Source of the DNA: Lysobacter sp. CA196 | GTDB taxonomy: Bacteria > Pseudomonadota > Gammaproteobacteria > Xanthomonadales > Xanthomonadaceae | Direction: 5' to 3' | DNA length: 64,000 bases | Assembly: GCF_052078695.1 (NCBI RefSeq) | Contig: NZ_JBQJIN010000031.1 | Coordinates: 1,494 to 65,493, forward strand | In this document: positions 1 through 64,000 of the stretch, in pieces | Numbering within the stretch: the first letter of the stretch is position 1 | Layout of the letters: each line of letters starts with the position of its first letter | Made by a program: the position numbers and the translations under genes | Notes under the pieces: model-generated | Seen by the model: the letters and a program-made list of their open reading frames with translations, nothing else | Told to the model about the DNA's origin: nothing | Databases searched by the model: none

Positions 1-1763
<1,763 letters not shown>

Positions 1764-1992
1764 CGTGTCTCCATCGGTGGGGCGGAGCGCCTGCGCGGTC
1801 TGCGGCGGCGCGGTCTGGCTGGGACGGTCTGGCGGGCCGCGCTCGGCGGCACGGTTCCAACTGGTTGGGGCCTTACTGGACTCATGGCCCGCAGCATCGC
1901 CGCGGTTGCGGCGATGCTGCGTCGAATCGACACAGCGGCCGGCAGAGCCGGCCACCGTTCAAGCCATCCGATGCGCGGCGAGCACGCGCGGT

Positions 1993-2220
1993 TTACGACC
2001 CGCTTGCGCCGCCGCGTTTGCCGAACCACTTGTTCGCATACGGCAGCGCGAACAGGTACAGCCCGGAAAGCAGCAGCAAGGCGAGCGGCGCCAGCGGCAC
2101 GTAGGATACCCAGACGATGGGCTTTTCCTGCGCCAGGGCGATGAAAGTCGCGATCACGGTCACCGTAAAGATCATCGAGAGCCAACGGTGGATCTGCCGA
2201 ATCCATTTGTTCCAGTTCAC
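1993..2220 (-). CDS. small two-TM membrane protein (hypothetical)
   Basis: 75-aa ORF with two hydrophobic helices and coding-like (not shadow-ORF-like) composition. Strong AGGAGG RBS precedes a GTG start. Confidence 0.5.
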   Translation of the reverse strand: MNWNKWIRQIHRWLSMIFTVTVIATFIALAQEKPIVWVSYVPLAPLALLLLSGLYLFALPYANKWFGKRGGASGS

Positions 2221-2468
2221 GAGGACCTCCTGCGAAGACTGGCCATCCGGCCCCGGCGGATTGCCGGGCGGACGCGCTCAGTCGGTGATGGAAGCGTGTG
2301 GCGGCAATCGACGGCAACGTCGAGCGGTCGAGATCGATGCGTGGTCGCGGTTACGGTGTCGCGTTGACGCGAACGCCGGCCGTGTCGAGGCCGGCGCGGC
2401 GTCCATACCGAGGTTCGTGGCCGTGTTGGCGACTTCGCTGCGGATCATGGCGGCATTCGCCCGGCGGC

Positions 2469-2879
<411 letters not shown>

Positions 2880-3339
2880 GGCAGTCGTCCTGTGGGTTGG
2901 TTAGGAGCCGTCATGCTAGGTGCGGTTCGGGTTCGGCGCTTCTCGATTCCTGATCGATTCGATTTCTGCTTCGCCGCGGCCGGGTTGCGCGGTCGCCGCC
3001 GCCCTGATGCCGTCGGAGGCCGAGCGCTGCATCGGCCGGTTCGCCACGGCCAGGGCGGAAAGCGTCCGGCGCTGGGTCGCCGGCGTAGAAACGGATCGGA
3101 CGATGCCTACGCGGCACCGGTACAGCGACGCCCTCTGCGTGGCATGTGGGGCTGCGCGAGTTCGCGATCAGGCCGCGCGCCGTCGTCACCCGCGCGATCC
3201 TGCCACGCTGCAGCGAGGGGCTCAAGCCGCCGGCGATGACCGGTTGGCCCTCGGATTCGCTGCCGCATCGGCATTCGCGGCGACCCGACTCGGCGCCCCG
3301 GGCCGCTCGCGACGCATGCGGACGCGTTGTCTCCGCAAA

Positions 3340-3385
3340 CGAAACAGCCCGGCCGCATTCCTGCAGCCGGGCTGGTTTCGTCCTT
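3340..3385 (-). terminator. rho-independent terminator-like hairpin downstream of the secreted-protein gene
   Basis: Stem cagcccggc/gccgggctg followed on the minus strand by UUUCGUUU. Confidence 0.45.
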
Positions 3386-3451
3386 CGAGGTCGGGCGCGG
3401 CGAATCTGCGAGGCGATGGATCGCCCGCACCCGGTCGAGGCCGAACCTCGC

Positions 3452-4105
3452 TTACGGGGTCAGAATCTCGTTAGCCGTGTTGGAGGCGCTGGCCGCGGTG
3501 CCGACGTTCTCCGACAGCAGGTAACCGCCGACGTCCACCGCCACGATGATCACCCAGTGCCACCAACGGCGCTTGCCGGTGCTGGACACACCGCCGGTCT
3601 CGGCCACGTGCTTGGCCCAGAACTGGCTCGAATGACGGGCGACGCTGAGTCCGCCGAGGATGGCCTTGCCATTGCGCGACTTGGCGTCGAGCTGGGCGAT
3701 GGCTTCGGCTTCCAGTTCGGCGAACATGGCATCGGCCTGGTCCAGGTCGGCGGCCTTGGCGACGACCTGGTCGATACGCTCGAAGAAGGAGAACTCGTAG
3801 GCGCTGTAACGAGCGCGCTGCGACGCCATCTTCTGCGCCAGCGGCGTGGTCGGTTCGATCTCGAGGATCGGCTGGTTGGTCTTGACGAACTGCTCGGTCG
3901 ACATGCCGGCGTCGAAACCGCACTTGTCGACCACATAGGCCAGGGAGGTGGCCTGGGTCGCTCCGGTGTCGAGCAGGCAGCCGAGGTACATGTTGTGCTG
4001 GATGCCGGCCGTGTCGACCGGGTTGCCGGCGGCGAATGCCGATGCACCGTAGGTGCTGCCCAACAGCAGGACGACTGCAGCGGCGAGAGACTTCGACTTC
4101 ATTGG
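3452..4105 (-). CDS. secreted hypothetical protein
   Basis: Start chosen at MKSKSLAAAVVLLLGSTYGASAFA (Sec signal peptide) with AAGGAA RBS. The longer upstream extension is Pro/Arg-rich and implausible. Confidence 0.6.
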   Translation of the reverse strand, partial: PMKSKSLAAAVVLLLGSTYGASAFAAGNPVDTAGIQHNMYLGCLLDTGATQATSLAYVVDKCGFDAGMSTEQFVKTNQPILEIEPTTPLAQKMASQRARYSAYEFSFFERIDQVVAKAADLDQADAMFAELEAEAIAQLDAKSRNGKAILGGLSVARHSSQFWAKHVAETGGVSSTGKRRWWHWVIIVAVDVGGYLLSENVGTAASASNTANEILTP

Positions 4106-4498
4106 CGATTCCTTGCGAGGTGATGGATTCGGAGGGCTTGGCACGGACTGGCATGCCGTGCCTGGACTCGACGCCTGGGGAAGCGGCACCCGTTCCCCGG
4201 CGTCTTGGCGCTGGTGTGGCGCCGAATCCAAGCTAGGCAGCGCCGCCGCCGCCGCCAAGGACGAAACCGGGCCATGGCGGGAGCGAGGCGGGTCGAAAGC
4301 GGCGCGGGACCAGTTGCGGCGCAGGCGTCAGCGGTTTCGCAGGGCAGAGCACCGGCCCTCGCCGCGCGCAGCGAAGGCGCGATGCTATAAGAAACAAGGC
4401 CTTAGCCGAATTGATTCCCGTTTTATACCCGCGACCGAACTGGCATCCGCCTCATCGCTGCCCCTACTCTGGGTCGTACCCCTTTCTACGGATCGCCC

Positions 4499-4876
4499 AT
4501 GTCCCTGTCCCGCGCAGTCGTCTCCTTCGCGTTCGGCGTTCTGCTCGTATCGCCCCTCGCCGGCCGTGCGCACGAAGTCGTGCCGGCCGATTGGTGCGTC
4601 AAGGAAAGAGAAACGCCGAAGATCGTCGCCAAGTTCGAATTCGACGGCCCGCAGTTGCACGAGCTGATGAACAAGTGCGGCATCGTCGAGAAAGAGGACG
4701 ACTGGGACACCGCCACCGCGACCATCCTCAGCTATTGCAAGATCGTCGCGCCGTTGAAGGACGCCGTGCCGTTCGTGATCGGACCCAAGGAGTACCTGGA
4801 CGGCAGCCACCACGAGCGCTATCGGCTCGAGCAGGGCCTGAGCGGCGCCTGCGCGGTCTGTCCGCCCAAACCCTGA
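4499..4876 (+). CDS. secreted hypothetical protein
   Basis: 125-aa product with N-terminal signal peptide MSLSRAVVSFAFGVLLVSPLAGRA and a Cys-containing mature part. Confidence 0.6.
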   Translation: MSLSRAVVSFAFGVLLVSPLAGRAHEVVPADWCVKERETPKIVAKFEFDGPQLHELMNKCGIVEKEDDWDTATATILSYCKIVAPLKDAVPFVIGPKEYLDGSHHERYRLEQGLSGACAVCPPKP

Positions 4877-7118
4877 GTGCCCCTTGAGTGGCGCTACCAG
4901 CGTTCCACTGACCGACGCGACAGGGAACGTCGCGCCGGTCAGACCAGGGCGTCGCGCCGGGTATAGGCCAGCACCGCATCGACGCAGTGCTGCAGCGAGA
5001 TGCGGGCTTCGGCGCCAGCCCGTCGCAACGGCCGAGCACGAAATAAGCCGAACGCAGCACGTCGCGCCAGCGTGGGTTGCGCGGCAGCTTGGCGACGGTG
5101 AGATAGCGCTCCAGGGCGCGCGCGCGCAACCGGCCGTCGTCGATGTTGACCCGCCAGATCCGGCTTTTCTCGGCGAACTCCAGGCGGCTGGTGCCGGTCG
5201 TGCGTTCCCAGGCCTCGATGGAGGCCAGCATCAGCTCGACCAGGCTGCGACGAAAACCGTCGCGCACCGAGGGCTCGACGCTGTCGTCGGCCGGCTCGGC
5301 AACGACCTCATCCGCCGACGGCGACGGCGGCGCAGCGATTTCGCGATCCTGCGGTGCGAGCAGGACCAGGCCGTCGCCGCCCGACCAGGGTTCGAGCGTG
5401 GCGACCAAGGGCGCGCCGTCGCGTGCGGCGATCCGCAGCCGCTGCGCAGCGCTGTCCTCCATCCGCTCCAGCGCCGAGGCCAGGGCGGCGCGGCCGGCTT
5501 CGCCGACGAACGCCGACACCGGCTGCCCGACCAGGGCCTCGTCCTCGCCCGCCCCGAGCCAGAGCCGGCCGGCGCGGTTCACCGCCAGCACCTGGCCTTC
5601 GGCATCGAGCAGGCACAGCGGCTCGTCGCGGCTGTCCAGCAAGCCTTGCAGCAGGCTGCGGTCTTCGGCCAAAGCATCCGCTTCGCGCCGATAACGGGCG
5701 AGCTCTTCTTCATGACGGACGCGCTGCGCCTCTTCACGCAAACGCGCGCGCTGATGCCGACGCTGCTGCAACAGCAGGAAACCGAGCAACACCGCGACCG
5801 CCAGCGCCGCGGCGAAGCCCAACAGCAGGGTGCGCTGGCGAAACTGCGCGCTGCGCAGGCGGTTTTCGCTTTCGAGCGCGGCGATGGTGCGTTGCTGCTC
5901 GGCCGATTCGAAGCGGATCCGCAGCCAGTCCAACTGACGGTCGTGCTGCGCGTGCGCCAGCGCGATCGCCTTGCTGTAGGCATCGCGCAAGGTGGCGTTG
6001 GCGGCCGGCGCATCGCCGGCGCGTTCCTGAGCGGTGGCCAATTCCTGCAGCAGCGGCACCCGCATCGGGTCGCCTTCGGGCGTCGTCGCCAGGGTTTCGC
6101 GCAAGCGCGTCGCCGCGGCCGCGGTGGCGCCCGACAACTGCTCGGTACGGGCGAGCTGCAGCTGCAGCGCCGGCGGCAACGGCAGTTTCCAGGTGTCGGA
6201 CAGGGCCAGCGCGGCAGCGCTCCAGCGCTGCGCCTGGGCCAGGTCGCCCTGCGCCAGTGCGACCCGGGTCAGGCCGTCGTGCACGCGCAATTCGTAAACC
6301 CGGTTGCCGCCTGCGCGGTACACGCCCAGCGCTTCCTGCAGCCAGGCCGAGGCCTGCTGCGCGTCGCCGCTGTCGAGCGCGACCTCGGCCATCGTCTCCA
6401 GCACGTGCGCGGCTTCGACCGGCTCGTCCTTGCCCCGGTACGAGGCCAGGGCCTCGCGGTAATAGCGCATCGCCGTGTCGGTTTCGCGCAGTTCGCGGTA
6501 GACGTCGGCGATGTTGTTCGAAACCGCGCCAGACACCTCGCCGCGCGTGCGCTGCAGATCGAGGCTGGCGGTCAGGCTGCGCAAGGCGCCGCGGAAGTCG
6601 CCGAGGCGACGCAGCGCGGCGCCGACGTTGCTGAGGTCGCGCGCGGTCGCGGCGGAATCGTCGAGCGCGCTCGACAGGCTCGCCGCGCATTCGAACCGGG
6701 CCAGCGCCTGCGGGATCCATTCGCGGCGGAAATCGAGGATGCCGCGCCGCCGCTCCAGTTCGTAGCGCAAGCCGGCATCGCCTTCGCCGCCGATCACCGC
6801 CTCGGCGCAATCGAGCGAGCGCTCGGCGTCCTCGATATGGCCGGCATCGAGTTGCGCCTTGGCCTGCGCGAACAAGGCTTTGACCCCGCTCTCGCCGGCG
6901 GCCTGCGCCGGCGCCAGCTTGGCCCGCTGCAGGCACAGCGCCGGTTCCGGCAACGCACGCGCCGGCGTGGCGCCCGGGCAACCGACCAACACGCCCTGCG
7001 CCCACGACCACTCGCACACCAGCAGCAGGGCCAGCATCGCCCAAGCGCGGCGGCGCTTCGATCCGGTGCTCACTTCGGCTTCGCGGTTCGGGCGCGAGGC
7101 AGAACACGACAAACGCAT
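4728..7118 (-). CDS. membrane-anchored TPR-repeat sensor/regulatory protein with PAS domain (probable frameshift near 5020; true stop likely 4939)
   Basis: Signal peptide, multiple TPR repeats, TM helix LLLGFAAALAVAVLLGFLLL, coiled coil and a PAS-like segment. Start at 7118 (MRLSCS...) has an AAGGA RBS. The last ~100 codons of the ORF as given are Arg/Pro garbage, whereas a neighbouring frame reads EARISLQHCVDAVLAYTRRDALV* ending at 4939. Confidence 0.6.
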   Translation of the reverse strand: MRLSCSASRPNREAEVSTGSKRRRAWAMLALLLVCEWSWAQGVLVGCPGATPARALPEPALCLQRAKLAPAQAAGESGVKALFAQAKAQLDAGHIEDAERSLDCAEAVIGGEGDAGLRYELERRRGILDFRREWIPQALARFECAASLSSALDDSAATARDLSNVGAALRRLGDFRGALRSLTASLDLQRTRGEVSGAVSNNIADVYRELRETDTAMRYYREALASYRGKDEPVEAAHVLETMAEVALDSGDAQQASAWLQEALGVYRAGGNRVYELRVHDGLTRVALAQGDLAQAQRWSAAALALSDTWKLPLPPALQLQLARTEQLSGATAAAATRLRETLATTPEGDPMRVPLLQELATAQERAGDAPAANATLRDAYSKAIALAHAQHDRQLDWLRIRFESAEQQRTIAALESENRLRSAQFRQRTLLLGFAAALAVAVLLGFLLLQQRRHQRARLREEAQRVRHEEELARYRREADALAEDRSLLQGLLDSRDEPLCLLDAEGQVLAVNRAGRLWLGAGEDEALVGQPVSAFVGEAGRAALASALERMEDSAAQRLRIAARDGAPLVATLEPWSGGDGLVLLAPQDREIAAPPSPSADEVVAEPADDSVEPSVRDGFRRSLVELMLASIEAWERTTGTSRLEFAEKSRIWRVNIDDGRLRARALERYLTVAKLPRNPRWRDVLRSAYFVLGRCDGLAPKPASRCSTASMRCWPIPGATPWSDRRDVPCRVGQWNAGSATQGALRVWADRPRRRRSGPARADSARGGCRPGTPWVRSRTARRPSTARRSCNS

Positions 7119-7469
7119 CAGACCATCCTTATCCGATCCCGGCACGAGGCGAACGCCAGCGTTCGCATGCGCCGGTAGCGGGCGCATGCCCGTCGCGTTC
7201 CCCTGCAGCTTCGATCAGCCCCGGGAAAAACTCAGCCCCATGCCGGTCCGCAGCGATCGGTGGCCGACGACGGAACGACCTGCGGAATTCGGCCGCCGGC
7301 ATCGCTGCCCGGGAGACGGCGAAGCCTGCCCGCTTGCGCCGAGCCTCGCTACGCCGTCCGGCGGTTCGGCCGAGCTTAGCAGTCGCGGCGCATCGCCCAA
7401 CAGGCGCGGCAACCGGTTCAGGTTCTCAGTTTTCGTGACCGGAACCGCGCAGCGCGACGCCTGCGACGC

Positions 7470-8543
7470 TCAACGCCGCAGCAGCGTCAGGGTTTCCTCG
7501 GCGAGGGTGCGGGTCAGTTGATAGGTCGACATTGCGCGGCCCAACCGCGCCGCCTGCCCCGACCATAGGGACATGAAGTCGGCGGCGCCGGCCGCCTCGG
7601 CCTGCACGCGCAGCGGCGCGAGCGCGCCGCCGGCACGCGGGAACGCCGGCGCGACCGTCGACATCGGCCCGAGCTCGCGCATTAGGCGGTTGACGATGCT
7701 GCGCGCCGGACGCCCGGTGAACAGATTGGTCAGCGCGGTCTGGTCGTCGCGTGCTTCAGCCAAGGCCTGGCGGTGCAGCGGCGACAGCTTCGCCTCCGGG
7801 CAGAACAGATAGGCGGTGCCGATCTGCACCGCCGCGGCGCCGAGCGCGAACGCGGCGACGATGCCGCGCGCATCGCCGATGGCGCCGGCGGCGATCACCG
7901 GCACCCGCACCGCATCGACCACCTGCGGCAGCAGCGCGAACAAACCGACCTGGGTCGAGACCTCGGTGTCTTCGCCGAGGAACAGCCCGCGATGGCCGCC
8001 GGCTTCGGCGCCCTGGGCGATGATCGCGTCGCAGCCGCGCGCTTGCAGCCAACGCGCTTCGCTGACGGTGGTCGCCGAGGACACGATGCGCGCGCCGGCC
8101 GCGCGCACGCGGTCGAGCAGCCGCGGCTCGGGCAGGCCGAAGTGGAAGCTGACCACTTCGGGCCGCACCTCTTCGACCAGTTCGCAGTAAGCGTCGTCGA
8201 ACGGGGTGCGGTTCGAGGTCGGCACCGGCATCGCCGGGTCCAGGCCGAACTCGCGGTAGTAGACCGCCAGACGCTCGCGCCAGGCCGACTCGCGCGCGGG
8301 ATCGGGCGGCGCCGGGCGATGACAGAAGAAATTGAGATTGAGCGGCCGATCGGTCGCGGCGCGGATCAGCCGGCATTGCGCATGGGCTTGTTCGATGCCG
8401 AGCAGGGCGCAAGGCAGCGAACCCAGCGCACCGGCCTGCGCGGCGCCGATCACCATGTCGGCGAGGGTCGGGCCGGCCATCGGCGCCTGCACGATCGGCA
8501 GCTCGATGCCGAACAAGTCCTGGATACGACGGTCGGGCCACAT
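7470..8543 (-). CDS. nitronate monooxygenase (NMO, FMN-dependent 2-nitropropane dioxygenase family)
   Basis: Start at MWPDRRIQDLFGIELPIVQAPMAG, the NMO signature. TIM-barrel FMN oxidoreductase pattern throughout. Confidence 0.8.
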   Translation of the reverse strand: MWPDRRIQDLFGIELPIVQAPMAGPTLADMVIGAAQAGALGSLPCALLGIEQAHAQCRLIRAATDRPLNLNFFCHRPAPPDPARESAWRERLAVYYREFGLDPAMPVPTSNRTPFDDAYCELVEEVRPEVVSFHFGLPEPRLLDRVRAAGARIVSSATTVSEARWLQARGCDAIIAQGAEAGGHRGLFLGEDTEVSTQVGLFALLPQVVDAVRVPVIAAGAIGDARGIVAAFALGAAAVQIGTAYLFCPEAKLSPLHRQALAEARDDQTALTNLFTGRPARSIVNRLMRELGPMSTVAPAFPRAGGALAPLRVQAEAAGAADFMSLWSGQAARLGRAMSTYQLTRTLAEETLTLLRR

Positions 8544-8639
8544 GGCGTCGTGCCTCAAACGGTAGATGCGAGGCCGCCAGGATGACACTGGCCGACGACG
8601 AGCGTCGCGACGCCGGTTGGCACGCTGCGTTGCAGCGCC

Positions 8640-9836
8640 TCACCGATCCGGCGCTGCACGCTCGCCCCAGACCGCGCCGGCCGGGTCGAATTCGGCATTG
8701 GCCATGCGCTCGCCGCGCCAACCGAAGCCGCAGATCGCCAGCGGCCCTTCGGCGAGTGGGTCCAGGCCGAAGGCTTGCTCGATGTCGACCTCGTTGATCG
8801 CCGAGGTCACGAACGCACCGAGCCCGAGCTCGGTCGCACTGAGGTACAGGGTCTGCGACAGATGGCCGCTGTCGAGCACCAGCGCGCGATAGGCCTTGGC
8901 GTGCTGGCGGTATTTCCAGAAGCTGCGTGCATAACGCGGCGTCAGCACCGCCATCGCCGGCGCATCGGCGAACCAGTGCTGCCCGGCCAGCGCGCGCAGG
9001 GCGAATTCGTGCAGCGGCGCCTGCGGTGCGGGCAAGGGTTCGAGCGCGTGATCGATCGCGTGGTAGTGATACAGCCCGGGCTCGACGCCGTCGACGCGTT
9101 GCACGATCAGATAAGCCTCGGTGGCGTGCAGGCCGCCCCCGGACGGCGTGTGCTTCTTGAGGAAGACGGTGTCGTCGTCGACCTTGACCAGGGCCTGCGC
9201 GGCGAACACCCGTTGCAGCATGTGCGCGAACAAGGCCTGCGACAGCGGGCGCGCGGCATCGAAGTTGCGGCAGGTGGAGCGGCGCGCGAGCAGCGCATCG
9301 AACTCGTTGCCGTCGGTCCGCGGCAAGCCGATGCGTTGCTCGGGCGGGCAATGTTCGAGCACCGGCGCTGGCGGCGCGCCGAGCTTGCGGCGCAGGTCGG
9401 CCACGGTATGCAGCTCGTTGGCGTCCATCGCGGCGACGGCGTCCAGGCCCTGCCAACGCGCCAGACGATGCAGCATCGCCGCCGGCGCAAACCAATGGCC
9501 GCTGCGCAGGCGTTCGTCGCGCTCGCGGCAGGCGATGCGCTGCGCACTCGCATCGGCCGCCTCGCACAGCACCAGGCCGGCGTCGAGCAATCGCGCCAGC
9601 GCCGCGTCCTCGGCCGCGCTCAACCCACTGGCTTCGACCCAGTCGCTCGGGCTCAGGCGTCCGAGCAGTTCGCGTTGTCCGGCGTCGATCTCGACCTCGC
9701 CGTCGAGATGGGCGGCGAGCGCAAGCCAACGCAGATGGCGCGACAGGCCGGCGCCGCCGGACAGCAGCGACGACAGATCGAAAGCCACCCGCTCGCGCGG
9801 CTCGAGGAAAAGCACGGAGCAGCGGCGGATGCGCAT
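8640..9836 (-). CDS. SagB-type dehydrogenase domain protein (putative peptide-maturation dehydrogenase, nitroreductase fold)
   Basis: Two nitroreductase-like halves (RSTCRNFD...; YRALVLDSGHLSQTLYLSATELGLGAFVTSA). AGGGA RBS before the ATG at 9836. Divergent from an NHLP-like precursor gene. Confidence 0.65.
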   Translation of the reverse strand: MRIRRCSVLFLEPRERVAFDLSSLLSGGAGLSRHLRWLALAAHLDGEVEIDAGQRELLGRLSPSDWVEASGLSAAEDAALARLLDAGLVLCEAADASAQRIACRERDERLRSGHWFAPAAMLHRLARWQGLDAVAAMDANELHTVADLRRKLGAPPAPVLEHCPPEQRIGLPRTDGNEFDALLARRSTCRNFDAARPLSQALFAHMLQRVFAAQALVKVDDDTVFLKKHTPSGGGLHATEAYLIVQRVDGVEPGLYHYHAIDHALEPLPAPQAPLHEFALRALAGQHWFADAPAMAVLTPRYARSFWKYRQHAKAYRALVLDSGHLSQTLYLSATELGLGAFVTSAINEVDIEQAFGLDPLAEGPLAICGFGWRGERMANAEFDPAGAVWGERAAPDR

Positions 9837-10135
9837 CGAGAGTCCCTGGGCGGCGGCGATGATCGCGGCGCGGCGGGCGGATCGCCGCCGGCCGGTCACG
9901 CGGGCTCCGTATCATGCCCATCGCGGCGACGCCCTTCCAGCGTGCGCGTCGCAGCTGAACAGGTACGGCGCGCGCGCCGCATACTCAGCGCCGACCGGCC
10001 ATGCGAGCACTCGAATGGCCGGCGATTCTGCGTTTTTGCGTGCTACGCGGGTGAGCGGATGCTGTTCGCCGCTCCCCAACAGCGATAAATTCGGCCGCAG
10101 ACAGGCCCGCAACGGGTCTTCACAAGGGGAAACAG

Positions 10136-10492
10136 ATGTCTATCGATAAGAATCAACAGAACGGGCACCCGCCGCTGGCACCCGAAATCGCCGACCGATT
10201 GCTCGATCTGCTCAGCTCGGACGACAAGTTCCGCACTGAATTCGCCAAGGATCCCGGCGCCGCATTGCAGAACAGCCTCGGCCTCGCGCCGCAGCAGACC
10301 CAGGCCGCGCTGGCCGGCGCCAGCTGCCTGCGGGTCAACTCGCTGGCCAGCAAGGAAGAAGTGCAGGCTGCGCGCGACGAACTGCGCGGCAACCTGACCG
10401 CGACCGGCACGCATACGGTGGTGTTCATGCTCGAAGTCGGCCAGGTCCAGGCCAGCCTCGGCGGCGGCTCGGGCGGCAGCACTCTGGCTTGA
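10136..10492 (+). CDS. NHLP (nitrile-hydratase-leader) family RiPP-like precursor peptide
   Basis: 118-aa product. Leader motif IADRLLDLLSSDDKFRTEFAKDPGAALQNSLGL matches the NHLP leader pattern. C-terminal putative core ATGTHTVVFMLEVGQVQASLGGGSGGSTLA is Gly-rich. Good AAGGGGAAA RBS and genuine codon usage. Confidence 0.65.
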   Translation: MSIDKNQQNGHPPLAPEIADRLLDLLSSDDKFRTEFAKDPGAALQNSLGLAPQQTQAALAGASCLRVNSLASKEEVQAARDELRGNLTATGTHTVVFMLEVGQVQASLGGGSGGSTLA

Positions 10493-10498
10493 GTGCAG

Positions 10499-10530
10499 GC
10501 GCGACGGGAGGCGGGGGCCTGCCGTCGCGC
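10499..10530 (+). terminator. stable GC hairpin immediately after the precursor gene (terminator/attenuator-like)
   Basis: Stem gcgcgacgg/ccgtcgcgc (9 bp) with a 14-nt loop, 7 nt after the stop codon. No U-tract, as is common in high-GC genomes. Confidence 0.35.
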
Positions 10531-10623
10531 TGACCGATCGTATCGGTCGGCAAACACCAGTTCGGAGCACCAGTTCGAATCGACCGGCCTGCGCATCCGC
10601 GCAGACCAGCGCCGCCGTGCGGG

Positions 10624-13188
10624 TCAGCCGCCCGGCTTGATCGCAGCGACGGCGGCGGCTTTCGCCATATCGCGCTGCGCCGCCGAAGCATCGGCGACGT
10701 TCATCGCCAGATACACCTGGCCGCCGGCCGGATCGGCGTAAGCGCGGCCGCGATGGGCGGCGATCCAACGGGTTTCGGTCGTGGCCTCGTCCTTGCGGCC
10801 GGCCGCGAGCAAGGCGTCGCGCAAGGCAACGTGGGCCTGGAAGGGTTCGCTGCCGTCGCTGAGGCCGCGCAATTCGCGGATCGCCTCGTCGGGCTTGCCG
10901 GCCAGGCGCAACTGCTCGGCGCGCGCGACCTGCAACAGCTTGCGCGACAGGCCGCTGCCGCTGCCGTTCACCGCTTTGACCACGCGCGGCAACAGGCGTT
11001 CGGCCAGGGCCCGGTCGCCCTGACGCTGGGCCAGGCGCAGCGCGGCCAACGCATTCAAGGCCAGGTCGTCCTGATCGGCGCTGTTGGGCTTGCCGGCATC
11101 GGCCAGCACCGAGTCGGCGAACAGCTCGATCTCGGCCGAGGCCGGCGGGTCCTTGCCGGACACGCTGCGCACGACCAAGTCGGTGAAGCGCAGCGGATGC
11201 CGGACCAGGATGCTGGCGCTGCGCGAGGCCCGCGCCGCTTCGCGCGCGATTTCGGCGGCCTTGGCGTACTGGCCCTGGTCCAGCGGCACGGCGATGCGCT
11301 CGAACTGGTCGACCAAGTTCCCGCTGACGACATGCCCCTGCTCGGTCAGCGAATCGAGGATGCGGTTGGCCTCGTCGAACCGGCGCATCGCCGCCAACGC
11401 CGAGGCATGGCGGCGGTTGGGCGCGTAGTGGCCGCTGAGCTCGGCCTGCTTGAACGAATCCAGTGCCTTGGCATAACGCTCTTGCGACAGGTGGATGCGC
11501 CCGGCCAGCTCGAAGGCGACGTTGCGCAAGGGCTCCTGCGGCGCGGTCGCGGCGGTGGTCGCGGCCAGCGCACTGTCGAAGCGGTTGGCGAGGAACTCCG
11601 ACCAGGCGTATTGATAGCGCCCGGCGAAGTAATCCGGATACACCCCGGCCAGCAACTTCCACTTGCCCGGCGCATGCAAGGAGGGCTGCGGACCGAACTC
11701 GGCCGCCCAGGCGTCGAGATACAGGGCTTCGCGCGGGGTCAGGTGGTCGCGCAGTTCCTGCGCGCGCTCCAGGTAGGGCCGCGCGCTGTCGGTGTCGGCG
11801 TTGCTGACGTAGACACGCATGATGCCCATGTGCGCCAGGGCGAAGTTCTGGTCGATCTGGACCGCGCGCTGGAAGTACTGCTGGGCCTCGTCGAACTGGC
11901 GATGGGCGTAGGCCTTGCTGCCGAGCGCATAGGCGCGCAGCGCATCGAGGTTGCCGGTCGCCACCTTGGGCAGCGGTTCGGAATCCTTGTCGATGCTCTT
12001 GAGCGCTTCGCCGAGCTTGCCGCGCAGCGCGGTGGTGACCTCGTCGATCGAGGTCAGCGCCGAGGCCGCACCGACGCCGTCGGCCGACTCGGCATACACC
12101 GTGGTCTGGGTGTGCGGGTCGATCACCTCTGCGCTGACCCGCACCCGGCCGCCGACTTCGGCCACCGTCGGCAGGATCACCGCGCGCGCGCCGTCGCGCA
12201 GCGCGATCTCCGAAGCGACCGCGCGGTCGAGCACGGTGTCGACCTTGCGCTGCATGCGGTCGAGGGTGTCGCGCGCCTTGAGGTCGGACAGCACGTTGAC
12301 GTAACGCGATTGCTCCAGGCTGATGCGGAAGGCCTGTTCCAGCGAATCGTCGAGCACGCTCTGCCCGGTCAGATTGCGCAGGTCGCCGACCACCACCCAG
12401 TCGCGCTGGTTGAAGGCGATCGCCGGCTGCGGCCGGGTCGCGAACCACACGCCGGTGCCGATCATCGCGAGCAAGGCGACTTCGGCGGCCAGCGCGGCTG
12501 GACGCCGCCACAAGGGAATGTCGCGCCAGGCCTTGGGCCCGTTCGGCGGCGCCCGCAACGGCGCGATGCCGGGCTCGCCGACTTCGTAGATTTCCTGCGG
12601 CTCCGGCACGCCCTTGAAGCGCCAGCGGCCGTGCGATTTCCACAACAGTTGCTGGCCGCGTTCGCCGAGCTCGCGCGCGGCGCGGTGCGCCAGCGGCTCG
12701 GCGATCGCCGACAGCAGGATCTGGCCGGGACGCGCGGTCGCCATCAAGCGGCCCGCCATCGGCTTGGCCAGGCCTTCGACCTCGACCGGCTTGGCGCCGA
12801 CCCGCACCGCCTCGTCGCTGTTGCGCCAGGTCAGCACTTCGCCGACGTGCAGGCCGGCGCGGGCCTGCAGGATCAGTTTGCGCGGCGCGCCGAGTTCGCG
12901 CAGGCCGCGGGCATAGTCGAGGGCGAAACCGAGCCCGTCGATGGGCCGCTCGAACAGCAGCAGCAAACCGTCGGAGCGGTCGATCAGGCGGCCGCGCCAA
13001 CGCTGCTGCAACTGCAGCACCAGGCGGTCGTGCTCGCGGAACAACGACGCAGCCGGACCGTCGCCGAGCCGTTCGACCAGGGTGGTCGAATCGCACAGGT
13101 CGGTCAGCAACAACGTCCGCAATTGCGGCCCGTCGGCGTTGGGTCGGTGGGCGTCGTTCATGACGGCATCCTTGTCGACGCGGCTCAT
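10624..13188 (-). CDS. class-III adenylate/guanylate cyclase-homology domain + TM + TPR repeat protein (putative peptide-modification system 'cyclase')
   Basis: N-terminus LRTLLLTDLCDSTTLVERLGD...RAGLHVGEV resembles the nucleotidyl cyclase catalytic fold. One TM helix follows, then long TPR/Sel1-like helical repeats. The start at 13188 overlaps the upstream stop as ATGA. An alternative start at 13161 has an AAGGA RBS. Confidence 0.65.
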   Translation of the reverse strand: MSRVDKDAVMNDAHRPNADGPQLRTLLLTDLCDSTTLVERLGDGPAASLFREHDRLVLQLQQRWRGRLIDRSDGLLLLFERPIDGLGFALDYARGLRELGAPRKLILQARAGLHVGEVLTWRNSDEAVRVGAKPVEVEGLAKPMAGRLMATARPGQILLSAIAEPLAHRAARELGERGQQLLWKSHGRWRFKGVPEPQEIYEVGEPGIAPLRAPPNGPKAWRDIPLWRRPAALAAEVALLAMIGTGVWFATRPQPAIAFNQRDWVVVGDLRNLTGQSVLDDSLEQAFRISLEQSRYVNVLSDLKARDTLDRMQRKVDTVLDRAVASEIALRDGARAVILPTVAEVGGRVRVSAEVIDPHTQTTVYAESADGVGAASALTSIDEVTTALRGKLGEALKSIDKDSEPLPKVATGNLDALRAYALGSKAYAHRQFDEAQQYFQRAVQIDQNFALAHMGIMRVYVSNADTDSARPYLERAQELRDHLTPREALYLDAWAAEFGPQPSLHAPGKWKLLAGVYPDYFAGRYQYAWSEFLANRFDSALAATTAATAPQEPLRNVAFELAGRIHLSQERYAKALDSFKQAELSGHYAPNRRHASALAAMRRFDEANRILDSLTEQGHVVSGNLVDQFERIAVPLDQGQYAKAAEIAREAARASRSASILVRHPLRFTDLVVRSVSGKDPPASAEIELFADSVLADAGKPNSADQDDLALNALAALRLAQRQGDRALAERLLPRVVKAVNGSGSGLSRKLLQVARAEQLRLAGKPDEAIRELRGLSDGSEPFQAHVALRDALLAAGRKDEATTETRWIAAHRGRAYADPAGGQVYLAMNVADASAAQRDMAKAAAVAAIKPGG

Positions 13189-14234
13189 GCCGACGTCAGT
13201 TCCGCGTCCTGCCAATGCACGCGATTGCCGCCCAATCGCTTGGCCTGGTACAGCGCGCCGTCGGCGTGCGCATACCAGTCATTCCATTCGTGTTTCGCGC
13301 TGACCAGGCAGGCGCCGACGCTGACCGGACAGATGGTCGGCGGCGATTGCGGGATCAGCAGCAGGCCGTGCACGGTCGAGACGATGAAGTCGGCGAAGCG
13401 CATCACGTCCTGGCGCGTCGAGGCCGCGACCAGCAGGCAGAACTCGTCGCCGCCGAGCCGGCAGGCGATGTCCTCGGGGCCGGCCACCGAGCGCAGGATG
13501 TTGGCGACGCTCTGCAGCACGCGGTCGCCGACCAGATGGCCGTGGTCGTCGTTGACCTGCTTGAAGCGATCGCAGTCGATCAGGATCAGGCCCATCGTGT
13601 CGGGCATGCCGACGCTGCGGCTTTCCTGCAGGTGCAGGGTCAGGCCGCGACGGTTGTACAGGCCGGTCAGGTCGTCGGTGCGGATCAGCTCTTCGGTCTG
13701 GTTGAGCTGGTGGGTGGTCGCGTACAGGCTGTCGAGCGCCGCTTCCAGGTCCTGGTTGCGGCGGCGCAGGCGCCGGATCAGGCTTTGTTCGTTGAGCACC
13801 ACCCGCATGATCGCGCGGCGCAGGAAATACGAAACCAGGGACGGGTCGCGATCGACCAGACGCTGGAACTCCTCGTGACGCAACTCGACCAGCAGGCCGT
13901 CGGTGGCGGCGATCGCGTCGGCGCTGCGGGCGTGGTCGCCGATCAGCAGGCCGAGCTCGCCGAAGAACTCGCGCACGCTCAGGCGCTTGGTGACCAGGTC
14001 GTCGCCGAAGTCCAGGACGATCGCGCCGCGCGCGATCACGAACATGGTGGTGCCGAGTTCGCCGCGGCGGAACAGCACCTGCCCGGCCTCGACCCGGCGC
14101 GGCCGCCCGATCTCGGCGAACAGCTCGAATTCGCCGGGCGTCAGCACGGCCATAGCCACGTCCGTTGGCGCCGCGGTCGCTGTCGAGTTGTCGGTTTCGC
14201 GGCCCATCGAGGGCACCGCCATGTCGCGATTCAT
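13185..14234 (-). CDS. cyclic-nucleotide-binding domain + GGDEF diguanylate cyclase
   Basis: cNMP-binding fold (LTPGEFELFAEIGRPRRVEAGQVLFRRGE...FGELGLL) followed by GGDEF (RLGGDEF). GGGGAGAT RBS precedes the MNRDMAV start. Confidence 0.75.
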   Translation of the reverse strand: MNRDMAVPSMGRETDNSTATAAPTDVAMAVLTPGEFELFAEIGRPRRVEAGQVLFRRGELGTTMFVIARGAIVLDFGDDLVTKRLSVREFFGELGLLIGDHARSADAIAATDGLLVELRHEEFQRLVDRDPSLVSYFLRRAIMRVVLNEQSLIRRLRRRNQDLEAALDSLYATTHQLNQTEELIRTDDLTGLYNRRGLTLHLQESRSVGMPDTMGLILIDCDRFKQVNDDHGHLVGDRVLQSVANILRSVAGPEDIACRLGGDEFCLLVAASTRQDVMRFADFIVSTVHGLLLIPQSPPTICPVSVGACLVSAKHEWNDWYAHADGALYQAKRLGGNRVHWQDAELTSA

Positions 14235-14849
14235 CCCGATCTCCCCACACCCCTCATCCTGTGGGGTTCCACCAGCAGGATAGCATCTGGTCTGAACTGC
14301 TAACGCGGGTTTGGGGCCGAAACGGCCAGCCCCGCGCCGATCTCCGCGGCCCATTGCGCGGTCGATACGTTGCAATAGCGTGGCAGCGGCGACCAAGCGT
14401 TACGCAAAGGAAACACCGCGCAACTAGGGGTTTTCGCTAAAAGCGCCGGCCGCGGCAAAGTCGCGGCGGCCTGTTCATGCGCGGCTCCGGCCCCTGCCCT
14501 CGCCCGGCCGCACACCGACATAGACCAATTGGTTATATGCGACCACCGGACCCCAGCGGCGGTCGCCGCGCGACCGTCCGGCCTGGGTCCGGCTCGGCTC
14601 GAGCCTCGGCCTGCGCGATCCGCCACTCGTTTCCGGTGCCTGGTCTGTTCTCGCGATCGCCGGCCCCTCCAAGCGACGCACAAGAGAAGGACGGGACGGT
14701 GCACGCCGGCTGTCGGGGTAGCTCGGCGGAGCATCGACCTGGACGACGTGCGGGCTTGGGGCGCCAGGCCACTGTCGCCTGCCGCACGGATCGAAGTGCG
14801 CGTCGAAATGCGCGCGTCACCGACGCCGCCGCGACGCCCCCACAACGAA

Positions 14850-14873
14850 GAAGGGCCCCTTGCGGAGCCCTTC
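14850..14873 (-). terminator. hairpin downstream of aceA
   Basis: gaagggc/gcccttc stem about 35 nt after the aceA stop. Confidence 0.3.
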
Positions 14874-14909
14874 CTCGTCCCTATCCCCTTGCGACGTGCG
14901 GACGACGGC

Positions 14910-16211
14910 TCAGGCGGCGGCCTTGCTGTCGTCGTGGAACTGTTCTTCCTCGGTCGAACCCTTCAGCGCCACGGTCGAGGACTGGTTGCCCTGGATCGTC
15001 TGAGTCACCGCGTCGAAATAACCGGTGCCGACCTCGCGCTGATGCTTGACCGCGGTAAAGCCCTTCTCGGCGGCGGCGAACTCGGCTTCCTGCAGTTCCA
15101 CGAACGCGCTCATCTGGCGGCGCGCATAACCGTGGGCGAGGTTGAACATGCCGTAGTTGAGGCTGTGGAAACCGGCCAGGGTGATGAACTGGAACTTGTA
15201 GCCGTAGCCGGCGATTTCCTTCTGGAACTTGGCGATGGTCGCGTCGTCGAGGTTCTTCTTCCAGTTGAAGCTCGGCGAGCAGTTATAGGCCAGCAGCTTG
15301 CCCGGGAACTTGGCATGGATGGCCTCGGCGAACTTGCGCGCGAACTCCAGGTCCGGCTTGCCGGTCTCGCACCACACCAGGTCGGCGTAAGGCGCATAAG
15401 CCAGGCCGCGGCTGATCGCCTGGTCGAGACCGTTGCGGGTCTTGTAGAAACCTTCCACGGTGCGCTCGCCGGTGGCGAAGGGCTGGTCGTTCGGGTCGAT
15501 GTCGGCGGTCAGCAGGTCGGCGGCTTCGGCATCGGTGCGCGCGACGATCAGGGTCGGCACGCCCATGACGTCGGCCGCCAGGCGCGCGGCGACCAGCTTC
15601 TCGACCGCTTCGCGGGTCGGCACCAGCACCTTGCCGCCCATGTGGCCGCACTTCTTGACCGAGGCGAGCTGGTCTTCGAAATGCACGCCCGAGGCGCCGG
15701 CCTCGATCATGCCCTTCATCAGTTCGAAGGCGTTGAGCACGCCGCCGAAGCCGGCTTCGGCGTCGGCCACGATCGGCTGCAGGAAGTCGACGTCGCCGCC
15801 GCCTTCCGAGCACTGGATCTGGTCGGCGCGCAGCAGGGTGTTGTTGATGCGGCGCACGACCTGCGGCACCGAGTTGGCCGGGTACAACGACTGGTCGGGG
15901 TACATCTCGCCGGCGATGTTGGCGTCGGCGGCGACCTGCCAGCCCGACAGATAGATCGCCTTGAGGCCGGCCTTGACCTGCTGCATGGCCTGGTTGCCGG
16001 TCAGCGCGCCGAGCGCGTTGACGAAGTCTTCGGTGTGCAGGGACTTCCACAGCTTGTTGGCGCCGAGCTTGGCGATCGAATGCTCGACCGGCACCGTGCC
16101 GCGCAGGCGCACCACGTCTTCGGCCGAGTACGGACGGGTGATGCCGGCCCAACGCGGGTTGCAGGCCCAGTCGTTACGGAGTTGATCGGCGGTCGGCAGG
16201 GTGTGGCTCAT
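14910..16211 (-). CDS. aceA: isocitrate lyase
   Basis: 433-aa product with the ICL signature KKCGHMGGK and overall ICL similarity. Confidence 0.9.
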
Positions 16212-16263
16212 GACTTCGATTCCTTACGTATGGGTCGTGTGACGTGGGGTGTGGTGTGGTTGT

Positions 16264-16344
16264 GGGTAGGAGCGGCGCTAGCCGCGTCCTCGGGTTGGCG
16301 ACGTAGTTGCGGTGCCACGGTCGCGGCTGGCGCCGCTCCTACCC
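16264..16344. repeat. GTAG-type REP inverted pair (REP family 1) in the aceB-aceA intergenic region
   Basis: gggtaggagcggcgctagccgcg and its inverted complement cgcggctggcgccgctcctaccc. The same family occurs at 30396, 30814 and 63158. Confidence 0.7.
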
Positions 16345-16354
16345 CAAAAACGGG

Positions 16355-17989
<1,635 letters not shown>

Positions 17990-18077
17990 CGGTGCGACTC
18001 CTGGGGATCATCCTTGGTGGGGATCTGGCGGCTCCCGACGAGCCGGCCTCTTGCCCCAGACCATGCGCTGGCGTCTT

Positions 18078-18095
18078 GTATTTGACAATCAAGTT
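18078..18095. promoter_or_regulatory. LysR-type T-N11-A box candidate in the aceB/LysR divergent, AT-rich intergenic region
   Basis: Palindrome TTGACAATCAA within an AT-rich 150-bp region between divergent aceB and a LysR gene. Confidence 0.35.
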
Positions 18096-18138
18096 TTTTC
18101 AATGCATATCATTTGAGTAACTTATATGTAGTTCTCAA

Positions 18139-19107
18139 GTGGCCACGACACGCAGCCTAAGTCCGCGATTTGCTTACAAAGGCGACCGGCTCAAGCCGCT
18201 GCGCGCCTTCTGCCAGACCGCGCGCCTGGGCTCAGTCTCACGAGCTGCTGAGGCGCTCTATCTGAGCCAGCCGGCAGTCACCCTTCAGCTTCAGGCGCTG
18301 GAACGCGAGATGGGCGTGCGCCTGCTCGAGCGCAGCGGCCGCCGCCTGGCCCTGACCCGCGAAGGCCAGGAACTGTACGAACTGGCCCGGCCCCTGGTCG
18401 AAGGCCTGGACGCCCTCGACGGCACCTTCCGCGAACGCATCCGCGGCCTGGACGCGGGCGAGCTCAACGTCGCCGCCGGCAGTTCGACCATCCTGTATCT
18501 GCTGCCGAAGATCGTCGAAGCCTTCCGCGCGGCCCATCCCGAGGTCCGCCTCACCCTGCACAACGTCACCGGCGCCGGCGGCCTGGACCTGCTGCGCTCG
18601 GACGCGGTCGACCTGGCCGTCGGCTCGATGCTCGACGTGCCCGGCGACCTCAGCTACGCCCCGGTCTATCGCTTCGAGCCGATGCTGATCACCCCGCGCG
18701 ATCACCCGCTGGCCAAGCTCGACACCCTGACCCTGCAGGACCTCGGCCCCTACGGCCTGATCCTGCCGCCGCAGCGGCTGACCACCTACCGCATGGTCGA
18801 CGTGGTGTTCCAGCAGAACCGGGTGCCGTACACGGTCGCGCTCGAAGTCGGCGGCTGGGAGGTGATCAAGCAATACGTGGCGATGGGGCTCGGCATCAGC
18901 ATCGTCACCGCGATCTGCCTGACCGACGCCGACCGCGCGCGGCTGTCGGCGCGCTCGCTGGCCGAGTATTTCCCGTCGCGCAGCTACGGCGTGGTGGTGC
19001 GCAAAGGCAAGTATCTGTCGCCGCAGGCGCGCGCCTTCACCGAGCTGATCCAGCCGGACCTGTTCGTGCGCGGCGATTACTACGCGACCGGTCAGTCCGA
19101 TCGCTGA
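18139..19107 (+). CDS. LysR family transcriptional regulator (divergent from aceBA)
   Basis: N-terminal HTH ...ARLGSVSRAAEALYLSQPAVTLQLQALEREMGVRLLER plus a LysR substrate-binding domain. Confidence 0.85.
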   Translation: MATTRSLSPRFAYKGDRLKPLRAFCQTARLGSVSRAAEALYLSQPAVTLQLQALEREMGVRLLERSGRRLALTREGQELYELARPLVEGLDALDGTFRERIRGLDAGELNVAAGSSTILYLLPKIVEAFRAAHPEVRLTLHNVTGAGGLDLLRSDAVDLAVGSMLDVPGDLSYAPVYRFEPMLITPRDHPLAKLDTLTLQDLGPYGLILPPQRLTTYRMVDVVFQQNRVPYTVALEVGGWEVIKQYVAMGLGISIVTAICLTDADRARLSARSLAEYFPSRSYGVVVRKGKYLSPQARAFTELIQPDLFVRGDYYATGQSDR

Positions 19108-19203
19108 TCGCGGCAGCTGATCGCTCGTTGCCGATCGGGCGAATACGACGGGGCGGGAGCTCGCGCCCCCGCCCCGCCGTTGCTACCGCAACCTCAACCG
19201 AAC

Positions 19204-22146
19204 TCAGTACTGCACGCTCAGCCGCACGCCGCTGAAGGCGGTCGCGCCGTGCAGGCTGACGAACACGTAGCCGGCCGGCGGGTTGTTGACGGTCAACGTC
19301 TCGGTGTTGCCGCTCGCCGTCGAACGATAGTTGTGCGCCGAGCGCGTGGCCCAGGCACCCATCGTGTTGACGTAGAGGTCGGCATTGCCGGTGCCGCCCG
19401 AGGTGGTGATGCGCAACTGCGTGGTGCCCTGCGGCACGTTCACGAACATATAGACATAGCCGTCGGCCGAGGCGGCCAGGTTGCTGCGCGAACAGTTCCT
19501 GCCGAGCTCGCGAGTGTCGGCCCCGCTGCATTCCGGCAGACCGCCGCCTCTGCTCACCGTCACGCTCTTGGCGACCGTGGTGCGGGCGCCGCGGTTGTCG
19601 GTCACGGTCAGCTGCACCGCATAAGTCCCGGCCGCGGCATAGGTCTTGACCGGATTCGTCGCGGTCGAACTGGTGCCGTCGCCGAAGCTCCACGCGCGCG
19701 AAGCGATGCTGCCGTCGGCATCGGAAGAGCCGTCGGTGAAGCTCACCTTCAGGCCTTCGATGCGGGTGGTGAACGCCGCCACCGGCGGGGTGTTCCCGGT
19801 GCCGCCGCTGACCGTGACCGACTTGCTGGTGGTCGCCGTCGCGCCACGGTTGTCGGTGACCGTGAGCTGCACGGTGTAGGTGCCCGCGGCGGTATAAGTC
19901 TTGCTCGGGTGGGTGGCGGTCGAGCTGGTGCCGTCGCCGAACTTCCATGCGCGCGAGGCGATGCTGCCGTCGGGGTCGGAAGACGAATCGCTGAAGTTCA
20001 CCGTCAGACCGTTGGCGGCATGACCGAAGCCCGCCACCGGCGGCTTATTGGGCGTGCCGCCGCAGCCGGGACCGTCCGGCGTGGCGACGCAGGGCAGCCA
20101 GGCACGGAAGGCAGCGTCGTTGTTGCCGCCGATGCCGCCCATGAAGGTGGCATAGCCGGTGTAGTTGCCGGGACGGAAGTAGCCCAGGATGCTGTTCACT
20201 TCGCTGCGGCGCTGCTCGAACATGAAACGCACCGCCAGATAGCCCCAACGGTAGACCAGGTTCTGGCCGCTGTTGTAGTCGTTCTGGTAGACCCGGCTGA
20301 GTGCGTAAGTGGCGCGTGCGGCCTCGCTTTGCGCCGCGGTGTTGGCCAGGTTGCGATACGAAAACGACATGTACTCGGCGAAGCCTTCGACCCACCACAC
20401 GGTCTTTTGCTTCATCGCCGCGTTGAAGTCGCCGAACATGTTGAAGCGGCCGTCAAGGTAATGGATGTACTCGTGGGTGAGGTTCCAGATCTCGAAGGTC
20501 TGCGGCCGCATCCATTCGGCCTCGTAGGCGATGAAGCGCGCCTGGTTGCCGGTCGCGGCCGGGTTGCCCTCCAAGTACATGCCGCCGTTATTGGTGTTGA
20601 TGCCGTAGAGCGCGCCGGCATAAATGCCGTAGTCGGTGCTGCTGTCGAACACCACCATTTCCAGCGCGGCGTTCTGGTCGTTCGCGACCGGCACGCCGCC
20701 GGTGGCCAGGGTCCGGTGGAAATAGGTCTCTTCGCCGGCGACGATCGCGCAGGTATCGGCCAACTGGGCCGTGGTCATCGACTGCGCGCGCAGGCGCAGG
20801 GTCGGACTGCAGGTGTGGCGGACCGGCAAGGCCGCCGCGTCGACCCGGGCCTTGAAGTCGCACAGGCCGTAGTAGCCGCAGTTGGCCTTGTCGAAGTAAT
20901 CGACCATCTCGCCGATGCCGACCCACAGACGCGCGGTCGGTCCCGACACCGAGGATCGGTCGAGCAACGTCTTCGCCCGCGACTGGGCGATGCTCTTGAC
21001 GTTGCCGGTGTACTGCAGGAAGCGGCCGATTTCGCGGCCGGCGTTGGCCACCAGGTAGTCGTCGGCCTGGCCCAGCATCGAGAAATGCGTATTGGCGAAG
21101 TTGTACAGCGTGTCGACGATCGAGGGATCGGCCTGCACCGCGGTGCGGAACGCCTCGTCCTGGTGGCCGCGGAAGGTTACGTTGTAGGCGTTGTTGACCG
21201 CCACCTTCATCCAGTAATACGCGTTGTAGCTGCTGTTGTAGCTGTCGAGCAGGCGCTTGACCACGTACAGGTAGCGCGCGTTCTCGATCGAGCTGTCGAT
21301 CAGGGTGACGAACTCGGCCAGGGTTTCGCCGTGCACATCGTTGACCAGGCCGAAGTTCGCGTTTCCGGCGAAGGCGTCGAGGGCCGGGCGGATCGCATTC
21401 TTCAACGGCGCGCCGTAGCTGCCGACGCTGGTGTCGTAGAACTGCACGTAGTAACCGGCGCGCAGGAACAGCACCAGTTGCAGGGTGCTGCCGGCGTTGG
21501 TGCCGTTGTAGTTGCGCGCGGACGTGGCCAGGGCGTTGGCGACGGTCACCATCTGCGCTTCGCGGAAAGTGCCGTAGGCGGTAGTGCCGCTCAGGCCGAA
21601 CAACTGGTTGATGCAATCGGTGTCGGCGCTTTTGACCGCGGCGACCAGGGCGTCGCCGCTGAGGCTGGCGAACTGGTTGGGGTCGCAGGCCGCCGCGGCC
21701 GCCTGCAGGCTGCGCGCGCTGAACTTCGCCAACGACGGCCGCTGCAGGATGTCGCGGCGCGCATCGGCGCGGTCGTACTCGCTGTCGGCGCGCTCGCGCA
21801 GCAGGGGCTGATAGGGAATGCGCAGCGAAGGTTCGGCGGCGCGGTCTTGCTGGTGGGCACCGAAGATCTGCCGTTCGGTTGCCGGCGCCTTGCGTACCGC
21901 GGCGACGCGTGCGGCGGCGGTCTGCGCGGCCGCGCTATTGCCGGCTACGAGATTGGCGCCGAGGTTGGCGGTGTGCGGCGGCATGGCCGCGACCGCACTC
22001 GATATCGAACTCGATACCGGGCTCGATTCGGCGGATGCGCCGTTCGGCGCGGCCCAGGGCAAGGCATAACTCAGAAAGCTGACGGCGGTAACGACGGCGC
22101 CAAGCATGAGGGCTTGGGTCGGCCCCGGTTTGGGTGCAAAAGACAT
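19204..22146 (-). CDS. secreted microbial collagenase (peptidase M9) with two PKD domains and C-terminal PPC domain
   Basis: HEYIHYLDGRF zinc HEXXH motif of the M9 family. Signal peptide after the MSFAPKPG start (AAGGAGAA RBS). Two tandem ~90-aa PKD repeats and a pre-peptidase C-terminal domain. Confidence 0.8.
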   Translation of the reverse strand: MSFAPKPGPTQALMLGAVVTAVSFLSYALPWAAPNGASAESSPVSSSISSAVAAMPPHTANLGANLVAGNSAAAQTAAARVAAVRKAPATERQIFGAHQQDRAAEPSLRIPYQPLLRERADSEYDRADARRDILQRPSLAKFSARSLQAAAAACDPNQFASLSGDALVAAVKSADTDCINQLFGLSGTTAYGTFREAQMVTVANALATSARNYNGTNAGSTLQLVLFLRAGYYVQFYDTSVGSYGAPLKNAIRPALDAFAGNANFGLVNDVHGETLAEFVTLIDSSIENARYLYVVKRLLDSYNSSYNAYYWMKVAVNNAYNVTFRGHQDEAFRTAVQADPSIVDTLYNFANTHFSMLGQADDYLVANAGREIGRFLQYTGNVKSIAQSRAKTLLDRSSVSGPTARLWVGIGEMVDYFDKANCGYYGLCDFKARVDAAALPVRHTCSPTLRLRAQSMTTAQLADTCAIVAGEETYFHRTLATGGVPVANDQNAALEMVVFDSSTDYGIYAGALYGINTNNGGMYLEGNPAATGNQARFIAYEAEWMRPQTFEIWNLTHEYIHYLDGRFNMFGDFNAAMKQKTVWWVEGFAEYMSFSYRNLANTAAQSEAARATYALSRVYQNDYNSGQNLVYRWGYLAVRFMFEQRRSEVNSILGYFRPGNYTGYATFMGGIGGNNDAAFRAWLPCVATPDGPGCGGTPNKPPVAGFGHAANGLTVNFSDSSSDPDGSIASRAWKFGDGTSSTATHPSKTYTAAGTYTVQLTVTDNRGATATTSKSVTVSGGTGNTPPVAAFTTRIEGLKVSFTDGSSDADGSIASRAWSFGDGTSSTATNPVKTYAAAGTYAVQLTVTDNRGARTTVAKSVTVSRGGGLPECSGADTRELGRNCSRSNLAASADGYVYMFVNVPQGTTQLRITTSGGTGNADLYVNTMGAWATRSAHNYRSTASGNTETLTVNNPPAGYVFVSLHGATAFSGVRLSVQY
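19548..20090. repeat. intragenic tandem duplication encoding two PKD domains (approximate bounds)
   Basis: SRAWKFGDGTSSTATHPSKTYTAAGTYTVQLTVTDNRGA... is repeated as SRAWSFGDGTSSTATNPVKTYAAAGTYAVQLTVTDNRGA... Confidence 0.6.
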
Positions 22147-22522
22147 CGCATTCTCCTTTGATTGGACGTCGGGCCCGATGCGGCGGCATGCGTGCGGCCT
22201 GGCGATCGGGTCCGTGGCTCCGGATTGCGGAAAGTCATCGACGGTCGGACGAGTGGATGAGGGCTGCTCTCCTTGCTCGGTGAGTGGCTGGCTCGGTGGC
22301 CGGGACGCGCGCATCGCGCACGTTCGTGGGGGACGGGACGGCCGGCGGATCCAGGACGGGCGCGGCAGACGTCGCGGATCGGTCGGCGCGCGTTCGCGCG
22401 GCCTTATCCGCCGGGCAGCCGGGTTCGCGGTGCAGGCCTGGCCTGCCCCTCGATCGGTCCCGAGTCTGTTCACCGGCGGGCCCCCTGCCAGGCCGGTCAC
22501 ACGCCTGACATGTCGCCAGGCT

Positions 22523-22555
22523 ATTTTGTATACCGTATACCGTATCTGGTAATTT
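22523..22555. promoter_or_regulatory. AT-rich promoter-like island with tandem GTATAC palindromes (candidate GntR operator/sigma70 promoter)
   Basis: attttgtataccgtataccgtatctggtaattt, with TTGTAT, 17 nt, then TAATTT. GTATACCGTATACCGTATC sits in the spacer. It lies in the 690-bp divergent region between the collagenase and the GntR regulator. Confidence 0.35.
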
Positions 22556-22837
22556 GGCCCGATTCCGTGACGTCAGTCTGCGCAGTCGATCACCGTGCCA
22601 AACAGACGTTCGTACGCCGACGGACGGCGGTCCGCGTCACCGCGCTACCGGCGGCAAGCACATCCACGCGACGGCAGCGACGGCCGCGCGTTCGCGAGCC
22701 CGGATTCGAATCGCCCGACGCTCGAACGCCTCGCCCCTTCCGGCGGTGTCCCCGCCATTTCCCCACTCACGCGTACCCAGGCGCCCGCCTCGCTCGCGGG
22801 CAGGCCGCAGGCGCTGGCGGTTGGGTAGACTGAACGC

Positions 22838-23542
22838 ATGAGCATCGTCCCCCGTTCGCTGTCCGACCAAGCCTTCGAAGTGGTCCGCGAACGCATTCTG
22901 TCGACCCAAATTCCGCCGCTCGCGCCGATCCGCCAGGAGTTGCTCGCCGAGGAACTCGGCATCAGCAAGATTCCGCTGCGCGAGGCGCTGGGCCGGCTGG
23001 AACAGCAGGGCTTGTTGAGTTCGCACCCCAACCGCGGCTTCTTCGTGCCGGCGATGACCGCCGGCGAGGCCGAGGAAGTGTTCGCGCTGCGCCTGAAAAT
23101 CGAGCCCGACGCCGCCGCCCATGCCTGCCTGGAAGCGGGCGAGGACGAACGCAAGGCTGCCACGGCCGCGCTGGCCGCGCTGGAAACGGCTTCGAAGACC
23201 GACATCCACAACGCGGTGCGCTTCAACCGCACGTTCCACCTGTCGCTGGTGCGGCCGGGCGGCCGCCACGTCACCACCCAACTGGTCGAACGCCTGCAGG
23301 TGCTGGCCGAACGCTATGTGCGCAAGCACCTGGAGCCCGAAGGCCGCGAGGCCCGGGCGAGCAGCGAGCACCACGAGATCCTCGATGCCTGGCTGGCGCG
23401 CGACTCCGCGCGCGTGGCCGACCTGCTGTGCGCCCACATCGTTTCGACCTTGAACGATCTGCGCCTGCAACTGGAACAGATCGACCACAGTGGCGAGGCC
23501 GGCCAAGCCAGAGTCAAACGCAGCCGGCGTCCGCGCAAGTAA
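22838..23542 (+). CDS. GntR family (FadR/FCD subfamily) transcriptional regulator
   Basis: N-terminal wHTH EELGISKIPLREALGRLEQQGLL plus an FCD ligand-binding domain. Confidence 0.85.
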   Translation: MSIVPRSLSDQAFEVVRERILSTQIPPLAPIRQELLAEELGISKIPLREALGRLEQQGLLSSHPNRGFFVPAMTAGEAEEVFALRLKIEPDAAAHACLEAGEDERKAATAALAALETASKTDIHNAVRFNRTFHLSLVRPGGRHVTTQLVERLQVLAERYVRKHLEPEGREARASSEHHEILDAWLARDSARVADLLCAHIVSTLNDLRLQLEQIDHSGEAGQARVKRSRRPRK

Positions 23543-23600
23543 ACGCGCGGATCAACGCGCGATCAGTCGGCGCGCGGCCGACCGGCTCGGATCACTCTGG

Positions 23601-24212
23601 TCAATTCGTGCCGTGGTGCTTGCCCTGCCAGGGCCTGTACCAGTCGCGGATGCGGCGGATGTCGGCGTCCATGTCCTCGCCGAGCTGGAACGCCTCGCCG
23701 ATGCCGATGATCTTGTCGGGATAGTGGAAATACGCCGGCACCACCGGCACGTCGGCGGCCTTGGCGATCTTCCAGAAACCGGCCTTCCAGCGCTCCACCG
23801 CCTTGCGCGTGCCCTCGGGGGCGAGGCCGAACCAGAAATGCTCCTGGGCGCGGATCATCGCCGCGGCCTGCTCGATCACACCGTGCGCGGCGCTGCGGTT
23901 GACCGGAATGACTCCGAGCGAACGCAGCAGCCCGCCGAGCAGGGGCACGCGGAACAGCGAATCCTTGCCGAGGATCTTCACGTCCAGGCCCATCGCCGCC
24001 TTCGCCGCGAAACCCCAGACACCGTCCCAGTTCGAGGAATGCGGCGCGCCGATCAGCACCGCGCGCGGAATGTCGGGAAAAGCGCCGACCATGCGCCAGC
24101 CGCCGAGCCGCAGGATGGTGCGGCCGACCCAGCGGGTGAAACGGTTGAAACGCACTTGCGGCACGTTCGGCGGCAAGGTCAGGACGATGTCGTCGCGGGC
24201 TGGCTGCTGCAT
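23601..24212 (-). CDS. lysophospholipid/1-acyl-sn-glycerol-3-phosphate acyltransferase family protein
   Basis: H(X4)D-type acyltransferase motif region (GAPHSSNWDGV) and a PlsC-like fold. Start chosen at MQQPARDD. Confidence 0.6.
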   Translation of the reverse strand: MQQPARDDIVLTLPPNVPQVRFNRFTRWVGRTILRLGGWRMVGAFPDIPRAVLIGAPHSSNWDGVWGFAAKAAMGLDVKILGKDSLFRVPLLGGLLRSLGVIPVNRSAAHGVIEQAAAMIRAQEHFWFGLAPEGTRKAVERWKAGFWKIAKAADVPVVPAYFHYPDKIIGIGEAFQLGEDMDADIRRIRDWYRPWQGKHHGTN

Positions 24213-24222
24213 GCGTGCTCCG

Positions 24223-24636
24223 TCAGTCCCAATTACTTTGCGAACGACCGCGCTTGGTCGTGCTGCGTTCGCGCTTGGCGCCGAGGCGGCGTTCCTTGGA
24301 AGCACGGCTGGGTTTGGTGGCGATGCGCGGCTTGGGCGCGCGCAGGCCGCTGTCGACGAAGGCGGCCAGACGCACGCGGGCGTCCTCGCGGTTGCGTTCC
24401 TGGGTGCGGAAACGCTGCGCGCTGATCACCAGCACGCCCTCGGTGGTCACGCGCCGGTCGCGCTTGCTCAGCAAACGCTCGCGCACGGCCTCGGGCAACG
24501 ACGGCGATTGCGCGATATCGAAGCGCAATTCCACCGCAGTCGCGACCTTGTTTACGTTTTGCCCGCCCGGACCGGTCGAACGCACGAAGCGCTCGACCAA
24601 TTCCTGTTCGGGAATCGTGATCGACAGATCCACCAT
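24223..24636 (-). CDS. arfB: alternative ribosome-rescue factor ArfB (peptidyl-tRNA hydrolase, RF-1 domain)
   Basis: TGPGGQNVNKV GGQ motif and a basic C-terminal tail. 137 aa. Confidence 0.85.
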   Translation of the reverse strand: MVDLSITIPEQELVERFVRSTGPGGQNVNKVATAVELRFDIAQSPSLPEAVRERLLSKRDRRVTTEGVLVISAQRFRTQERNREDARVRLAAFVDSGLRAPKPRIATKPSRASKERRLGAKRERSTTKRGRSQSNWD

Positions 24637-24807
24637 GCTCTCCTCCGCCGGCGATTGTAGACCGGCGCGCGGTCGCGTCCATTACGCGGTATTGACGCAG
24701 GCCGGGCGAAGCCGGGCTTGACCGCGGCGGGCGATTGTGCCGGCCGTCGTTGACGCGGCCGCGGGCGAGGCGGACCATGCCGGGACCGGTCCAAGGAGGA
24801 AGTCCGT

Positions 24808-25464
24808 ATGCGCCAGCGCCTGCCCCGCCCGCTCGCCGCCGTCCCGCTCGTCGCAGTCCGGCTCGCCGCGGTCCGGCTCGCGGCGGTCATGTCCGCCGCA
24901 CTGTTCGCCGCCGCACCGGCGCTGGCGCAGAGCGGCTACCTCGACCCGGCCAACGTCGACGCCATCGCCTCGCAACGCGCGCAACGGCAAACCCTGCAAT
25001 CGGCCCAGGCCATCGCCGAGGCCGTGGTCGGGCGACCGGCGAATGCCACCGACCAAGAAGTCCTGCGCAAGTACTCCGGCGTGCAGAGCGGCTTCATGCA
25101 GCAGTTGCAGAACGCCGCCGGCGCCGCCACGGCGAGCCAGTACGACGACAGCCGCCAGGACAACCGCTACGACGACAGCAACTACGGCCGCGACGCCTAC
25201 GGCAACGTCTACGACCGCAACGGCTTCGAGCAGAGCAACGGCGGCTTCAGCGCTTCCGAGCTGCAGGCCTTGACCCAGTTGTCGCGCACCCCGGAAGGCC
25301 GCCGCGTGCTGGAACAGATGGGGCAGCAGGGCTACGGCGTCGGCGGCAACGGCTCGGGCACACCGAAACAAGTGCTGCGCGACGCCTTCCTGCAGGACCT
25401 GCTCAACGCGGCCTCCAATGCCGCCGCGCGTCCGGTCTATCGCGAGTACCAGCGCCGTCCCTGA
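24808..25464 (+). CDS. secreted low-complexity hypothetical protein
   Basis: AGGAGG RBS and a signal peptide. Gln/Asn/Gly/Tyr-rich mature region. Confidence 0.5.
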   Translation: MRQRLPRPLAAVPLVAVRLAAVRLAAVMSAALFAAAPALAQSGYLDPANVDAIASQRAQRQTLQSAQAIAEAVVGRPANATDQEVLRKYSGVQSGFMQQLQNAAGAATASQYDDSRQDNRYDDSNYGRDAYGNVYDRNGFEQSNGGFSASELQALTQLSRTPEGRRVLEQMGQQGYGVGGNGSGTPKQVLRDAFLQDLLNAASNAAARPVYREYQRRP

Positions 25465-25568
25465 TCTGGCGGTGCTCGACTGATCCCGCAAAAATCCACG
25501 ACGACGGCCGCATTGACGGCCGGCGTACGGCCACGGACGATGCCGTCCCCCTTCAAGGAAGAACACCC

Positions 25569-26129
25569 ATGATCCAGCTGTCCCGCGGTCTTTCCGTCGC
25601 GTTGCTGAGCACCGCGCTGTGCGCGGCGCCCGCCTTCGCCGCGCGCCCGAGCGACGCCCAGATCGACCAGCTCATGCAGTCGATGAACTACGAGCGCATG
25701 AAGGGCGAGATGCTCAAGCAAATGCGCGAACCGGCCGAAATGATGGCCATGGCCGAAGCCGGCGACGGGCTCGACGACAAGCAACGCGAAGCGCTCGCAC
25801 GCAGCCTGGCCCGGCAGATGAGCATGGTCGAGGAGATGCTGGACTGGAAGGCGGTCGCGCCGATCTATCGCAAGGTCTACGGCGAAACCTTCGATGCCGC
25901 CGAAGTGCAGGCCCTCATCGATTTCTACGGCAGCCCGGCCGGGCGCAGCATCATGGAAAAGATGCCGCTGGCGATGGGCCGGACCATGCAGGAACTGCAG
26001 CCGTTGATGAAGACCATGTTCGAGCGCATGCAGCGCGAGCTGCGCAACGAGGTCAAGGACATCGTCGACGGCGACGATAAGGCCGCACCGGCGCCGCCGA
26101 GCCCGCCCCAGCCTGCGACCGGCGGCTGA
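25569..26129 (+). CDS. DUF2059-like secreted protein
   Basis: AAGGAAGA RBS. Signal peptide MIQLSRGLSVALLSTALCAAPAFA. ...AEVQALIDFYGSPAGRSIMEKMP resembles DUF2059. Confidence 0.55.
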   Translation: MIQLSRGLSVALLSTALCAAPAFAARPSDAQIDQLMQSMNYERMKGEMLKQMREPAEMMAMAEAGDGLDDKQREALARSLARQMSMVEEMLDWKAVAPIYRKVYGETFDAAEVQALIDFYGSPAGRSIMEKMPLAMGRTMQELQPLMKTMFERMQRELRNEVKDIVDGDDKAAPAPPSPPQPATGG

Positions 26130-26153
26130 GCCGGCTTCGTCGCTAAGGCGCAG

Positions 26154-26193
26154 GAGCAAATCCCCCCTGCCCCCCTTTGTCAAAGGGGGGAAC
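26154..26193. repeat. REP family 2 element (AGCAAATCCCCC...CCCCTTTGTCAAAGGGG)
   Basis: Copies at 26154-26193, 29962-30019 and 34406-34560. Each sits between 3' ends or inside intergenic gaps. Confidence 0.6.
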
Positions 26194-26237
26194 TGCGCGC
26201 TGGTTCCAAGGGGACGAAAGCCGTTGCGCCAACGCCC

Positions 26238-26999
26238 TCAAACGGCCGGCGGCGCCTCGAACAGGGCCAGGGCCTTGGCGAACTCCGCGTCCGGCGGCGC
26301 CACCGCGACGATGCGCTCGCCGCTGACCGGGTGCAGGAAGGCCAGCCGCTGCGCGTGCAGCAACATGCGATGGATGCCGAGCATGCGGAAGCTGCGGTTG
26401 TGGCGGCCGTCGCCGTGGCTGGTATCGCCGATCAGGTGATGCGACAGATGCTTGAGATGGCGGCGGATCTGGCGGAAACGCCCAGTCTGCGGCTGCGCCA
26501 GCAACAGAGCGTAGCGCGAGGTCTCGAAGCCCGCCGACGGCAAGGCCAGCTCGGCACGCCCGAGGCAACGGAAACGGGTCTGCGCCGGTTTCTTGACCGG
26601 CTTGCCCGGCCCGCCGTCGAGGTCGTGATCGACTTCGAACGCATCCTCGGCCGGCCAGCCGCGGCACACCGCCAGATAGTCCTTCTCGACCTCGCGCGAC
26701 ATCAGCACCTTGCCCAGGGTCGAGGCCGCTTCGCGATCGAAAGCCAGCAACAGGCAACCGCTGGTGGCGCGGTCGAGGCGGTGGACCAGGAAGATCGGCC
26801 GGCCGAATTGCTCGCGCAGGCGGTCGGCGGCGAAGTCGGTCTCGCCGCGCGCGAGGGCGCTGTCGTGAACCATCAGCCCCGCCGGCTTGTCGATGACTGC
26901 GATCGTCTCGTCGGCGTACAGCACCGGCAGGCCGGCGGCGGCCACCTCCGCGCGCGGGTTGGCGTCTGAATCTGGGGTCGAACTGAACGTCGGGTTCAT
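26238..26999 (-). CDS. RluA-family pseudouridine synthase (TruC/RluA-like)
   Basis: ...HRLDRATSGCLLLA catalytic Asp motif and an RluA-family fold. Confidence 0.8.
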   Translation of the reverse strand: MNPTFSSTPDSDANPRAEVAAAGLPVLYADETIAVIDKPAGLMVHDSALARGETDFAADRLREQFGRPIFLVHRLDRATSGCLLLAFDREAASTLGKVLMSREVEKDYLAVCRGWPAEDAFEVDHDLDGGPGKPVKKPAQTRFRCLGRAELALPSAGFETSRYALLLAQPQTGRFRQIRRHLKHLSHHLIGDTSHGDGRHNRSFRMLGIHRMLLHAQRLAFLHPVSGERIVAVAPPDAEFAKALALFEAPPAV

Positions 27000-27146
27000 G
27001 AGGCCGTACACGGGCGCTAGGGTGGTCGACCGCTATCTTCGTCTATTGCAGCAGGGCCTCCCAGAGCGCCATCCAATATTTAGCGCTCGCGCAGCGCCCG
27101 TCGAACCTTCAACGCTCCCAGCGCCATCGAACACTTCAGGACTCAC

Positions 27147-29942
27147 ATGCCCCAACACCGCACTCGCCTCGCCCCGCTCGCCGCCTCGCTCGGCCTCGCC
27201 CTCGCTGTGGCCCTGTCGTCGGCCCAGGCCGAATCGCCGAAGCCGCCGGCCGGGGTCGGCGCCGGCCCCTGCGTCGAGGGCATTTGCGAGTACCGCTTGA
27301 GCAACGGCCTGCGCGTGCTGCTGTTTCCCGATGCCAGCCAGCCCACGGTGACGGTCAACCTGATCTACGCCGTCGGTTCGCTGCAGGAGAACTACGGCGA
27401 GACCGGCATGGCCCATCTGCTCGAACACCTGCTGTTCAAGGGCACGCCGCGCCATCGCGACATTCCCGGTGAGATGAAGAAGCGCGGCATCGGCTTCAAC
27501 GCCGAGACCTCGCTCGACCGCACCAACTACTTCGCTTCGTTCCCGGCCAACGACGCCACCCTGGACTGGCTGCTCGGCCTGGAAGCCGATCGCATGCTGC
27601 ATTCCGACATCGCCCGCAAAGACCTCGACAGCGAAATGACCGTGGTCCGCAACGAAATGGAGAGCGGCGAGAACAGCCCGGTCGCGGCGCTGATGCAGCG
27701 CGTGCGCTCGACCGCCTACCTGTGGCACCACTACGGCAACAGCACGATCGGCGCGCGCAGCGACGTCGAGAACGTGCCGATCGAGCGCCTGCAGGCTTAT
27801 TACCGCGCCTGGTATCGGCCCGACAACGCCACCCTGGTGTTGGCCGGGCGGCTCGACCCCGCCGCCACCTTGAATGCGGTCGCGCGCCATTTCGGCCCGC
27901 TGGCCAAGCCATCCGAGCCGATGCGCAAGTTCTACACCCTCGACCCGGCCCAGGACGGCGAGCGCGACGTCACCGTGCGCCGGGTCGGCGACATCCGCCT
28001 GCTGATGGCCGCCTACCACGTCCCCGCCGGCACTCATGCCGACGCCGCCGCGCTCGGCGTGCTCGACGAGGTGCTTGGCCACGTGCCCGGCGGCCGCCTG
28101 CACAAGGCACTGGTCGAAAGCGGCCTCGCCGCGAGCGTCGGCGGCAGCAGCGAGCAACGCCAGGACCCCGGCCTGATGAGCGCGCTCGCCGCGGTGCCGA
28201 AGGACGGCGATGCGGCCAAGGCCGAGAAGGTGTTGATCGCCCAGCTCGAACAGATTGAACGCCAGCCGGTCACCGCCGCCGAAGTCGAAGCCGCCAGGCA
28301 GCGCCTGCGCAACGGCTTCGAGCTGGCCTACACCAATGTTTCCGGCGTCGCGATGGGCCTGTCGGACGCGGTAGTCGCCGGCGACTGGCGGCTGTACTTC
28401 CACTACCGCGACGCGCTCGAGAACGTCAGTGCCGACGACGTCAACCGCGTCGCCCGCCGCTATCTGACTTCGAGCAACCGCACCTTCGGCCGCTTCGTCC
28501 CGACCGACGCGCCGCAGCGGGTCGAGATCCCCACCGCGCCGAGCGCCGCCACGGTGTTGCAGGGCTATACCGGCAAGACCGCGATCGAGGCCGGCGAACA
28601 TTTCGACCCGACCCCGGCCAACATCCAGGCGCGCACCGAGACCGTCACCATCGACACCGGCGTCGGCAGCGGCCTCAAGCTCGCCCTGCTGCCGAAGAAG
28701 ACCCGCGGCGCCACCGTCACCGTCTCGGCCTCGTTCAACTTCGCCGACCTCGCCGCGCTCGACAAGCGCGAAGTCGCCGGCAGCATCGCCGGCGCCCTGC
28801 TGATGCGCGGCAGCGAAGGCCTGACCCGCCAGCAGATCGACGAGCGTTTCGAAGCGCTCAAGACCAGCGCGCGCATCAGCGGCAGCCTGCAGTCGGCGCG
28901 CATCGACCTGACCACGCGGCGCGAACAACTCGGCGAAGCGCTCGCGCTGGCCGCGAAAGTGCTGCGCACACCGAGTTATCCGGAGCAGGAATTCGAGCAA
29001 TACCGCCTGCAGGCGATCACCGGCCTGGAAGCCTCGCGCCAGGAGCCCGGCAGCATCGCCGGCATCGCCATGGCCCTGCATTTCGACCCCTGGCCGGCCG
29101 GGCATCCGCTGCATGCGATGAACCTGGACGAGTCGCTGGCGGCGATCAAGGCGCTCAAGGTCGACGACGTGCGCGCCTATCACCGCGACCTGTACGGCAG
29201 CGCCGAAGGCCAGATCAGCGTGGTCGGCGATTTCGACCCGGCCGCGCTGAAGCAGCAACTGCGCAGCCTGTTCGCCGATTGGCGCCCCCAGCACGCGTTC
29301 GCGTCGATCGACACCCGCTACACCGCGGTCGCCGCCGAGCAGCGCCGCTTCGATACCCCGGACAAGCCCAACGGCGTGTTGCTGGCGCGCGCCAACCTGT
29401 CGCTGAAGGACACCGACCCCGACTTCCCGGCGCTGGTCGCGGCCAACTACATCCTCGGCGGCGGCACCATCAAATCGCGCCTGGGCGACCGCATCCGCCA
29501 GCAGGACGGTTTGAGTTACGGCGTCGGCAGCGACCTCGACGCCGACAGCAGCCGCAGCGGCCGCGACGACGCCGGCAACTGGTCGATCGAAGCGATCGCC
29601 GCGCCGCAGAACCTGGACAAGGTCGAACGCGCGATGCGCGAAGAACTCGCACGCCTGATCAAGGACGGCGTCGGCGCCGACGAACTGCGCGATGCGGTGT
29701 CCGGCCTGCTGACCCAGCGCGAGCAGGCCCGCGCCTCCGACCCGGCGATCGCCGCCGGCCTCGCCAGCAACCTGTTCTATGGCCGCAGCATGCAGTTCTC
29801 GGCCGACCTCGACGCGAAGTTCAAAGCGCTGACCGTCGATGCGGTCAATGCCGCGATCCGCAAGCACCTCAAACCGGAACGGTTGAGCGTCTACACCGCG
29901 GGTGATTTTTCCGCCGCGAAGAAGGCGCCGGCGGGCAAATAG
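27147..29942 (+). CDS. secreted M16 family zinc peptidase (pitrilysin-like, tandem M16 units)
   Basis: Signal peptide. HLLEHLLFKGT inverted zinc motif HXXEH. 931 aa with duplicated M16 active/inactive halves. Confidence 0.85.
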   Translation: MPQHRTRLAPLAASLGLALAVALSSAQAESPKPPAGVGAGPCVEGICEYRLSNGLRVLLFPDASQPTVTVNLIYAVGSLQENYGETGMAHLLEHLLFKGTPRHRDIPGEMKKRGIGFNAETSLDRTNYFASFPANDATLDWLLGLEADRMLHSDIARKDLDSEMTVVRNEMESGENSPVAALMQRVRSTAYLWHHYGNSTIGARSDVENVPIERLQAYYRAWYRPDNATLVLAGRLDPAATLNAVARHFGPLAKPSEPMRKFYTLDPAQDGERDVTVRRVGDIRLLMAAYHVPAGTHADAAALGVLDEVLGHVPGGRLHKALVESGLAASVGGSSEQRQDPGLMSALAAVPKDGDAAKAEKVLIAQLEQIERQPVTAAEVEAARQRLRNGFELAYTNVSGVAMGLSDAVVAGDWRLYFHYRDALENVSADDVNRVARRYLTSSNRTFGRFVPTDAPQRVEIPTAPSAATVLQGYTGKTAIEAGEHFDPTPANIQARTETVTIDTGVGSGLKLALLPKKTRGATVTVSASFNFADLAALDKREVAGSIAGALLMRGSEGLTRQQIDERFEALKTSARISGSLQSARIDLTTRREQLGEALALAAKVLRTPSYPEQEFEQYRLQAITGLEASRQEPGSIAGIAMALHFDPWPAGHPLHAMNLDESLAAIKALKVDDVRAYHRDLYGSAEGQISVVGDFDPAALKQQLRSLFADWRPQHAFASIDTRYTAVAAEQRRFDTPDKPNGVLLARANLSLKDTDPDFPALVAANYILGGGTIKSRLGDRIRQQDGLSYGVGSDLDADSSRSGRDDAGNWSIEAIAAPQNLDKVERAMREELARLIKDGVGADELRDAVSGLLTQREQARASDPAIAAGLASNLFYGRSMQFSADLDAKFKALTVDAVNAAIRKHLKPERLSVYTAGDFSAAKKAPAGK

Positions 29943-29961
29943 AGCCGAGCTGCGGCAACAG

Positions 29962-30019
29962 CAAGAGCAAATCCCCCGCGCCTGCTGCGCAGGCGCGGCC
30001 CCCTCTACAAAGGGGGCAA
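29962..30019. repeat. REP family 2 element
   Basis: aagagcaaatcccccgcgcc...ccccctctacaaagggggcaag. Confidence 0.55.
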
Positions 30020-30175
30020 GGCCGGTGCTGCTGTACTCGGTAACGCCGCCTTGAACCGCGAGCGGGGCTAGATCGGCAAGCGGCAGAGCCGCGGCGGAGC
30101 CGCCAGTGCTTGCCGCTGCAGGGGCTGCGCCGCCCCGCGCTCGCGAAGGCAATCGCAGCCCCGGAGGGCGGCCCA

Positions 30176-30655
30176 CATGGATGCGGGCCGTTTTTCATCG
30201 GGACAGGGATGTCCCGTATGTAGATCCCTGCGGAGGCACCGCTCGTGCGGGCCCTTGACTCAAAGAGAAGCATTTTTCTTTGGTTACCTTTCTTTTGTTG
30301 CTTTAGACAAAAGAAAGTAACCCGCCGCTTTAGTGGCGGAAGCTTTTGGCGTTTGATCTGATCTTGCTTCTCAAGAAGCCACAAGCAAGTGCAAAGCTGG
30401 CGCTCCTGTAGGAGCAACGTAAGTCGCGACCACGTCCCGTCGGCCTTCGGCGCAGCCTTCAGGCAAGAGCAAAGCTTCCGTCCGCTGACGCGGCCGGGTT
30501 ACTTTCTTTTGCTAAGCCCAAAAGAAAGCTAACCAAAGAAAAGGGCTCTCCTTGCAAGGGCACAAGCCCGCACGAGCGATGCCGACGCAGGGATGCTCCA
30601 GACAGGCCATCCATGGCCTGCTTGCGCACGGCCCGCATCCTTGCGGGCCGCCCTA
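30176..30655. repeat. composite MITE-like element: two inverted copies (30176-30325 and 30494-30655) of a ~125-bp two-hairpin repeat flanking a ~170-bp core that contains a GTAG REP
   Basis: The arms share ccaaagaaaa(g)ggc..cgcacgagcg.tgcc..gcagggat..cggcccgcatcc.tg.gggccgccct.cgg in inverted orientation. A third copy lies at 63865-64000. Confidence 0.7.
30396..30434. repeat. REP family 1 (GTAG-type) element inside the composite element core
   Basis: ctcctgtaggagcaacgtaagtcgcgaccacg. Confidence 0.5.
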
Positions 30656-30678
30656 CGGGTCAGCTTTTAACCTGCAAA

Positions 30679-30734
30679 GCAGAAAGCAGAAAGCAGAAAG
30701 CAGAAAGCAGAAAGCAGAAAGCAGAAAGCAGAAA
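30679..30734. repeat. heptanucleotide microsatellite (GCAGAAA)x8
   Basis: Eight perfect tandem GCAGAAA units. The unit length is not a multiple of three. Confidence 0.9.
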
Positions 30735-30813
30735 GCAGAAAGCAGAAAAGCTGATCAGAAACCTCGACATGGCACCAGCAAAAAACCTTACGACAATGAT
30801 CGTCGCTGCTCTT

Positions 30814-30840
30814 GGGTAGGAACGGCGCAAGCCGCGACCG
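30814..30840. repeat. REP family 1 (GTAG-type) element
   Basis: gggtaggaacggcgcaagccgcgaccg. Confidence 0.55.
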
Positions 30841-30911
30841 CGTGACCAGACGCGCCGGCGCCACCGCGAAGAGCTTCGGGCTCGTGCACCAACCGAGCAA
30901 GGTACCGCCGA

Positions 30912-32597
30912 TCAACCCGAGCTCTTGCTCCGCGGCCACGCCGCCAGCAGCGCCCACAGACCGCCGAGACCGGCGATCCACGACGAAGCCGGGATCGACC
31001 AGAGCCTCGGGCCGCCCGATTCCATGCCGTACAGCACCGCCGCGACCACCAGCAGGCCGGTGCCGAGGATCGCCGCGACCGTGCGCCGCACCGCGTCCTT
31101 GATGGTGCGATTGAGCTCGGTGATGTCCTGCGAACGCATCTTCAATTCGTGCTGGCCCGACACCTGCTGGTTGAGCCAGCTGTGCAGCAGGCGCGGCATT
31201 TCCGGCGCGCGCGTCACCAGCTCGGGTAGGCGCTTGCGGAACTCGCTCGCGAGCCGCTGCGGGCTGTAGCGGTCCAGCAGGATGCGCTGTAGCACCGGCC
31301 GCGCCACCGCCCAGATGTCGAGCTTGGGGTCGAGCAAGCGCCCGACGCCTTCGATGTTGAGCAAGGTCTTCTGCAGCAGGATCAACTGCGGCTGCAGGGT
31401 CAACTCGTAACGCTGCGCGGTGCGGAACAATTTCACCAACACCTCGGCCAGCGAGATCTCGCTGAGCGGGCGGGTGAAGTACGGCTCGCAGACCGCGCGC
31501 GTCGCCGCTTCGAGTTCGTCGATGCGGATGTGCGGCGGAATCCAGCCGGCCTGCACGTGCAGCTCGGCGATACGGCGGTAGTCGCGGTTGAAGATCGCCA
31601 TGAAGTTTTCGGCGAGGTAGTACTGATCCTCGTCCGAAAGCTGGCCCATGATGCCGAAGTCCAGGGCGATGAAACGCGGGTTGCTGCGCCGCGCCGGGTC
31701 GCTGTCGACCCAGATGTTGCCGGCGTGGGCATCGGCGTGGAAGAAATTGTCGCGGAACACCTGGGTGTAGAACACCCGCACGCCCTTGGAGGCGAGCGCG
31801 CGCCGGTCGATGCCGGCGGCGTCGAGCGCGGCGATATCGTCGGACGGAATGCCGTACACGCGTTCCAGGGTCAGCGCGCGTTCGCCGGTGTGCGGCCAGA
31901 TCACTTCCGGCACGTACATGTCGTCGCTGTCGGCCCAGAACCGGCGCAGCACGCTGGCGTTGGCGCCTTCGCGCTGCAGGTCCAGCTCGGCGGCGAGGGT
32001 GCTCTCGATCTCGGCGACGATGGCGCGCGGGCGGATCTTGTCGGCGCTGGGATGGGCGCGGTCGACGAGGGCGGCGAGCGCCTTGAGCAGGGCGATGTCG
32101 CCGGCGATCTTGCCCTCGATGTCGGGACGCAACACCTTGACCACGACTTCGCGCGGCGGCTTGCCGTCCTGCGCCGGCAACCGCGCCGCATGCACCTGGG
32201 CGATCGAGGCCGAGGCCAGCGGTTCGATGTCGAAGGATTCGAAGGCCTCGCCGATGCGGCGCTCCAGCGCGTCCTCGACGATCTTGCGCGCGGTCTCGCC
32301 GTCGAACGGCGCGACCCGGTCCTGCAGCAGGGCCAGCTCGATCGCGATGTCCGGCGGCACCAGGTCGCGGCGGGTCGAGAGGATCTGCCCGAACTTGACG
32401 AAGATCGGCCCGAGTTCCTGCAGCACCAGGCGCAGGCGCGCGCCGCGCGACATCGCCGCGATCTCGTCGGAGGCGCGCGGCACGAACGGGCGCGCGAGCT
32501 TGAGCCAGCGTTCGACCGGGGTGCCGTCGAGCAGGTCGTCGAGGCGATAGCGCAGCAGCACGCGGCCGATACGCCAGGCACGCACCGCCGACCTCAT
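30912..32597 (-). CDS. ubiB: ubiquinone biosynthesis protein kinase-like regulator UbiB
   Basis: [33 protein letters not shown] and an ABC1/UbiB kinase-like domain. C-terminal TM helices. Confidence 0.9.
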
Positions 32598-33253
32598 GCG
32601 CTGCGTCTCGCGCGGTCGCGCAGGCGCGCCACGCGTGCGGCGGCGCGCTCGACGTCGTCGCGCAAAGTGTCGACGTCGTCGTGGAAGGCGTTGAGCTCAT
32701 CGCGCGGCACCACGTCGCGCGACTCCTCGGTGACGTATTCGGCGGCATTGCCGGCCAGCGCGCCGACGGCGTCGCGGGCATGGCGCAAGGCGCCGGCGAG
32801 AGTGTTGGCGACCTGCACCCCGATCACCTCGCCGAACACCGCGGTGAAAGGTTGCTGCCAGTCCGGATCGAAGCGTTCGGCCAGGCGCTGCAGGCGCCGC
32901 GCCAGATCGGCGTCGCCTTCGATGCGCAACTTGCCGACCGGGGCGGCATGATCGTTGCGCCCACCGCCGAGCAGGTTCGGCAACTGCGACAGGATCGCGC
33001 CGAGGGTGCTGCGCACCGACAGGTCGGGCTCGTCGCTGTCGCGTACCGGCCCGACTTCGAGGCGTTCGCCGGCCACCACGATGCGCAAAGCCAGCGGCGG
33101 CGACGCCAAGTGCAGGGCGACGCTGCGGCCGTCGAGCGGGCGCAGGGCTTCGCGGGTGTCGGGATCGAGCGCGAGCGCGCGGTTCAACGCGGCTTCGAGC
33201 GCGCGGCCGGCCATCGGCTTGAGTGCGTCCAGGGGCGAGGCGGTATCGGTCAT
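32594..33253 (-). CDS. ubiJ: ubiquinone biosynthesis accessory factor UbiJ (SCP2 domain)
   Basis: 219 aa with an SCP2-like N-terminal region. Its stop overlaps the ubiB start by 4 nt, the canonical ubiJ-ubiB arrangement. Confidence 0.6.
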
Positions 33254-33287
33254 GCCGCCATTCTAGCCGGCGCACGCCGGCCGGCTG

Positions 33288-34307
33288 TTAGGAGGATGTC
33301 GAGGCCGCGCCGCCGCCCCGGGCGTGCTGGGCGCGCACCCGCGCCAGGCCTTCGTCGAAGCCGACCTGGGGCACGTAACCGAAGTCGCGCCGGGCCGGCG
33401 CCATGTCGTACCAGTGCGTGGTCGACAGTTGCTCGGCGAGGAAACGCGTCATCGGCGGCTCGCCCTTGAGCGGCAACACCGTCCATAACGCCTCGCAGAC
33501 CGCGCCGATCGCATAGGCGGCGCGGAACGGCAGGGTCTTGTCGGCGGTCGGCGCGCCGACCGCGGCGAGCAGGCCGTTGACCGTCTCGCGCACCGTGCGC
33601 GGCTCGCCGTTGCTGATGAAATAGGCGCGGCCGGCGCAGGGCGCGCCCGGGGCGAGATGCTCGAAGGCGTCGAAATGCGCCTGCGCGGCGTTGTCGATAT
33701 AGGTCGTGTCGATGCGGTTGTGGCCGTCGCCGACGAAACGCAGGCGGCCGCTGTTGGCGCGTTCGACCAGGCGCGGCAGCAACTGGTTGTCGCCGACGCC
33801 CCAGATCAGCCGCGGGCGCAGCGCGACCGTGGCCAGCTCCGGCCCGTTGGCGGCGAGCACGGCTTTCTCGGCGATGGTCTTGGTGGTCGCATAGGCGGCC
33901 TTGAAACCCTCGCCGTAGGGCACGGTCTCGGCGGTGCCGCCTTCGACCGGATGGGTGGCGCGGTGGGTCACGCTGGGCGTCGAGGTGTAGACGAGTTTGC
34001 CGATGCGGTGCGCGCGGCACGCCGCGAGCACGTTCTCGGTGCCGACCACGTTGGCCTGGTGATAGCTGTGATAACTGCCCCAGGCGCCGGCCTTGGCGGC
34101 GTTGTGGAAGACCGCCTCGCAGCCTTGGGCGGCGTCGATCACCGCCTGGCGATCGGCGAGATCGCCGCGCAGCTGGATCACGCCCAGGGGTTCCAGCGCC
34201 GGATACAGGCCGCGATTGAAGCTGACCACTTCATGCCCGCGCGCGACCAGGCCGCGGCACAGCGCCTGCCCGAGAAAACCGCCGCCGCCGGTGACCAGAA
34301 TCTTCAT
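33288..34307 (-). CDS. oleD: NAD-dependent epimerase/dehydratase, 3-beta-HSD family (OleD-like reductase)
   Basis: [20 protein letters not shown] Rossmann motif and YxxxK. Directly downstream of OleC/OleB-like genes. Confidence 0.6.
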
Positions 34308-34405
34308 CGTCGTTACGCCCGTGAAAGTCGTGAATGCAGCGCGCGGCTGCGGAAACCTTGCGCATCATAGGCCGTAGGCAAGGGGCTTCACCGTATGCCG
34401 GCGAG

Positions 34406-34560
34406 GAAGAGCAAATCCCCCACGTCCGCTGCGCGGCCGTTTGCCCCCTTTGTCAAAGGGGGCAACAGCACGGGCCGCTTCGATGCCGTTGGGTAGCGAC
34501 AAAGACACCTACCCCTCTCCCCCCTTTGGAAAAGGGGGGGCTGGGGGGATTTGCTGTTCC
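34406..34560. repeat. REP family 2 inverted pair in the oleC-oleD intergenic gap
   Basis: gagcaaatcccccacg...ccccctttgtcaaagggggc and the inverted copy cccccctttggaaaagggggggctggggggatttgct. Confidence 0.55.
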
Positions 34561-34623
34561 CGCAAGGCAGGAAGATCGGCTCTGCCTGCCACGCCAAGCC
34601 TGCGTCGATCCGACGCAGCCGCT

Positions 34624-36342
34624 TCAACCCTTGCGCGCCTGCGCCGCCAGCTTCTCGCGCCCGATCTTGGCGTTGTGGCGGATGTCGACCGGAAAACCCG
34701 GATGGAAACGAATGCGCTCGATGCCGGCGGTGTGCGCATGCTGCGCGCCGATCGCACGCAGTTCTTCGGCGATGCGCTCGCACTCGGCGCGCGCCGTGCG
34801 CGGTTCGTGCAACTCCACCCACAGCAGCGGCGTCTGCGCACCGGCGGCGCCGGTGCCGACCAGGGCGGTGCGACGCACCTTCGGGTGGGTGTTGAACACC
34901 GGCTCGACCTGCTCGGTGTACAGCGGGCCATTCGCGGTTTCGACGCGATGGGTCTTGCGACCGCAGAACCACAGCCGGCCTTCGCCGTCGAGATACCCCA
35001 GGTCGCCCATGCGGTGGACGATGCGGTCGAGGTCGCCGCGCACTTCGCGGATCTTGGCCAGATGCGTCGCCGCATCGCGACGGAAATAGCTGTCGGTCGC
35101 GGTCGGGCCGGCGACGGCGATCTCGCCGACCACGCCGTCCGGCAGCACCAGGTCGTCGGACCAGTGTTCGATCGCGGCATCGTCGATGCGGATGATCCGC
35201 ACCTCGTTGCGCTCTACCGCGCGGCCCACGCAGGTACCGGCGCCCTGTTCGGTCGCCGCGCGCGTGGACTGCAGTTCGCGGCCTTCGATCACCGCCACCG
35301 GCAGGCATTCGGTGGCGCCGTACGGGGTCCAGAACTGGGCGTCGCGCGGCAGCAGTTCGCGCAATGCCGCCACCGTTTCCGGCGGCACCGGCGCGCCGGC
35401 CGAGGTCACCCGCTTCACACCCGGCAGGGCCTGACCGTGTTTGGCCAACACCGCCATCAGCGCCGGCGAGCCGAACAGCTGGTCGACGCCGAAACGGTGG
35501 ATCGCGTCGATCAGCTTGACCGGATCGGCCTGCGCCGGCCGGGTCGGGTCCATGTCGGGGATCACCGAAGTCAGGCCCAGCGCCGGGTCGAACAAGGCGA
35601 ACGGCGGAAAGGTCGGCAGGTCGACGCCGCCGGGGGCGATGCCGAAGGCCTCGCCCATCATTTCGATCTGGGCGACGAAATGACGATGACGGAACACGAC
35701 GCCCTTGGGTACGCCGGTCGAGCCGCTGGTGAACACGATCGCGGCGACTTCGTCGGGGCGGGTGTCGGCGAGCTGCGAGGGCGCACCGGCGCCGTCGCGT
35801 TCGACCCGCGCCAGGGTGTCGTCGGCGAGGAAAGCGCGCTTGCCGGTGGTGATGCGGATGCTCGCCGACTTCGCCCAGCCGAGCACGACCCGGGCGACAT
35901 GCGCCAGCGGAATGCCGATGAAGGCCTGCGGCTCGGCTTCGTCCAGGCACTGCCGCAAGGCGCGCTTGTCGATGCCCGGGTCGATCAGCACCGGCACCGC
36001 GCCGGCCTTGAACAGGGCGAACATCAACAGGAAGAACTCCGGCGATGGCCGCACCATCACCGCGGTGCGGGTGCCGCGCACGATGCCGCGCTGGGCCAGG
36101 CCGGCGGCGATCGCATCGCTGCGACGGTCGAGTTCGCCGTAGGTCAGCTCGACGTCGTAGCTCGCCAGGCCGTCGCCGCGGCGCGTGCCCGGGCAACGCA
36201 TCGCCACCCGCTGCGGCGATTGCGCCGCGCAGGCCGGCAACGCGGCGGCGATGTTGCAGGTGTCGTTGCGGCTCGCCGCAGCGGCGGCGCCGGCTTCGCT
36301 GGCGCCTGCTGCGATGACGGGTGCTGACGTCGGGGTCGTCAT
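34624..36342 (-). CDS. oleC: AMP-dependent synthetase/ligase (OleC-like beta-lactone synthetase)
   Basis: ANL-superfamily motifs (FTSGSTGVPKGV, YGATE). N-terminus CNIAAALP...RCPG aligns with the OleC N-termini pattern. Confidence 0.65.
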   Translation of the reverse strand: MTTPTSAPVIAAGASEAGAAAAASRNDTCNIAAALPACAAQSPQRVAMRCPGTRRGDGLASYDVELTYGELDRRSDAIAAGLAQRGIVRGTRTAVMVRPSPEFFLLMFALFKAGAVPVLIDPGIDKRALRQCLDEAEPQAFIGIPLAHVARVVLGWAKSASIRITTGKRAFLADDTLARVERDGAGAPSQLADTRPDEVAAIVFTSGSTGVPKGVVFRHRHFVAQIEMMGEAFGIAPGGVDLPTFPPFALFDPALGLTSVIPDMDPTRPAQADPVKLIDAIHRFGVDQLFGSPALMAVLAKHGQALPGVKRVTSAGAPVPPETVAALRELLPRDAQFWTPYGATECLPVAVIEGRELQSTRAATEQGAGTCVGRAVERNEVRIIRIDDAAIEHWSDDLVLPDGVVGEIAVAGPTATDSYFRRDAATHLAKIREVRGDLDRIVHRMGDLGYLDGEGRLWFCGRKTHRVETANGPLYTEQVEPVFNTHPKVRRTALVGTGAAGAQTPLLWVELHEPRTARAECERIAEELRAIGAQHAHTAGIERIRFHPGFPVDIRHNAKIGREKLAAQARKG

Positions 36343-36346
36343 CGGC

Positions 36347-37279
36347 TCAACTCAAAGGGTGTCGGTCGAGGAAAGCGCGGATCTCGGGCACCAGCACCTC
36401 GGCCTGGTCTTCCAGCACGTAGTGGCCGGCATCGTCGAAAGCCTGCACCTGCGCCTGCGGCAGCGCATCGGTGAAGCCCTTGAGGAAGTGATGGTCGAAG
36501 ACGAAATCGCGCAGGCCCCAGCCGATGAAGGCCGGGCGGTCGGCGTACTCAGGCAGCTTGCGCCCCATCGCCTGCACCAGCGGCCAGGCCAGGTCGCCTT
36601 CGGCGAGCGGAATGTCCTGGACGAAACGCGAGGTGGCGATGCGGTTGGCCCAGGAGTCGTACGGCGCCAGGTAGGCGCGGCGTACGTCGGCCGGCATCGG
36701 CTTGACCACGCCCATGCGCGCGGCGCCGCCGGCGAAGGCATTCAAACCGCGGATCAGGCCGATGCCGATCGCCGAGTCGCGGCCCAGGCGCAGGCGCTTG
36801 GGCAGGGGCTTGGCCGCCGGCAGCGGGAAGGCGCCGGTGTTGGTGATGACCAGGCGTTTGATCTGCTCGGAATGCTTGAGCCCCCAGCCGAAACCGATGC
36901 CGCCGCCCCAATCGTGTACGGCCAGGGTCATCGGCCCGGTCACGCCGAGATGCAGCAGCAGGCGCTCGACGTCGTCGACGCGCGACTGCAGGGTGTAGGC
37001 GTAATGCGGCTGCACTGCGGGATCGTCCGAGGGCTTGTCCGACAGGCCCATGCCGACGTGATCGGGGACGATGCAGCGATAAGCCTTGCCCGAACTCGGA
37101 TCGCGTAGCGCCAGCACCAGCTTGCGCCAGTAATAGCTCCACGACGGATTGCCGTGCAGCATCACCACGACCTCGCCATCGCGCGGGCCTTCGTCGAGAT
37201 AGCTCATCTCGATCCCGGGACGGACCTCGAAACGCTGCGGCTGGAACGGGTAGTCGGGGAAACTGCGGCTGGACGTCAT
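36347..37279 (-). CDS. oleB: alpha/beta hydrolase, haloalkane-dehalogenase-like (OleB-like)
   Basis: Start at MTSSRSFPDYPF. HGNPSWSYYWR and VHDWGG nucleophile elbow. 4-nt gap to the oleC-like gene. Confidence 0.65.
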   Translation of the reverse strand: MTSSRSFPDYPFQPQRFEVRPGIEMSYLDEGPRDGEVVVMLHGNPSWSYYWRKLVLALRDPSSGKAYRCIVPDHVGMGLSDKPSDDPAVQPHYAYTLQSRVDDVERLLLHLGVTGPMTLAVHDWGGGIGFGWGLKHSEQIKRLVITNTGAFPLPAAKPLPKRLRLGRDSAIGIGLIRGLNAFAGGAARMGVVKPMPADVRRAYLAPYDSWANRIATSRFVQDIPLAEGDLAWPLVQAMGRKLPEYADRPAFIGWGLRDFVFDHHFLKGFTDALPQAQVQAFDDAGHYVLEDQAEVLVPEIRAFLDRHPLS

Positions 37280-37631
37280 CGGCGGCTCGTTGGCGGCACG
37301 CGAACGGGCGCGGACCTGGGCGGACAGGGCGCCATTATCGGCTGCATCGGCCGGATGGGGAACGTTCCTGCCGATTTGCCGGCCATTCGCCGCCGATCGA
37401 TGCCGATCCGGCGATAGGGCCGGCCATCGCGGGCAGCGACGCGCGCCCTCGTCTCGTCCGCTCCGTTTGCCCGCTGTTCTTGCCTTCTGGTCGGGTCCGC
37501 TGGTCGGGCCCGCTCGTCCGGCCGATCGAAACAAAAGCTATCGTTTGAACATGCCGGCCCTGTGCGATTGCCGCGGTCCGCTTGTCGCACACTCAGGCCC
37601 CATGACGACTCGCACTCCGCCGCGGTGATCC

Positions 37632-38486
37632 ATGCGTAGCAAGCTGTTCGTGCCCGGGTCGCGGCCGGAATTGTTCGACAAGGCGCTGGCCGGGCCGGCC
37701 GATGCGCTGTCGTTCGATCTCGAAGACGCGGTCGCCGAGAACGACAAGGGCGCTGCGCGCGCCGCGGTCGCCGCCTTCGTCGCCTCGGCGGCGGTGGCGG
37801 CCTCGCCCAAGCTCGTCATCGTGCGCGTCAACGACCCGGCCTCCACGCACTTCGCCGCCGACGTCGCTGCGGTGGCGCGCACCGGGGTGGCCCTGATCAA
37901 CCTGCCCAAGATCGAATCGGCGCAGGCAGTGCGCGCCGCGGTCGCGGCGATCGAACGCGCTCAAGCCGGCGATGCCGCCGCCCAACCGATACGAGTCCTG
38001 GTCAATATCGAGACCCCGCGCGCGCTCGCCCATGCCGCCGAGATCGCCGCCGCGCATCCGCGCGTGGCCGGCCTGCAACTCGGCCTGGGCGATTTGTTCG
38101 AAGCCGAAGGCATCGACCGCCGCGACCGCGCCAACGTGCATGCGGCGATGTTCGCCGTGCGCATGGCCGCGGCCCAGGCCGGGGTGTTCGCGCTCGACGG
38201 CGCCTACGCCGATCTGCACGACGCCGCCGGCTTCAGCGCCGAAGCGCAGGCCGCTCACCGGCTCGGTTACCTCGGCAAGACCTGCGTGCACCCGCGCCAG
38301 ATCGCCCTGGCCCATGCCGCCTTCGCGATCAGCCCCAGCGAACTCGCGGCGGCGCGGCGGGTGGTGGCCGCGGCCGAGGCGATGCCGGCCGACGACCGTG
38401 GCGTATTCGTCGTCGATGGCCGCATGATCGACCTGCCCTTCCTCAAGCGCGCCCAGGCCCTGGTCGCGGCCGCGGAGCGCACATGA
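37632..38486 (+). CDS. HpcH/HpaI aldolase / citrate lyase beta subunit (CitE)-like protein
   Basis: MRSKLFVPGSRPELFDKA...DLEDAV CitE-family N-terminus. Confidence 0.75.
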   Translation: MRSKLFVPGSRPELFDKALAGPADALSFDLEDAVAENDKGAARAAVAAFVASAAVAASPKLVIVRVNDPASTHFAADVAAVARTGVALINLPKIESAQAVRAAVAAIERAQAGDAAAQPIRVLVNIETPRALAHAAEIAAAHPRVAGLQLGLGDLFEAEGIDRRDRANVHAAMFAVRMAAAQAGVFALDGAYADLHDAAGFSAEAQAAHRLGYLGKTCVHPRQIALAHAAFAISPSELAAARRVVAAAEAMPADDRGVFVVDGRMIDLPFLKRAQALVAAAERT

Positions 38487-41014
38487 GCCCGCCGCATATC
38501 GACCGCCCGACTGCTGTCTCCACGCCCCCGCCACGCGGCTTCGCCACGCTCGCCGGACGCATCGCGCGGCGTCTGCTCGCCGTCTGCGCGGTACTGACGA
38601 TCGTGGCCGCGCCGCTGCACGCGGAACCGCTGACGCCCTTGCGCAGCGCCAGCCTGCCCGCGCTCGACACGCCCTCGCCGCTAATCGGCGTCGCCACGCT
38701 CGACGGCCGCACCGTCGCCATCGCTCGCGACGGTGCCTGGAGTCTCGCGCCCGGCGACGCCGCCTGGGCCGCCTTGCCCGCGAGCGACCCCGCCAGCGAC
38801 ACGGCCACGATCGCCGCGCTGATCGGCGACGGTACCCGCGCTTACGCCATATCGGCCGCAGCCGCCGACACCACCGCGGTCGCGCAGTTGCGCGTCGACC
38901 CGCACGGCCTGCGTTTGCAGCCGTTGCCGCCGTTGCCGGCCGCCTTGTCGGAGGCGCGCGGCGCCTTGTCGGCCGACAGCTTGTTCGTGACCGGACGCGA
39001 TGCCGGCGGTGCGATGCGTTTGTTCCAGCACGGCCTCGCCGATGCGAGCGTGGCCTGGAGCGCGCTCGCGATCTGGCCCGGCGCCGCGGCGCCGCGCGCG
39101 CTGGCCGTGCAGACGCGTTCGCTGTTCGTCGTCGTCGCCGACCCGCAGGGCGGCGCCGACCGTCTGCTGCGCTGGTCGGCCGAACACGGTTGGCGCCAGG
39201 CCGGCGCGGTGCCGGGGCAAGTGCTCGCCGGTTCCGGGCGCGCGCTCGGCCAGGCGCACGTGCTGTTTCCGGTGGTCGCCGCGGGCGCGGCGAACGCCAC
39301 GCCGATGACCTACCAGACCATCACCCAGGCCTGGGCGCCGTTGCCGGGCGCGCAACTGCCCGGCGCACCGCAAGCCAACCCACAGCGGGCCGGCGCGCAG
39401 CTTACCGCCGCCTGGCCCGACGGCCTGCTGTGGACGCAACCTTCCGCCGACGGCCGCCGCACCCTGTTCACGACCGCGCAGGTCCAGGCCAACAAGCTGC
39501 TGCTGCACTGGCTCGACTGGTTGGTGATCGTGGTCTACCTGGCCGGCATGATCGGCATCGGCCTGTATTTCTATCTGCGCGAGAAGCGCAACTCGACCGC
39601 CAACTTCTTCGTCGGCGGCCGCAGCATTCCGTTCTGGGCCGCCGGCGTCAGCCTGTACGCCGCCAACACCAGCTCGATCAGCTTCATCGCCATTCCGGCC
39701 AAGGCCTTCGAGAGCAACTGGCAGTACCTCACCAATAACCTGATCGCGGTGCTCGGGCTGATCTTCGTCGCAATCTGGATCGTGCCGCTGCTGCGCCGGC
39801 TCGACCTGATGTCGGTGTTCTCCTACCTGGAGACGCGCTTCCATCCGGCGATCCGCATGCTCGCCAGCGCGCTGTGCATCCTGACCCAGATCGGCAGCCG
39901 CATGAGCGTGATCCTGTTCCTGCCGGCGCTCGCCATCGCCACCATCACCGGCATCAGCGTGTTCTGGAGCGTGCTGCTGATGGGCGGCTTCACCATCGTC
40001 TACACCGCGATGGGCGGCATGAAGGCGGTGATCTGGACCGATTTCGTCCAGGTCATCGTCAAGATGGGCGGCGCGGTGTTCGCCATCGGCTTCATCGTCT
40101 GGCAATTGCACGGCGGTTTCGGCGAGTTCCTCGCCATCGCCCGCGCCGAAGACAAGATGCATCTGTTCGACTTCAGTTTCGACATGACCAAGGCCACGGT
40201 GTGGGGCTTCGTGTTCCTGGTGTTGTTCGACGTGGTGCTGACCTTCCCGAAGGACCAGGTGCTGATGCAGCGCACCCTGTCGACCAAGTCCGACCGCGAG
40301 GCCGGGCGCTCGATCTGGGCCTTCGCCGCGATCATGATCCCCGGCGGTTTCGTGTTCTACATGATCGGCACCGCGCTGTTCGTCTATTACAAGGCGCACC
40401 CGGAGCGGATGAACCCGCTGCTGCCGATCGACGCCACCTTCCCCTTGTTCATCGCCGCCGAACTGCCGGTCGGCGTGACCGGGCTGATCATCGCCGGCAT
40501 CTTCGCCGCGGCCATGGCGACCCTGTCGGGGATCATGAACAGCGTCGCGACCCTGATCTCGGTGGATTTCTACGAGAAGCTGGCCAAGCGCGGCACCGCC
40601 AAGCGGAGCGTGTTCGTCGCCGAACTCACCACCGTCGCGGTCGGCTTGGTCGGCATCGGCGCGGCGCTGTTGCTGTCGCGCTTCGACATCCACTCGCTGT
40701 TCGACGTGTCGATCGAGCTCGCCGGCCTGCTCGGCGGCGGTTTCGCCGGCGCCTACACCCTGGGCATGTTCACTCGCCGCGCCAATTCGCCCGGCGTGGC
40801 GATCGGCATCGGCGCGAGCATCGTGCTGACCCTGGCGATCTGGTCGTTCCGCCTGGTCCATCCCTACTTCTACCTGGCGATCTCGATCCTGCTGTGCATC
40901 GTCATCGGCTACCTCGCCAGCCTGCTGTTTCCGCCGCCGACGCGCTCCCTCGACGGGCTGACGATCTACCGCGACAAGGCTGCCGCGATCGCCGCCGCGC
41001 CGGCCTCCCCCTGA
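38483..41014 (+). CDS. sodium:solute symporter (SSS family) fused to a ~330-aa N-terminal periplasmic beta-rich (Kelch/mutarotase-like?) domain
   Basis: The C-terminal 510 aa carry the SSS signature (FFVGGRSIPFWAAGVSLYAANTSSISFIAIPAKAF and ~13 TM helices). The N-terminal domain has a signal/anchor. The start overlaps the CitE-like stop as ATGA. Confidence 0.75.
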   Translation: MSPPHIDRPTAVSTPPPRGFATLAGRIARRLLAVCAVLTIVAAPLHAEPLTPLRSASLPALDTPSPLIGVATLDGRTVAIARDGAWSLAPGDAAWAALPASDPASDTATIAALIGDGTRAYAISAAAADTTAVAQLRVDPHGLRLQPLPPLPAALSEARGALSADSLFVTGRDAGGAMRLFQHGLADASVAWSALAIWPGAAAPRALAVQTRSLFVVVADPQGGADRLLRWSAEHGWRQAGAVPGQVLAGSGRALGQAHVLFPVVAAGAANATPMTYQTITQAWAPLPGAQLPGAPQANPQRAGAQLTAAWPDGLLWTQPSADGRRTLFTTAQVQANKLLLHWLDWLVIVVYLAGMIGIGLYFYLREKRNSTANFFVGGRSIPFWAAGVSLYAANTSSISFIAIPAKAFESNWQYLTNNLIAVLGLIFVAIWIVPLLRRLDLMSVFSYLETRFHPAIRMLASALCILTQIGSRMSVILFLPALAIATITGISVFWSVLLMGGFTIVYTAMGGMKAVIWTDFVQVIVKMGGAVFAIGFIVWQLHGGFGEFLAIARAEDKMHLFDFSFDMTKATVWGFVFLVLFDVVLTFPKDQVLMQRTLSTKSDREAGRSIWAFAAIMIPGGFVFYMIGTALFVYYKAHPERMNPLLPIDATFPLFIAAELPVGVTGLIIAGIFAAAMATLSGIMNSVATLISVDFYEKLAKRGTAKRSVFVAELTTVAVGLVGIGAALLLSRFDIHSLFDVSIELAGLLGGGFAGAYTLGMFTRRANSPGVAIGIGASIVLTLAIWSFRLVHPYFYLAISILLCIVIGYLASLLFPPPTRSLDGLTIYRDKAAAIAAAPASP

Positions 41015-41099
41015 TGGCATACGCGGGCTCCTCGGCCCTCGTGTAGCCTGCCTCGGCTTGGCGCGATTCGCCCGACCATCACGACGTCAGCGAGAGGTC

Positions 41100-41978
41100 A
41101 TGGAAACCCAATTTCTCAACACCTTCGTGACCATCGTCGATCAGGGTTCCATGGCCGCGGCGGCGCGCGTGCTCGGCATCACCCCGGCCGCGGTGGCGCA
41201 GCAGATCCGCACCCTGGAGCGCGAGATCGGCGCACCGCTGATCGCCCGCGTCGGCCGCACCGTCAGCGTGACCGAAGAAGGCGCGCGGATCCTGCCGCGC
41301 AGCCGCGAGCTGTTGCGCAGCGTCGCCGACCTGCGCAGCGTGGCCAACGAAAGCGAGATCTCCGGCGAGCTGCGTCTGGGCGCCTGCCCGACCGCACTCG
41401 CCGGCATGCTGCCCGACGTGCTCGCGCGCATGGTCGAAACCTTTCCGCAGATCAATGTCTTCATCAAGCCCGGTTACTCGGCCGACCTCTACCACGCGGT
41501 CGAACAGGGCGACCTGGATGCGGCGATCGTGCTGCAGGCGCCGTTCCCCTTGCCGAAGACCTGCGAATGGCAGTTGCTGCGCGAAGAGCCGCTGATCGTG
41601 CTGGCGCCGGCATCGATGGCCGAGCGCGATCCGCACGACCTGCTCGCCAACGAACCGCTGATCCGCTACGACCGCCACCAATGGGGCGGCCGCCAGGCCG
41701 ACGAGTACCTGCGCGCGGCCAACATCGTGCCGCGCGAACGCTTCGAGCTCAATGCGCTCAACGCGATCGCGGTGATGGTCGACCGCGGCCTCGGCGTATC
41801 GCTGGTGCCGGACTGGGCCAGGCCCTGGCCGGAAGGCCTGAACATCGCGCGCATCGCCCTACCCGATGCCTCCGCCAAGCGCTGCATCGGCATCGTCTGG
41901 TCGCGTTCGAGCGTGCGCGTGCGCTTGGTCACGGTGCTGCTGCAGGAAAGCCGCAAGGCGATGCAGGCCAAGGCCTGA
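41100..41978 (+). CDS. LysR family transcriptional regulator
   Basis: METQFLNTFVTIVDQGSMAAAARVLGITPAAVAQQIRTLE HTH. GAGAGG RBS. Confidence 0.85.
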   Translation: METQFLNTFVTIVDQGSMAAAARVLGITPAAVAQQIRTLEREIGAPLIARVGRTVSVTEEGARILPRSRELLRSVADLRSVANESEISGELRLGACPTALAGMLPDVLARMVETFPQINVFIKPGYSADLYHAVEQGDLDAAIVLQAPFPLPKTCEWQLLREEPLIVLAPASMAERDPHDLLANEPLIRYDRHQWGGRQADEYLRAANIVPRERFELNALNAIAVMVDRGLGVSLVPDWARPWPEGLNIARIALPDASAKRCIGIVWSRSSVRVRLVTVLLQESRKAMQAKA

Positions 41979-42162
41979 TCGCGTCATGCTCCAGGCGGGA
42001 GCAGCACAAGCGCGCATGCATGCCATCGATGCGGCCTCGCCTCGCCGCGCATGCTGCAGTGCCGCAAGAAACTCCTGATTCTCAAGCAACAAATCCTAGT
42101 CTCTGAACATAGTCCGCGGCGGTTCTATGCGCGCAATCGAACGCATAGGCTCGCACTCACTC

Positions 42163-42191
42163 CGGCGACATGCGATGTCGGGGACGTCGCC
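42163..42191. promoter_or_regulatory. nested palindrome upstream of the TonB-dependent receptor
   Basis: ggcgacatgcgatgtcggggacgtcgcc, with inner CGACAT-GCG-ATGTCG and outer GGCGAC...GTCGCC arms. Confidence 0.2.
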
Positions 42192-42287
42192 ACAAGGACG
42201 CGGCCACGCCGCCGTCGCTCGACGCCGGGGTTCATGCGCGCGCCGTTTCGGCGCGCGCCGCCAACCGCAGCCTGGACGGGACACGAC

Positions 42288-44567
42288 ATGCTCAAGCCAC
42301 TCACCGCCGCGATCAGCAGCATCCTGCTGCTTTCCGCCATCGCCGGCCCCGCCAGCGCGCAGGAGGCTCCGGCGGACGGCGACGAAAGCGACGCCGCGTC
42401 GGACCGCACCGCGGTCGATCTCGACAACGTCGTGGTGACCGGCACCCGCAGCCCGAAGGCGGTCGACCGCATTCCCGGCGCCATCACCCTGGTGTCGAAG
42501 GAAGAAGTGCAGCGCAACCTGGTGCTGACCGAGGACGCGACCGCGGTGCTGGCGCGCACGGTGCCGGGCTATGCCGAGTCCTCGCAGGCGATGAGCAACA
42601 CCGGCGAAAACCTGCGCGGCCGCGTCGCCCTGCGCTTGTTCGACGGCGTGCCGCAGGGCTCGCCGCTGCGCGAGGGCACCCGCAACGGCACCTTCACCGA
42701 CATGGGCATCGTCGGCCGCATCGAAGTCATCAACGGCCCTTCCGCCTCCGAAGGCATCGGCGCGGCCGGCGGCATCATCAACTACCTCTCGGCCGCCCCG
42801 ACCAAGGAAGGCAACGAGTTCACCGTCGTCTCGCGCTACACCACCCAGTTCGAGGACGACAGCGAGGGCTGGAAGCTCGGCTTCAACTTCGCCCGCAAGG
42901 CGGACAATTTCGACCTCCTCGCCAGCGCCTCCTTCCTCGACCGCGGCATCACCTACGACGGCAACGGCCGCCGCATCGGCATGAACACCAGCGGCTCGCT
43001 GGCGGATACCGAGTCGCGCAACCTGTTCCTCAAGGCCGGTTACGCCTTCGGCGAGGACGGCGTGCAGCGGATCGAGGGTTCGGTCAGCCACTTCAACGTC
43101 GAAGGCAAGGCCAACTACGTGCAGGTGCTGGGCTGCCGCCCCGACGAGGCGGCGCTGTGCGGCGCCACCCGCACCAACACCTCCGAGCGCGGCAACATCT
43201 TCGGCTCGAAGGCCGCGATCAACGACTTCAAGCAGTACCAACTCACCTACATCCATTCGGACCTGTTCGGCGGCACCCTCACCGTCAACGCCTACAAGGC
43301 CGACCAGCAGATGCGCTATCTGCCGGAGAACACCATCGACAAACAGGACCCGTTGATCGGACCGTCCGGTTCGATCTACGACCAGTCCGAAATCGCCACC
43401 GACAAGAAGGGCCTGCGCACCTCCTGGGCGCGGCCTTCGCTGTTCGCGGTCAGCGGCCTGGAGCTGCGGGTCGGTCTCGACCTGGTCGAGGACACCGCCG
43501 AGCAACGGCTGGCGCTGACCGACCGGCTGTGGGTGCCGCCGATGGAGTACAAGAGCCGCGCGCCGTGGGCGCAGCTGTCCTGGGACATCGGCCCGGTCAC
43601 CCTGAGCGGCGGCCTCCGCCGCGAGGACGGCGAGCTGCACGTCGACGGCTACACCACCACCTGGTACCGCGACCGCCGCCACGTCGACGGCGGCACTCTC
43701 GAGTACCAGGAAACCCTGAGCAACTTCGGCGCGGTCTGGCGCATCAGCGACGGCTGGTCGGTGTTCGGCTCCTACGGCGAGGGCTTCACCCTGGCCAACG
43801 TCGGCATTCCGCTGCGCAACATCCAGTGCTCCAACGATCCCGGCGACACCCAGCCCGACGGCTGCCCGAACGACCCGCGCATCGGCGTCGCCGACCTGCT
43901 CGACCTCAATGCGATCGTGGTCGAGAACACCGAGTTCGGTTTCAACTGGCGCGGCGAACGCGGCGCGCTGAGCGCTTCGCATTACGACTCCAAGTCCGAC
44001 TACGGCCAGTCGCTGGCGATCGATCCGGCCACCAACGATTTCGTGCTGCTGCGCGCGCCGGTGCGGATCAAGGGCTACGAGCTGTCCGGCGACTGGCGCT
44101 TCAACGAGGCCTGGCGCTTCAGCGCGGTGTATTCGCACACCCGCGGCAAGACCTCGTTCTGGGCCGCCGACGCCGCCGGCCGCTACGGCGCAGGCCGCAT
44201 GAACAAGCCGATGGGCGTGCTCGACATCAACCCCGACAAGTTCGCCTGGACCCTGACCTGGAAATACCACCCGCACGGCGACGTCAGCCTCGGCGCCACC
44301 ACCCTGTTCTCGCGCGATCTGTCCGCCAGCGACGTACGCGGCTTCGACGGCGCGCGCTTCAACTTCCGCGAAAACACCCGCGGCTACACCTTGTTCGACC
44401 TGGGCATGAACTTCGAGACCGAACGCTACGGCAAGTTCTCGCTCGGCATCGAGAACCTGTTCGACAAGCAATACATCCTGAGCTGGTCGCAGCCGCCCGG
44501 CGGCTTCCAGAACTACTGGGCCGGCCGCGGCCGCACCTTCTCGCTCACTCACACCTTCAAGTTCTGA
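42288..44567 (+). CDS. TonB-dependent outer-membrane receptor
   Basis: Signal peptide MLKPLTAAISSILLLSAIAGPASA, plug domain, beta-barrel, and C-terminal ...THTFKF aromatic terminus. Confidence 0.85.
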   Translation: MLKPLTAAISSILLLSAIAGPASAQEAPADGDESDAASDRTAVDLDNVVVTGTRSPKAVDRIPGAITLVSKEEVQRNLVLTEDATAVLARTVPGYAESSQAMSNTGENLRGRVALRLFDGVPQGSPLREGTRNGTFTDMGIVGRIEVINGPSASEGIGAAGGIINYLSAAPTKEGNEFTVVSRYTTQFEDDSEGWKLGFNFARKADNFDLLASASFLDRGITYDGNGRRIGMNTSGSLADTESRNLFLKAGYAFGEDGVQRIEGSVSHFNVEGKANYVQVLGCRPDEAALCGATRTNTSERGNIFGSKAAINDFKQYQLTYIHSDLFGGTLTVNAYKADQQMRYLPENTIDKQDPLIGPSGSIYDQSEIATDKKGLRTSWARPSLFAVSGLELRVGLDLVEDTAEQRLALTDRLWVPPMEYKSRAPWAQLSWDIGPVTLSGGLRREDGELHVDGYTTTWYRDRRHVDGGTLEYQETLSNFGAVWRISDGWSVFGSYGEGFTLANVGIPLRNIQCSNDPGDTQPDGCPNDPRIGVADLLDLNAIVVENTEFGFNWRGERGALSASHYDSKSDYGQSLAIDPATNDFVLLRAPVRIKGYELSGDWRFNEAWRFSAVYSHTRGKTSFWAADAAGRYGAGRMNKPMGVLDINPDKFAWTLTWKYHPHGDVSLGATTLFSRDLSASDVRGFDGARFNFRENTRGYTLFDLGMNFETERYGKFSLGIENLFDKQYILSWSQPPGGFQNYWAGRGRTFSLTHTFKF

Positions 44568-44698
44568 ACCGTTCGCGCTCATCGCCGGGTTACCCTCGAA
44601 CCGCCGCCGGCGCGACGCTCCCGGCGTCGCACCGGCGGCGGTGGTTTTTTGTCGCTGCGCTCGGCCTGTGCATCGGCCCGGCGTGCGCGAGCGAGCGC

Positions 44699-46096
44699 AT
44701 GGCCACCCCGAAGACCGAAGCTGCGGCCGCCCGCGCGGGCCTGCCTTCAGGAGATCTGTCGCAACTGCACCGCTTCATGCATTCGGTCACCGGCCGCGAC
44801 GGCTATCTCGGCGCGGTCAGCCTGGTCGCGCGCGACGGACGTATCGTCGATTGGCGGGCCTATGGCCATCGCGACCTGGCCCGCCGCGTGCCGATGCGCC
44901 GCGATTCGATCTTCCGCATCTATTCGATGAGCAAGACCGTCACCTCGGTCGCGGTGATGTTGCTGGTCGAACAGGGCCGGATCGGGCTCGACGACCCGGT
45001 GTCGCGCCATCTGCCCGAGCTGGCGCGGCCCCAGGTCGTCGTCGGCGGCAACGTCGATGCGCCGCGACTGCGCGATGCCGCAGGCGAGATCAGCATCCGT
45101 GAATTGCTCACCCACACCGGCGGGTTTGCGGCCGGGCTTGAGGGCGACGAACTGGCGACGGCGATCGTGCGGCGCCACGACCCGCATGCGGCCGCCGATC
45201 TGCAAGATTTCGTCGAACGCCTGAGCCGCGCACCGCTCGCCGCCGATCCGGGCACCCGCTTCGGTTACGACGGCGCCGCACTGGAGGTGCTGGCGCGGGT
45301 GGTCGAGGTCGTCTCCGGACAGCGCTTCGATGCCTTCCTGCACGAACGCATCTTCGTGCCCCTGGCGATGCGCGACAGCGGCTTCGACGTGCCACCGTCG
45401 CAGCGCGAGCGCGTGGTCGACCTCACCGCGATGGGCGAGGACGGTCGGCTGCGAATCGCCGACGGCCCGAGCGCGCGCGAACCCGGCGTGCGCTTGAACG
45501 CTTACGCCAGCGGCGCCGGCGGGCTGTACTCGACCGCCGGCGATTACGCCCGTTTCGCGCAGATGCTGCTCGATGGCGGGCGCATCGCCACCGTGCCCGC
45601 CGCCGGCTGCGCCGATGCCGCTGTGCCGGCGACGCCGAATGCTCGCGAGCGCGCTGCGTCCGATCCGCTCCGGACAAGCGACTGCACCACCGAACCCACG
45701 CCCGCACGCCTGCTGCGCGCCGACACCGTCGCGGCGGTCCTGCGCAACCAACTCGGCATGCTCGATCCGCCGGTCAACCAGTACAGCGACGGCGAAGGTT
45801 TCGGTTTCGGCGGCTATGTCGTGATCGATCCGGCCAAACGCGAACGCCCCGGCTCGCGCGGGCAGTTCGGCTGGTCGGGCGCGGCTTCGACTACGTACGC
45901 CATCGACCCGCAACAGCGATTGATCGCCATCGCCTTGTTGCAGCATCTGCCGCACGGCGAGGCACACCGGGATCTGCCGCGGATCGGCAGCGATTTCTAT
46001 CGCCAGGTGTATCTGGCCTTGAAAATCCCTGCCGCCTTGGAAATCCCTGCTGCCTTGGAGATCCCTGCATCCGCCGAACCGGAGACGACGCGATGA
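44699..46096 (+). CDS. beta-lactamase-family serine hydrolase (SxxK), start uncertain
   Basis: FRIYSMSKTV SxxK motif and a class-C/transpeptidase-like fold. The first in-frame ATG is at 44699. An in-frame signal-peptide-like stretch upstream lacks any ATG/GTG/TTG. Confidence 0.65.
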   Translation: MATPKTEAAAARAGLPSGDLSQLHRFMHSVTGRDGYLGAVSLVARDGRIVDWRAYGHRDLARRVPMRRDSIFRIYSMSKTVTSVAVMLLVEQGRIGLDDPVSRHLPELARPQVVVGGNVDAPRLRDAAGEISIRELLTHTGGFAAGLEGDELATAIVRRHDPHAAADLQDFVERLSRAPLAADPGTRFGYDGAALEVLARVVEVVSGQRFDAFLHERIFVPLAMRDSGFDVPPSQRERVVDLTAMGEDGRLRIADGPSAREPGVRLNAYASGAGGLYSTAGDYARFAQMLLDGGRIATVPAAGCADAAVPATPNARERAASDPLRTSDCTTEPTPARLLRADTVAAVLRNQLGMLDPPVNQYSDGEGFGFGGYVVIDPAKRERPGSRGQFGWSGAASTTYAIDPQQRLIAIALLQHLPHGEAHRDLPRIGSDFYRQVYLALKIPAALEIPAALEIPASAEPETTR

Positions 46097-47064
46097 GCAC
46101 CGCACCGTCCTCTTGTGTCCTCGTGGCCGGCTCGGCCAACCTCGATTTCGTGGTTCGAGCCAGCCATGTGCCGGCGCCCGGCGAAACCGTGCTCGGACGC
46201 GAACTGGCCCTGTTCCCGGGCGGCAAGGGCGCCAACCAGGCCGTCGCCTGTGCGCGCGCCGGCGGCGCGCCGACCCGCATGCTGTTGGCGCTCGGCGCGG
46301 ACGCGCACGCCGCGCCGATCGAGCGCTCGCTGCGCGAGGCCGGCGTCGACACCCGGATCGTGCGCGTCGCCGACCGCGCCACCGGCACCGCCTTCGTCTG
46401 CGTGTCCGACGATGGCGAGAATGCGATCACCGTCGCGCCCGGTGCCAACCAGGCCTTGCGCGACGAAGACCTGCCCGATCTGGACGGCGTCAGCCATCTG
46501 CTGCTGCAACTCGAATCGCCGCTCGACGCAGTCGAAGCCTGGGCGCGGCGTGCGCGCGCCGCCGGTGTGCGCGTGGTGCTGAACGCGGCGCCGGCGCGGC
46601 CGTTGCCGGCCGGCTTGCTCGCGGCAATCGACCTGCTGATCGTCAACCAAGGCGAACTGGCGGTGCTCAGCGGCGTGTCCGCGTCGGCGACCGGCGACGA
46701 TCTCGATGCGGCGCTGGCGCGCCTGCCGGCCTGCGACGTGGTGGTGACCCTCGGCGCACGCGGCTGCCGCGCCCGCATCGGCGGCGCGCACCTGCAGCAG
46801 CCTGCGTTCGCGATCGCCGCGGTCGATACCACCGCCGCCGGCGACACGTTCTGCGGCACACTGGTCGCGGCGCTCGCGCGTGGCCTGAGCTTCGCCGCCG
46901 CGCTGCGCCGCGCCTGCGCCGCCTCGGCCCTGGCCTGCACCCGCCCCGGCGCGCAGAGCAGCGTGCCGGCCTGCGACGAGGTCGAGCGCTGGCTCGCCGA
47001 AGCCGCGGACCCGATGCCGGCACCCGTCACGTCTCCCGCTCCAGGCTTAGCGACGTCCCCATGA
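46093..47064 (+). CDS. PfkB-family carbohydrate kinase (ribokinase-like)
   Basis: NLDFVVR...PGGKGANQAVA...AVDTTAAGDTFCG ribokinase signatures. ATGA overlap with the upstream gene. Confidence 0.8.
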   Translation: MSTAPSSCVLVAGSANLDFVVRASHVPAPGETVLGRELALFPGGKGANQAVACARAGGAPTRMLLALGADAHAAPIERSLREAGVDTRIVRVADRATGTAFVCVSDDGENAITVAPGANQALRDEDLPDLDGVSHLLLQLESPLDAVEAWARRARAAGVRVVLNAAPARPLPAGLLAAIDLLIVNQGELAVLSGVSASATGDDLDAALARLPACDVVVTLGARGCRARIGGAHLQQPAFAIAAVDTTAAGDTFCGTLVAALARGLSFAAALRRACAASALACTRPGAQSSVPACDEVERWLAEAADPMPAPVTSPAPGLATSP

Positions 47065-49250
47065 CCACAGCGCCCCACTCCCCCGAGCACTCCGACGCCG
47101 CCAGCGAGGACGAACGTCCGCGCGTGCGCACCGAGTACAAGTTCTCGCACGTCACCACTCAACGTTATCTGCCGCTGCCGGGCAAGGCGCCGGGCTGGCC
47201 GTTCGCCGAGATCGGCCATTGGAAGGTCGACGTCGACGCCACCCTCGACGACTGGGTCGCCGAGCTGCGCGATTGGCGTCGCGAACACCTGATCCGCATC
47301 GGCTACGACGACGCTCATTACCGCCGCCCCGAACTGCAATGGGCGCAGCGCAATTTCGTCCATGCCCAGATGATGGCCGAGGACCGCTACTTCTACGATC
47401 CGGTCGCCGGCCGCTACACGGTCGACCGTTATCTCGACGACCTCGAACGCCGCTATGGCGGCATCGACAGCGTGCTGATCTGGCACGTGTACCCGAACAT
47501 CGGCGTCGACGACCGCAACCAGTTCGACCTCGCCGCCGACCTGCCCGGCGGGCTCGATGGCCTGCGCGGCGCGATCGCCGATTTCCGTCGCCGCGGCGTG
47601 CGCGTGTTCCTGCCGACCATGCCCTGGGACCAGGGCACCCGCGACAGCGGCCGCAAGGACTGGGAAGCGGTGGCGCAGTTGGTGCAAGCGGTCGGCGCCG
47701 ACGGCGTCAACGGCGACACCTACAACGGCGTGCCGCGCGCGTTCTTCGACGCCTGCGACACGCTCGGCCACCCGGTGGTGCTGCAGCCGGAGTCGACCAT
47801 CAGCGCCGAGGAAGCGCTGATCTGGAACGTGCAGAGCTGGGGCAAGAAGGCGCCCAACGAAACGATTCCGCCGGTAGCCAAGTTCAAGTGGCTGGAACCG
47901 CGCCACATGATCAACTACGAAAACCGTTGGGGCCGCGAGCGCAACCACGACCTGCAATACATCTTCTTCAACGGCATCGGCTACAACGCCTGGGAAAACG
48001 TCTGGGGCCTGTGGAACCAACTCGGCGAACGCGATGCCGAGACCCTGCGCCGCATCGCCACGATCGCAAGGCAGTTTCCCGCCCACCTGGTCAGCGCCGA
48101 CTGGCGCCCGTACGCGCGCACCCTGCAGGCCGGCGTGTTCGCCAGCCGCTTCCCGCAGGCCGGCAGCACGCTGTGGACCCTGGTCAATCGCAACGAGTAT
48201 GAGGTCGCCGGCGAACAGATCGCGGTCGATCATCTCGACGGCGCGCGCTACTTCGACGTCTGGAACGGCATCGCCCTGCAACCGCGGCTCGACGGCGGCC
48301 GCGCGGTGTTCGACTTCGTACTCGAAGGCCGCGGCTTCGGCGCCGTGCTCGCGCTGGCGCCGGGCGCCGAGATCGACGGACTCGACGTCTTCCTCGCCCG
48401 CATGAACGAATTGTCGGCGACGCCGCTGCATCGCTACTCGAACCAGTGGCGCGCGCTGCCGCAACGGCTGGTACCGATCGAAGCCGGCGCGGCGGTCGCA
48501 TCGGCGCCGCCGGGCATGGTCGAGATCCCGGCCGGCGAGTTCGATTTCGTCGTCGGCGGCATCGAGATCGAAGGCCAGACCTGGGAAGGCGTCGACGTCC
48601 AATACCCCTGGGAAGACGGCGCGCGCCGCAACCATCGCAAGCGCATGCGCCTGCCGCGCTTCTTCATCGATCGTACCCCGGTGACCAACGCCGAGTACCA
48701 GCGTTTCGTCATCGATAGCGGCTACGCCCCGCGCGACCGCCACAATTATCTGCGCGACTGGGTCGACGGCGCGCCGCGCCCGGGCTGGGAACGCAAGCCG
48801 GTAACCTGGGTCGCGCTCGAAGACGCGCGCGCCTATGCGCAATGGGCCGGCAAACGCCTGCCGCGCGAGTGGGAATGGCAGTACGCCGCGCAAGGCCACG
48901 ACGGCCGCCGTTATCCCTGGGGCGAGGACTGGCGCGACGATGCGGTGCCCGTGCCCAACCGCAGCCGCCGCCTGCGCGCGCCCGACGATGTCGACGCGCA
49001 TCCGACCGGCGCCAGTCCGTTCGGCGTGCTCGACCTGGTCGGCAACGTCTGGCAATGGAGCGACGAATACCTCGACGAGCACACCCGCGCGGCGATCCTG
49101 CGCGGCGGCAGCGCCTACCGACCGCAGACCTCGCACTGGTACTTCCCGCAGGCCTACCGGCTCGACCAGCACGGCAAATACCTGCTGATGGCGCCGAGCA
49201 AGGACCGTTCGGGTTGCATCGGCTTCCGCTGCGTGGCCGATGCCGCATGA
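47061..49250 (+). CDS. fusion protein: N-terminal glycoside-hydrolase-like TIM-barrel domain + C-terminal FGE/SUMF1 (formylglycine-generating-enzyme fold) domain
   Basis: C-terminal RLPREWEWQYAA...GNVWQWSDEY...ILRGGSAY are FGE-sulfatase fold hallmarks. The N-terminal ~480 aa are unassigned and glycosidase-like. ATGA overlaps at both ends. Confidence 0.65.
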   Translation: MTTAPHSPEHSDAASEDERPRVRTEYKFSHVTTQRYLPLPGKAPGWPFAEIGHWKVDVDATLDDWVAELRDWRREHLIRIGYDDAHYRRPELQWAQRNFVHAQMMAEDRYFYDPVAGRYTVDRYLDDLERRYGGIDSVLIWHVYPNIGVDDRNQFDLAADLPGGLDGLRGAIADFRRRGVRVFLPTMPWDQGTRDSGRKDWEAVAQLVQAVGADGVNGDTYNGVPRAFFDACDTLGHPVVLQPESTISAEEALIWNVQSWGKKAPNETIPPVAKFKWLEPRHMINYENRWGRERNHDLQYIFFNGIGYNAWENVWGLWNQLGERDAETLRRIATIARQFPAHLVSADWRPYARTLQAGVFASRFPQAGSTLWTLVNRNEYEVAGEQIAVDHLDGARYFDVWNGIALQPRLDGGRAVFDFVLEGRGFGAVLALAPGAEIDGLDVFLARMNELSATPLHRYSNQWRALPQRLVPIEAGAAVASAPPGMVEIPAGEFDFVVGGIEIEGQTWEGVDVQYPWEDGARRNHRKRMRLPRFFIDRTPVTNAEYQRFVIDSGYAPRDRHNYLRDWVDGAPRPGWERKPVTWVALEDARAYAQWAGKRLPREWEWQYAAQGHDGRRYPWGEDWRDDAVPVPNRSRRLRAPDDVDAHPTGASPFGVLDLVGNVWQWSDEYLDEHTRAAILRGGSAYRPQTSHWYFPQAYRLDQHGKYLLMAPSKDRSGCIGFRCVADAA

Positions 49251-51142
49251 GTACGGGCACGCGTCATGACGGGCCTGCGCACGACAAGGTCCGCCTCGGT
49301 GGACCGTTTGAGGAAGCGACAGTCGGCCTCGGCGGCCTGCTCGGCGAGGCGCTCGACGCCAATCGCCACGGCCGGCTCTCGCATTTCATCGTCGACGAGA
49401 CCAGCCCGGCGATCGCGATCTTCGCCCCGCAGCAACGCCGGCACAACCGCGAAGGCGACTGGTACGGCGAACATGCCGGCAAATGGCTGATCGCCGCGGC
49501 CAAGGCCGCCGCACGCAGCGGCGATGCCGAACTGCGCACGCGCCTGCTGCGGGTTGCCGACTTCCTGGTCTCGACCCAGGAGGACGACGGCTACCTCGGC
49601 ACCTACGCGCCCGAGCGCCGCTTCATGCGCAAGCAGCCGCCCAAGCCGCTCAGCTGGGACGGCGCGCCGAGCATGCGCACCTGGGACATCTGGACCCACG
49701 CCTATCTGATCCTCGGTCTGCTCGAAGTGCATCGTCACTTCCCTGCGCCGCGCTATCTCGATGCGGCCAGGCGCATCGGCGACCTGTGCCTGCACAGTCT
49801 CACCGACGGCGGCATCGACATCACCGAACTCGGCAATCACCACGGCCTGTCGGCGACGGTGTTGATGGACCCGGCGGTCGAGCTGTATTTCGCCACCGGC
49901 GAGCCGGCGTATCTGCAACTCGCGCAGACTGTGCTGGCCCAGGCCGAGCGCCACCCCGAGCTGCGCCTGCTCTCGCACGCGCTGGACGGCACCGATGCGG
50001 CGCAGATCGCGACCGGCAAGGCCTATCAGCTGGCCTGGAACCTGGTCGGCCTGGCCAAGCTGCACCGCGCCACCGGCAACAGCGACCACCGTCGCGCGGT
50101 CGAGAACGTCTGGCGCAGCATCCATGCCCACCATCTCAGCCTCGGCGGCGGCCCCTGCGGCGGCGTCGGTCACCGTTCACGCGAAGTCTTCAACCCGGCC
50201 GGGGTGTTCAGCCCGCAGGCCTACGTCGAAACGTGCTCGACCCTGGCCTGGATGCAGTTGAACCGCGAGCTGCTCGCGATCACCGGCGAAGCGCGCTACG
50301 CCGAGGAGATCGAACGCTCGGCTTATAACGACCTGCTCGGCGCGCAAGCGCCCGACGGCGAGAACTGGTGCTACTACGTGTTCGCCAACGGCCGTCGCGT
50401 GCACACCACTTACTGGCGCTGCTGCAAGTCCAGCGGCGCGATGGCGCTCGAAGAACTTCCCGGCGTCGCCTATGCGCGGGTCGGCGACGACGCGATCGCG
50501 GTCAACCTGTACGGACCGGGTTCGGCGCGGATCGAACTGCCGCCGTGCGGACCGGTGACGATCGAACAGAACACCACCTACCCCTTCGACGCCGCGATCC
50601 GCCTGCGCATCGATCCCGAGCGCGCTGCCCGCTTTCGACTCAAGCTGCGCATTCCTTCATGGGCCACGCAAGCGCGGGTCGCGGTCAACGGCGCCGCCCT
50701 CGACACCGAACCTGCGGTCGGCGGTTACCTCGTCATCGACCGGGTGTGGAGCGCCGGCGACGAGGTCCATGCGCAGTTCCCGATGACGCCGCAGGCCCAC
50801 ACCGCGGTCCATCGCAACGTGCAGGAGTCGCGCGCGCCCGACGGCAGCGCAGTGGCGCGGGAAGTGCTGCATTACGAGTACCTGGCCGTGACCTGCGGGC
50901 CGCTGGTGTATGCCAGCGGCTTGATCGACGGCTTCAAGACCGAAGAAACCCTGCGCCTGCCGTCGACGCCGCCCAGCGCCTGGCTGCGATGGTCGGGGCC
51001 GGACGCGATCGAGCCGGTGCCGCGCATCGAACTGGACCCGGGCTATCGCGCGCCGCTGGTGTTCCGCCCTTATTACTGCGCCGGCGGGCGCAACGACGGC
51101 GCCTGGCGCCTGACCTGGATGTCGCTCGCGCCCGCAGCGTGA
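49247..51142 (+). CDS. glycoside hydrolase family 127 (beta-L-arabinofuranosidase HypBA1-like, DUF1680)
   Basis: DUF1680/GH127 pattern including the ENWCYYV...WRCC Cys cluster. Confidence 0.7.
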   Translation: MSTGTRHDGPAHDKVRLGGPFEEATVGLGGLLGEALDANRHGRLSHFIVDETSPAIAIFAPQQRRHNREGDWYGEHAGKWLIAAAKAAARSGDAELRTRLLRVADFLVSTQEDDGYLGTYAPERRFMRKQPPKPLSWDGAPSMRTWDIWTHAYLILGLLEVHRHFPAPRYLDAARRIGDLCLHSLTDGGIDITELGNHHGLSATVLMDPAVELYFATGEPAYLQLAQTVLAQAERHPELRLLSHALDGTDAAQIATGKAYQLAWNLVGLAKLHRATGNSDHRRAVENVWRSIHAHHLSLGGGPCGGVGHRSREVFNPAGVFSPQAYVETCSTLAWMQLNRELLAITGEARYAEEIERSAYNDLLGAQAPDGENWCYYVFANGRRVHTTYWRCCKSSGAMALEELPGVAYARVGDDAIAVNLYGPGSARIELPPCGPVTIEQNTTYPFDAAIRLRIDPERAARFRLKLRIPSWATQARVAVNGAALDTEPAVGGYLVIDRVWSAGDEVHAQFPMTPQAHTAVHRNVQESRAPDGSAVAREVLHYEYLAVTCGPLVYASGLIDGFKTEETLRLPSTPPSAWLRWSGPDAIEPVPRIELDPGYRAPLVFRPYYCAGGRNDGAWRLTWMSLAPAA

Positions 51143-51286
51143 CTGCACGCACAGTCCACGCCCGCCAAGCAAGAATTTGTGCTGCCAGAACATATGCGGC
51201 GAGGCTGTTTCCGCGACCGCGACTGGCGCACAGTGACTCGCCATCACGACTCGGCATCAGGCTCCAGGCTTTCGGACGCGCACCGC

Positions 51287-52498
51287 ATGGACTCTATTTC
51301 CCCCGCCCCGACGACCGACCGCACGGCTCCGGCCGGGCCGCTCGCCGGCATCCGCGTACTCGATCTCAGCGCCTATATCGCCGGCCCTTACGGCTGCACG
51401 CTGCTCGCCGACCAGGGCGCCGACGTGATCAAGATCGAGCCGCCCGATGGCGACAACCTGCGCCAGTACCCTTCGACCCTGGCCAGCGAAAGCCGTGCCT
51501 TCCTTGGGGTCAACCGCAGCAAGCGCGGCATCGTGCTCGACCTCAAACGTCCCGCCGACCACGCCGTGCTGTTGCGTCTGGTGCGCGAGGCCGACGTGCT
51601 GGTGCACAACTTCCGCCCGAGCGTGCCGCCGCGCCTGGGCATCGATTTCGAGCGCCTGCAGCTGATCAATCCGCGCCTGATCTATTGCGCAGTCAGCGGC
51701 TACGGCGAGACCGGTCCGATGAAGGACAAGGCCGGCTACGACCAGGTGCTGCAGACCATGACCGGCATGTGCGCGCTGCAGGGGCGCCGCGGCGGGCCGC
51801 CGGAAATCATCTACGGCTCGGTGGTCGACTACTACGCCGCCGCCCTGCTCGCCGCCGGCGTAGCCTCGGCCCTGTACGAACGCGAGCGCAGCGGCCTGGG
51901 CCAGTTCGTCGGCGTCTCGTTGTTGCGCAGCGCCCTGACCATGCAATCGGCGCGGATGATCTGGGCCGACGGCGAAGGCCTCGACATCGGCCGCGACATG
52001 CGCTCGGGCGGCGTCACCGGCATCCACCCGACCCGCGACGGCCACATCTACATTTCGGCCAATACCTCGCGCTTCTGGAAATCCCTGTGCGAGAAGACCG
52101 GGCTGGTCGAACTCGCCGACGACCCGCGCTACGACAGCGTGCGCAAGCGCGCGCAGGCCGTCGCCGAAATCGTGCCGCGCCTGCACCAGGCGCTGGCGGC
52201 CCGCGATGCGATGGCATGGGAAGCGCTGTTCGGCGACGAGGTGCCCTGCGCCGCGGCGCGGCGCATCGAGGACATGTTCGAGCATCCGCAGGTGCTCGCC
52301 GAGGGCATCGTCGGCCCGATCCAACACCCGCAGGTCGGCCACTACCGCGGCGTCGCCCAATCGATCAAGTTCGGCCGCACCCCGGGCCCGGCGCCGTTCG
52401 CCGCGCCGATGCTCGACCAGGACACTCAGGCGATCAAGGACGAACTCGCCGACCGCGGCACGGTGACTTGGGAACGGCGCGGCGCGGTCGAACGCTGA
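51287..52498 (+). CDS. CoA-transferase family III (CaiB/BaiF) protein
   Basis: IRVLDLSAYIAGPYGCTLLADQGADVIKIEPP N-terminal signature. Confidence 0.85.
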   Translation: MDSISPAPTTDRTAPAGPLAGIRVLDLSAYIAGPYGCTLLADQGADVIKIEPPDGDNLRQYPSTLASESRAFLGVNRSKRGIVLDLKRPADHAVLLRLVREADVLVHNFRPSVPPRLGIDFERLQLINPRLIYCAVSGYGETGPMKDKAGYDQVLQTMTGMCALQGRRGGPPEIIYGSVVDYYAAALLAAGVASALYERERSGLGQFVGVSLLRSALTMQSARMIWADGEGLDIGRDMRSGGVTGIHPTRDGHIYISANTSRFWKSLCEKTGLVELADDPRYDSVRKRAQAVAEIVPRLHQALAARDAMAWEALFGDEVPCAAARRIEDMFEHPQVLAEGIVGPIQHPQVGHYRGVAQSIKFGRTPGPAPFAAPMLDQDTQAIKDELADRGTVTWERRGAVER

Positions 52499-52528
52499 GC
52501 GCCGTGCGCCTTGGCCCAGGCGCCCGCG

Positions 52529-53245
52529 CTAGTACGGCGCAGCCTGGGCATCCAGCGCGAACTTCCGCCACAGCTCCTCGAACTGGCCGGCGAAGCAGCG
52601 CACCAGGTTGGCGTCGTCGGTCACCACCAGGTTCTCTTCGTTGCTGGTGGTCGCGCTACGGGTCCAGTTGAAGCTGCCGTTGGCCAGCACCCGGCCGTCG
52701 AACAGCGAGAATTTGTGGTGCATGTGGAAGGGGCTGTCGTCGATCCGCACCGGCACCCCGGCCTCGCGCAGGCGCAGCACGTCGCTGCCTTCGTCGAACT
52801 TCTTGTCGTTGTCGCTGATCAGGCGCACGGCGATGCCGCGCCGGTGGCAGGCGAGGATCTCTTCGCTGAGGCGGTCGTCGGAGATCGTGTACACGCAGAT
52901 GTCGACGCTGCGCTTGGCGCCGCGGCACAGCTCGCGCAGTTTGCGCAGGCAGGCATCGCCGGGCGCGAAGTAGGCGCTCGACACCACCGCGGGCGCGGCG
53001 ACCACGTCGAGGGTCTTGATCACCTGCTCCAGCCAGCGCAGCCCGTCGAGGGCATGCACCGGCTCGCCGAGCATCAGCTCGCGGGTCATGTCGAAGGCGC
53101 GGTTGCGCAGATAGCGCACCCGCTCGCTGCCGAGACCGGCGCCGAGTTCGCGCAACTCGAATTTCTCGTCGTTGTCGAGCGCGCGGTCGGCGATGCTGTC
53201 GCGCAAGGTCTGGTCGAGCCGGCCGAAATCCATGTCCCTGTCCAT
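52529..53245 (-). CDS. single-HKD phospholipase D-family nuclease-like protein (Nuc-like) with ~90-aa N-terminal extension
   Basis: HMHHKFSLFDGRVLANGSFNWT matches HxK(x4)D(x6)GSxN. The start is 3 nt after the stop of the 1790-aa ATPase gene. Confidence 0.75.
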   Translation of the reverse strand: MDRDMDFGRLDQTLRDSIADRALDNDEKFELRELGAGLGSERVRYLRNRAFDMTRELMLGEPVHALDGLRWLEQVIKTLDVVAAPAVVSSAYFAPGDACLRKLRELCRGAKRSVDICVYTISDDRLSEEILACHRRGIAVRLISDNDKKFDEGSDVLRLREAGVPVRIDDSPFHMHHKFSLFDGRVLANGSFNWTRSATTSNEENLVVTDDANLVRCFAGQFEELWRKFALDAQAAPY

Positions 53246-53248
53246 TCC

Positions 53249-56200
53249 TTAGCGTTGGATGCGACCGTTGAGGCGGTCGGCGAATTCATTGAGCGCACGC
53301 TGCAGCTCACGCTGCTGCTCGGTCATTTCCGCGCGCGTCGGCGCGTCGTCGACGTCGCGCTGGCCGAGCCGCTTGAAGATTTCGACCAGAGCCTCGTTGA
53401 GGCGGGTCTGGCGTTCGCTGCTGTCCTGCAGGTGGTTGACCAACGGGTCGAACGCGGACTGCAGCGACGGCACCAGCGAGGTGTGCAGCGACGAGCCGAG
53501 GCCGTTGAGCAGCTTGCCCAGGTCCGGCGCCGGCGCGGTCGGAGTCGCCGGCGGTTGCGCCTGCGCCACCTTTTCCAGGGCAGCCAGGATTTCCTGCCAC
53601 GGCGCCGACGGCGCCGGCTCGGCACGGCCGGCGGCCTGGCTGGCCGACTGGTCGAGCGCGCGCACGCTCTCGACCAGGTCGTTGAGCTGCGCCACGACCC
53701 GAGTGCCGACATCTGCATCGCCCGCGCCCATCGCCTTGTTGCGCTGGAAATCGCGCTTGATCTGAGCCCAACGCGCGGTCTGCGCCTCGTCGAGGGTGCC
53801 GCGCATCTCGCCGAGCTTGAGCAGGTTCTCTTCGGCGCCGCTGGTCAGCAGTTGCGCCTCACCGAGGTAGTGATCGCCGATCAGCTGCTGCAGCTCGGCC
53901 TCGTTCATCACCGGCGAGATTTTCTCGGCGAGCTTGTTCATGTTGCGATAGCTGCCCTGCAGCTTGAACGGCGGCTCGGTGCGGTAGCTCTCGGCCTGGG
54001 CGGCGCTGGCGATGTACTGCTGGTTGACCCGGTAGACCACGTCGCGCACTTTCACCAGCCGTTCCAGGGTCGCGACGATCTCGTTGATCTCCGCGCCGCT
54101 GTAGGCATGACTGAGTTCATCGGCGGAGAATGCCTTGCCCTGGGCCTTGTCGACGAAACGATACAGGTCGGCCATTTCGCGCGTCGCCAGCGGCGCCAGC
54201 ACCGGGTTCGAGGTCAGGCTGTTCTCGATGTAGCTGAGCACGAACGAGGCTTCCATGCCGCCGAGCACGTCGCCGAGGTTGTAGATGTCGGCGCGGTTGG
54301 CGAGCATGTCCGGGATCTTGAAGACCTCGCCGGACTCGGTGTAGGGGTTGCCGGCCATGACCACGCAGAACTTCTTGCCGCGCATGTCGTAAGTGCGGGT
54401 GCGGCCCTTCCACACACCTTCGATGCGACGGGTGCCGTCGCACAGGGAAATGAATTTCTGCAGGAACTCGGGATGGGTGTGCTGGATGTCGTCGACATAC
54501 AGCATCACGTTGTTGCCCATCTCCAGAGCCAGGTTGAGCTTGTCGAGTTCCTGGCGCGAGGTTGCGTCGGGCGCCTGCTCCGGGTCGAGCGAGCGCACTT
54601 CGTGGCCCAAGGCCGGGCCGTTGATCTTCATGAAGATCAGGCCGAGCCGGTGCGCCACGTACTCCATCAAGGTGGTTTTGCCGTAGCCCGGCGGCGAGAT
54701 CATCATCAGCAGGCCCATCAGGTCGCTGCGCTTGCTTTCGCCGACCGTACCCATCTGCTTGGCGAGGTTGTCGCCGATCACCGACAGGTACACGTCGTTG
54801 ATGAGCTTGTTGCGCACGAACGAGGTCAGCGGACGCGGCTTGAACTCGTCCAGGCGCAGGGCATGGCGCTCGCGGCCGACGATCTCCTGGCGCAAGGCCT
54901 GATAGCGCTGGAAGCCGGGGACGAAGGTCTCGCGGTGGTGGCGCAGGCGCGCCGACCAGTCGTCGATCGCCAAAGTGATGCGGCCTTCGACGAGGCGCGG
55001 ATGCTCGCCGAGCAAGCCCTGCACCGGCGCGCTCAGGTCGACCTCGGTGACCTTCTTCGGGAAGCGCTCGTCGAGCAGCAACAAGGTCGCCGCTTCGGCG
55101 GCATAGGCCGTAATCGGGGCGAGTTCGGGCGAACGCGTCAGCGCCTCGACCCAGTTCATCGCCAAGGCCCAACGCGCGGCGACGCGGTCGCCGAGGCCGT
55201 CGAGGGCCTGGATGAAGCCGTCCCACATCCGCGCCGCAGTGAGTTTCTCGCGCAGCGCCTGCAACAGTTGTTGCGCGTACTTGCTGAACACGAACTGCGG
55301 GTGCTCGGCGGACAACTCCAGCACCAGGTATTCGGCTGCGCGCGGGGTCAGCGCCGGATCGATCGCCAGGGTGTGCTGCTGGGCGAAGGCGGTCATCGCC
55401 GCGGCGATCTCGGTCCGCAACGATTCCAGGCCCGCGGCGCTGGCGAACAACTGCTGGATGTCGCGCGCAGTGCGCGCGCGTTCCGGCCATTGGCGGGCGT
55501 CGGCGTGCTCGGCGACCTGCGACCAGAACAACGCCGCCCAGGCGCGCGCGGCCGGCTCGAAGCCGAGGCTGCCGGCGCTGTCGCGCAGCGGCAGCAGCGC
55601 CTGCAGGATCAGGCTGGCGTCGTGGTCGTGGATGCCTTTCTCATAGCCTTCGCGATAGCGCGGCGCGGCGAAGTCGCGCACGCTGCGCGCCAGCAGCTCC
55701 GGCTGCGCCAGTTGCTGGCGCAGCAGATCCAGGCTGAGGCCGTCGCGATTCGCGCTGGCCGCCTCGATCACCAGGCCGGCCAGGTACTCGCCGCGATACA
55801 GCTGCGGCGATTCCGAATCCATCGACACGCCCCAGTAATCGCGCGCGGCATCGAGTTCGGGGTTGCGCAGCGGCTCGAAGAAGTCGGTGCCGGTCAGGTG
55901 CAGGTTGAGCACGTCGCCGCGCGGCAACAGGGTCAGGTCGAGTTCCTGGGTGTTGACGCTGAAGCGGTGGCGCGGCCCCAATTTGATGACGTTGCCGCCG
56001 TCTTCGAACAACTCGCTGCGGTCGCGCAGCGCGCGCACCGCCTGGTCGCGCGCGCCCTTGAGCCGCGCCTCGATGTCGTCGGCCTTGACGCTGTCCTTGA
56101 GCGTGCGCAGGCGCTCGGCCAGTTCGCGCAGCTTGAGGATCAGCGGGTCGCTGGCGAAGAAGGCGTTGAGTTCGTCGCTGCCGGCGAAGCGCGCGGTGCG

Positions 56201-58621
56201 CCGGCCCAGCCCGTCGAGGATGCGGGTGGCCGCATCCATGACCGCCTGCGCCTTGCGCTGGCGATCGTCGAGCAGGGTCTGCTTGTGCGCCTCGAAGGTT
56301 TCGAGCAGTTCCTCGCGCTTGGACAGGATGTCCCCGAGGAAGGCCTCGTGCTCGCCGAACTGACTTTCCAGTTCTTCCAGCTGCACCATCAGCCGCGACA
56401 ACTGCTCGTCGGCACGCTCGGGGTCCTGGGCCAGCGACAGCGCGCTGGCGATGCTCTGCCCAAACAGGGTGAATTGGGCGCCGAACTGGGCCACCGACTC
56501 GCTCGAACCCAGGCCCTTGCGGCGCTGTTCGGCGCGCGCCTTGGCTTGGTTGAGCTTGGCGTAGATCTCCGAGATCGACTCGACGATGCGGGTGCGCTGG
56601 GTGGCGTCGTCGACTTTCAGCGTCGCCATCAGCGCCGAGAGCATGTCGAGGTCGCCCGACATCGCCTGCATCTGTCCGATCGGTTCGAGCAATTGCGCCA
56701 CGCTGACGGCCTGCTGGGCCTGCGCTTCCAGGGCGTGCAAACGCTCGGCCAACGGCGCCAGGGCCTTGTCGCCGGCGAGGAAGGCGCCGGTCGCCGCGGC
56801 GGTGCGCTCGTGCGCGGCGACCAGTTCCTGCTCCATCGCGTCGATGCCGGCGACGTCGATGTAGCGGTAATCGCGGATCGTCAGCAAATGCCCGCGCTGC
56901 GCGGTCAAACCGTTGAGGGCGTCGACGAACTCCTGCACCCGTTCCCAGTTCTCCGGCTGCAGGCCGTCGAGCAAGGCCTTCTGGCGCGTACGCGCCTCGG
57001 TCATCGCGCGCTCGGACTGGCTGCGGATGCCTTCGACTTTCTCGTACTCGTCGAGCACCGACTCGGCGGTTGCGGCGATCTCGCGCAGCAGCGGCGCGGT
57101 GCCGGCGCAGGCGGGGTCGGACAGCCAATGATGGGCGTCGAACAAACGGCGGGTGTTCTGCGCCAGCAGGCCGTAACGCTGCGCCGAAACCTCGGTGGCC
57201 TCGATCTCGCGCGACAGGCTCATCAGCTCCGACACGCCGCGAACCAGCTCGGCATTGCCGATCTTGCCCATGAAGCTGTTGCCGGCCGGCTGCCGTGCCG
57301 CGAACTCGTCGCTGTAGTACGGCGTCTGCCAGACCTGCATCGGATGGACGCGGGTCGGCTCGTCGCTTTCGGTGGCGAAGATCACCATGCGCCCGTCTTC
57401 CAGGCGCGCATAGCCGTGACCGAAGATCGGCGTCTGCAGGCGCCGCTCGATCATGTTGTAGGTGAACATGGCGGTGCGGCCCTGTTCGGGCTCGTAGAAC
57501 AGGTACAGCACGTCCTCGCCGTTGGGCGAGCGGATCGTGCGCTTGAAGCGCATGCCGTCCATCGACTGGTCGAAGCGCTTGTGCTCGCCGTTCTGCAGGT
57601 AATAGCCGCCCGGGAAGATGATGCCGTGGTCTTCGGGCAACTGGATGCAGGCCAGGCCGATCTCGTCCAGGCGCACGACCTTGCGGGTCAGGGTGTTGAA
57701 GACGAGGTAGCGCCACTGCTCTTCGCGATACGGCAGGATCTTCAGCAGGATCAGGCTGCCGACGCGGGCGTAGTCGACTTGGGCGTCGTCGAGCGACTGG
57801 GTCTTGTCGACGACGGGCTCGCGGTAGATGCCCTGCCCGTCCTCGGTGTTGTTCTCGATCTTGACCGTGAGGTCGCCGTTGACCGTCTCGACGAACACGC
57901 TGTCGAGAATGTTCAGATGCGGGTGGCGGCCGTTGACTACCCTCTCTCGGGTGGCGCGGGTCCATTCGAAATCGAACGGCGCCGGCAGGGCGATGTCGCG
58001 CTCGCCGCGGTTGTCGATGTAGGTCACTTCGCCGCCCGGCGCGATCGCCCAGCGGAACACGCGCAGGTCGGTGATGCGCTCGCCGATCTGGAACGCCGCG
58101 AGCAACTTGCCGTCGCGCACGATCAACTGGATCAGGCGGGTGTTCTTGTAATACGCGTACAGCTCGCGGAAATCCTGGGCGAAACTGTCGATGCCGAGGA
58201 AGCTGCCCTTGAGCTCGACCGGGGTGACGTCGTAGCCCTCCGGCCCCTGCACCAGCTTGTACAGCGCGAACACGTCCTCGACCCGGGTCTCCTTCTTGAG
58301 CCCGAGGAAGACGTTGTAGCCGAACACCAGGCAGTCGCCGACCTGGACGATGTCGCGGGCGACGCAGTTGTTCTCGGTGCGCAGGCGGAAGCGCCCGACC
58401 ACCTCCATCTGGCTGCTGCCGAATTCGTCGAGGCGCTGCTGGTTCAGACCCTGGGCGATGTCGCGCAGGCGCTGGCCCTGTTCGGCCAGACGCTTGCTCA
58501 ATACCTCATAAGCGCCGCCCTGGGCGACGGCCTGGTCGACGGCTTGATTCGCCGCAGCGCTGTTGGCGCCGCCGTCGTTCGCGTTCTCGCCCGTGGCCGT
58601 GCCCGGCTTGGTGTCCGCCAT
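53249..58621 (-). CDS. 1790-aa multidomain protein with beta-rich N-terminal domain, long helical/coiled-coil middle and C-terminal AAA+ (AAA_5/MoxR/McrB-like) P-loop ATPase module, function unknown
   Basis: Walker A ISPPGYGKTTL, Walker B VMLYVDDIQH, sensor-1-like FCVVMAGNPY and Arg-finger-like DMLANRADIY. AGGACGG RBS. The antisense long ORF is rejected as a shadow. Confidence 0.7.
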   Translation of the reverse strand: MADTKPGTATGENANDGGANSAAANQAVDQAVAQGGAYEVLSKRLAEQGQRLRDIAQGLNQQRLDEFGSSQMEVVGRFRLRTENNCVARDIVQVGDCLVFGYNVFLGLKKETRVEDVFALYKLVQGPEGYDVTPVELKGSFLGIDSFAQDFRELYAYYKNTRLIQLIVRDGKLLAAFQIGERITDLRVFRWAIAPGGEVTYIDNRGERDIALPAPFDFEWTRATRERVVNGRHPHLNILDSVFVETVNGDLTVKIENNTEDGQGIYREPVVDKTQSLDDAQVDYARVGSLILLKILPYREEQWRYLVFNTLTRKVVRLDEIGLACIQLPEDHGIIFPGGYYLQNGEHKRFDQSMDGMRFKRTIRSPNGEDVLYLFYEPEQGRTAMFTYNMIERRLQTPIFGHGYARLEDGRMVIFATESDEPTRVHPMQVWQTPYYSDEFAARQPAGNSFMGKIGNAELVRGVSELMSLSREIEATEVSAQRYGLLAQNTRRLFDAHHWLSDPACAGTAPLLREIAATAESVLDEYEKVEGIRSQSERAMTEARTRQKALLDGLQPENWERVQEFVDALNGLTAQRGHLLTIRDYRYIDVAGIDAMEQELVAAHERTAAATGAFLAGDKALAPLAERLHALEAQAQQAVSVAQLLEPIGQMQAMSGDLDMLSALMATLKVDDATQRTRIVESISEIYAKLNQAKARAEQRRKGLGSSESVAQFGAQFTLFGQSIASALSLAQDPERADEQLSRLMVQLEELESQFGEHEAFLGDILSKREELLETFEAHKQTLLDDRQRKAQAVMDAATRILDGLGRRTARFAGSDELNAFFASDPLILKLRELAERLRTLKDSVKADDIEARLKGARDQAVRALRDRSELFEDGGNVIKLGPRHRFSVNTQELDLTLLPRGDVLNLHLTGTDFFEPLRNPELDAARDYWGVSMDSESPQLYRGEYLAGLVIEAASANRDGLSLDLLRQQLAQPELLARSVRDFAAPRYREGYEKGIHDHDASLILQALLPLRDSAGSLGFEPAARAWAALFWSQVAEHADARQWPERARTARDIQQLFASAAGLESLRTEIAAAMTAFAQQHTLAIDPALTPRAAEYLVLELSAEHPQFVFSKYAQQLLQALREKLTAARMWDGFIQALDGLGDRVAARWALAMNWVEALTRSPELAPITAYAAEAATLLLLDERFPKKVTEVDLSAPVQGLLGEHPRLVEGRITLAIDDWSARLRHHRETFVPGFQRYQALRQEIVGRERHALRLDEFKPRPLTSFVRNKLINDVYLSVIGDNLAKQMGTVGESKRSDLMGLLMMISPPGYGKTTLMEYVAHRLGLIFMKINGPALGHEVRSLDPEQAPDATSRQELDKLNLALEMGNNVMLYVDDIQHTHPEFLQKFISLCDGTRRIEGVWKGRTRTYDMRGKKFCVVMAGNPYTESGEVFKIPDMLANRADIYNLGDVLGGMEASFVLSYIENSLTSNPVLAPLATREMADLYRFVDKAQGKAFSADELSHAYSGAEINEIVATLERLVKVRDVVYRVNQQYIASAAQAESYRTEPPFKLQGSYRNMNKLAEKISPVMNEAELQQLIGDHYLGEAQLLTSGAEENLLKLGEMRGTLDEAQTARWAQIKRDFQRNKAMGAGDADVGTRVVAQLNDLVESVRALDQSASQAAGRAEPAPSAPWQEILAALEKVAQAQPPATPTAPAPDLGKLLNGLGSSLHTSLVPSLQSAFDPLVNHLQDSSERQTRLNEALVEIFKRLGQRDVDDAPTRAEMTEQQRELQRALNEFADRLNGRIQR

Positions 58622-58742
58622 GTGTCCGTCCTAACGATCCTGCCGGCCGCGCGCTAAGCCGCGCCATCGGCGTGCTGCCATGCGCCGCCGATGGCGGCGG
58701 CGCGTTCCTTGGTCCGTGCTGCTGGGTTCCGGCCGCGAGCGG

Positions 58743-60806
58743 TCAGGAGTCCAGCACGGTCTCGCTGGAGGCCTTGCCTTCGCCCCTGCCGTCGGACTTG
58801 CCGTCCGACTTGGCCAGCAAACGCTGCAGCACGTCCTGCACGATCGGGCTCTTGCCGGCCACACCCTCGATCGCCTTGCCGACCGACAGCGCCTTGGCGA
58901 AGGAATTGAAGAACTCGCCTTCGCCGCCGACGATGTCGATGTTGGCCTTGCTGAGCGCCGCGGCCAGCACATCGGCCTGTTCCTTGGCGACTTCCTTGTT
59001 GGCCTCGATCGAAGCGATCGCCTGCTCGAAGTTCTTCTCCAGCTGCATGCGGAACTCCTCGTGCGAGCGGGCCTGGTCGCTGAGCGAATCCAGCGCTCCG
59101 AACTTCTGCGACAGACCTTCGGCCTCGGACTTGAACTTCTGCAGCAGCACTTCGGCTTCCGACAGGCCCAGGTCCCGGGTCGCCTTGGCCTTGGCCGCAC
59201 CCAGCTGCTCGTCGCCGCGCGCCTGCGCGAACAGGTTCTCTTCCAGCACCTTGGCGTCGGACAGGCCCTGCTTCTGCTTGGCGTCGGCCTGCGCTTCGAT
59301 CACGCGCGCCTGCGCCAGGCCCTTCTCCTGCTCGCCGCGGGCTTCCGCGGTCAGGGTCTCGGCGATCACGCGCGCCTTGGCCATGCCTTCCTTCTCGCTC
59401 GCCGCGGCGGTGACTTCGCGCACCCGCGCATCGGCCAGGCCGGGCGCGGCGCGCTCGGCCTCGATGCCTTCGGCCAGCTTCTTCTTGGCTTCGGACTGCT
59501 TGCCGGCCGCTTCCAGCTCGGCCTGCGCCAGCACCGTCATCTCGCCGGCGCGGTGCTTGGACGCGGTCTCGTTAGCCTCGGCCTGCTTGACCTGGCGCAC
59601 CAGCTCTTCCTCGGCCGCGGCCTGCGCGTTCAGCACAGTGACCTGCTTGGCGCGATCGGCCTCGGACACCGCGCGCACTTCCTTGATGCGCTCTTCTTCC
59701 TGGGCCACGGTCTTCTCGACCGCGATCCGCTCGCGGATGACGTTGGCGATTTCCTTGCGCTGTTCTTCCAGCGCCTTTTCCTTCTCGATCCGGTTCAGCT
59801 CGACCTCGCGTTCGCGCGAGACGATTTCCAGGTCCTTGGCGCGGGTCACCTTCTCGACTTCGATCACCACCGCGCGCTGGCGGTTCTGCTGGGCCACTTC
59901 GACTTCGCGCTGGCGGTTCTGCTCGCGGATGTCGAGCTGCTCCTGCACCGAAATGCGCGCCTGCTCGGACTTCAGCCGCTCTTCTTCCTGCACCTTGGCG
60001 GTCTCGGCCTGCTCGCGCGCCTGGATGGTCTGGATCTCGCGTTTCTGCCGCGCCTCGGCGTCGGCCTGCTGGCGTTCCAGCGCGAGCATGGCTTCGCGGG
60101 TCTCGACGTTCTTCTTGGTGATCGCCAGCTGCTCGTTCCGTTCGAGCTCGTTGGTGATCACATTTTGCGCCGCGGTCAGCTCGGTGATCTTGCGGATGCC
60201 CTCGGCGTCGAGGATGTTGGTCGGGTCGAGCGAGGACTTCGGGGTCTGTTCCAGATAGTCGATCGCGACGTCTTCGAGCACGTAGCCGTTGAGGTCGTTG
60301 CCGATCACCTCGACGATGCGGTCGCGGAACTCCTGGCGGTTCTCGAACAGCTTGACGAAGTCGATCTGCTTGCCGACCGTCTTCAGCGCTTCGGAGAACT
60401 TGGCGTTGAACAGCTCATTGACCGCGGTGCGGTCGGAGGCGCGGTCCACGCCGATCGACTTGGCGACCTTCAACACGTCCTGCTGGGTCTCGTTGACGCG
60501 CAGGTAGAACGCCACGGTGATGTCGGCGCGCATATTGTCTTTGCAGATCAGCCCGTCTTTCGCCCGGCGATCGACTTCCAGGGTGATCAGGGAGATCTTC
60601 ATGAACTCCTTCTTGTAGATCACCGGATACACCAGCGCGCCGGTGAAATGCACCTTGGGCATGGCCGACATGTCGTTGACGATCAGCGCCGTACCCTGCG
60701 GGACCTTGATGTAGAAGGCCTTGAACATCATCAGCAGGACGAACACGACCAGAATGCCCAGACCCACCAGGGTCAGGACCATGAAAATACCCGACGGAAA
60801 ATTCAT
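58743..60806 (-). CDS. flotillin-like SPFH/band-7 protein (YqiK-like) with long Ala/Glu/Gln coiled-coil
   Basis: N-terminal TM, an SPFH domain (VPQGTALIVND...) and ~400 aa of EA-rich coiled coil. GGGAGATG RBS. Confidence 0.8.
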   Translation of the reverse strand: MNFPSGIFMVLTLVGLGILVVFVLLMMFKAFYIKVPQGTALIVNDMSAMPKVHFTGALVYPVIYKKEFMKISLITLEVDRRAKDGLICKDNMRADITVAFYLRVNETQQDVLKVAKSIGVDRASDRTAVNELFNAKFSEALKTVGKQIDFVKLFENRQEFRDRIVEVIGNDLNGYVLEDVAIDYLEQTPKSSLDPTNILDAEGIRKITELTAAQNVITNELERNEQLAITKKNVETREAMLALERQQADAEARQKREIQTIQAREQAETAKVQEEERLKSEQARISVQEQLDIREQNRQREVEVAQQNRQRAVVIEVEKVTRAKDLEIVSREREVELNRIEKEKALEEQRKEIANVIRERIAVEKTVAQEEERIKEVRAVSEADRAKQVTVLNAQAAAEEELVRQVKQAEANETASKHRAGEMTVLAQAELEAAGKQSEAKKKLAEGIEAERAAPGLADARVREVTAAASEKEGMAKARVIAETLTAEARGEQEKGLAQARVIEAQADAKQKQGLSDAKVLEENLFAQARGDEQLGAAKAKATRDLGLSEAEVLLQKFKSEAEGLSQKFGALDSLSDQARSHEEFRMQLEKNFEQAIASIEANKEVAKEQADVLAAALSKANIDIVGGEGEFFNSFAKALSVGKAIEGVAGKSPIVQDVLQRLLAKSDGKSDGRGEGKASSETVLDS

Positions 60807-60860
60807 CTTTGCATCTCCCTATGACTCGACTTCGATACGGATGGCGGCGACCGACGAGGG

Positions 60861-61571
60861 TCAGGCGCCGCGGAATTCGTCTTCGCTGACCACGCGATAA
60901 GCGTTCTGGTCGGCGAGGTACTCGATCAACACCACGCGGTCCCCGCGTTTGAAACGTTCGCCGCCTTCGTCGCGGATCTGCAGGATCAGGCCGGCGCCGC
61001 CGTCCTCGATGGCCGCGGTGCCGGTGACCCGGGTCACGGCCGGACTGCGGATCACCGCGGTCTGGCCCAGCAACGGCCGCGGCGGCTCGGGTTGCATCTT
61101 GCGCAGCAGGCGCCGCACCGGGCGCAACGCGAACGCGGCGACCGGAATCGCCAGGACGAAGGCGACCACCAGCGCGACCAGGTCGGCGATGAAGCGCAGG
61201 CTGCCGCCCGGCAGCAGGCGCAGCAGATACAGATCGGCCAGATAAGTCAGCGCCCAAGCCGTGGCGACCAGCACGCTGAGCACGACCGTGACCGGTATGC
61301 CGCCCAGCCCCAGACGCATCAGCGGATCGAACACGCTTTGATGGTGGTGGGCGCCGTCGGCCAGCGATTGATCGCCGAGGGTATGGCCGTGCGCCGGGCC
61401 GTGGCCATGAGCGTCGCCGCCGAAGTGGCCGTGGCCGAACAGACCGTCGGCGACGTCCATGCCGACCAGGCCGAGCGCCGACAACAGCCAATAGCCGACC
61501 ACCACGCCCAACAGGACGGAGTAGAACGCCGTTGGAAACGAAAATACGATCTGCAAGAACTCGATCATCAC
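60861..61571 (-). CDS. YqiJ/NfeD-like OB-fold inner-membrane protein with His-rich loop
   Basis: Two TM blocks. C-terminal ...GERFKRGDRVVLIEYLADQNAYRVV OB-fold typical of the NfeD/YqiJ partners of flotillins. Confidence 0.7.
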   Translation of the reverse strand: MMIEFLQIVFSFPTAFYSVLLGVVVGYWLLSALGLVGMDVADGLFGHGHFGGDAHGHGPAHGHTLGDQSLADGAHHHQSVFDPLMRLGLGGIPVTVVLSVLVATAWALTYLADLYLLRLLPGGSLRFIADLVALVVAFVLAIPVAAFALRPVRRLLRKMQPEPPRPLLGQTAVIRSPAVTRVTGTAAIEDGGAGLILQIRDEGGERFKRGDRVVLIEYLADQNAYRVVSEDEFRGA

Positions 61572-61620
61572 CCCTCCCTTCCCGCGTGCCGCGTTCCCTG
61601 CGGCGCCTCCATGAAGCCGG

Positions 61621-62328
61621 TCAGCCCGGCAGTTTCTGTCGCAACCTCAGCAATACCGCTTCGGCGCCGGCGTCGTCGGCGATGATGCCGGCCTCGCGTA
61701 GCTTGCGTTCCAGCGCGTCGCCGCCGTCCTGGCGCGCCAATTCGGTCGCTGCCTCCATGCGCGCACCGCGCTCGGCCTGCTTCTGCTTGATCCGCGCCAA
61801 CGAGTCGACCGCCGTCTGCAAGCGGTTCTGCGGCCCGGCGTAGCGATGCGCGACCGCAGCCTGCGCGCGCTGCATGCTCTCGGTGGCCTTGACCGTGTCC
61901 AGTTGTTGCTTGAGCCGGCGGATGTTGCCTTCGGCCATGGCGATGGCCTTGCGCAGCTCGGTCGCGCTGAGCGCGAGCTGCTGCACGTGGCGCTCGTCGT
62001 CGCCGCGGCCGGATTCGAGCAGCACGATCTTGTCGGCGACTTCGCGCGCCAGCGACTCGTCGCCGGATTCCAGCGCCTTGATCGCATAGGTTTCGTATTC
62101 GGCGACCTTGTCGCTGGAATCGCTCAGGCGCCGCTGCGCCAGCGAATGGCGCGCGATCAATTCGGCCAGCGATTCGCGCGAACGACGCAGTTCCAGGTCG
62201 CAATCGCGGATTTCCTGGTCGAGGATGCGCAGCGCCTGACTGTCGACCCAGGCCTCGCCGAGCTCGCGCGCACCGCCGCGTATCGAGGTCAGCAGCTTGC
62301 TCCAGATGTTCGGGTCGGACATCGACAT
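61621..62328 (-). CDS. PspA/IM30 (Vipp1) family protein (YjfJ-like paralog)
   Basis: Start MSMSDPNIWSKLL with GGAGGTGG RBS. The ATG overlaps the upstream stop as ATGA. Coiled-coil PspA pattern. Confidence 0.8.
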   Translation of the reverse strand: MSMSDPNIWSKLLTSIRGGARELGEAWVDSQALRILDQEIRDCDLELRRSRESLAELIARHSLAQRRLSDSSDKVAEYETYAIKALESGDESLAREVADKIVLLESGRGDDERHVQQLALSATELRKAIAMAEGNIRRLKQQLDTVKATESMQRAQAAVAHRYAGPQNRLQTAVDSLARIKQKQAERGARMEAATELARQDGGDALERKLREAGIIADDAGAEAVLLRLRQKLPG

Positions 62329-62960
62329 CAGGCCACCTCCAGCAACTGCGTTTCGTAGGCCTCGGTCGCCTTGATCACGTTGTCGGCGAGGGTCTCGATC
62401 TCGTAGAGCACGTTCGACAGCGACGAAGCCGCGCTGAGCGCGCCGAACATCATGTACACCGCCTCGCCGTCGGCGAGGGTTTCGATACCGATCGTCGACA
62501 GCGGGAACACCTTGTGGGTGCGCAGCACTTCTTCGTTGAACGCCGAGGCGTCGCGCACGTGCGCGACCGGCCATAGCAGCGCTTCGACCACGATTTGCTC
62601 GCCGACCACGGCCACGAACAACGGCAGGTCGCCGTATTCGGCCATGACCAGATGCAGGCTGGGTTCGGCGCCGTCGATCAGCTCGATCTGCGAATCGCCG
62701 TAGATGAATTCCTCGTCCTGCGACAGCGCGTCGTACAAACCCGCGGCCGTCCAGACCTTGCCATCGCTCATCGCGCCCTCCGCGCGTCCTCGCCCCGACA
62801 CCGCACCGCGCGGCTGCCGCATCCGCCGTTCCACCGCCATGAGCTCTTCGGAAAATTCCGGCAGCACCCACAGCTCCTTCTTGACCAGCCCCTTCTCGCG
62901 TAACCGCTCGCGGTGTTTGCGCTGGTAATAGGCAGAGGATCGACGTTCCATGTCATTCAC
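62328..62960 (-). CDS. YjfI-like (DUF2170) protein with possible 63-aa basic N-terminal extension (alternative start 62771)
   Basis: The C-terminal 147 aa from MSDGKVWTAAGLYDAL... resemble the YjfI partner of PspA paralogs. The N-terminal MERRSSAYYQRKHRERLREKGLV... is in frame with no intervening stop. Confidence 0.5.
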   Translation of the reverse strand: MNDMERRSSAYYQRKHRERLREKGLVKKELWVLPEFSEELMAVERRMRQPRGAVSGRGRAEGAMSDGKVWTAAGLYDALSQDEEFIYGDSQIELIDGAEPSLHLVMAEYGDLPLFVAVVGEQIVVEALLWPVAHVRDASAFNEEVLRTHKVFPLSTIGIETLADGEAVYMMFGALSAASSLSNVLYEIETLADNVIKATEAYETQLLEVA

Positions 62961-62966
62961 GATAAG

Positions 62967-63002
62967 TCATCACATGTGACACTGACAAGCATGACATGTG
63001 AT
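62967..63002. promoter_or_regulatory. pair of CACATGTG palindromic operator-like sites upstream of the six-gene operon
   Basis: tcatCACATGTGAcac (perfect palindrome TCACATGTGA) and atgaCATGTGAtat, centres ~23 bp apart, in a locally AT-rich patch. Confidence 0.4.
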
Positions 63003-63157
63003 ATGCCGACGAACGGCGGGGAGGCGGCCAAGCAAGCGGTGCACACCTTTTATTTCAATAACTTATGCTGCGACCCGGGATGACGAACGCTCCGGCGAAG
63101 CCTGCCCCACGACCCTGATGACGGGGTACCGCTAGCGGCGTCGTAATCGGGCAATTC

Positions 63158-63228
63158 GCGGTCGCGGCTTGCGCCGCTCCTACCCTGGAGCCGCTCTAGG
63201 GGTAGGAGCGGCGCAAGCCGCGACCACG
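63158..63228. repeat. GTAG-type REP inverted pair (REP family 1)
   Basis: gcggtcgcggcttgcgccgctcctaccc ... gggtaggagcggcgcaagccgcgaccacg. Confidence 0.7.
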
Positions 63229-63392
63229 CCAAGCCGACTACGACGAAACCGAGGCCAGTCCCGCGGACGAACGACACCAACCGCGAGTCCCGAGTCCCGA
63301 GTCCCGAGCCCCCAATCAAAGGATGCCGACAGACACGATCGCCCCGCACGCACGACCCGGCCGTTGCCGACCGGATCGCGACGCGGACCGTC

Positions 63393-63638
63393 TCAGGCGG
63401 AAATACCGTGCTGCTTGCGCGCTTCGTCGATGCGGCGCTTCACCTCGGCATCGAGCGTGCCGAGTTCGGCCTGCTTGAAGATATTGTCGAGCACGCGCTT
63501 TTCATCGTCGTAGATGGCCTGATCGCGCAGCGCCAGATCGAGCAGCTTCTGCAGTTCGGCGACGTCGAGCGTGCCGTCGTTGGTGAATACCGGGATCGAC
63601 GCGAGGGCGATCTCGAGGTGGCTCTTGGGCTGGGCCAT
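63393..63638 (-). CDS. small hypothetical protein (81 aa)
   Basis: MAQPKSHLEIALASIPVFTNDGTLDVAELQKLLDLALRDQAIYDDEKRVLDNIFKQAELG... has coding-like composition, unlike neighbouring shadow ORFs. Confidence 0.5.
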   Translation of the reverse strand: MAQPKSHLEIALASIPVFTNDGTLDVAELQKLLDLALRDQAIYDDEKRVLDNIFKQAELGTLDAEVKRRIDEARKQHGISA

Positions 63639-63744
63639 GGCGGCAACTCCGTTGCGGTGGATGAAGTCCTGAACGCGACGCCGGTCCGGCGGGACGCGTG
63701 ATGGAGTCGACTATAGCAAGCCCGGGCTACGCGGTAGCGACCAT

Positions 63745-63836
<92 letters not shown>

Positions 63837-63864
63837 GATTTTGATCTGCCTTGCTGCTCTACCG

Positions 63865-64000
63865 GTCAACAGTAGACCCGGAGGGCGCCGCACAGGACGT
63901 GCGGCGTTTTCCGATAAGACAGGGACGTCTTATCGGAAAATCCCGGCGCGGGCATCGCACTCGTGGCCTGTGCCCTTGCAAGGAGAGCCCTTTTCTTTGG
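63865..64000. repeat. third copy (truncated by window edge) of the ~125-bp two-hairpin repeat element
   Basis: The reverse complement matches the 30537-30655 arm at ccaaagaaaagggctctccttgcaagggcaca.gcc.cgag.gcgatgcc. It has its own perfect hairpins ccgataagac/gtcttatcgg and cgccgcac/gtgcggcg. Confidence 0.7.

Follow-up and report, generated by a model that had tools for sequence, protein, structure and literature searches.

A precursor-dehydrogenase pair beside a putative receptor guanylate cyclase relay in Lysobacter: co-variation of peptide, enzyme and sensor domains

When a SagB-type dehydrogenase is encoded beside a small NHLP-related peptide and no cyclodehydratase accompanies them, what does the enzyme do to the peptide, and what is the role of the large cyclase-like protein next door? 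The curated families TIGR04509, TIGR04510 and TIGR04511 join the three proteins as a 'putative peptide modification system', and those of Lysobacter sp. CA196 score far above the respective cut-offs. This naming implies a maturation cyclase, whereas the evidence presented here is for a signalling guanylate cyclase.

Gene content of the locus

The window, that is, the whole 64-kb stretch of DNA analysed, contains 38 called ORFs. All four genes of the predicted locus (DH, PRE, CYC and a cNMP-GGDEF gene) are present at the predicted coordinates, and the relevant features are:

7470-8588, minus strand: NMO, a nitronate monooxygenase-family gene downstream of DH (PF03060, 264 bits)
8640-9836, minus strand: DH, a SagB/ThcOx-type FMN dehydrogenase of 398 aa (TIGR04511, TIGR03605, PF00881)
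9312-12012, no strand: a contiguous hypervariable block (identity profile, dN/dS)
10136-10492, plus strand: PRE, an NHLP-related precursor of 118 aa (TIGR04509)
10499-10551, no strand: two GC-rich hairpins between the convergent genes PRE and CYC (inverted repeats I1 and I2)
10624-13188, minus strand: CYC, a putative receptor-type class III nucleotide (guanylate) cyclase with TPR repeats, 854 aa (TIGR04510 and TPR models)
13185-14234, minus strand: a cNMP-binding and GGDEF diguanylate cyclase of 349 aa (PF00027 and PF00990)

PRE is transcribed away from DH and towards CYC, and is preceded 7 nt upstream by a Shine-Dalgarno sequence (AAGGGG). The true start of DH, set by homologue alignment, is the ATG at 9836. 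CYC and the GGDEF gene are translationally coupled through an ATGA at 13185-13188, where the CYC start codon overlaps the stop codon of its partner. The GC-rich hairpins, of which I1 has 14-nt arms with a 93% match in an inverted-repeat search, may serve as a bidirectional terminator; they lack a T-run, and the consensus terminator scan did not flag either. Terminator-like matches occurred exclusively on the antisense strand inside PRE and were not above shuffled controls. A promoter scan gave no promoter-like sites, no Clp/CRP-type palindrome was seen by eye upstream of PRE, and an Rfam scan of positions 7000-15500 returned nothing at E<=0.1. A plus-strand ORF at 10753-13878 was dismissed as antisense noise on the grounds of its Arg/Gly/Ala-rich translation.

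A domain search of the 38 ORFs found no YcaO, LanB, radical-SAM, ThiF/E1-like or PCAT domain, in agreement with the original prediction that the window holds no YcaO, E1-like, LanB or radical-SAM maturase. No YcaO or E1-like partner was found in the Pfam-annotated related loci. NMO had also been suggested to belong to the unit. Its presence in just six of 80 genome loci (L001, L002, L014, L017, L019 and L023), those of the closest Lysobacter relatives, rules it out as a member.

The precursor, the dehydrogenase and their putative chemistry

PRE matches TIGR04509 (NHLP-related RiPP peptide) with 93.5 bits over residues 13-100 (cut-off 34), so that comparison with the TIGRFAM models bears out the NHLP-type precursor proposed earlier. 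A homologue lies beside DH on the opposite strand in 79 of the 80 loci, and PRE is therefore far from a chance ORF. The predicted pairing of precursor and dehydrogenase is kept in these 79 loci. Locus L076, a single exception, contains an orphan DH flanked by genes for a DASS-family transporter and a K+/H+ antiporter, with no PRE, CYC or GGDEF gene.

Since a word-indexed search with PRE gave just 18 homologues, the family alignment (106 sequences) was built from the genome loci with jackhmmer. In the AF2 model of PRE, aa 16-87 form a helical, folded, leader-like domain, and the last 28 aa (91-118) are a disordered tail. The tail carries a family-wide [L/F]-[E/D/N] motif, here L99-E100: of the 106 sequences, 103 have L or F at position 99 and 97 have E, D or N at position 100. 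No Cys, Ser or Thr position is conserved in the tail across this alignment, and the semi-conserved Cys of the family (80/106) sits in the folded leader region instead. The C-terminal extension of PRE is Gly/Ser-rich, which is unusual for the family.

DH scores 571.3 bits against TIGR04511 (putative peptide maturation dehydrogenase; cut-off 240), with residues 24-406 of the ORF covering model positions 1-380 of 380. It also matches SagB (TIGR03605, 114 bits) and PF00881, and is 91% identical to the DH of locus L001. Its chain begins with a domain of ~180 aa, and the catalytic domain behind it (aa ~200-395) has the nitroreductase fold and an invariant W-K-Y-R motif. A Foldseek search with the AF2 model (pLDDT 85.5) placed ThcOx (5lq4, 1e-15, ~400 columns), BmdC and McbC on top. 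The match to ThcOx runs along the whole chain, including the N-terminal ~180 aa. In an alignment, the WKY motif of DH corresponds to the FWKY of ThcOx. ThcOx carries RRE-like N-terminal domains. HMM and structure matches thus agree with the prediction of an NHLP-related precursor paired with a SagB/ThcOx-type dehydrogenase that lacks a cyclodehydratase.

It is probable, then, that PRE and DH are substrate and enzyme. Modification of the PRE family is putative, no modified member being known, and the original view of the peptide chemistry as uncharacterised is upheld. DH shares its fold and Lys-Tyr motif with the azoline dehydrogenases SagB, McbC, ThcOx and BmdC of TOMM/LAP, cyanobactin and NRPS pathways. 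TOMM/LAP azol(in)e RiPPs, however, depend on a YcaO cyclodehydratase with an E1-like/Ocin-ThiF partner, absent from the window, and have a Cys/Ser/Thr-rich core, of which the PRE tail conserves no sites. An azoline substrate is therefore unlikely. By analogy, DH would most likely carry out a two-electron dehydrogenation (-2 Da) in the disordered tail, the probable site being a residue of the conserved [L/F]-[E/D/N] motif.

The analogy is with PflD (van der Donk lab preprint, PMC12636437). Its nitroreductase domain acts independently of YcaO on an NHLP-clan precursor and makes Z-dehydroPhe within the motif 'I-F-D'. PflD/PosD with PflA/PosA resemble DH with PRE in combining a YcaO-independent nitroreductase fold with an NHLP-like leader, without a double-Gly site or linked protease; the modified Phe of PflD precedes an acidic residue, comparable to the PRE motif. 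PflD differs in being fused to an MNIO domain and working with a HEXXH enzyme. Homology between PRE and PosA was considered and is clan-level only (hhalign probability 9%), and PRE scores 24 bits against NF038399, below the cut-off of 40.

Five actinomycete loci, with Streptomyces and Kribbella among the hosts, have only PRE (1-5 tandem copies) and DH in common, in otherwise unrelated contexts and with no cyclase. The pair is thus an autonomous two-gene unit in actinomycetes.

How the product would leave the cell bears on its function. PRE has no signal peptide, and the family alignment has no conserved double-Gly column; no PCAT, exporter or leader peptidase is linked to PRE in the window, and no exporter or protease is conserved beside the pair among the related loci examined. 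Proteusin-type NHLP precursors differ in having both the double-Gly site and a peptidase-domain ABC exporter. These absences favour an alternative in which PRE is not a secreted RiPP but a full-length intracellular small protein, modified by DH and acting inside the cell or as a c-di-GMP-regulated output. Conservation along almost the entire protein fits the same idea, as does the precedent of Os1348/PosA, reported to be a full-length protein in cell lysates (PMC12636437). Nevertheless, tandem arrays with as many as five paralogues typify secreted peptides, and an intracellular role leaves unexplained why PRE co-varies with the periplasmic TPR region of CYC and not with its cytoplasmic cyclase domain, as detailed below. 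We regard it as improbable.

The cyclase and its diguanylate cyclase partner

CYC scores 1143.5 bits against TIGR04510 (putative peptide modification system cyclase; cut-off 400), the match covering model positions 2-813 of 814. Its cyclase domain (aa ~18-191; 12616-13137) has class III homology (PDB 1ybt, 2.6e-12; Ma1120, 2e-10) and is followed by a single TM segment (aa ~230-252; 12433-12501), a conserved juxtamembrane domain predicted to be periplasmic (aa ~255-400) and a TPR region from aa ~420 to the C-terminus. The cyclase-like N-terminus, TM helix and TPR repeats had all been anticipated, and the PDB match, the one TM segment and the TPR models agree with them. Pfam PF00211 fails E<0.01 on CYC, and the canonical transition-state Asn/Arg are missing from its cyclase domain.

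A protein pair of this kind has been studied in Xanthomonas campestris, where XC_0250 is a guanylate cyclase and XC_0249 a cGMP-activated diguanylate cyclase, and the resulting relay from cGMP to c-di-GMP governs both virulence and the formation of biofilms (An et al. 2013, EMBO J, PMC3770947). Mutagenesis in that study found residues D41, D71, L73, A150, L157 and A161 of XC_0250 to be needed for cGMP synthesis. The 886-aa Xcc proteins P0138 and P0140 carry all six, and CYC is 53% identical to the 886-aa protein overall and 77% in the cyclase domain. The six positions correspond to D43, D73, L75, A152, L159 and A163 of CYC and vary little or not at all among 56 CYC homologues. The GGDEF partner matches PDB 5h5o in its cNMP domain (1.2e-43), keeps the cGMP-contact residues F73, E90, L91, H98, V142, N145 and E146, and has an intact RLGGDEF motif. 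The two systems share architecture (class III cyclase-TM-TPR; cNMP-GGDEF), order and functional residues. The Xcc locus itself runs cNMP-GGDEF, CYC, an oppositely oriented gene of 112 aa and a nitroreductase, so that it too has adjoining peptide and dehydrogenase genes; Stenotrophomonas and X. axonopodis loci have the same order. Judged by sequence, CYC and its partner are orthologues of XC_0250 and XC_0249 and very probably form the same relay rather than peptide-maturation enzymes. Conversion of GTP to cGMP is reported for the Xcc protein only, in one paper from one group (the 2013 study), for which a literature search found no corrigendum; the guanylate cyclase activity of CYC is putative.

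Because of this orthology and the conserved functional residues, CYC is read as a signalling enzyme and not as a peptide cyclase. The competing view, implied by the TIGRFAM naming and by the original prediction, is that the three genes form a peptide-modification system and that the 'cyclase' helps to mature the peptide as an enzyme or scaffold. The NCBIfam names and co-occurrence in Xanthomonadales speak for it, and TPR domains are able to bind peptides. Yet the cyclase is wholly absent from the actinomycete loci, guanylate cyclase activity is what was reported for the Xcc orthologue (PMC3770947), and the catalytic domain is that of a nucleotide cyclase whose translation is coupled to that of a cGMP receptor. 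CYC has the topology of a receptor, with the membrane separating its TPR domain, predicted to be periplasmic, from DH and PRE in the cytoplasm. A maturation role for CYC is accordingly very unlikely. Xanthomonadales, moreover, keep a fourth gene, cNMP-GGDEF, that is as conserved as the other three, while actinomycetes keep two of the three named genes.

Nor has the association been defined only computationally, as had been thought, given that the orthologues of CYC and its partner were published in 2013. That paper (PMC3770947) does not mention the adjoining peptide and dehydrogenase genes, and leaves the signal for the TPR domain without an identity. Literature searches on the accessions TIGR04509, TIGR04510 and TIGR04511 and on XC_0251 and XC_0252 found no mention, and a search on the NCBIfam family names retrieved unrelated graspetide work only.

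The hypervariable block and a possible peptide signal

What might connect the pair to the relay emerges from comparison of the loci. In comparison with related Lysobacter loci, nucleotide identity drops from ~90% to ~45-65% within the block at 9312-12012 and returns to ~80-87% outside, and dN is 0.40-0.75 inside against 0.02-0.17 outside. The block extends from CYC codons ~392-854, which encode the TPR region, across PRE and the spacer that separates it from DH, to DH codons 1-~175. For the TPR region, the medians over 315 locus pairs are 0.63 for dN and 1.49 for dS, compared to 0.105 and 0.49 for the cyclase domain, values to be read with the caveat that TPR regions are intrinsically less constrained and that alignment error inflates dS.

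Within this block, the TPR domain, the peptide and the DH N-terminal domain co-vary, flanked by conserved catalytic domains, a new finding of the present analysis. In the Lysobacter group, PRE similarity runs parallel to TPR similarity (rho 0.95) and to similarity of the DH N-terminal domain (0.78), and is uncoupled from the cyclase domain (rho -0.08) and the DH catalytic domain (0.22). A partial Mantel test over 56 loci, controlled for ICL, GGDEF and the cyclase domain, gave r=0.54 (p=0.0005) for PRE against TPR and r=-0.05 for PRE against the cyclase domain. This shared divergence suggests, short of proof, that the PRE peptide is the signal of the cyclase.

The same pattern is seen in the pherotype loci comQXPA (Bacillus) and agrBDCA (Staphylococcus), where modifying enzyme, peptide and receptor sensor form a polymorphic block and the output is conserved. 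Their receptor, however, is a histidine kinase, whereas here it would be a guanylate cyclase in a Gram-negative host with a candidate ligand only; no dedicated export or processing gene of the pherotype type was found beside the PRE-DH pair in the loci examined. Because sensor, peptide and DH N-terminus co-vary as in these loci, the peptide is proposed as a ligand of the TPR domain, a possibility that we put forward tentatively, at well below even likelihood.

Two modules would then be coupled, an overall reading in which our confidence is evenly divided. In the first, established by experiment in X. campestris and assigned here by orthology, the receptor would consist of a cytoplasmic class III cyclase domain, one TM helix and a ~600-aa periplasmic domain ending in TPR repeats, and would make cGMP; cGMP binding to the cNMP domain of the adjoining GGDEF protein would stimulate c-di-GMP synthesis. 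In the second, a ~100-120-aa NHLP-related precursor would be dehydrogenated by a ThcOx/McbC-like FMN enzyme that keeps the catalytic Lys-Tyr. The DH-modified peptide may be the cognate ligand of the TPR domain, giving a chain from peptide to cGMP to c-di-GMP.

The same correlations could also arise without binding, through block recombination or hitch-hiking, because the hypervariable segments are physically contiguous. This consideration supports a rival in which the modules are functionally unrelated neighbours: PRE and DH would make a fast-evolving bacteriocin-like or self-contained product, the cyclase would sense another periplasmic cue, and hypervariability would stem from recombination or hitch-hiking together with low constraint on the TPR region. 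dS is raised across the block and to its right, NMO included, as a recombination history predicts. Synteny across Xanthomonadales (LysR-malate synthase-isocitrate lyase-GGDEF-CYC-PRE-DH) reaches into unrelated glyoxylate-shunt genes, so that adjacency could be mere inheritance of the whole block. The autonomy of the pair in actinomycetes and the lack of exporter linkage point in the same direction. On the other hand, both block edges fall within genes at domain borders, one at the first TPR repeat and the other where the nitroreductase domain begins; the TPR ORF is full-length in all loci despite a dN of ~0.6; and TPR similarity tracks the tail type of the peptide against the cyclase-domain phylogeny, loci of the 'HTVV' tail type having the most similar TPR regions yet more distant cyclase domains. 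A lack of functional connection is thus a serious but minority possibility.

The coupled reading carries its own constraints. Sensing by CYC cannot be the sole role of the pair, because the actinomycete pair works without a cyclase. An export step is required and missing, since the locus offers no exporter, peptidase, signal peptide or double-Gly site and the TPR domain is predicted to be periplasmic. In addition, some loci have 2-4 precursor copies beside one cyclase, an observation that counts against the ligand reading.

Two literatures have dealt with the same genes without cross-reference, one annotating a 'peptide modification system cyclase' and the other describing the Xanthomonas guanylate cyclase XC_0250, and joining them corrects a misleading family name. 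The minimal PRE-DH system, found also in Streptomyces and Kribbella, offers a model for SagB-type dehydrogenases that act without a cyclodehydratase. The neighbouring modified peptide is a concrete candidate input for a cGMP pathway linked to biofilm formation and virulence on plants. It is conceivable, though we consider it less likely than not, that in Xanthomonadales the ribosomal peptide, dehydrogenated by DH, is a strain-specific extracellular signal, read by the single-pass receptor cyclase through the periplasmic TPR domain and passed through cGMP and c-di-GMP to biofilm and virulence. If true, the long-missing input signal of XC_0250 would be identified, and the peptide-receptor link would represent a new Gram-negative signalling architecture with pherotype-like diversification, through which peptides would signal quorum or kinship in a way new to Gram-negative bacteria. 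Bacteria would then also possess a counterpart of the animal peptide-activated receptor guanylate cyclases. The natriuretic peptide receptors and GC-C likewise combine a single membrane pass, an extracellular ligand domain for a peptide and an intracellular class III guanylate cyclase; the likeness is one of analogy only, as the domains outside the membrane are unrelated and the ligand in bacteria is hypothetical.

Gene content of the locus

The locus lies in DNA of about 70% GC and comprises the following genes, listed after antisense ORFs had been discarded.

7470-8588, minus strand: nitronate monooxygenase-family gene, 372 aa
8640-9836, minus strand: SagB/ThcOx-type FMN dehydrogenase, 398 aa; start placed by homologue alignment
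10136-10492, plus strand: NHLP-related precursor peptide, 118 aa; good Shine-Dalgarno sequence
10624-13188, minus strand: class III cyclase with a transmembrane (TM) segment and a TPR region, 854 aa; its ATG start and the stop codon of the GGDEF gene share the sequence ATGA
13185-14234, minus strand: cNMP-binding GGDEF protein, 349 aa

The dehydrogenase, precursor and cyclase match TIGR04511 (571 bits), TIGR04509 (93.5 bits) and TIGR04510 (1143 bits), all far above the NCBIfam cut-offs, and Pfam recognizes nitroreductase, TPR, cNMP_binding plus GGDEF, and NMO domains. These calls bear out the genes and coordinates of the original prediction, including the precursor's relation to NHLP-type models. 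Among 38 ORFs called by GC3 across the whole window and Pfam-scanned, YcaO, LanB, radical-SAM, E1-like and PCAT domains are absent, confirming the predicted lack of a maturase of the first four types.

At its C-terminus the precursor carries a Gly/Ser-rich extension, GGGSGGSTLA (10460-10492), that is unusual for the family: most members stop about 7 residues sooner with a basic 'LRxK', and under 10 of the 106 homologues are extended at all. A stretch of 131 nt, containing two GC-rich hairpins (10499-10551), separates the 3′ ends of the precursor and cyclase genes. In Xanthomonas and Stenotrophomonas these convergent ends overlap by about 60 nt (10601-10661 in locus L083; also L084-L087), which could cause antisense or transcriptional interference.

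Elsewhere in the window, an edge-truncated ORF (1-1955) encodes a P-loop that resembles those of nSTAND1/ABC NTPases. Downstream of the monooxygenase gene, 4728-7187 encodes a protein of 819 aa that combines a PAS domain with MalT-like/TPR_12 repeats; among the compared loci it matches only the closest relative, L001. Some RiPP leaders are processed by M16 peptidases; a 931-aa M16 (insulinase/pitrilysin-type) peptidase is encoded at 27147-29942, 17 kb from the locus. One strand of 52529-61571 carries genes for a 238-aa PLD-like nuclease and for a protein of 1790 aa with DUF7902 and DUF3686 ('ATPase involved in DNA repair'), together with two further ORFs (687 and 236 aa) lacking a Pfam match; the region resembles an island for defence or DNA processing.

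Distribution of the locus

Scanning one genome per species with a profile yielded 290 loci with a relative of the dehydrogenase, of which the best 80 were retained. Among these, the window locus is nearest to Lysobacter antibioticus, and its dehydrogenase is 91% identical to that of L001. A precursor homologue, often in 2-5 tandem copies, adjoins the dehydrogenase on the opposite strand in 79 of the best 80. The precursor is conserved, and dehydrogenases elsewhere do neighbour small peptides, two points that the original prediction had left to genome comparison. The sole exception (L076, 10001-11188) is an orphan dehydrogenase, 58% identical. Its neighbours are a K+/H+ antiporter and a DASS-family transporter, and genes for a precursor, a cyclase or a GGDEF protein are absent from its surroundings.

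In nearly every Xanthomonadales locus with sufficient flanking DNA (Lysobacter, Xanthomonas, Stenotrophomonas, Pseudoxanthomonas, Thermomonas and others), the cNMP-GGDEF gene is followed by the cyclase, the opposite-strand precursor and the dehydrogenase. The nitronate monooxygenase, once considered a possible member, is restricted to the six nearest Lysobacter loci among the best 80 of 290 and thus falls outside the conserved unit. Three Stenotrophomonas loci (L065, L068, L069) carry two dehydrogenases and two precursors in tandem with one cyclase, and a Chiayiivirga locus (L078) has two cyclase paralogues.

In Streptomyces, Kitasatospora and Kribbella, only the precursor (1-5 copies) and the dehydrogenase are conserved; in five actinomycete loci, cyclase, GGDEF protein, exporter and protease are all missing, and the neighbourhood is wholly different. 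The two-gene precursor-dehydrogenase pair is therefore the invariant core of the family. The window dehydrogenase is 72-74% identical to those of these actinomycetes (L003-L013, L015, L081, L082, L088-L090) and 53-71% identical to most from Xanthomonadales, below its actinomycete identity. Together with the unrelated contexts, this suggests that the pair moved between phyla fairly recently. In Kribbella (L082, 8328-9916; L012), five tandem precursor paralogues of 100-104 aa diverge from a single dehydrogenase, and the array mixes both tail types, 'NNPH..EAG' and 'HTVVF'.

Proposed peptide dehydrogenation and the cGMP relay

The AF2 model of the dehydrogenase (pLDDT 85.5) matches ThcOx over about 400 columns, then BmdC and McbC. 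Its invariant W-K-Y aligns with the FWKY of ThcOx, the Lys-Tyr motif of azoline dehydrogenases, so the enzyme looks catalytically competent, yet lacks an azoline-forming partner. Structure prediction gives the precursor a helical domain spanning aa 16-87 and then a disordered tail of 28 residues. In the alignment of 106 family members, two stretches hardly vary, 'LLDLLSxDDxFRxxFxxDPxxAL' at the N-terminus and a helix 'LASKEEI..AR'; the sole near-universal feature of the tail is [L/F] (103/106) followed by [E/D/N] (97/106). Neither the family alignment nor sequence prediction reveals a conserved double-Gly, signal peptide or TM segment in the precursor.

The closest characterized chemistry is that of PflD, whose YcaO-free nitroreductase domain converts Phe to Z-dehydroPhe within 'I-F-D' of an NHLP-clan precursor, likewise devoid of a GG site or linked protease (2025 preprint, PMC12636437). 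Its authors suggest that further YcaO-less nitroreductases form other dehydro-amino acids. From this precedent between precursors related only at clan level, we infer that the peptide may be dehydrogenated (-2 Da) at its [L/F]-[E/D/N] motif. The earlier view that its chemistry is unpredictable from classical RiPP classes holds, and this half of the locus is still uncharacterized; the claim that the whole association had been defined only computationally does not extend to the cyclase and GGDEF protein.

These two are orthologues of XC_0250 and XC_0249 of X. campestris 8004, whose cGMP biochemistry is described in one paper (An et al. 2013, PMC3770947). XC_0250, an 886-aa protein that joins TPRs to a class III cyclase domain, is needed for cGMP, and its isolated cyclase domain turns GTP into cGMP. 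The linked XC_0249 (cNMP plus GGDEF), with a solved crystal structure, binds cGMP, which stimulates its c-di-GMP synthesis; mutants of either gene lose biofilm formation and virulence. Peptide and dehydrogenase genes are nowhere mentioned in that paper, and no literature mention of XC_0251, XC_0252 or the accessions TIGR04509, TIGR04510 and TIGR04511 was found.

With the X. translucens cyclase as query, a homology search recovered X. campestris proteins of exactly 886 aa, named 'putative peptide modification system cyclase' by NCBI, with D41, D71, L73, A150, L157 and A161 as published for XC_0250 (PMC3770947). Their locus consists of cNMP-GGDEF (347 aa), cyclase, an opposite-strand 112-aa gene and a 398-aa nitroreductase, an arrangement shared by Stenotrophomonas and X. 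axonopodis. The window cyclase keeps 6/6 functional residues of XC_0250, and the GGDEF protein 7/7 cGMP-contact residues of XC_0249, with an intact GGDEF motif and a cNMP domain matching PDB 5h5o (1.2e-43). The XC_0249 cNMP domain is cited as PDB 4KG1 (PMC3770947); a PDB search gives 5h5o ('Diguanylate cyclase', 129 aa) as the only strong match, and 4KG1 may have been superseded.

At its N-terminus the cyclase resembles class III cyclase structures; the canonical transition-state Asn/Arg is missing from the domain, and the match to Pfam PF00211 stays below significance (E<0.01 not reached). In 53 of 56 homologues one TM segment is predicted, which places the TPR region outside the cytoplasm. 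By orthology, the protein is a receptor-type guanylate cyclase, and its cGMP would act through the cNMP-GGDEF protein on c-di-GMP, as demonstrated in X. campestris. This makes the family name misleading; the original reading of the cyclase as a peptide-maturation component, with which that name accords, is highly improbable.

Co-variation of peptide, enzyme and sensor

Identity was profiled in steps of 150-nt windows against Lysobacter relatives that share 92-97% protein identity in isocitrate lyase and in the GGDEF and cyclase domains. Nucleotide identity to the window is ~85-97% across the GGDEF gene and cyclase codons 1-~390, falls to ~45-65% over the TPR region, precursor, intergenic region and dehydrogenase codons 1-~175, and returns to ~80-87% in the nitroreductase domain.

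Segment dN, window versus six related Lysobacter loci
Isocitrate lyase, GGDEF protein, cyclase aa 1-400: 0.02-0.15
TPR region (cyclase aa 421-end): 0.40-0.66
Precursor: 0.42-0.75
Dehydrogenase N-terminal (aa 1-180): 0.30-0.37
Dehydrogenase C-terminal (aa 200-398): 0.13-0.17

Over 315 locus pairs (isocitrate lyase 92-99% identical), the TPR region has a median dN of 0.63 and dS of 1.49, against 0.105 and 0.49 for the cyclase domain of the same gene. A dS that is three times higher in one part of a gene than in another speaks for older allelic lineages or for recombination, beyond relaxed constraint alone.

In partial Mantel tests on 56 loci, controlled for isocitrate lyase, GGDEF and cyclase domain, the precursor co-varies with the TPR region (r=0.54, p=0.0005) and the dehydrogenase (r=0.66), as does the dehydrogenase with the TPR region (r=0.53); precursor versus cyclase domain gives r=-0.05. 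Within the Lysobacter group, precursor similarity to the window follows the TPR region (rho 0.95) and the dehydrogenase N-terminal domain (0.78), and is uncoupled from the cyclase domain (-0.08) and the dehydrogenase catalytic domain (0.22). Loci with the window's 'HTVV' tail have the most similar TPR regions (55-56%), yet a more distant cyclase domain (89%); 'NNPH'-tail loci are the opposite (38-49% and 92-94%). In comQXP and agrBDC pherotype loci, modifying enzyme, peptide and sensor domain are jointly polymorphic, while the output domain and downstream effector are conserved. The window locus shares this signature, and the co-diversification of the peptide with the N-terminal domain of the dehydrogenase and the sensor domain of the receptor is apparently novel.

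In the model proposed here, the variable N-terminal domain of the dehydrogenase would recognize the precursor, the enzyme would dehydrogenate a residue in its tail, and the variable periplasmic TPR region would sense the product. That the modified peptide is the cyclase's ligand is a possibility we hold tentatively. Several loci have multiple precursors per single receptor, and the actinomycete pair exists without a cyclase. Precursor and dehydrogenase are cytoplasmic, across the membrane from the predicted periplasmic TPR region, and no exporter or protease linked to the pair was found. Recombination of whole blocks could imitate co-evolution, since the hypervariable segments adjoin one another. 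Adjacency by itself is weak evidence of coupling, and the pattern of divergence says more: upstream of the GGDEF gene lie the glyoxylate-shunt genes for isocitrate lyase (14910-16211) and malate synthase (16355-17989) and then a divergently oriented LysR regulator (18139-19107), all equally syntenic with the block across Xanthomonadales. That the peptide-dehydrogenase and cGMP modules are unrelated neighbours is a rival reading we hold about as probable as the ligand model. With the modified peptide as candidate ligand, co-diversification yields a hypothesis, open to direct test, on the input signal of the cGMP pathway in Xanthomonas.

Follow-up and report, generated by a model that had tools for sequence, protein, structure and literature searches.

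Six Lysobacter genes probably form the orthologue of Pseudomonas aeruginosa bacABCDEF and a PspA-plus-flotillin system for envelope stress and membrane remodelling

Introduction

The bac cluster of Pseudomonas aeruginosa received its name in 2008 (PMC2587700). In 2024 it was extended, by RT-PCR and proteomics, to six co-transcribed genes, bacABCDEF (PA14_16140-16200; Mace et al. 2008, Wallart et al. 2024; PMC10948618). BacB to BacF increase 6- to 13-fold in a bacA mutant, and a strong BacA-BacB interaction is cited there as unpublished (PMC10948618). The mutant is PA14 bacA::MAR2xT7, and part of the increase could come from transposon read-through. The crystallised domain of BacA has been likened to T3SS chaperones and to the chaperone-regulator ExsC. 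BacD has been published as PaFlo3, paired with a "short NfeD" that is the PA14 BacC orthologue (PMC13086221). Deletion of paFlo3 (bacD) had only about a 20% effect on biofilm, so the strong phenotypes of bacA and bacB may reflect side effects of regulation. The operon is inducible by osmotic shock and by the pore-forming PSM toxins of staphylococci, and every phage-infected P. aeruginosa sample showed upregulation of PA3728-PA3732 (PMC12041424). Ravi et al. (bioRxiv 2020, mSystems 2024; PMC11237479) described an identical architecture by comparative genomics. They place a PLD (HKD) hydrolase "in some Proteobacteria" and describe shortened flotillin/YqiJ/AAA+ operons as more widespread.

Escherichia coli yjfIJ encodes a CesT-like/PspA pair (YjfI-YjfJ), as do bacA and bacB, and yqiJK encodes a short-NfeD/flotillin pair (YqiJ-YqiK), as do bacC and bacD. 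However, the two E. coli loci are unlinked, and no AAA+ or PLD gene adjoins yqiJK. We group Bacillus subtilis yuaFGI (floT) and pspA-ydjGHI with them as close systems; YdjI is an SPFH protein that ties PspA to the membrane (PMC8581546). In E. coli pspF-pspABCDE, PspA is an effector that shares in its own regulation by partner switching, and the system is induced by envelope stress and by phage proteins. PspA/IM30 proteins reportedly form polymers of the ESCRT-III superfamily, in 2021 work ascribed to Liu et al. and Junglas et al.

Results

The window analysed here is a 64,000-nt stretch of Lysobacter sp. CA196 (NZ_JBQJIN010000031.1), and all coordinates refer to it. Its minus strand carries six intact, co-directional ORFs.

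62328-62951, minus strand: bacA, 207 aa, ATG start at 62951
61621-62328, minus strand: bacB, 235 aa, PspA/IM30 of the YjfJ type
60861-61571, minus strand: bacC, 236 aa, three-TM protein of the YqiJ/short-NfeD type
58743-60806, minus strand: bacD, 687 aa, flotillin, SPFH/band-7
53249-58621, minus strand: bacE, 1790 aa, giant AAA+ protein
52529-53245, minus strand: bacF, 238 aa, or 234 aa from Met5 at 53233

The bacA start is shared with the NCBIfam BacA model and with 48 of 48 orthologues. The true bacF start is probably Met5, because its orthologues begin with MDF. The bacA stop and the bacB start overlap by 1 nt in TGATG, with GGAGG upstream of the bacB start. The gaps that follow are 49, 54 and 121 nt, and then 3 nt (15 nt with bacF from Met5). 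A prior sequence-only reading of the block had recognised the six co-directional genes and their tight spacing, with the 121- and 3-nt gaps exactly so. It had put the two shorter gaps at 50 and 55 nt and the overlap at ATGA, and its right limit, 63002, is the edge of the promoter/operator rather than the end of a coding sequence. All of its domain labels held, by Pfam for four proteins and by profile comparison for the flotillin and YqiJ.

PA3732-PA3727 are one-to-one orthologues of all six genes, in identical order and with the same domain content. Identities to PA3732, PA3731, PA3730, PA3729, PA3728 and PA3727 are 57, 59, 45, 81, 71 and 64%. We therefore consider it likely that the block is the Lysobacter orthologue of bacABCDEF, a system built on PspA and flotillin that serves envelope stress and membrane remodelling. 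The arrangement, which the sequence-only reading had not recognised from characterised systems, is already known, because RT-PCR showed a single transcript in 2024 and Ravi et al. described the architecture; given these two sources, the family's known operon does largely include these genes. The two copies differ in genus and in flanking genes, which are metabolic in the window.

We surveyed synteny in 81 related loci (labelled L0xx). The patterns were ABCDEF in 35, ABCDE in 13, CDE in 27 and CDEF in 2; the other 4 were partial patterns on truncated contigs. The C-D-E core (YqiJ-like protein, flotillin and giant AAA+ protein) was present in every locus wherever the contig allows. The neighbourhood is thus not limited to this genome, and the block is no chance arrangement, because the full order recurs in 35 of the 81 loci and the core throughout. 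The C-D-E trio is an ancient, chromosomal, multi-phylum core, to which the A-B pair (CesT-like/PspA) and F (PLD) are optional additions; the PLD gene is absent from 40 loci (the 13 ABCDE and 27 CDE). The survey reproduces both points of Ravi et al., the PLD gene in only some loci and the wide spread of short operons. BacE has 6445 relatives. It is 71% identical to the P. aeruginosa protein over 98% of its length, and 43-46% identical to proteins of Bacteroidota and Actinomycetota.

A further small gene accompanies the operon in the window.

63393-63638, minus strand: orf81, 81 residues, four-helix TerB-like protein, transcribed separately, upstream of bacA

The 10-kb flanks of 25 of the 81 loci contain an orf81 homologue. 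Most Lysobacter-type loci have it immediately upstream of bacA and many Pseudomonas loci between bacD and bacE; in a single locus it follows bacE. P. aeruginosa itself, unlike Lysobacter, has none within 8 kb. The AlphaFold model of orf81 has a pLDDT of 87, and Pfam TerB matches 9 of 50 family members (best 1.2e-4). Orf81 is a probable accessory partner of the cluster. The linkage is lineage-specific, because distant homologues in other phyla show no linkage to flotillin or AAA+ genes. In four loci a TelA gene lies between bacE and bacF. We count the TelA insertion and the TerB-like orf81 as consistent with a membrane theme.

BacA matches NCBIfam NF050185, "biofilm formation regulator BacA", at 4.4e-103 (343 bits; cutoff 300) and Pfam DUF2170/YjfI at 2.5e-50. 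It has two parts.

62808-62951, minus strand: N-terminal module, 48 residues, basic, MazE-like
about 62349-62753, minus strand: DUF2170/YjfI CesT-Tir-like chaperone domain, after a variable linker

The N-terminal module is kept in 48 of 48 orthologues. PF11455 (MazE-like) matches 9 of 16 BacA N termini, all below cutoff and covering only half of the model, and the module has no match among solved structures. PDB 8q8o covers only BacA residues 63-201, so the crystallised construct is without the module. E. coli YjfI, at about 133 aa, is not known to carry it either. The CesT/Tir gene of Hymenobacter, at only 408 nt, leaves no room for the module, and a divergent LexA-family regulator lies upstream instead.

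Upstream of bacA is a predicted σ70-type promoter with two TYACATGTRA boxes.

62959-63001, minus strand: bacA promoter and operator
62992-63001, minus strand: distal box TCACATGTCA, just upstream of the -35
62983-62988, minus strand: -35, TTGTCA
62970-62979, minus strand: proximal box TCACATGTGA, filling the -35/-10 spacer
62959-62964, minus strand: -10, TATCGT, with the ATG at 62951, 7 nt past it

This layout is common to about 45 loci, P. aeruginosa included, with the boxes fixed at -50 and -27. The box occurs in 41 of 48 bacA upstream regions, compared with one box in 1.17 Mb elsewhere and none in the 33 loci that have no bacA. One clade (L026, L027, L032, L051, L054 and L056) has an altered module (YVREFRERMR) together with altered boxes (TTTCATGTAA). 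A Shine-Dalgarno-like sequence precedes bacA in only 2 of 48 loci. Because the -10 ends 6-7 nt before the ATG in 35 of 48, we infer that the bacA mRNA is leaderless.

We suggest that BacA is a built-in autorepressor whose MazE-like module binds both palindromes, and that its CesT-like domain binds BacB. Upon inner-membrane damage, BacB would polymerise there and draw BacA from the DNA, derepressing the operon. For regulation only, a different account seems unlikely: the operon would belong to a σ54-dependent Psp-type regulon, with BacA a post-transcriptional chaperone and no DNA-binding repressor. It draws on the likeness of the crystallised domain to T3SS chaperones and ExsC, and on a putative RpoN -24/-12 site reported upstream of PA3732 in two P. 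aeruginosa papers. However, TGGCAC-N5-TTGCW with up to two mismatches is absent upstream of bacA in the window, and the best GG-N10-G candidates score 6/11 in P. aeruginosa and 8/11 in the window; the window candidate falls within coding sequence, and none is conserved. Those papers worked with a short, 16-kDa BacA, and the PDB chain begins at residue 63; therefore, the published "upstream" region may sit inside what is now annotated as coding sequence. What is conserved across about 45 loci is instead the σ70-like promoter with embedded palindromes. The autorepressor scheme also sets the operon apart from E. coli psp. The window operon has no PspB, PspC or PspF; the E. coli regulator is a σ54 enhancer-binding AAA+ protein, whereas BacE has no σ54-interaction or HTH domain, and the repressor of the inferred σ70 promoter would be a CesT-like protein that carries a DNA-binding extension.

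BacB matches PspA_IM30 (PF04012) at 2.8e-46. BacC and BacD have no Pfam match, even at E<=10, and were assigned by profile comparison. The BacC family aligns with E. coli YqiJ (hhalign probability 80%, E 1.4e-5), and BacC matches a Hymenobacter protein annotated DUF1449 (E 7e-5); it has three TM segments and a C-terminal soluble domain. BacD has one N-terminal TM segment, an SPFH/band-7 domain, a long coiled coil and a flotillin C terminus. It has no PDB sequence match, and its family profile aligns with E. coli YqiK over 413 columns (probability 99.9%, E 2.7e-31). BacC and BacD may form an SPFH/flotillin assembly in the inner membrane.

BacE contains three Pfam regions, and its C-terminal region is helical and conserved.

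57128-58468, minus strand: DUF3686, aa 52-498, 3.6e-206, reported as a beta-propeller
56516-56767, minus strand: DUF7902, aa 619-702, within a long helical stretch
54326-54709, minus strand: AAA_5-type AAA+ core, aa 1305-1432

AAA_5 is the sole AAA model that aligns over the whole core. The Walker A (GYGKTT, 1312-1317) and Walker B (DD, 1377-1378) motifs are invariant; the Walker B is DD and not DE. The segment GNPYTESGEVFKIPDMLANRAD is reminiscent of the MoxR motif ATQNPxExEGTYxLPEAxLDRF. Comparison with solved structures gave no relative beyond the P-loop, and the AlphaFold model of the AAA+ region is too poor for classification (pLDDT 55). BacE may be a soluble ATPase of the MoxR/AAA_5 type that combines a beta-propeller with a long coiled coil.

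BacF matches PLDc_2 at 5.3e-28.

52568-52930, minus strand: single-HKD PLD domain, preceded by a helical N-terminal domain of about 95 residues

The motif is H176-x-K178-x4-D183-x6-G190-S191-x-N193. H and K are invariant in 38-39 of 39 orthologues, and position 183 is D in 37 and E in 1. The best PDB match is mitochondrial cardiolipin hydrolase (9lkx, 3.8e-31 over 135 residues; 4ggj, 6.1e-28), well ahead of Nuc (1byr, 2.8e-11) and NucT (1.8e-5). The label "Nuc-like nuclease" is therefore too narrow, while the single-HKD PLD assignment stands. BacF shares the single-HKD fold and the intact motif with MitoPLD/PLD6/Zucchini (cardiolipin hydrolase; piRNA nuclease). However, the soluble helical N-terminal domain of BacF contrasts with the TM anchor of MitoPLD and the zinc finger of Zucchini. 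Similarity does not settle the BacF substrate, because the activity of MitoPLD and Zucchini is itself disputed between lipase and nuclease.

Discussion

To our knowledge, BacC, BacD, BacE and BacF have no known biochemical activity in any organism. We suggest that BacE works on flotillin and PspA (ESCRT-III-like) polymers much as Vps4 does on ESCRT-III, using ATP for their assembly, remodelling or recycling. BacF, as a MitoPLD-like single-HKD enzyme, would act at the flotillin/PspA site, where its substrate would most likely be cardiolipin or another phospholipid, changing curvature or fusogenicity; RNA or DNA is the alternative. MitoPLD works at the membrane surface in membrane fusion. An operon-encoded AAA+ protein that could recycle PspA polymers would be a functional analogue of Vps4. 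However, BacE is not a Vps4 homologue; its AAA_5/MoxR-like core belongs to a protein that is four times larger, lacks a MIT domain and has flotillin and YqiJ, rather than PspA, as obligate partners.

The operon is probably not a phage-defence system. The sequence-only reading had seen the logic of an anti-phage module here. In an envelope-associated anti-phage or abortive-infection system, the giant ATPase would sense infection and the PLD nuclease would destroy phage or host nucleic acid. We regard this as very unlikely. A large ATPase with a PLD protein is a common layout in defence, and the BacF domain matches, weakly, the PLD domains of DrmC, MkoC and DpdK (E 2e-7 to 1e-3). TelA- and TerB-type partners belong to Ter systems, which have a historical link to phage and colicin resistance, and phage infection raises PA3728-PA3732. 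However, PADLOC gave no match for BacA to BacD, only a coiled-coil-level match for BacE (3e-4) and a weak, domain-level PLD match for BacF. Mokosh, DISARM (DrmC) and Dpd (DpdK) likewise all have a PLD-family domain, but their signature partners, such as an RNA helicase or a methylase, are missing from the bac operon; BacE fits no defence ATPase model, and conservation and context are unlike those of defence islands. The ATPase occurs in none of the 50,697 phage records searched; among 72,556 plasmid records it appears in 13, the majority of which are very large replicons (0.39-11.9 Mb). The 90%-identity cluster of the P. aeruginosa protein holds 3222 sequences, and the gene cluster is reported in both PAO1 and PA14. 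Identity of 71% between Lysobacter and Pseudomonas over 1790 aa, and of 43-46% across phyla, is atypical of defence genes; metabolic genes, and no defence island, make up the flanks, and the PLD gene is optional.

An envelope-stress or membrane-remodelling system is a better fit, because osmotic shock, pore-forming toxins and phage infection all induce the operon, a general envelope-stress pattern like that of E. coli psp. The general idea was correct in linking membrane-stress modules with a giant AAA+ protein and a PLD protein, and of the proposed "envelope-associated defense or membrane-repair" role, membrane repair is the better-supported half.

A DNA-repair module is extremely unlikely. 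In its favour are the name of BacE in NCBI and UniRef ("DNA repair ATPase"), the Pfam description of DUF3686 ("ATPase involved in DNA repair"), the relationship of BacF to Nuc and NucT, and the position of recJ two genes downstream in P. aeruginosa. However, the names are uncurated legacy labels, the only repair-related similarity of BacE is one 45-residue P-loop match to RuvB (E about 0.05), its invariable partners are two membrane proteins, the published induction conditions found are all envelope stress, MitoPLD is nearer to BacF than Nuc by about 20 orders of magnitude in E-value, and the recJ neighbourhood is not conserved in the window.

The available portions of the P. aeruginosa bac literature and of Ravi et al. 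carry no mention that we found of the boxes and leaderless σ70-type promoter, the BacA N-terminal module or the MitoPLD affinity; sections 19 and 20 of Ravi et al. also contain neither the TerB-like gene nor the TelA insertion. The TYACATGTRA boxes and promoter geometry are present upstream of bacA in P. aeruginosa, as in Lysobacter.

The bac operon in the window

The ORF listing and translation gave six intact genes:

52529-62951, minus strand: bacA (YjfI-like), bacB (PspA), bacC (YqiJ-like), bacD (flotillin), bacE (giant AAA+) and bacF (PLD)

The sequence-only reading had called six co-directional minus-strand genes here. This was borne out, as were its domain labels, which agreed with Pfam, NCBIfam and profile comparison, the YqiJ-like label of bacC being tentative. 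The gene junctions, from bacA to bacF, measure -1, 49, 54, 121, and 3 nt. The bacA/bacB junction had been described as an ATGA overlap, but it is TGATG, with one shared base rather than four. The operon contains no terminator-like site on its minus strand. The start codon of bacA is the ATG at 62951. The true start of bacF is probably Met5, because every orthologue opens with 'MDF'.

Each of the six proteins has a single counterpart at the P. aeruginosa locus, with identities of 57, 59, 45, 81, 71, and 64% for BacA to BacF, and the gene order A-B-C-D-E-F on one strand is common to both. The window operon is a P. aeruginosa-type bacABCDEF operon, complete and in the same order. The P. aeruginosa locus contains DUF2170, PspA_IM30, 213-aa, 688-aa, 1746-aa DUF3686/AAA, and PLDc_2 genes. 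These are followed by YaeQ, recJ, and an M4-peptidase gene, in agreement with the PAO1 numbering; we take the peptidase gene beyond recJ to be lasB. BacA also scores 343 bits against "biofilm formation regulator BacA," an NCBIfam equivalog model with a cutoff of 300.

The six-gene arrangement is already known. Mace et al. named PA3729-PA3732 the bac cluster in 2008 (PMC2587700), and Wallart et al. showed by RT-PCR in 2024 that bacA-bacF (PA14_16140-16200) form one six-gene operon in PA14 (PMC10948618). Ravi et al. describe the neighbourhood independently by comparative genomics and present the PLD (HKD) hydrolase as an addition "in some Proteobacteria" (PMC11237479). In a 2026 paper, BacD is PaFlo3 and its partner a "short NfeD" (PMC13086221). 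The claim that the arrangement was new to characterised systems therefore fails, as it was published for P. aeruginosa (PMC2587700, PMC10948618) and by Ravi et al. (PMC11237479). In P. aeruginosa, the system has effects on virulence, on biofilm formation, and on the production of rhamnolipid. Since the arrangement is in print and many genomes already carry its annotation, the six-gene finding by itself has small weight. The remaining interest lies in the mechanism and in the regulatory details, namely the operator, the putative leaderless σ70 promoter, and the BacA module.

A conserved core with accessory genes

A scan of species-representative genomes yielded at least 591 confirmed relatives of the ATPase. 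We surveyed 81 loci, consisting of 80 of these relatives and the P. aeruginosa locus. The YqiJ-like, flotillin, and giant AAA+ genes (C-D-E) were found in every surveyed locus where the contig permits, and the other genes are accessory.

Gene patterns among the 81 surveyed loci (letters denote bacA to bacF)
ABCDEF: 35
ABCDE: 13
CDE alone (largely Stenotrophomonas): 27
CDEF: 2
Partial patterns, contigs ending early: 4

D and E are the best conserved, with 81% and 71% identity between Lysobacter and Pseudomonas. Identities of 44% for D and 43 to 46% for E are still kept in Streptomyces and Hymenobacter, and the flotillin/AAA+ core is kept across Proteobacteria, Actinomycetota, Bacteroidota, and Deinococcota. 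The window ATPase is 87% identical to an L. capsici protein, which marks the operon as a Lysobacter copy. The bac ATPase occurred in none of 50,697 phage records and in 13 of 72,556 plasmid records, mostly on replicons of 0.39 to 11.9 Mb.

The operon is flanked in the window by CoA-transferase, GH127 glycosidase, and PfkB kinase genes. A family III CoA-transferase gene adjoins it in both Lysobacter and P. aeruginosa. In the window this gene (51179-52498, plus strand) is convergent with bacF, and at the P. aeruginosa locus (L001:2188-3417, minus strand) it is divergent from bacA. The adjacency in the two genomes may be a coincidence.

The Bacteroidota version of the cluster is seen on a Hymenobacter plasmid (L087, 125179-143966), in the order CesT/Tir, PspA, DUF1449, flotillin, and ATPase. 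A gene for a LexA-family regulator lies divergently upstream, and genes for a LytTR regulator and a histidine kinase lie directly downstream. Because the Hymenobacter cluster is flanked by these genes, it suggests that regulators have been exchanged between phyla.

Protein families of BacA to BacE

BacA matches DUF2170/YjfI in Pfam (2.5e-50), and BacB matches PspA_IM30 (2.8e-46). The BacB match to PF04012 scores 158 bits (cutoff, 33.9) and covers model positions 1 to 216 of 220, as in a full-length PspA/IM30 protein. In single-sequence searches, BacC and BacD gave no Pfam hit even at an E value of ≤10 and no PDB sequence match. However, an alignment of 77 BacD orthologues matched E. coli YqiK over 413 columns, including the transmembrane segment (probability, 99.9%; E value, 2.7e-31). 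BacD is thus predicted to be an SPFH/flotillin protein of the YqiK type, with an N-terminal transmembrane segment and band-7 and flotillin regions. The BacC family aligned to E. coli YqiJ over 143 columns by hhalign (probability, 80%; E value, 1.4e-5), and BacC is 25% identical to the Hymenobacter DUF1449-annotated protein (E value, 7e-5). BacC may be a YqiJ/short NfeD (DUF1449) protein, a type with three transmembrane segments, a soluble C-terminal domain, and a gene directly upstream of a flotillin gene; bacC has that position.

BacE, with 1790 aa, matches DUF3686 (3.6e-206), DUF7902, and an AAA_5-type core in Pfam. Our criterion for an AAA+ protein was a Walker A motif (GxxGxGK[ST]) and a Walker B motif (hhhhD[DE]), together with an AAA+ model that aligns over the full core. 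GYGKTT at 1312-1317 and VDD at 1376-1378 are invariant across 12 sequences, and the AAA_5 match (24.2 bits; cutoff, 22) covers positions 2 to 127 of 139. BacE is therefore predicted to be an AAA+ ATPase, probably of the AAA_5/MoxR-like clade. The clade assignment comes from Pfam AAA_5 and the motifs because AlphaFold, run on 551 aa of the AAA+ region with 15 aligned sequences at 74 to 90% identity, gave a model too poor for a fold search (pLDDT, 55; pTM, 0.31). When the full BacE alignment was searched as a profile against the PDB, it returned P-loop matches to RuvB and p97 and no other solved relative. We rejected the label "DNA repair ATPase," which is an uncurated name.

BacF and its relation to MitoPLD

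BacF matches PLDc_2 at 5.3e-28 (97.9 bits; Pfam cutoff, 27). Its HxK(x)4D(x)6GSxN motif is intact (H176-x-K178-x4-D183-x6-G190-S191-x-N193). The motif H and K are invariant in 38 to 39 of 39 orthologues, and D183 is kept in 37 of the 39, with E in its place in 1. These features place BacF, by sequence, in the single-HKD Nuc/MitoPLD branch of the PLD superfamily. Its closest solved relatives are of the MitoPLD type.

Solved relatives of BacF (E value)
Mitochondrial cardiolipin hydrolase (MitoPLD/PLD6), 9lkx: 3.8e-31
MitoPLD, 4ggj: 6.1e-28
Zucchini-type entries: about 1e-19
Nuc, 1byr: 2.8e-11
NucT: 1.8e-5

Against the NucT equivalog models, BacF scored 52 bits, below the cutoff of 211. The sequence-only reading had called it a PLD-family, Nuc-like nuclease. 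The family stands, but the stronger match to MitoPLD than to Nuc and the NucT scores below cutoff make "Nuc-like nuclease" too narrow. Within an operon of flotillin and PspA, a lipid substrate seems at least as likely as nucleic acid. The substrate of this MitoPLD-like enzyme could tie bacterial flotillin domains to cardiolipin metabolism.

The bacA promoter and the BacA N-terminal module

Two near-identical palindromes lie upstream of bacA, 22 bp apart, on either side of a TTGTCA hexamer:

62970-62979: palindrome TCACATGTGA
62992-63001: palindrome TCACATGTCA

The sequence TATCGT follows the palindromes and ends 7 nt from the bacA ATG. About 45 loci show the same layout; they belong to Lysobacter, Pseudomonas (P. 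aeruginosa among them), Lampropedia, Nevskia, and a Cellvibrionaceae MAG. Among 48 bacA upstream regions, 41 have at least one strict TYACATGTRA box and 28 have two, at the fixed positions -50 and -27. The strict box occurs once in the remaining 1.17 Mb of the bacA loci, not at all in 658 kb of loci without bacA, and only once in the whole window.

A TTGnnn-(16-18)-TAnnnT promoter ending 6 to 7 nt before the ATG was found in 35 of the 48 bacA loci, and a Shine-Dalgarno-like sequence ahead of bacA was found in 2. A promoter this close to the ATG and the rarity of a Shine-Dalgarno sequence therefore point to a leaderless bacA mRNA. The P. aeruginosa literature proposes a σ54 (RpoN) promoter upstream of bacA. 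However, a search for TGGCAC-N5-TTGCW with up to two mismatches found no site near bacA in the window, and the σ54 consensus search at the P. aeruginosa locus was also negative. The best σ54 candidates near bacA are weak and lack conservation; it is the σ70-like promoter with palindromic boxes that is conserved. A published-type σ54 promoter is thus not apparent in these sequences, and a leaderless σ70 promoter with a defined operator would conflict with the P. aeruginosa σ54 model.

A 48-residue N-terminal module is kept in all 48 BacA orthologues, with the consensus SSAxYQRxxRQRLREQGLVKKEVWILPE...ERxxRQP. Nine of 16 BacA N termini match the MazE-like antitoxin family PF11455 (best E value, 7.6e-4; 17 to 18 bits, under the cutoff of 22), over model positions 5 to 27 of 65 only. 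The module, a candidate DNA-binding one of the RHH/MazE-like kind, had no PDB match. In one Lysobacter clade (L026, L027, L032, and L051), a divergent BacA N terminus occurs together with divergent operator boxes. The Hymenobacter CesT/Tir gene is too short for the module, and there a LexA-family regulator gene is divergently upstream. The bacA mutant of P. aeruginosa has 6- to 13-fold more BacB to BacF (PMC10948618). Because of the conservation of boxes and module and this published derepression, we infer that BacA may be an autorepressor that binds the TYACATGTRA boxes.

The crystallised BacA (PDB 8q8o) starts at residue 63 and is without the N-terminal module, and BacA is given as 16 kDa in the 2008 paper (PMC2587700). 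Both correspond to a short form from an internal Met, with the module and the putative true promoter farther upstream.

Phage defense, envelope stress, and a possible mechanism

The sequence-only reading had proposed a novel envelope-associated defense or membrane-repair system. That the bac operon is a phage-defense system is highly improbable. PA3728-PA3732 were upregulated in every phage-infected P. aeruginosa sample (PMC12041424). However, the PADLOC models gave no match for BacA to BacD, only a 3e-4 match to an LmuB coiled-coil region for BacE, and only weak, domain-level PLD hits (≤29 bits) for BacF. The conservation, chromosomal siting, and metabolic flanks of bac are unlike those of a defense island, and 40 of 81 loci do without the PLD gene. 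Analogies to Mokosh, DISARM, and McrBC were rejected on the PADLOC results. Osmotic shock (PMC2587700) and staphylococcal pore-forming toxins likewise elicit a response of the operon or of PA3731. Osmotic, toxin, and phage responses would all be expected of a phage-shock-type envelope response.

We suggest that the flotillin/YqiJ/BacE trio may be a bacterial membrane-remodelling machine. BacE, as a giant MoxR-type AAA+ protein, could act like Vps4 and recycle the polymers formed by SPFH proteins and by the ESCRT-III-like PspA. In the six-gene form, the MitoPLD homologue might turn cardiolipin into phosphatidic acid locally, leading to membrane sealing or fusion. The system would be switched on when PspA titrates the CesT-like repressor BacA off its leaderless σ70 promoter, and σ54 would not be used. 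The sequences themselves establish the orthology, the core with its accessory genes, the conserved operator and promoter, and the kinship of BacF to MitoPLD; BacA binding to DNA, its release by BacB, a remodelling role of BacE like that of Vps4 or MoxR, and a lipid substrate for BacF are inferences. As a joint reading, a remodelling trio with a Vps4-like BacE, a cardiolipin-cleaving BacF, and a PspA-titrated BacA is tentative and unlikely to hold in all its parts. Among the bac components, a structure or demonstrated activity exists for the BacA chaperone domain only.

Neighbouring genes and repeats

Several further elements lie near the operon:

63393-63638, minus strand: orf81, an 81-aa four-helix TerB-like protein, upstream of bacA
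63157-63228: 29-nt inverted repeat, 97% complementary, with GGTAGGAGCGGCGCAAGCCGC within its arms
63284-63312: tandem array of the heptamer CGAGTCC, 4.1 copies
63760-63836: tandem array of the hexamer GCCGTT, 12.8 copies, 91% matches

Homologues of orf81 lie within 10 kb in 25 of the 81 bac loci. In most Lysobacter-type loci the homologue sits upstream of bacA, in many Pseudomonas loci it separates bacD from bacE, and in one locus it is found downstream of bacE. The AlphaFold model has four helices (pLDDT, 87), and a Foldseek search of the PDB with it gave nothing under an E value of 1.5. The TerB and EF-hand matches are weak, and the TerB-like label derives from such weak sequence hits. The N-terminal domain of BacF aligned to orf81 by hhalign with a probability of 44% and an E value of 2.4e-4. 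On the contigs inspected from Armatimonadetes, Fusibacter, and Chloroflexi, distant orf81 homologues had no flotillin/AAA+ linkage. A small gene 3' of the Streptomyces bacE homologue, considered as an orf81 counterpart, proved unrelated. Excerpts from the P. aeruginosa and comparative literature do not mention orf81 as a bac cluster member.

In four loci of one Lysobacter clade (L026, L027, L032, and L051; for example, L027:15313-17177), a gene for the toxic-anion-resistance protein TelA (5.7e-72) and a 256-aa gene without a Pfam hit are inserted between bacE and bacF. Both orf81 and TelA fit the membrane-stress theme.

The inverted repeat at 63157-63228 has related copies at 16265-16343 and 30815-30835, and the window contains five copies of its arm against none expected. 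It resembles the REP/SMAG-type palindromic elements found between genes in Xanthomonadales. The GCCGTT and CGAGTCC arrays are both sited between orf81 and its neighbours and are possible variable-number repeats.

Follow-up and report, generated by a model that had tools for sequence, protein, structure and literature searches.

A single-HKD PLD-superfamily protein related to MitoPLD and Zucchini at the end of a PspA-flotillin-AAA+ operon in Lysobacter

The window, a 64,000-nt stretch of Lysobacter sp. CA196 DNA with a G+C content of 68%, carries on its reverse strand an operon with the order yjfI (CesT-like)-pspA-yqiJ/NfeD-like-flotillin-AAA+-PLD (Table 1). The PLD ORF exhibited a GC3 of 0.94 and a GC2 of 0.41, a codon-position profile typical of a real gene, and the profile of the giant ATPase ORF is likewise that of a real gene; the sequence-only reading, which had placed a PLD-like gene directly after a giant ATPase, is confirmed in this respect. 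At the front of the operon, the start of pspA overlaps the yjfI stop codon by 1 nt. Downstream of PLD lies a convergent CoA-transferase gene. An intrinsic terminator after PLD was considered and rejected, the hairpin in the 30-nt convergent spacer being no better than shuffled sequence (z = -0.8), and a site scan found no terminator-like site in this spacer.

Table 1 Features of the PLD gene and its operon (positions in the window).
Feature	Position	Strand	Basis
PLD gene, longest ORF, 238 aa	52529..53245	-	ORF, translation, PLDc_2 domain, codon-position G+C
Probable true PLD start, ATG (Met5), product 234 aa	53233	-	Homologue alignment and gap statistics
Catalytic PLD domain, aa 89-229, Zucchini/MitoPLD/Nuc type	52559..52981	-	PF13091, PDB sequence search, Foldseek, PLD6 identity
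Single HKD motif, H176-H-K178-FSLF-D183-GRVLAN-G190-S-F-N193	52667..52720	-	Translation; alignment
N-terminal four-helix domain (predicted), aa 5-88	52982..53233	-	Alignment and predicted structure; no Pfam model
Junction: ATPase stop TAA (53251..53249) and GGA	53246..53251	-	Sequence; gap statistics in homologous loci
Giant ATPase, 1790 aa	53249..58621	-	DUF3686 aa 52-498, coiled coil with DUF7902 aa 619-702, AAA+ C-terminal
Flotillin/SPFH-type membrane scaffold, 687 aa	58743..60806	-	N-terminal hydrophobic segment, long charged coiled coil; homology
YqiJ/YuaF/NfeD-like multi-TM protein, 236 aa	60861..61571	-	Translation, weak homology, operon position
PspA/IM30 (YjfJ-type), 235 aa	61621..62328	-	PF04012, E = 2.7e-46
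DUF2170/YjfI (CesT/Tir-like chaperone), first operon gene	62328..62960	-	PF09938, E = 2.5e-50
Promoter-like site at operon front	62988..62959	-	Promoter scan, weak

Read literally, the junction consists of TAA-GGA-ATG and leaves a 3-nt gap between the ATPase stop and the start of the longest PLD ORF, as had been noted from the letters. However, all 34 of the 34 aligned homologues begin at the equivalent of Met5 (MDF...), and the distance from the ATPase stop to this start ranges from 7 to 29 nt in related genomes, with varying frames (13 nt, in a different frame, in the closest genome). Because of this conserved start and the variable gaps and frames among relatives, the functional start is most likely Met5, which would make the true gap 15 nt; the 3-nt gap is therefore present as written but is probably not the one in use. 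The TAAGGA at the junction contains a Shine-Dalgarno-like AAGGA, which overlaps the ATPase stop and precedes the Met5 ATG by 12 nt. Whichever start holds, the ATPase and PLD genes are tightly packed on one strand.

We then characterized the catalytic domain. PLD contains one PLDc_2 domain (PF13091; 97.9 bits against a cut-off of 27, E = 5.3e-28, aa 106-226), in which HxK(x4)D(x6)GSxN occurs once, and all motif residues are invariant across 35 aligned sequences, so that translation, domain search and alignment all bear out the single HKD motif reported earlier. A search of all PDB chain sequences with aa 95-229 returned human and mouse MitoPLD/PLD6/Zucchini as the best matches (9lkx_K, E = 3.8e-31; 4ggj, E = 6.1e-28; both ungapped), followed by fly Zucchini (2e-19) and then by Nuc (1byr, 2.8e-11) and NucT (1.8e-5), and BLASTP aligned PLD with human PLD6 at 42% identity over 115 residues. 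The AlphaFold2 model, a monomer prediction made from the 35-sequence alignment (pLDDT 84), gave 4ggj, 6ehi, 4gel and 1byr as its top Foldseek matches (prob 1.0, target-normalised TM 0.6-0.8); a Nuc/Zucchini-like alpha/beta fold is thus predicted. Among NCBIfam models the NucT equivalogs were best, and the sole synthase match was ClsB, at 15.9 bits against a cut-off of 281 (E = 0.005, 30 residues). The assignment to the Nuc/Zucchini type rather than to the two-HKD synthases accordingly stands, and PLD does not group with cardiolipin or phosphatidylserine synthases, since its best solved relatives are MitoPLD/Zucchini, Nuc and NucT and the ClsB match is marginal.

When a fragment of human PLD6 was in turn used as the query against 72,556 PLSDB records, Vibrio and Photobacterium members of the family were the two best matches (103 bits), with the plasmid Nuc-like genes, which number in the thousands (more than 5000 records matched), at no more than 81 bits. 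By these pairwise searches, as distinct from a full phylogeny, the closest relationship of PLD is to MitoPLD/PLD6/Zucchini, and it is reciprocal within the sets searched. Some family members are named 'mitochondrial cardiolipin hydrolase' in JGI annotation. Candidate residues for the Zucchini zinc element (C99, C117 and H134) are invariant in close homologues, H134 being lost in distant members, and the catalytic domain has a pI of ~6.

The additional N-terminal domain of ~90 aa that the sequence-only reading had pointed out proved to be real and conserved, spanning ~85-90 aa with four predicted helices (pLDDT 88.5 for the domain modelled by itself). With a pI of ~4.8 it is acidic, and its conserved residues sit in the motifs RYLRNRAF and LRWLEQV. 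A phmmer search with this domain alone against 1.84 billion representative proteins yielded 50 matches, 49 of which are at most 279 aa long, the exception being a 6288-aa entry with no aligned stretch; the ten matches retrieved were ~230-aa PLDs of the same family, or fragments. Judged from these searches, the domain is family-specific, narrowly distributed, previously undescribed and outside current domain libraries.

The remaining genes were assigned from domain and homology searches. The ATPase matched DUF3686 (E = 4e-206), DUF7902 and AAA/AAA_5 in Pfam, with an AAA+ module at aa ~1296-1432 that carries Walker A (GYGKTT) and Walker B (YVDD) motifs; its homologues are labelled 'DNA repair ATPase' in RefSeq. 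The flotillin-type protein is 44-49% identical to RefSeq 'flotillin family' and 'SPFH domain-containing' proteins at the same operon position, and its identity rests on these annotated homologues because it had no Pfam, NCBIfam or PDB sequence match. The NfeD-like protein, also without a direct Pfam match, showed weak homology to a Hymenobacter DUF1449 protein at the same position and 36% identity to a pQBR103 gene. A CesT/Tir-PspA-YqiJ/YuaF-band-7/flotillin-novel AAA+ operon, to which an HKD hydrolase is added in 'some Proteobacteria', has been described computationally (Ravi et al., mSystems 2024, PMC11237479). We take the CesT/Tir-like assignment of YjfI and the description of DUF3686 as a propeller from that study, in which PLD receives one sentence and no analysis (PMC11237479). 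Our literature searches found no papers on DUF3686 and no experimental work on any PLD family member or on the ATPase.

We performed a one-genome-per-species scan, which found relatives of PLD in 315 species, and analysed the best 80 loci, spanning Lysobacter, Luteimonas, Marilutibacter, Thermomonas, many Pseudomonas groups and others. The ATPase gene lies upstream on the same strand in 74 of these 80 loci, and flotillin, NfeD-like, pspA and yjfI are also present in those loci wherever the flank is long enough. ATPase and PLD are directly adjacent in 28 of the 80 (26 with gaps of 7-70 nt and two with ~200 nt); a rhomboid protease gene (PF01694), which overlaps the ATPase stop codon and directly adjoins the start of PLD, is inserted between them in 40, and a gene for a 258-aa protein of unknown function plus TelA (PF05816) in six. 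The last six loci (Thermomonas, Tahibacter, Aquimonas) encode PLD with its N-terminal domain, and the operon is absent within 10 kb. Beyond this set, Vibrio campbellii chromosome 2 carries NfeD-like-flotillin-ATPase-PLD-TelA with a 0-nt ATPase-PLD gap at 43-45% protein identity, and the ATPase-PLD linkage also occurs in Photobacterium. Two metagenomic lineages retain it as well: L088 (48% GC) has PspA-NfeD-flotillin-ATPase-rhomboid-PLD, and in L092, a 69%-GC contig, PLD follows the ATPase C-terminus by 1 nt.

The linkage to the giant ATPase is therefore conserved, from the 74 of 80 loci to Vibrio, Photobacterium and both metagenomic lineages, but the stoichiometric partnership that had been proposed from the tight packing is not supported. 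Other genes intervene in 46 of the 80 loci, and PLD occurs without an adjacent ATPase in the six operon-free loci and in three of five distant members. ATPase homologues on plasmid pQBR103 and in Deinococcus, Streptomyces and Hymenobacter share the PspA/flotillin context, yet in these cases the ATPase is the last gene and neither PLD nor an alternative effector was found after it. Since ATPase operons exist without PLD, PLD exists without the ATPase, and further genes come between them, PLD is not an obligatory stoichiometric partner; from these comparisons it is a lineage-restricted, dispensable accessory, the last gene of a widespread core machine. Between Lysobacter and Pseudomonas, identity is ~82% for flotillin, ~71% for the ATPase and ~65% for PLD, and PLD identity across the 80 species is 62-97%. 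By these values PLD is under strong purifying selection.

Several of these loci place PLD near genes of the olefin (membrane hydrocarbon) and ubi clusters. In Thermomonas, PLD has oleB of the olefin cluster on one side and oleC on the other, with oleD, ubiJ and ubiB coming next, and in one such locus (L051) it overlaps oleB by 4 nt and is translationally coupled to it; loci of this type show, at the level of gene arrangement, that PLD can be kept and expressed without the ATPase. Tahibacter has the arrangement ubiJ-ubiB-PLD, and on an unrelated 40%-GC contig (L091) PLD is divergent from ubiE-ubiJ-ubiB, so that PLD recurs near ubi genes across three arrangements. In at least 11 other Lysobacteraceae loci, oleB-oleC-oleD-ubiJ-ubiB come immediately after the flotillin operon with PLD; in the window, the ole-ubi genes lie at 37261..30930 on the reverse strand, with a ~15-kb metabolic/transport block between them and PLD. 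Because the whole operon with PLD adjoins oleBCD-ubiJB in many Lysobacteraceae, the proximity to ole/ubi genes is at least partly inherited synteny, and the Thermomonas oleB-PLD-oleC arrangement, considered as independent evidence of a role in lipids, was downgraded for this reason.

We also investigated whether the locus resembles a phage-defence system, the tight ATPase-PLD arrangement having earlier been likened to defence effector modules. PADLOC and NCBIfam profiles gave weak PLD matches to DrmC (23-29 bits, cut-off 133), DpdK (23.2 bits, cut-off 100) and MkoC (23.6 bits), the sole PADLOC match of the ATPase was the coiled-coil LmuB at 3e-4, and flotillin, the NfeD-like protein and PspA had no PADLOC matches. 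Membership of a known phage-defence system was rejected on these scores, far below the cut-offs, and on the missing partner genes; a literature search for flotillin- or SPFH-based defence systems returned nothing relevant. No full-length PLD copies were found on phages, and those in the plasmid collection are confined to Vibrio and Photobacterium records of 1.7-2.1 Mb, replicons that are presumably second chromosomes. The 4 kb downstream of PLD are conserved in ~45 species-level Pseudomonas loci, which points to a stable place on the chromosome and not to a variable island, and the neighbours of PLD outside the operon in the window are metabolic genes. On this evidence the PLD locus is unlike a typical defence island. 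The idea of a defence-type effector module is thus not supported: the remaining operon genes are of the envelope-stress and membrane-scaffold kind (DUF2170/YjfI, PspA, NfeD-like, flotillin), the DrmC, MkoC and DpdK matches are sub-threshold with no partners, and the position is a conserved chromosomal one rather than on phages or mobile plasmids.

The function that we tentatively favour, plausible though falling somewhat short of probable, is that of a phosphodiesterase, cytoplasmic and dimeric, that would be drawn to the flotillin/PspA machinery and there remodel anionic phospholipids. A lipid substrate is favoured because every partner, including the inserted rhomboid and TelA (TelA also follows PLD in Vibrio, and rhomboid also occurs at the PLD position in L088), is a membrane or envelope-stress protein; because PLD survives without its supposed regulator, which would be unlikely for a toxic nuclease; because the locus behaves like a core gene; and because the protein is acidic. 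The closest solved relative is MitoPLD, for which hydrolysis of cardiolipin at the membrane was reportedly proposed in 2006, and this was counted on the same side, although that activity is said to have been contested in two studies of 2012. Against a lipid substrate we count that the operon context amounts to guilt by association, that the ole/ubi proximity is not independent, and that, to our knowledge, the small single-HKD enzymes whose in-vitro biochemistry is solid (Nuc, NucT, BfiI and Zucchini) are all nucleases.

This last point favours the alternative that PLD is a Zucchini/Nuc-type nuclease, an endonuclease for ssRNA or DNA controlled by the membrane-stress machinery, which we consider possible but somewhat unlikely. 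Such an enzyme might serve as an effector of suicide or restriction that responds to perturbation of the envelope by phage or toxins, analogous to Zorya/Ter-linked systems, or could take part in membrane-localised RNA processing. Sequence and fold group PLD with MitoPLD/Zucchini, Nuc and NucT (4e-31, 3e-11 and 2e-5, respectively), the best NCBIfam models are those of NucT and the weak best PADLOC ones DrmC, MkoC and DpdK, the gene is tightly packed behind the ATPase, and PspA and TelA systems have been linked historically with stress from phages and colicins. However, no nucleic-acid-related partner is present in any operon variant examined, the core operon is widespread without an effector while PLD persists without the ATPase, the partner genes had no significant PADLOC system match, the location is core-like and conserved, full-length copies being absent from phages and mobile plasmids, and the protein is acidic without a dedicated nucleic-acid-binding domain. 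The linkage might instead be mainly historical, a housekeeping PLD gene having stood ancestrally by ubiE/ubiJ/ubiB and ole genes until the operon arrived beside it, with read-through and no functional partnership. The three arrangements that place PLD near ubiJ-ubiB (PLD-oleBCD-ubiJB, ubiJ-ubiB-PLD and divergent from ubiE-ubiJ-ubiB), the existence of PLD-only loci and of ATPase operons without PLD, and the variable genes inserted between the two would fit such a history, but Pseudomonas, Vibrionaceae, L088 and L092 preserve the ATPase-PLD order and its tight spacing without adjacent ubi or ole genes; the persistence of the linkage at only 43-45% protein identity argues for selection on it, and we regard a merely historical association as quite improbable.

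If PLD does act on phospholipids within the flotillin/PspA machinery, the following sequence of events can be proposed. Single-HKD enzymes must homodimerise to build one active site, and by analogy with its family a PLD homodimer would form one composite active site. Under membrane stress, PspA (ESCRT-III-like) and the flotillin scaffold would gather on anionic-lipid-rich or damaged inner membrane, the AAA+ ATPase would remodel this assembly, and PLD would be brought to it through its N-terminal domain, acting as a putative protein-interaction module. There it may cleave or exchange phospholipid head groups in the inner leaflet, with cardiolipin or PG as candidate substrates and phosphatidic acid as the product, a reaction also proposed for MitoPLD, and the change in head groups could alter local charge and curvature and so aid sealing or fusion.

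The operon, including an occasional PLD, is already in the literature (PMC11237479). The present analysis adds the N-terminal domain, a particular affinity to MitoPLD/Zucchini, an operon 3' end that is modular in its PLD, rhomboid and TelA genes, loci where PLD stands without the operon, and the synteny with ole and ubi genes. Zucchini/MitoPLD-type single-HKD enzymes are central to the question of whether RNA, cardiolipin or both are cut, and here a bacterial relative at 42% identity is linked genetically to membrane-shaping and repair proteins and a giant AAA+ ATPase. Should it act on lipids, it would add enzymatic lipid editing to bacterial membrane repair and support the proposed lipid function of MitoPLD; should it be a nuclease, the operon would represent an effector system of a new type, triggered by envelope damage. 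We further raise, as a speculation that is more doubtful than not by a wide measure, that eukaryotic MitoPLD/Zucchini have their closest prokaryotic kin, and perhaps their evolutionary origin, in the PLD family, which sits within a flotillin (SPFH)-PspA (ESCRT-III)-rhomboid-AAA+ operon. If true, the ancestral job of the MitoPLD lineage would be anionic membrane-lipid remodelling alongside SPFH scaffolds, with the piRNA nuclease role derived later; the operon would then correspond, in bacteria, to the mitochondrial SLP2/prohibitin-PARL-cardiolipin axis, and a tractable bacterial system would be at hand for the 'lipase or nuclease' dispute over MitoPLD.

Compared with known systems, the Lysobacter locus matches the operon of Ravi et al. 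(PMC11237479) exactly in gene content and order: it has the CesT/Tir and PspA dyad (PF09938 and PF04012, with the 1-nt overlap), flotillin and NfeD-like genes by homology to RefSeq flotillin, SPFH and DUF1449 genes, and the AAA+ ATPase (DUF3686, DUF7902, AAA/AAA_5). With DISARM DrmC, Mokosh MkoC and Dpd DpdK it has the PLD-superfamily domain in common, whereas its PLD scores far under the cut-offs of those families and their cognate partner genes are absent. The cardiolipin and phosphatidylserine synthases ClsA/B/C and PssA hold two HKD motifs in one chain of ~400-490 aa, in contrast to the one motif of Lysobacter PLD, and PssA is a distant Foldseek match only; PLD-superfamily chemistry is common to all, and phospholipid activity is what we propose for the Lysobacter protein.

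Nuc (IncN plasmid pKM101/Salmonella, 1BYR) and NucT (H. pylori, 6EHI) share with Lysobacter PLD the single-HKD domain of ~150 aa and its fold. Both are secreted or periplasmic nucleases with signal peptides, whereas Lysobacter PLD has an additional N-terminal domain and no signal peptide, and its gene lies on the chromosome in a membrane-stress operon. The plasmid Nuc-like genes, which are carried by conjugative plasmids, match only the catalytic domain (aa 89-227), at ~35% identity. MitoPLD/PLD6/Zucchini (4GGJ, 4GEL, 9LKX) have in common with Lysobacter PLD the single HKD motif, a core of ~135 aa, the fold, and the signatures MHHKF, GS(F/L)NWT and NxEN. The fly-specific insertion of Zucchini is absent from Lysobacter PLD, and in place of the N-terminal transmembrane or mitochondrial anchor it has the acidic, soluble four-helix domain; unlike MitoPLD, it is a bacterial, cytoplasmic protein encoded in a PspA-flotillin-AAA+ operon.

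We compared the gene neighborhood of the single-HKD PLD gene in the window with those of its relatives (Table), which revealed that in at least 11 other Lysobacteraceae the flotillin-ATPase-PLD operon is followed immediately by an ole/ubi block. The window carries the same block as one cluster, oleB-oleC-oleD-ubiJ-ubiB; oleA was not found within the 64 kb. Here, a stretch of approximately 15 kb parts PLD from oleB, encoding an SSF transporter fusion, a LysR regulator, a TonB-dependent receptor, an FGE-sulfatase-domain protein, a GH127 beta-L-arabinofuranosidase-like protein and a family III CoA-transferase. L003 and L010-L013 are among the relatives in which PLD and oleB are not separated in this way; the ancestral synteny thus appears to have been interrupted here by an insertion.

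In four Thermomonas loci (L035, L037, L049, L051), PLD lies within the ole cluster itself, in the order oleB-PLD-oleC around locus position 10001; in L051, oleB and PLD overlap by the sequence ATGA. These copies keep the N-terminal domain, and no flotillin/ATPase operon was found within 10 kb of PLD. Our literature search found no paper on a PLD gene within ole clusters. Proximity of PLD to ubiJ/ubiB also recurs in two further arrangements: ubiJ-ubiB-PLD on the same strand in Tahibacter (L034), and PLD divergent from ubiE-ubiJ-ubiB on a metagenomic contig of 40% GC (L091).

Coordinates of features in the window and in loci of relatives
Feature	Location	Strand	Remark
oleB	window 37261..36350	-	olefin (membrane hydrocarbon) biosynthesis cluster
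oleC	window 36258..34630	-	olefin biosynthesis cluster
oleD	window 34307..33330	-	olefin biosynthesis cluster
ubiJ	window 33292..32648	-	ubiquinone accessory gene
ubiB	window 32597..30930	-	ubiquinone accessory gene
oleB to ubiB	window 30930..37261	-	whole cluster
Block between PLD and oleB	window ~37500..52500
Antisense ORF	window 52511..58657	+	2048 aa
Flotillin	window 58743..60806	-
YjfI N-terminal extension	window 62750..62960	-	~69 aa
TelA + 258-aa protein gene	L014 8121..9991		ahead of PLD
TelA	L081 (Vibrio campbellii) 12751..13809		after PLD
Rhomboid gene	L017 9449..10000		between ATPase and PLD
Rhomboid gene	L088 (metagenomic lineage) 8360..8935		between ATPase and PLD
ubiJ-ubiB-PLD	L034 7671..10693
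PLD and ubiE-ubiJ-ubiB	L091 592..3561

Among the operon proteins compared between Lysobacter and Pseudomonas (L015-L080), flotillin showed the highest identity (~82%), followed by the ATPase (71%), PLD (65%), PspA (~62%) and the NfeD-like protein (43%). This high value would mean unusually strong constraint or, alternatively, that the operon passed between the two orders relatively recently. The window flotillin gave no Pfam Band_7/flotillin match, though its RefSeq homologues carry flotillin/SPFH annotation.

In the longest YjfI ORF, the DUF2170 match is preceded by an N-terminal extension that gives a MazE-like match of marginal significance (E = 0.023). The end of a promoter-like site lies at window position 62959, on the annotated GTG start; therefore, translation probably begins at a more downstream codon. 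The long ORF antisense to ATPase and PLD (GC1 0.91, GC3 0.68) was rejected as a gene, being a typical high-GC shadow ORF.

The toxic anion resistance protein TelA is repeatedly present at the operon 3′ end; in some Lysobacter and Luteimonas (L014, L019, L024, L028, L029, L070) its gene and that of an uncharacterized 258-aa protein, which had no Pfam match, precede PLD. A rhomboid intramembrane protease gene (183-191 aa) is inserted between ATPase and PLD in L017 and 39 other Pseudomonas-type loci, and also in L088, overlapping the ATPase stop codon and abutting or lying near the PLD start. By analogy, this bacterial combination of SPFH protein, rhomboid and MitoPLD-like enzyme recalls the mitochondrial SLP2-PARL pairing.
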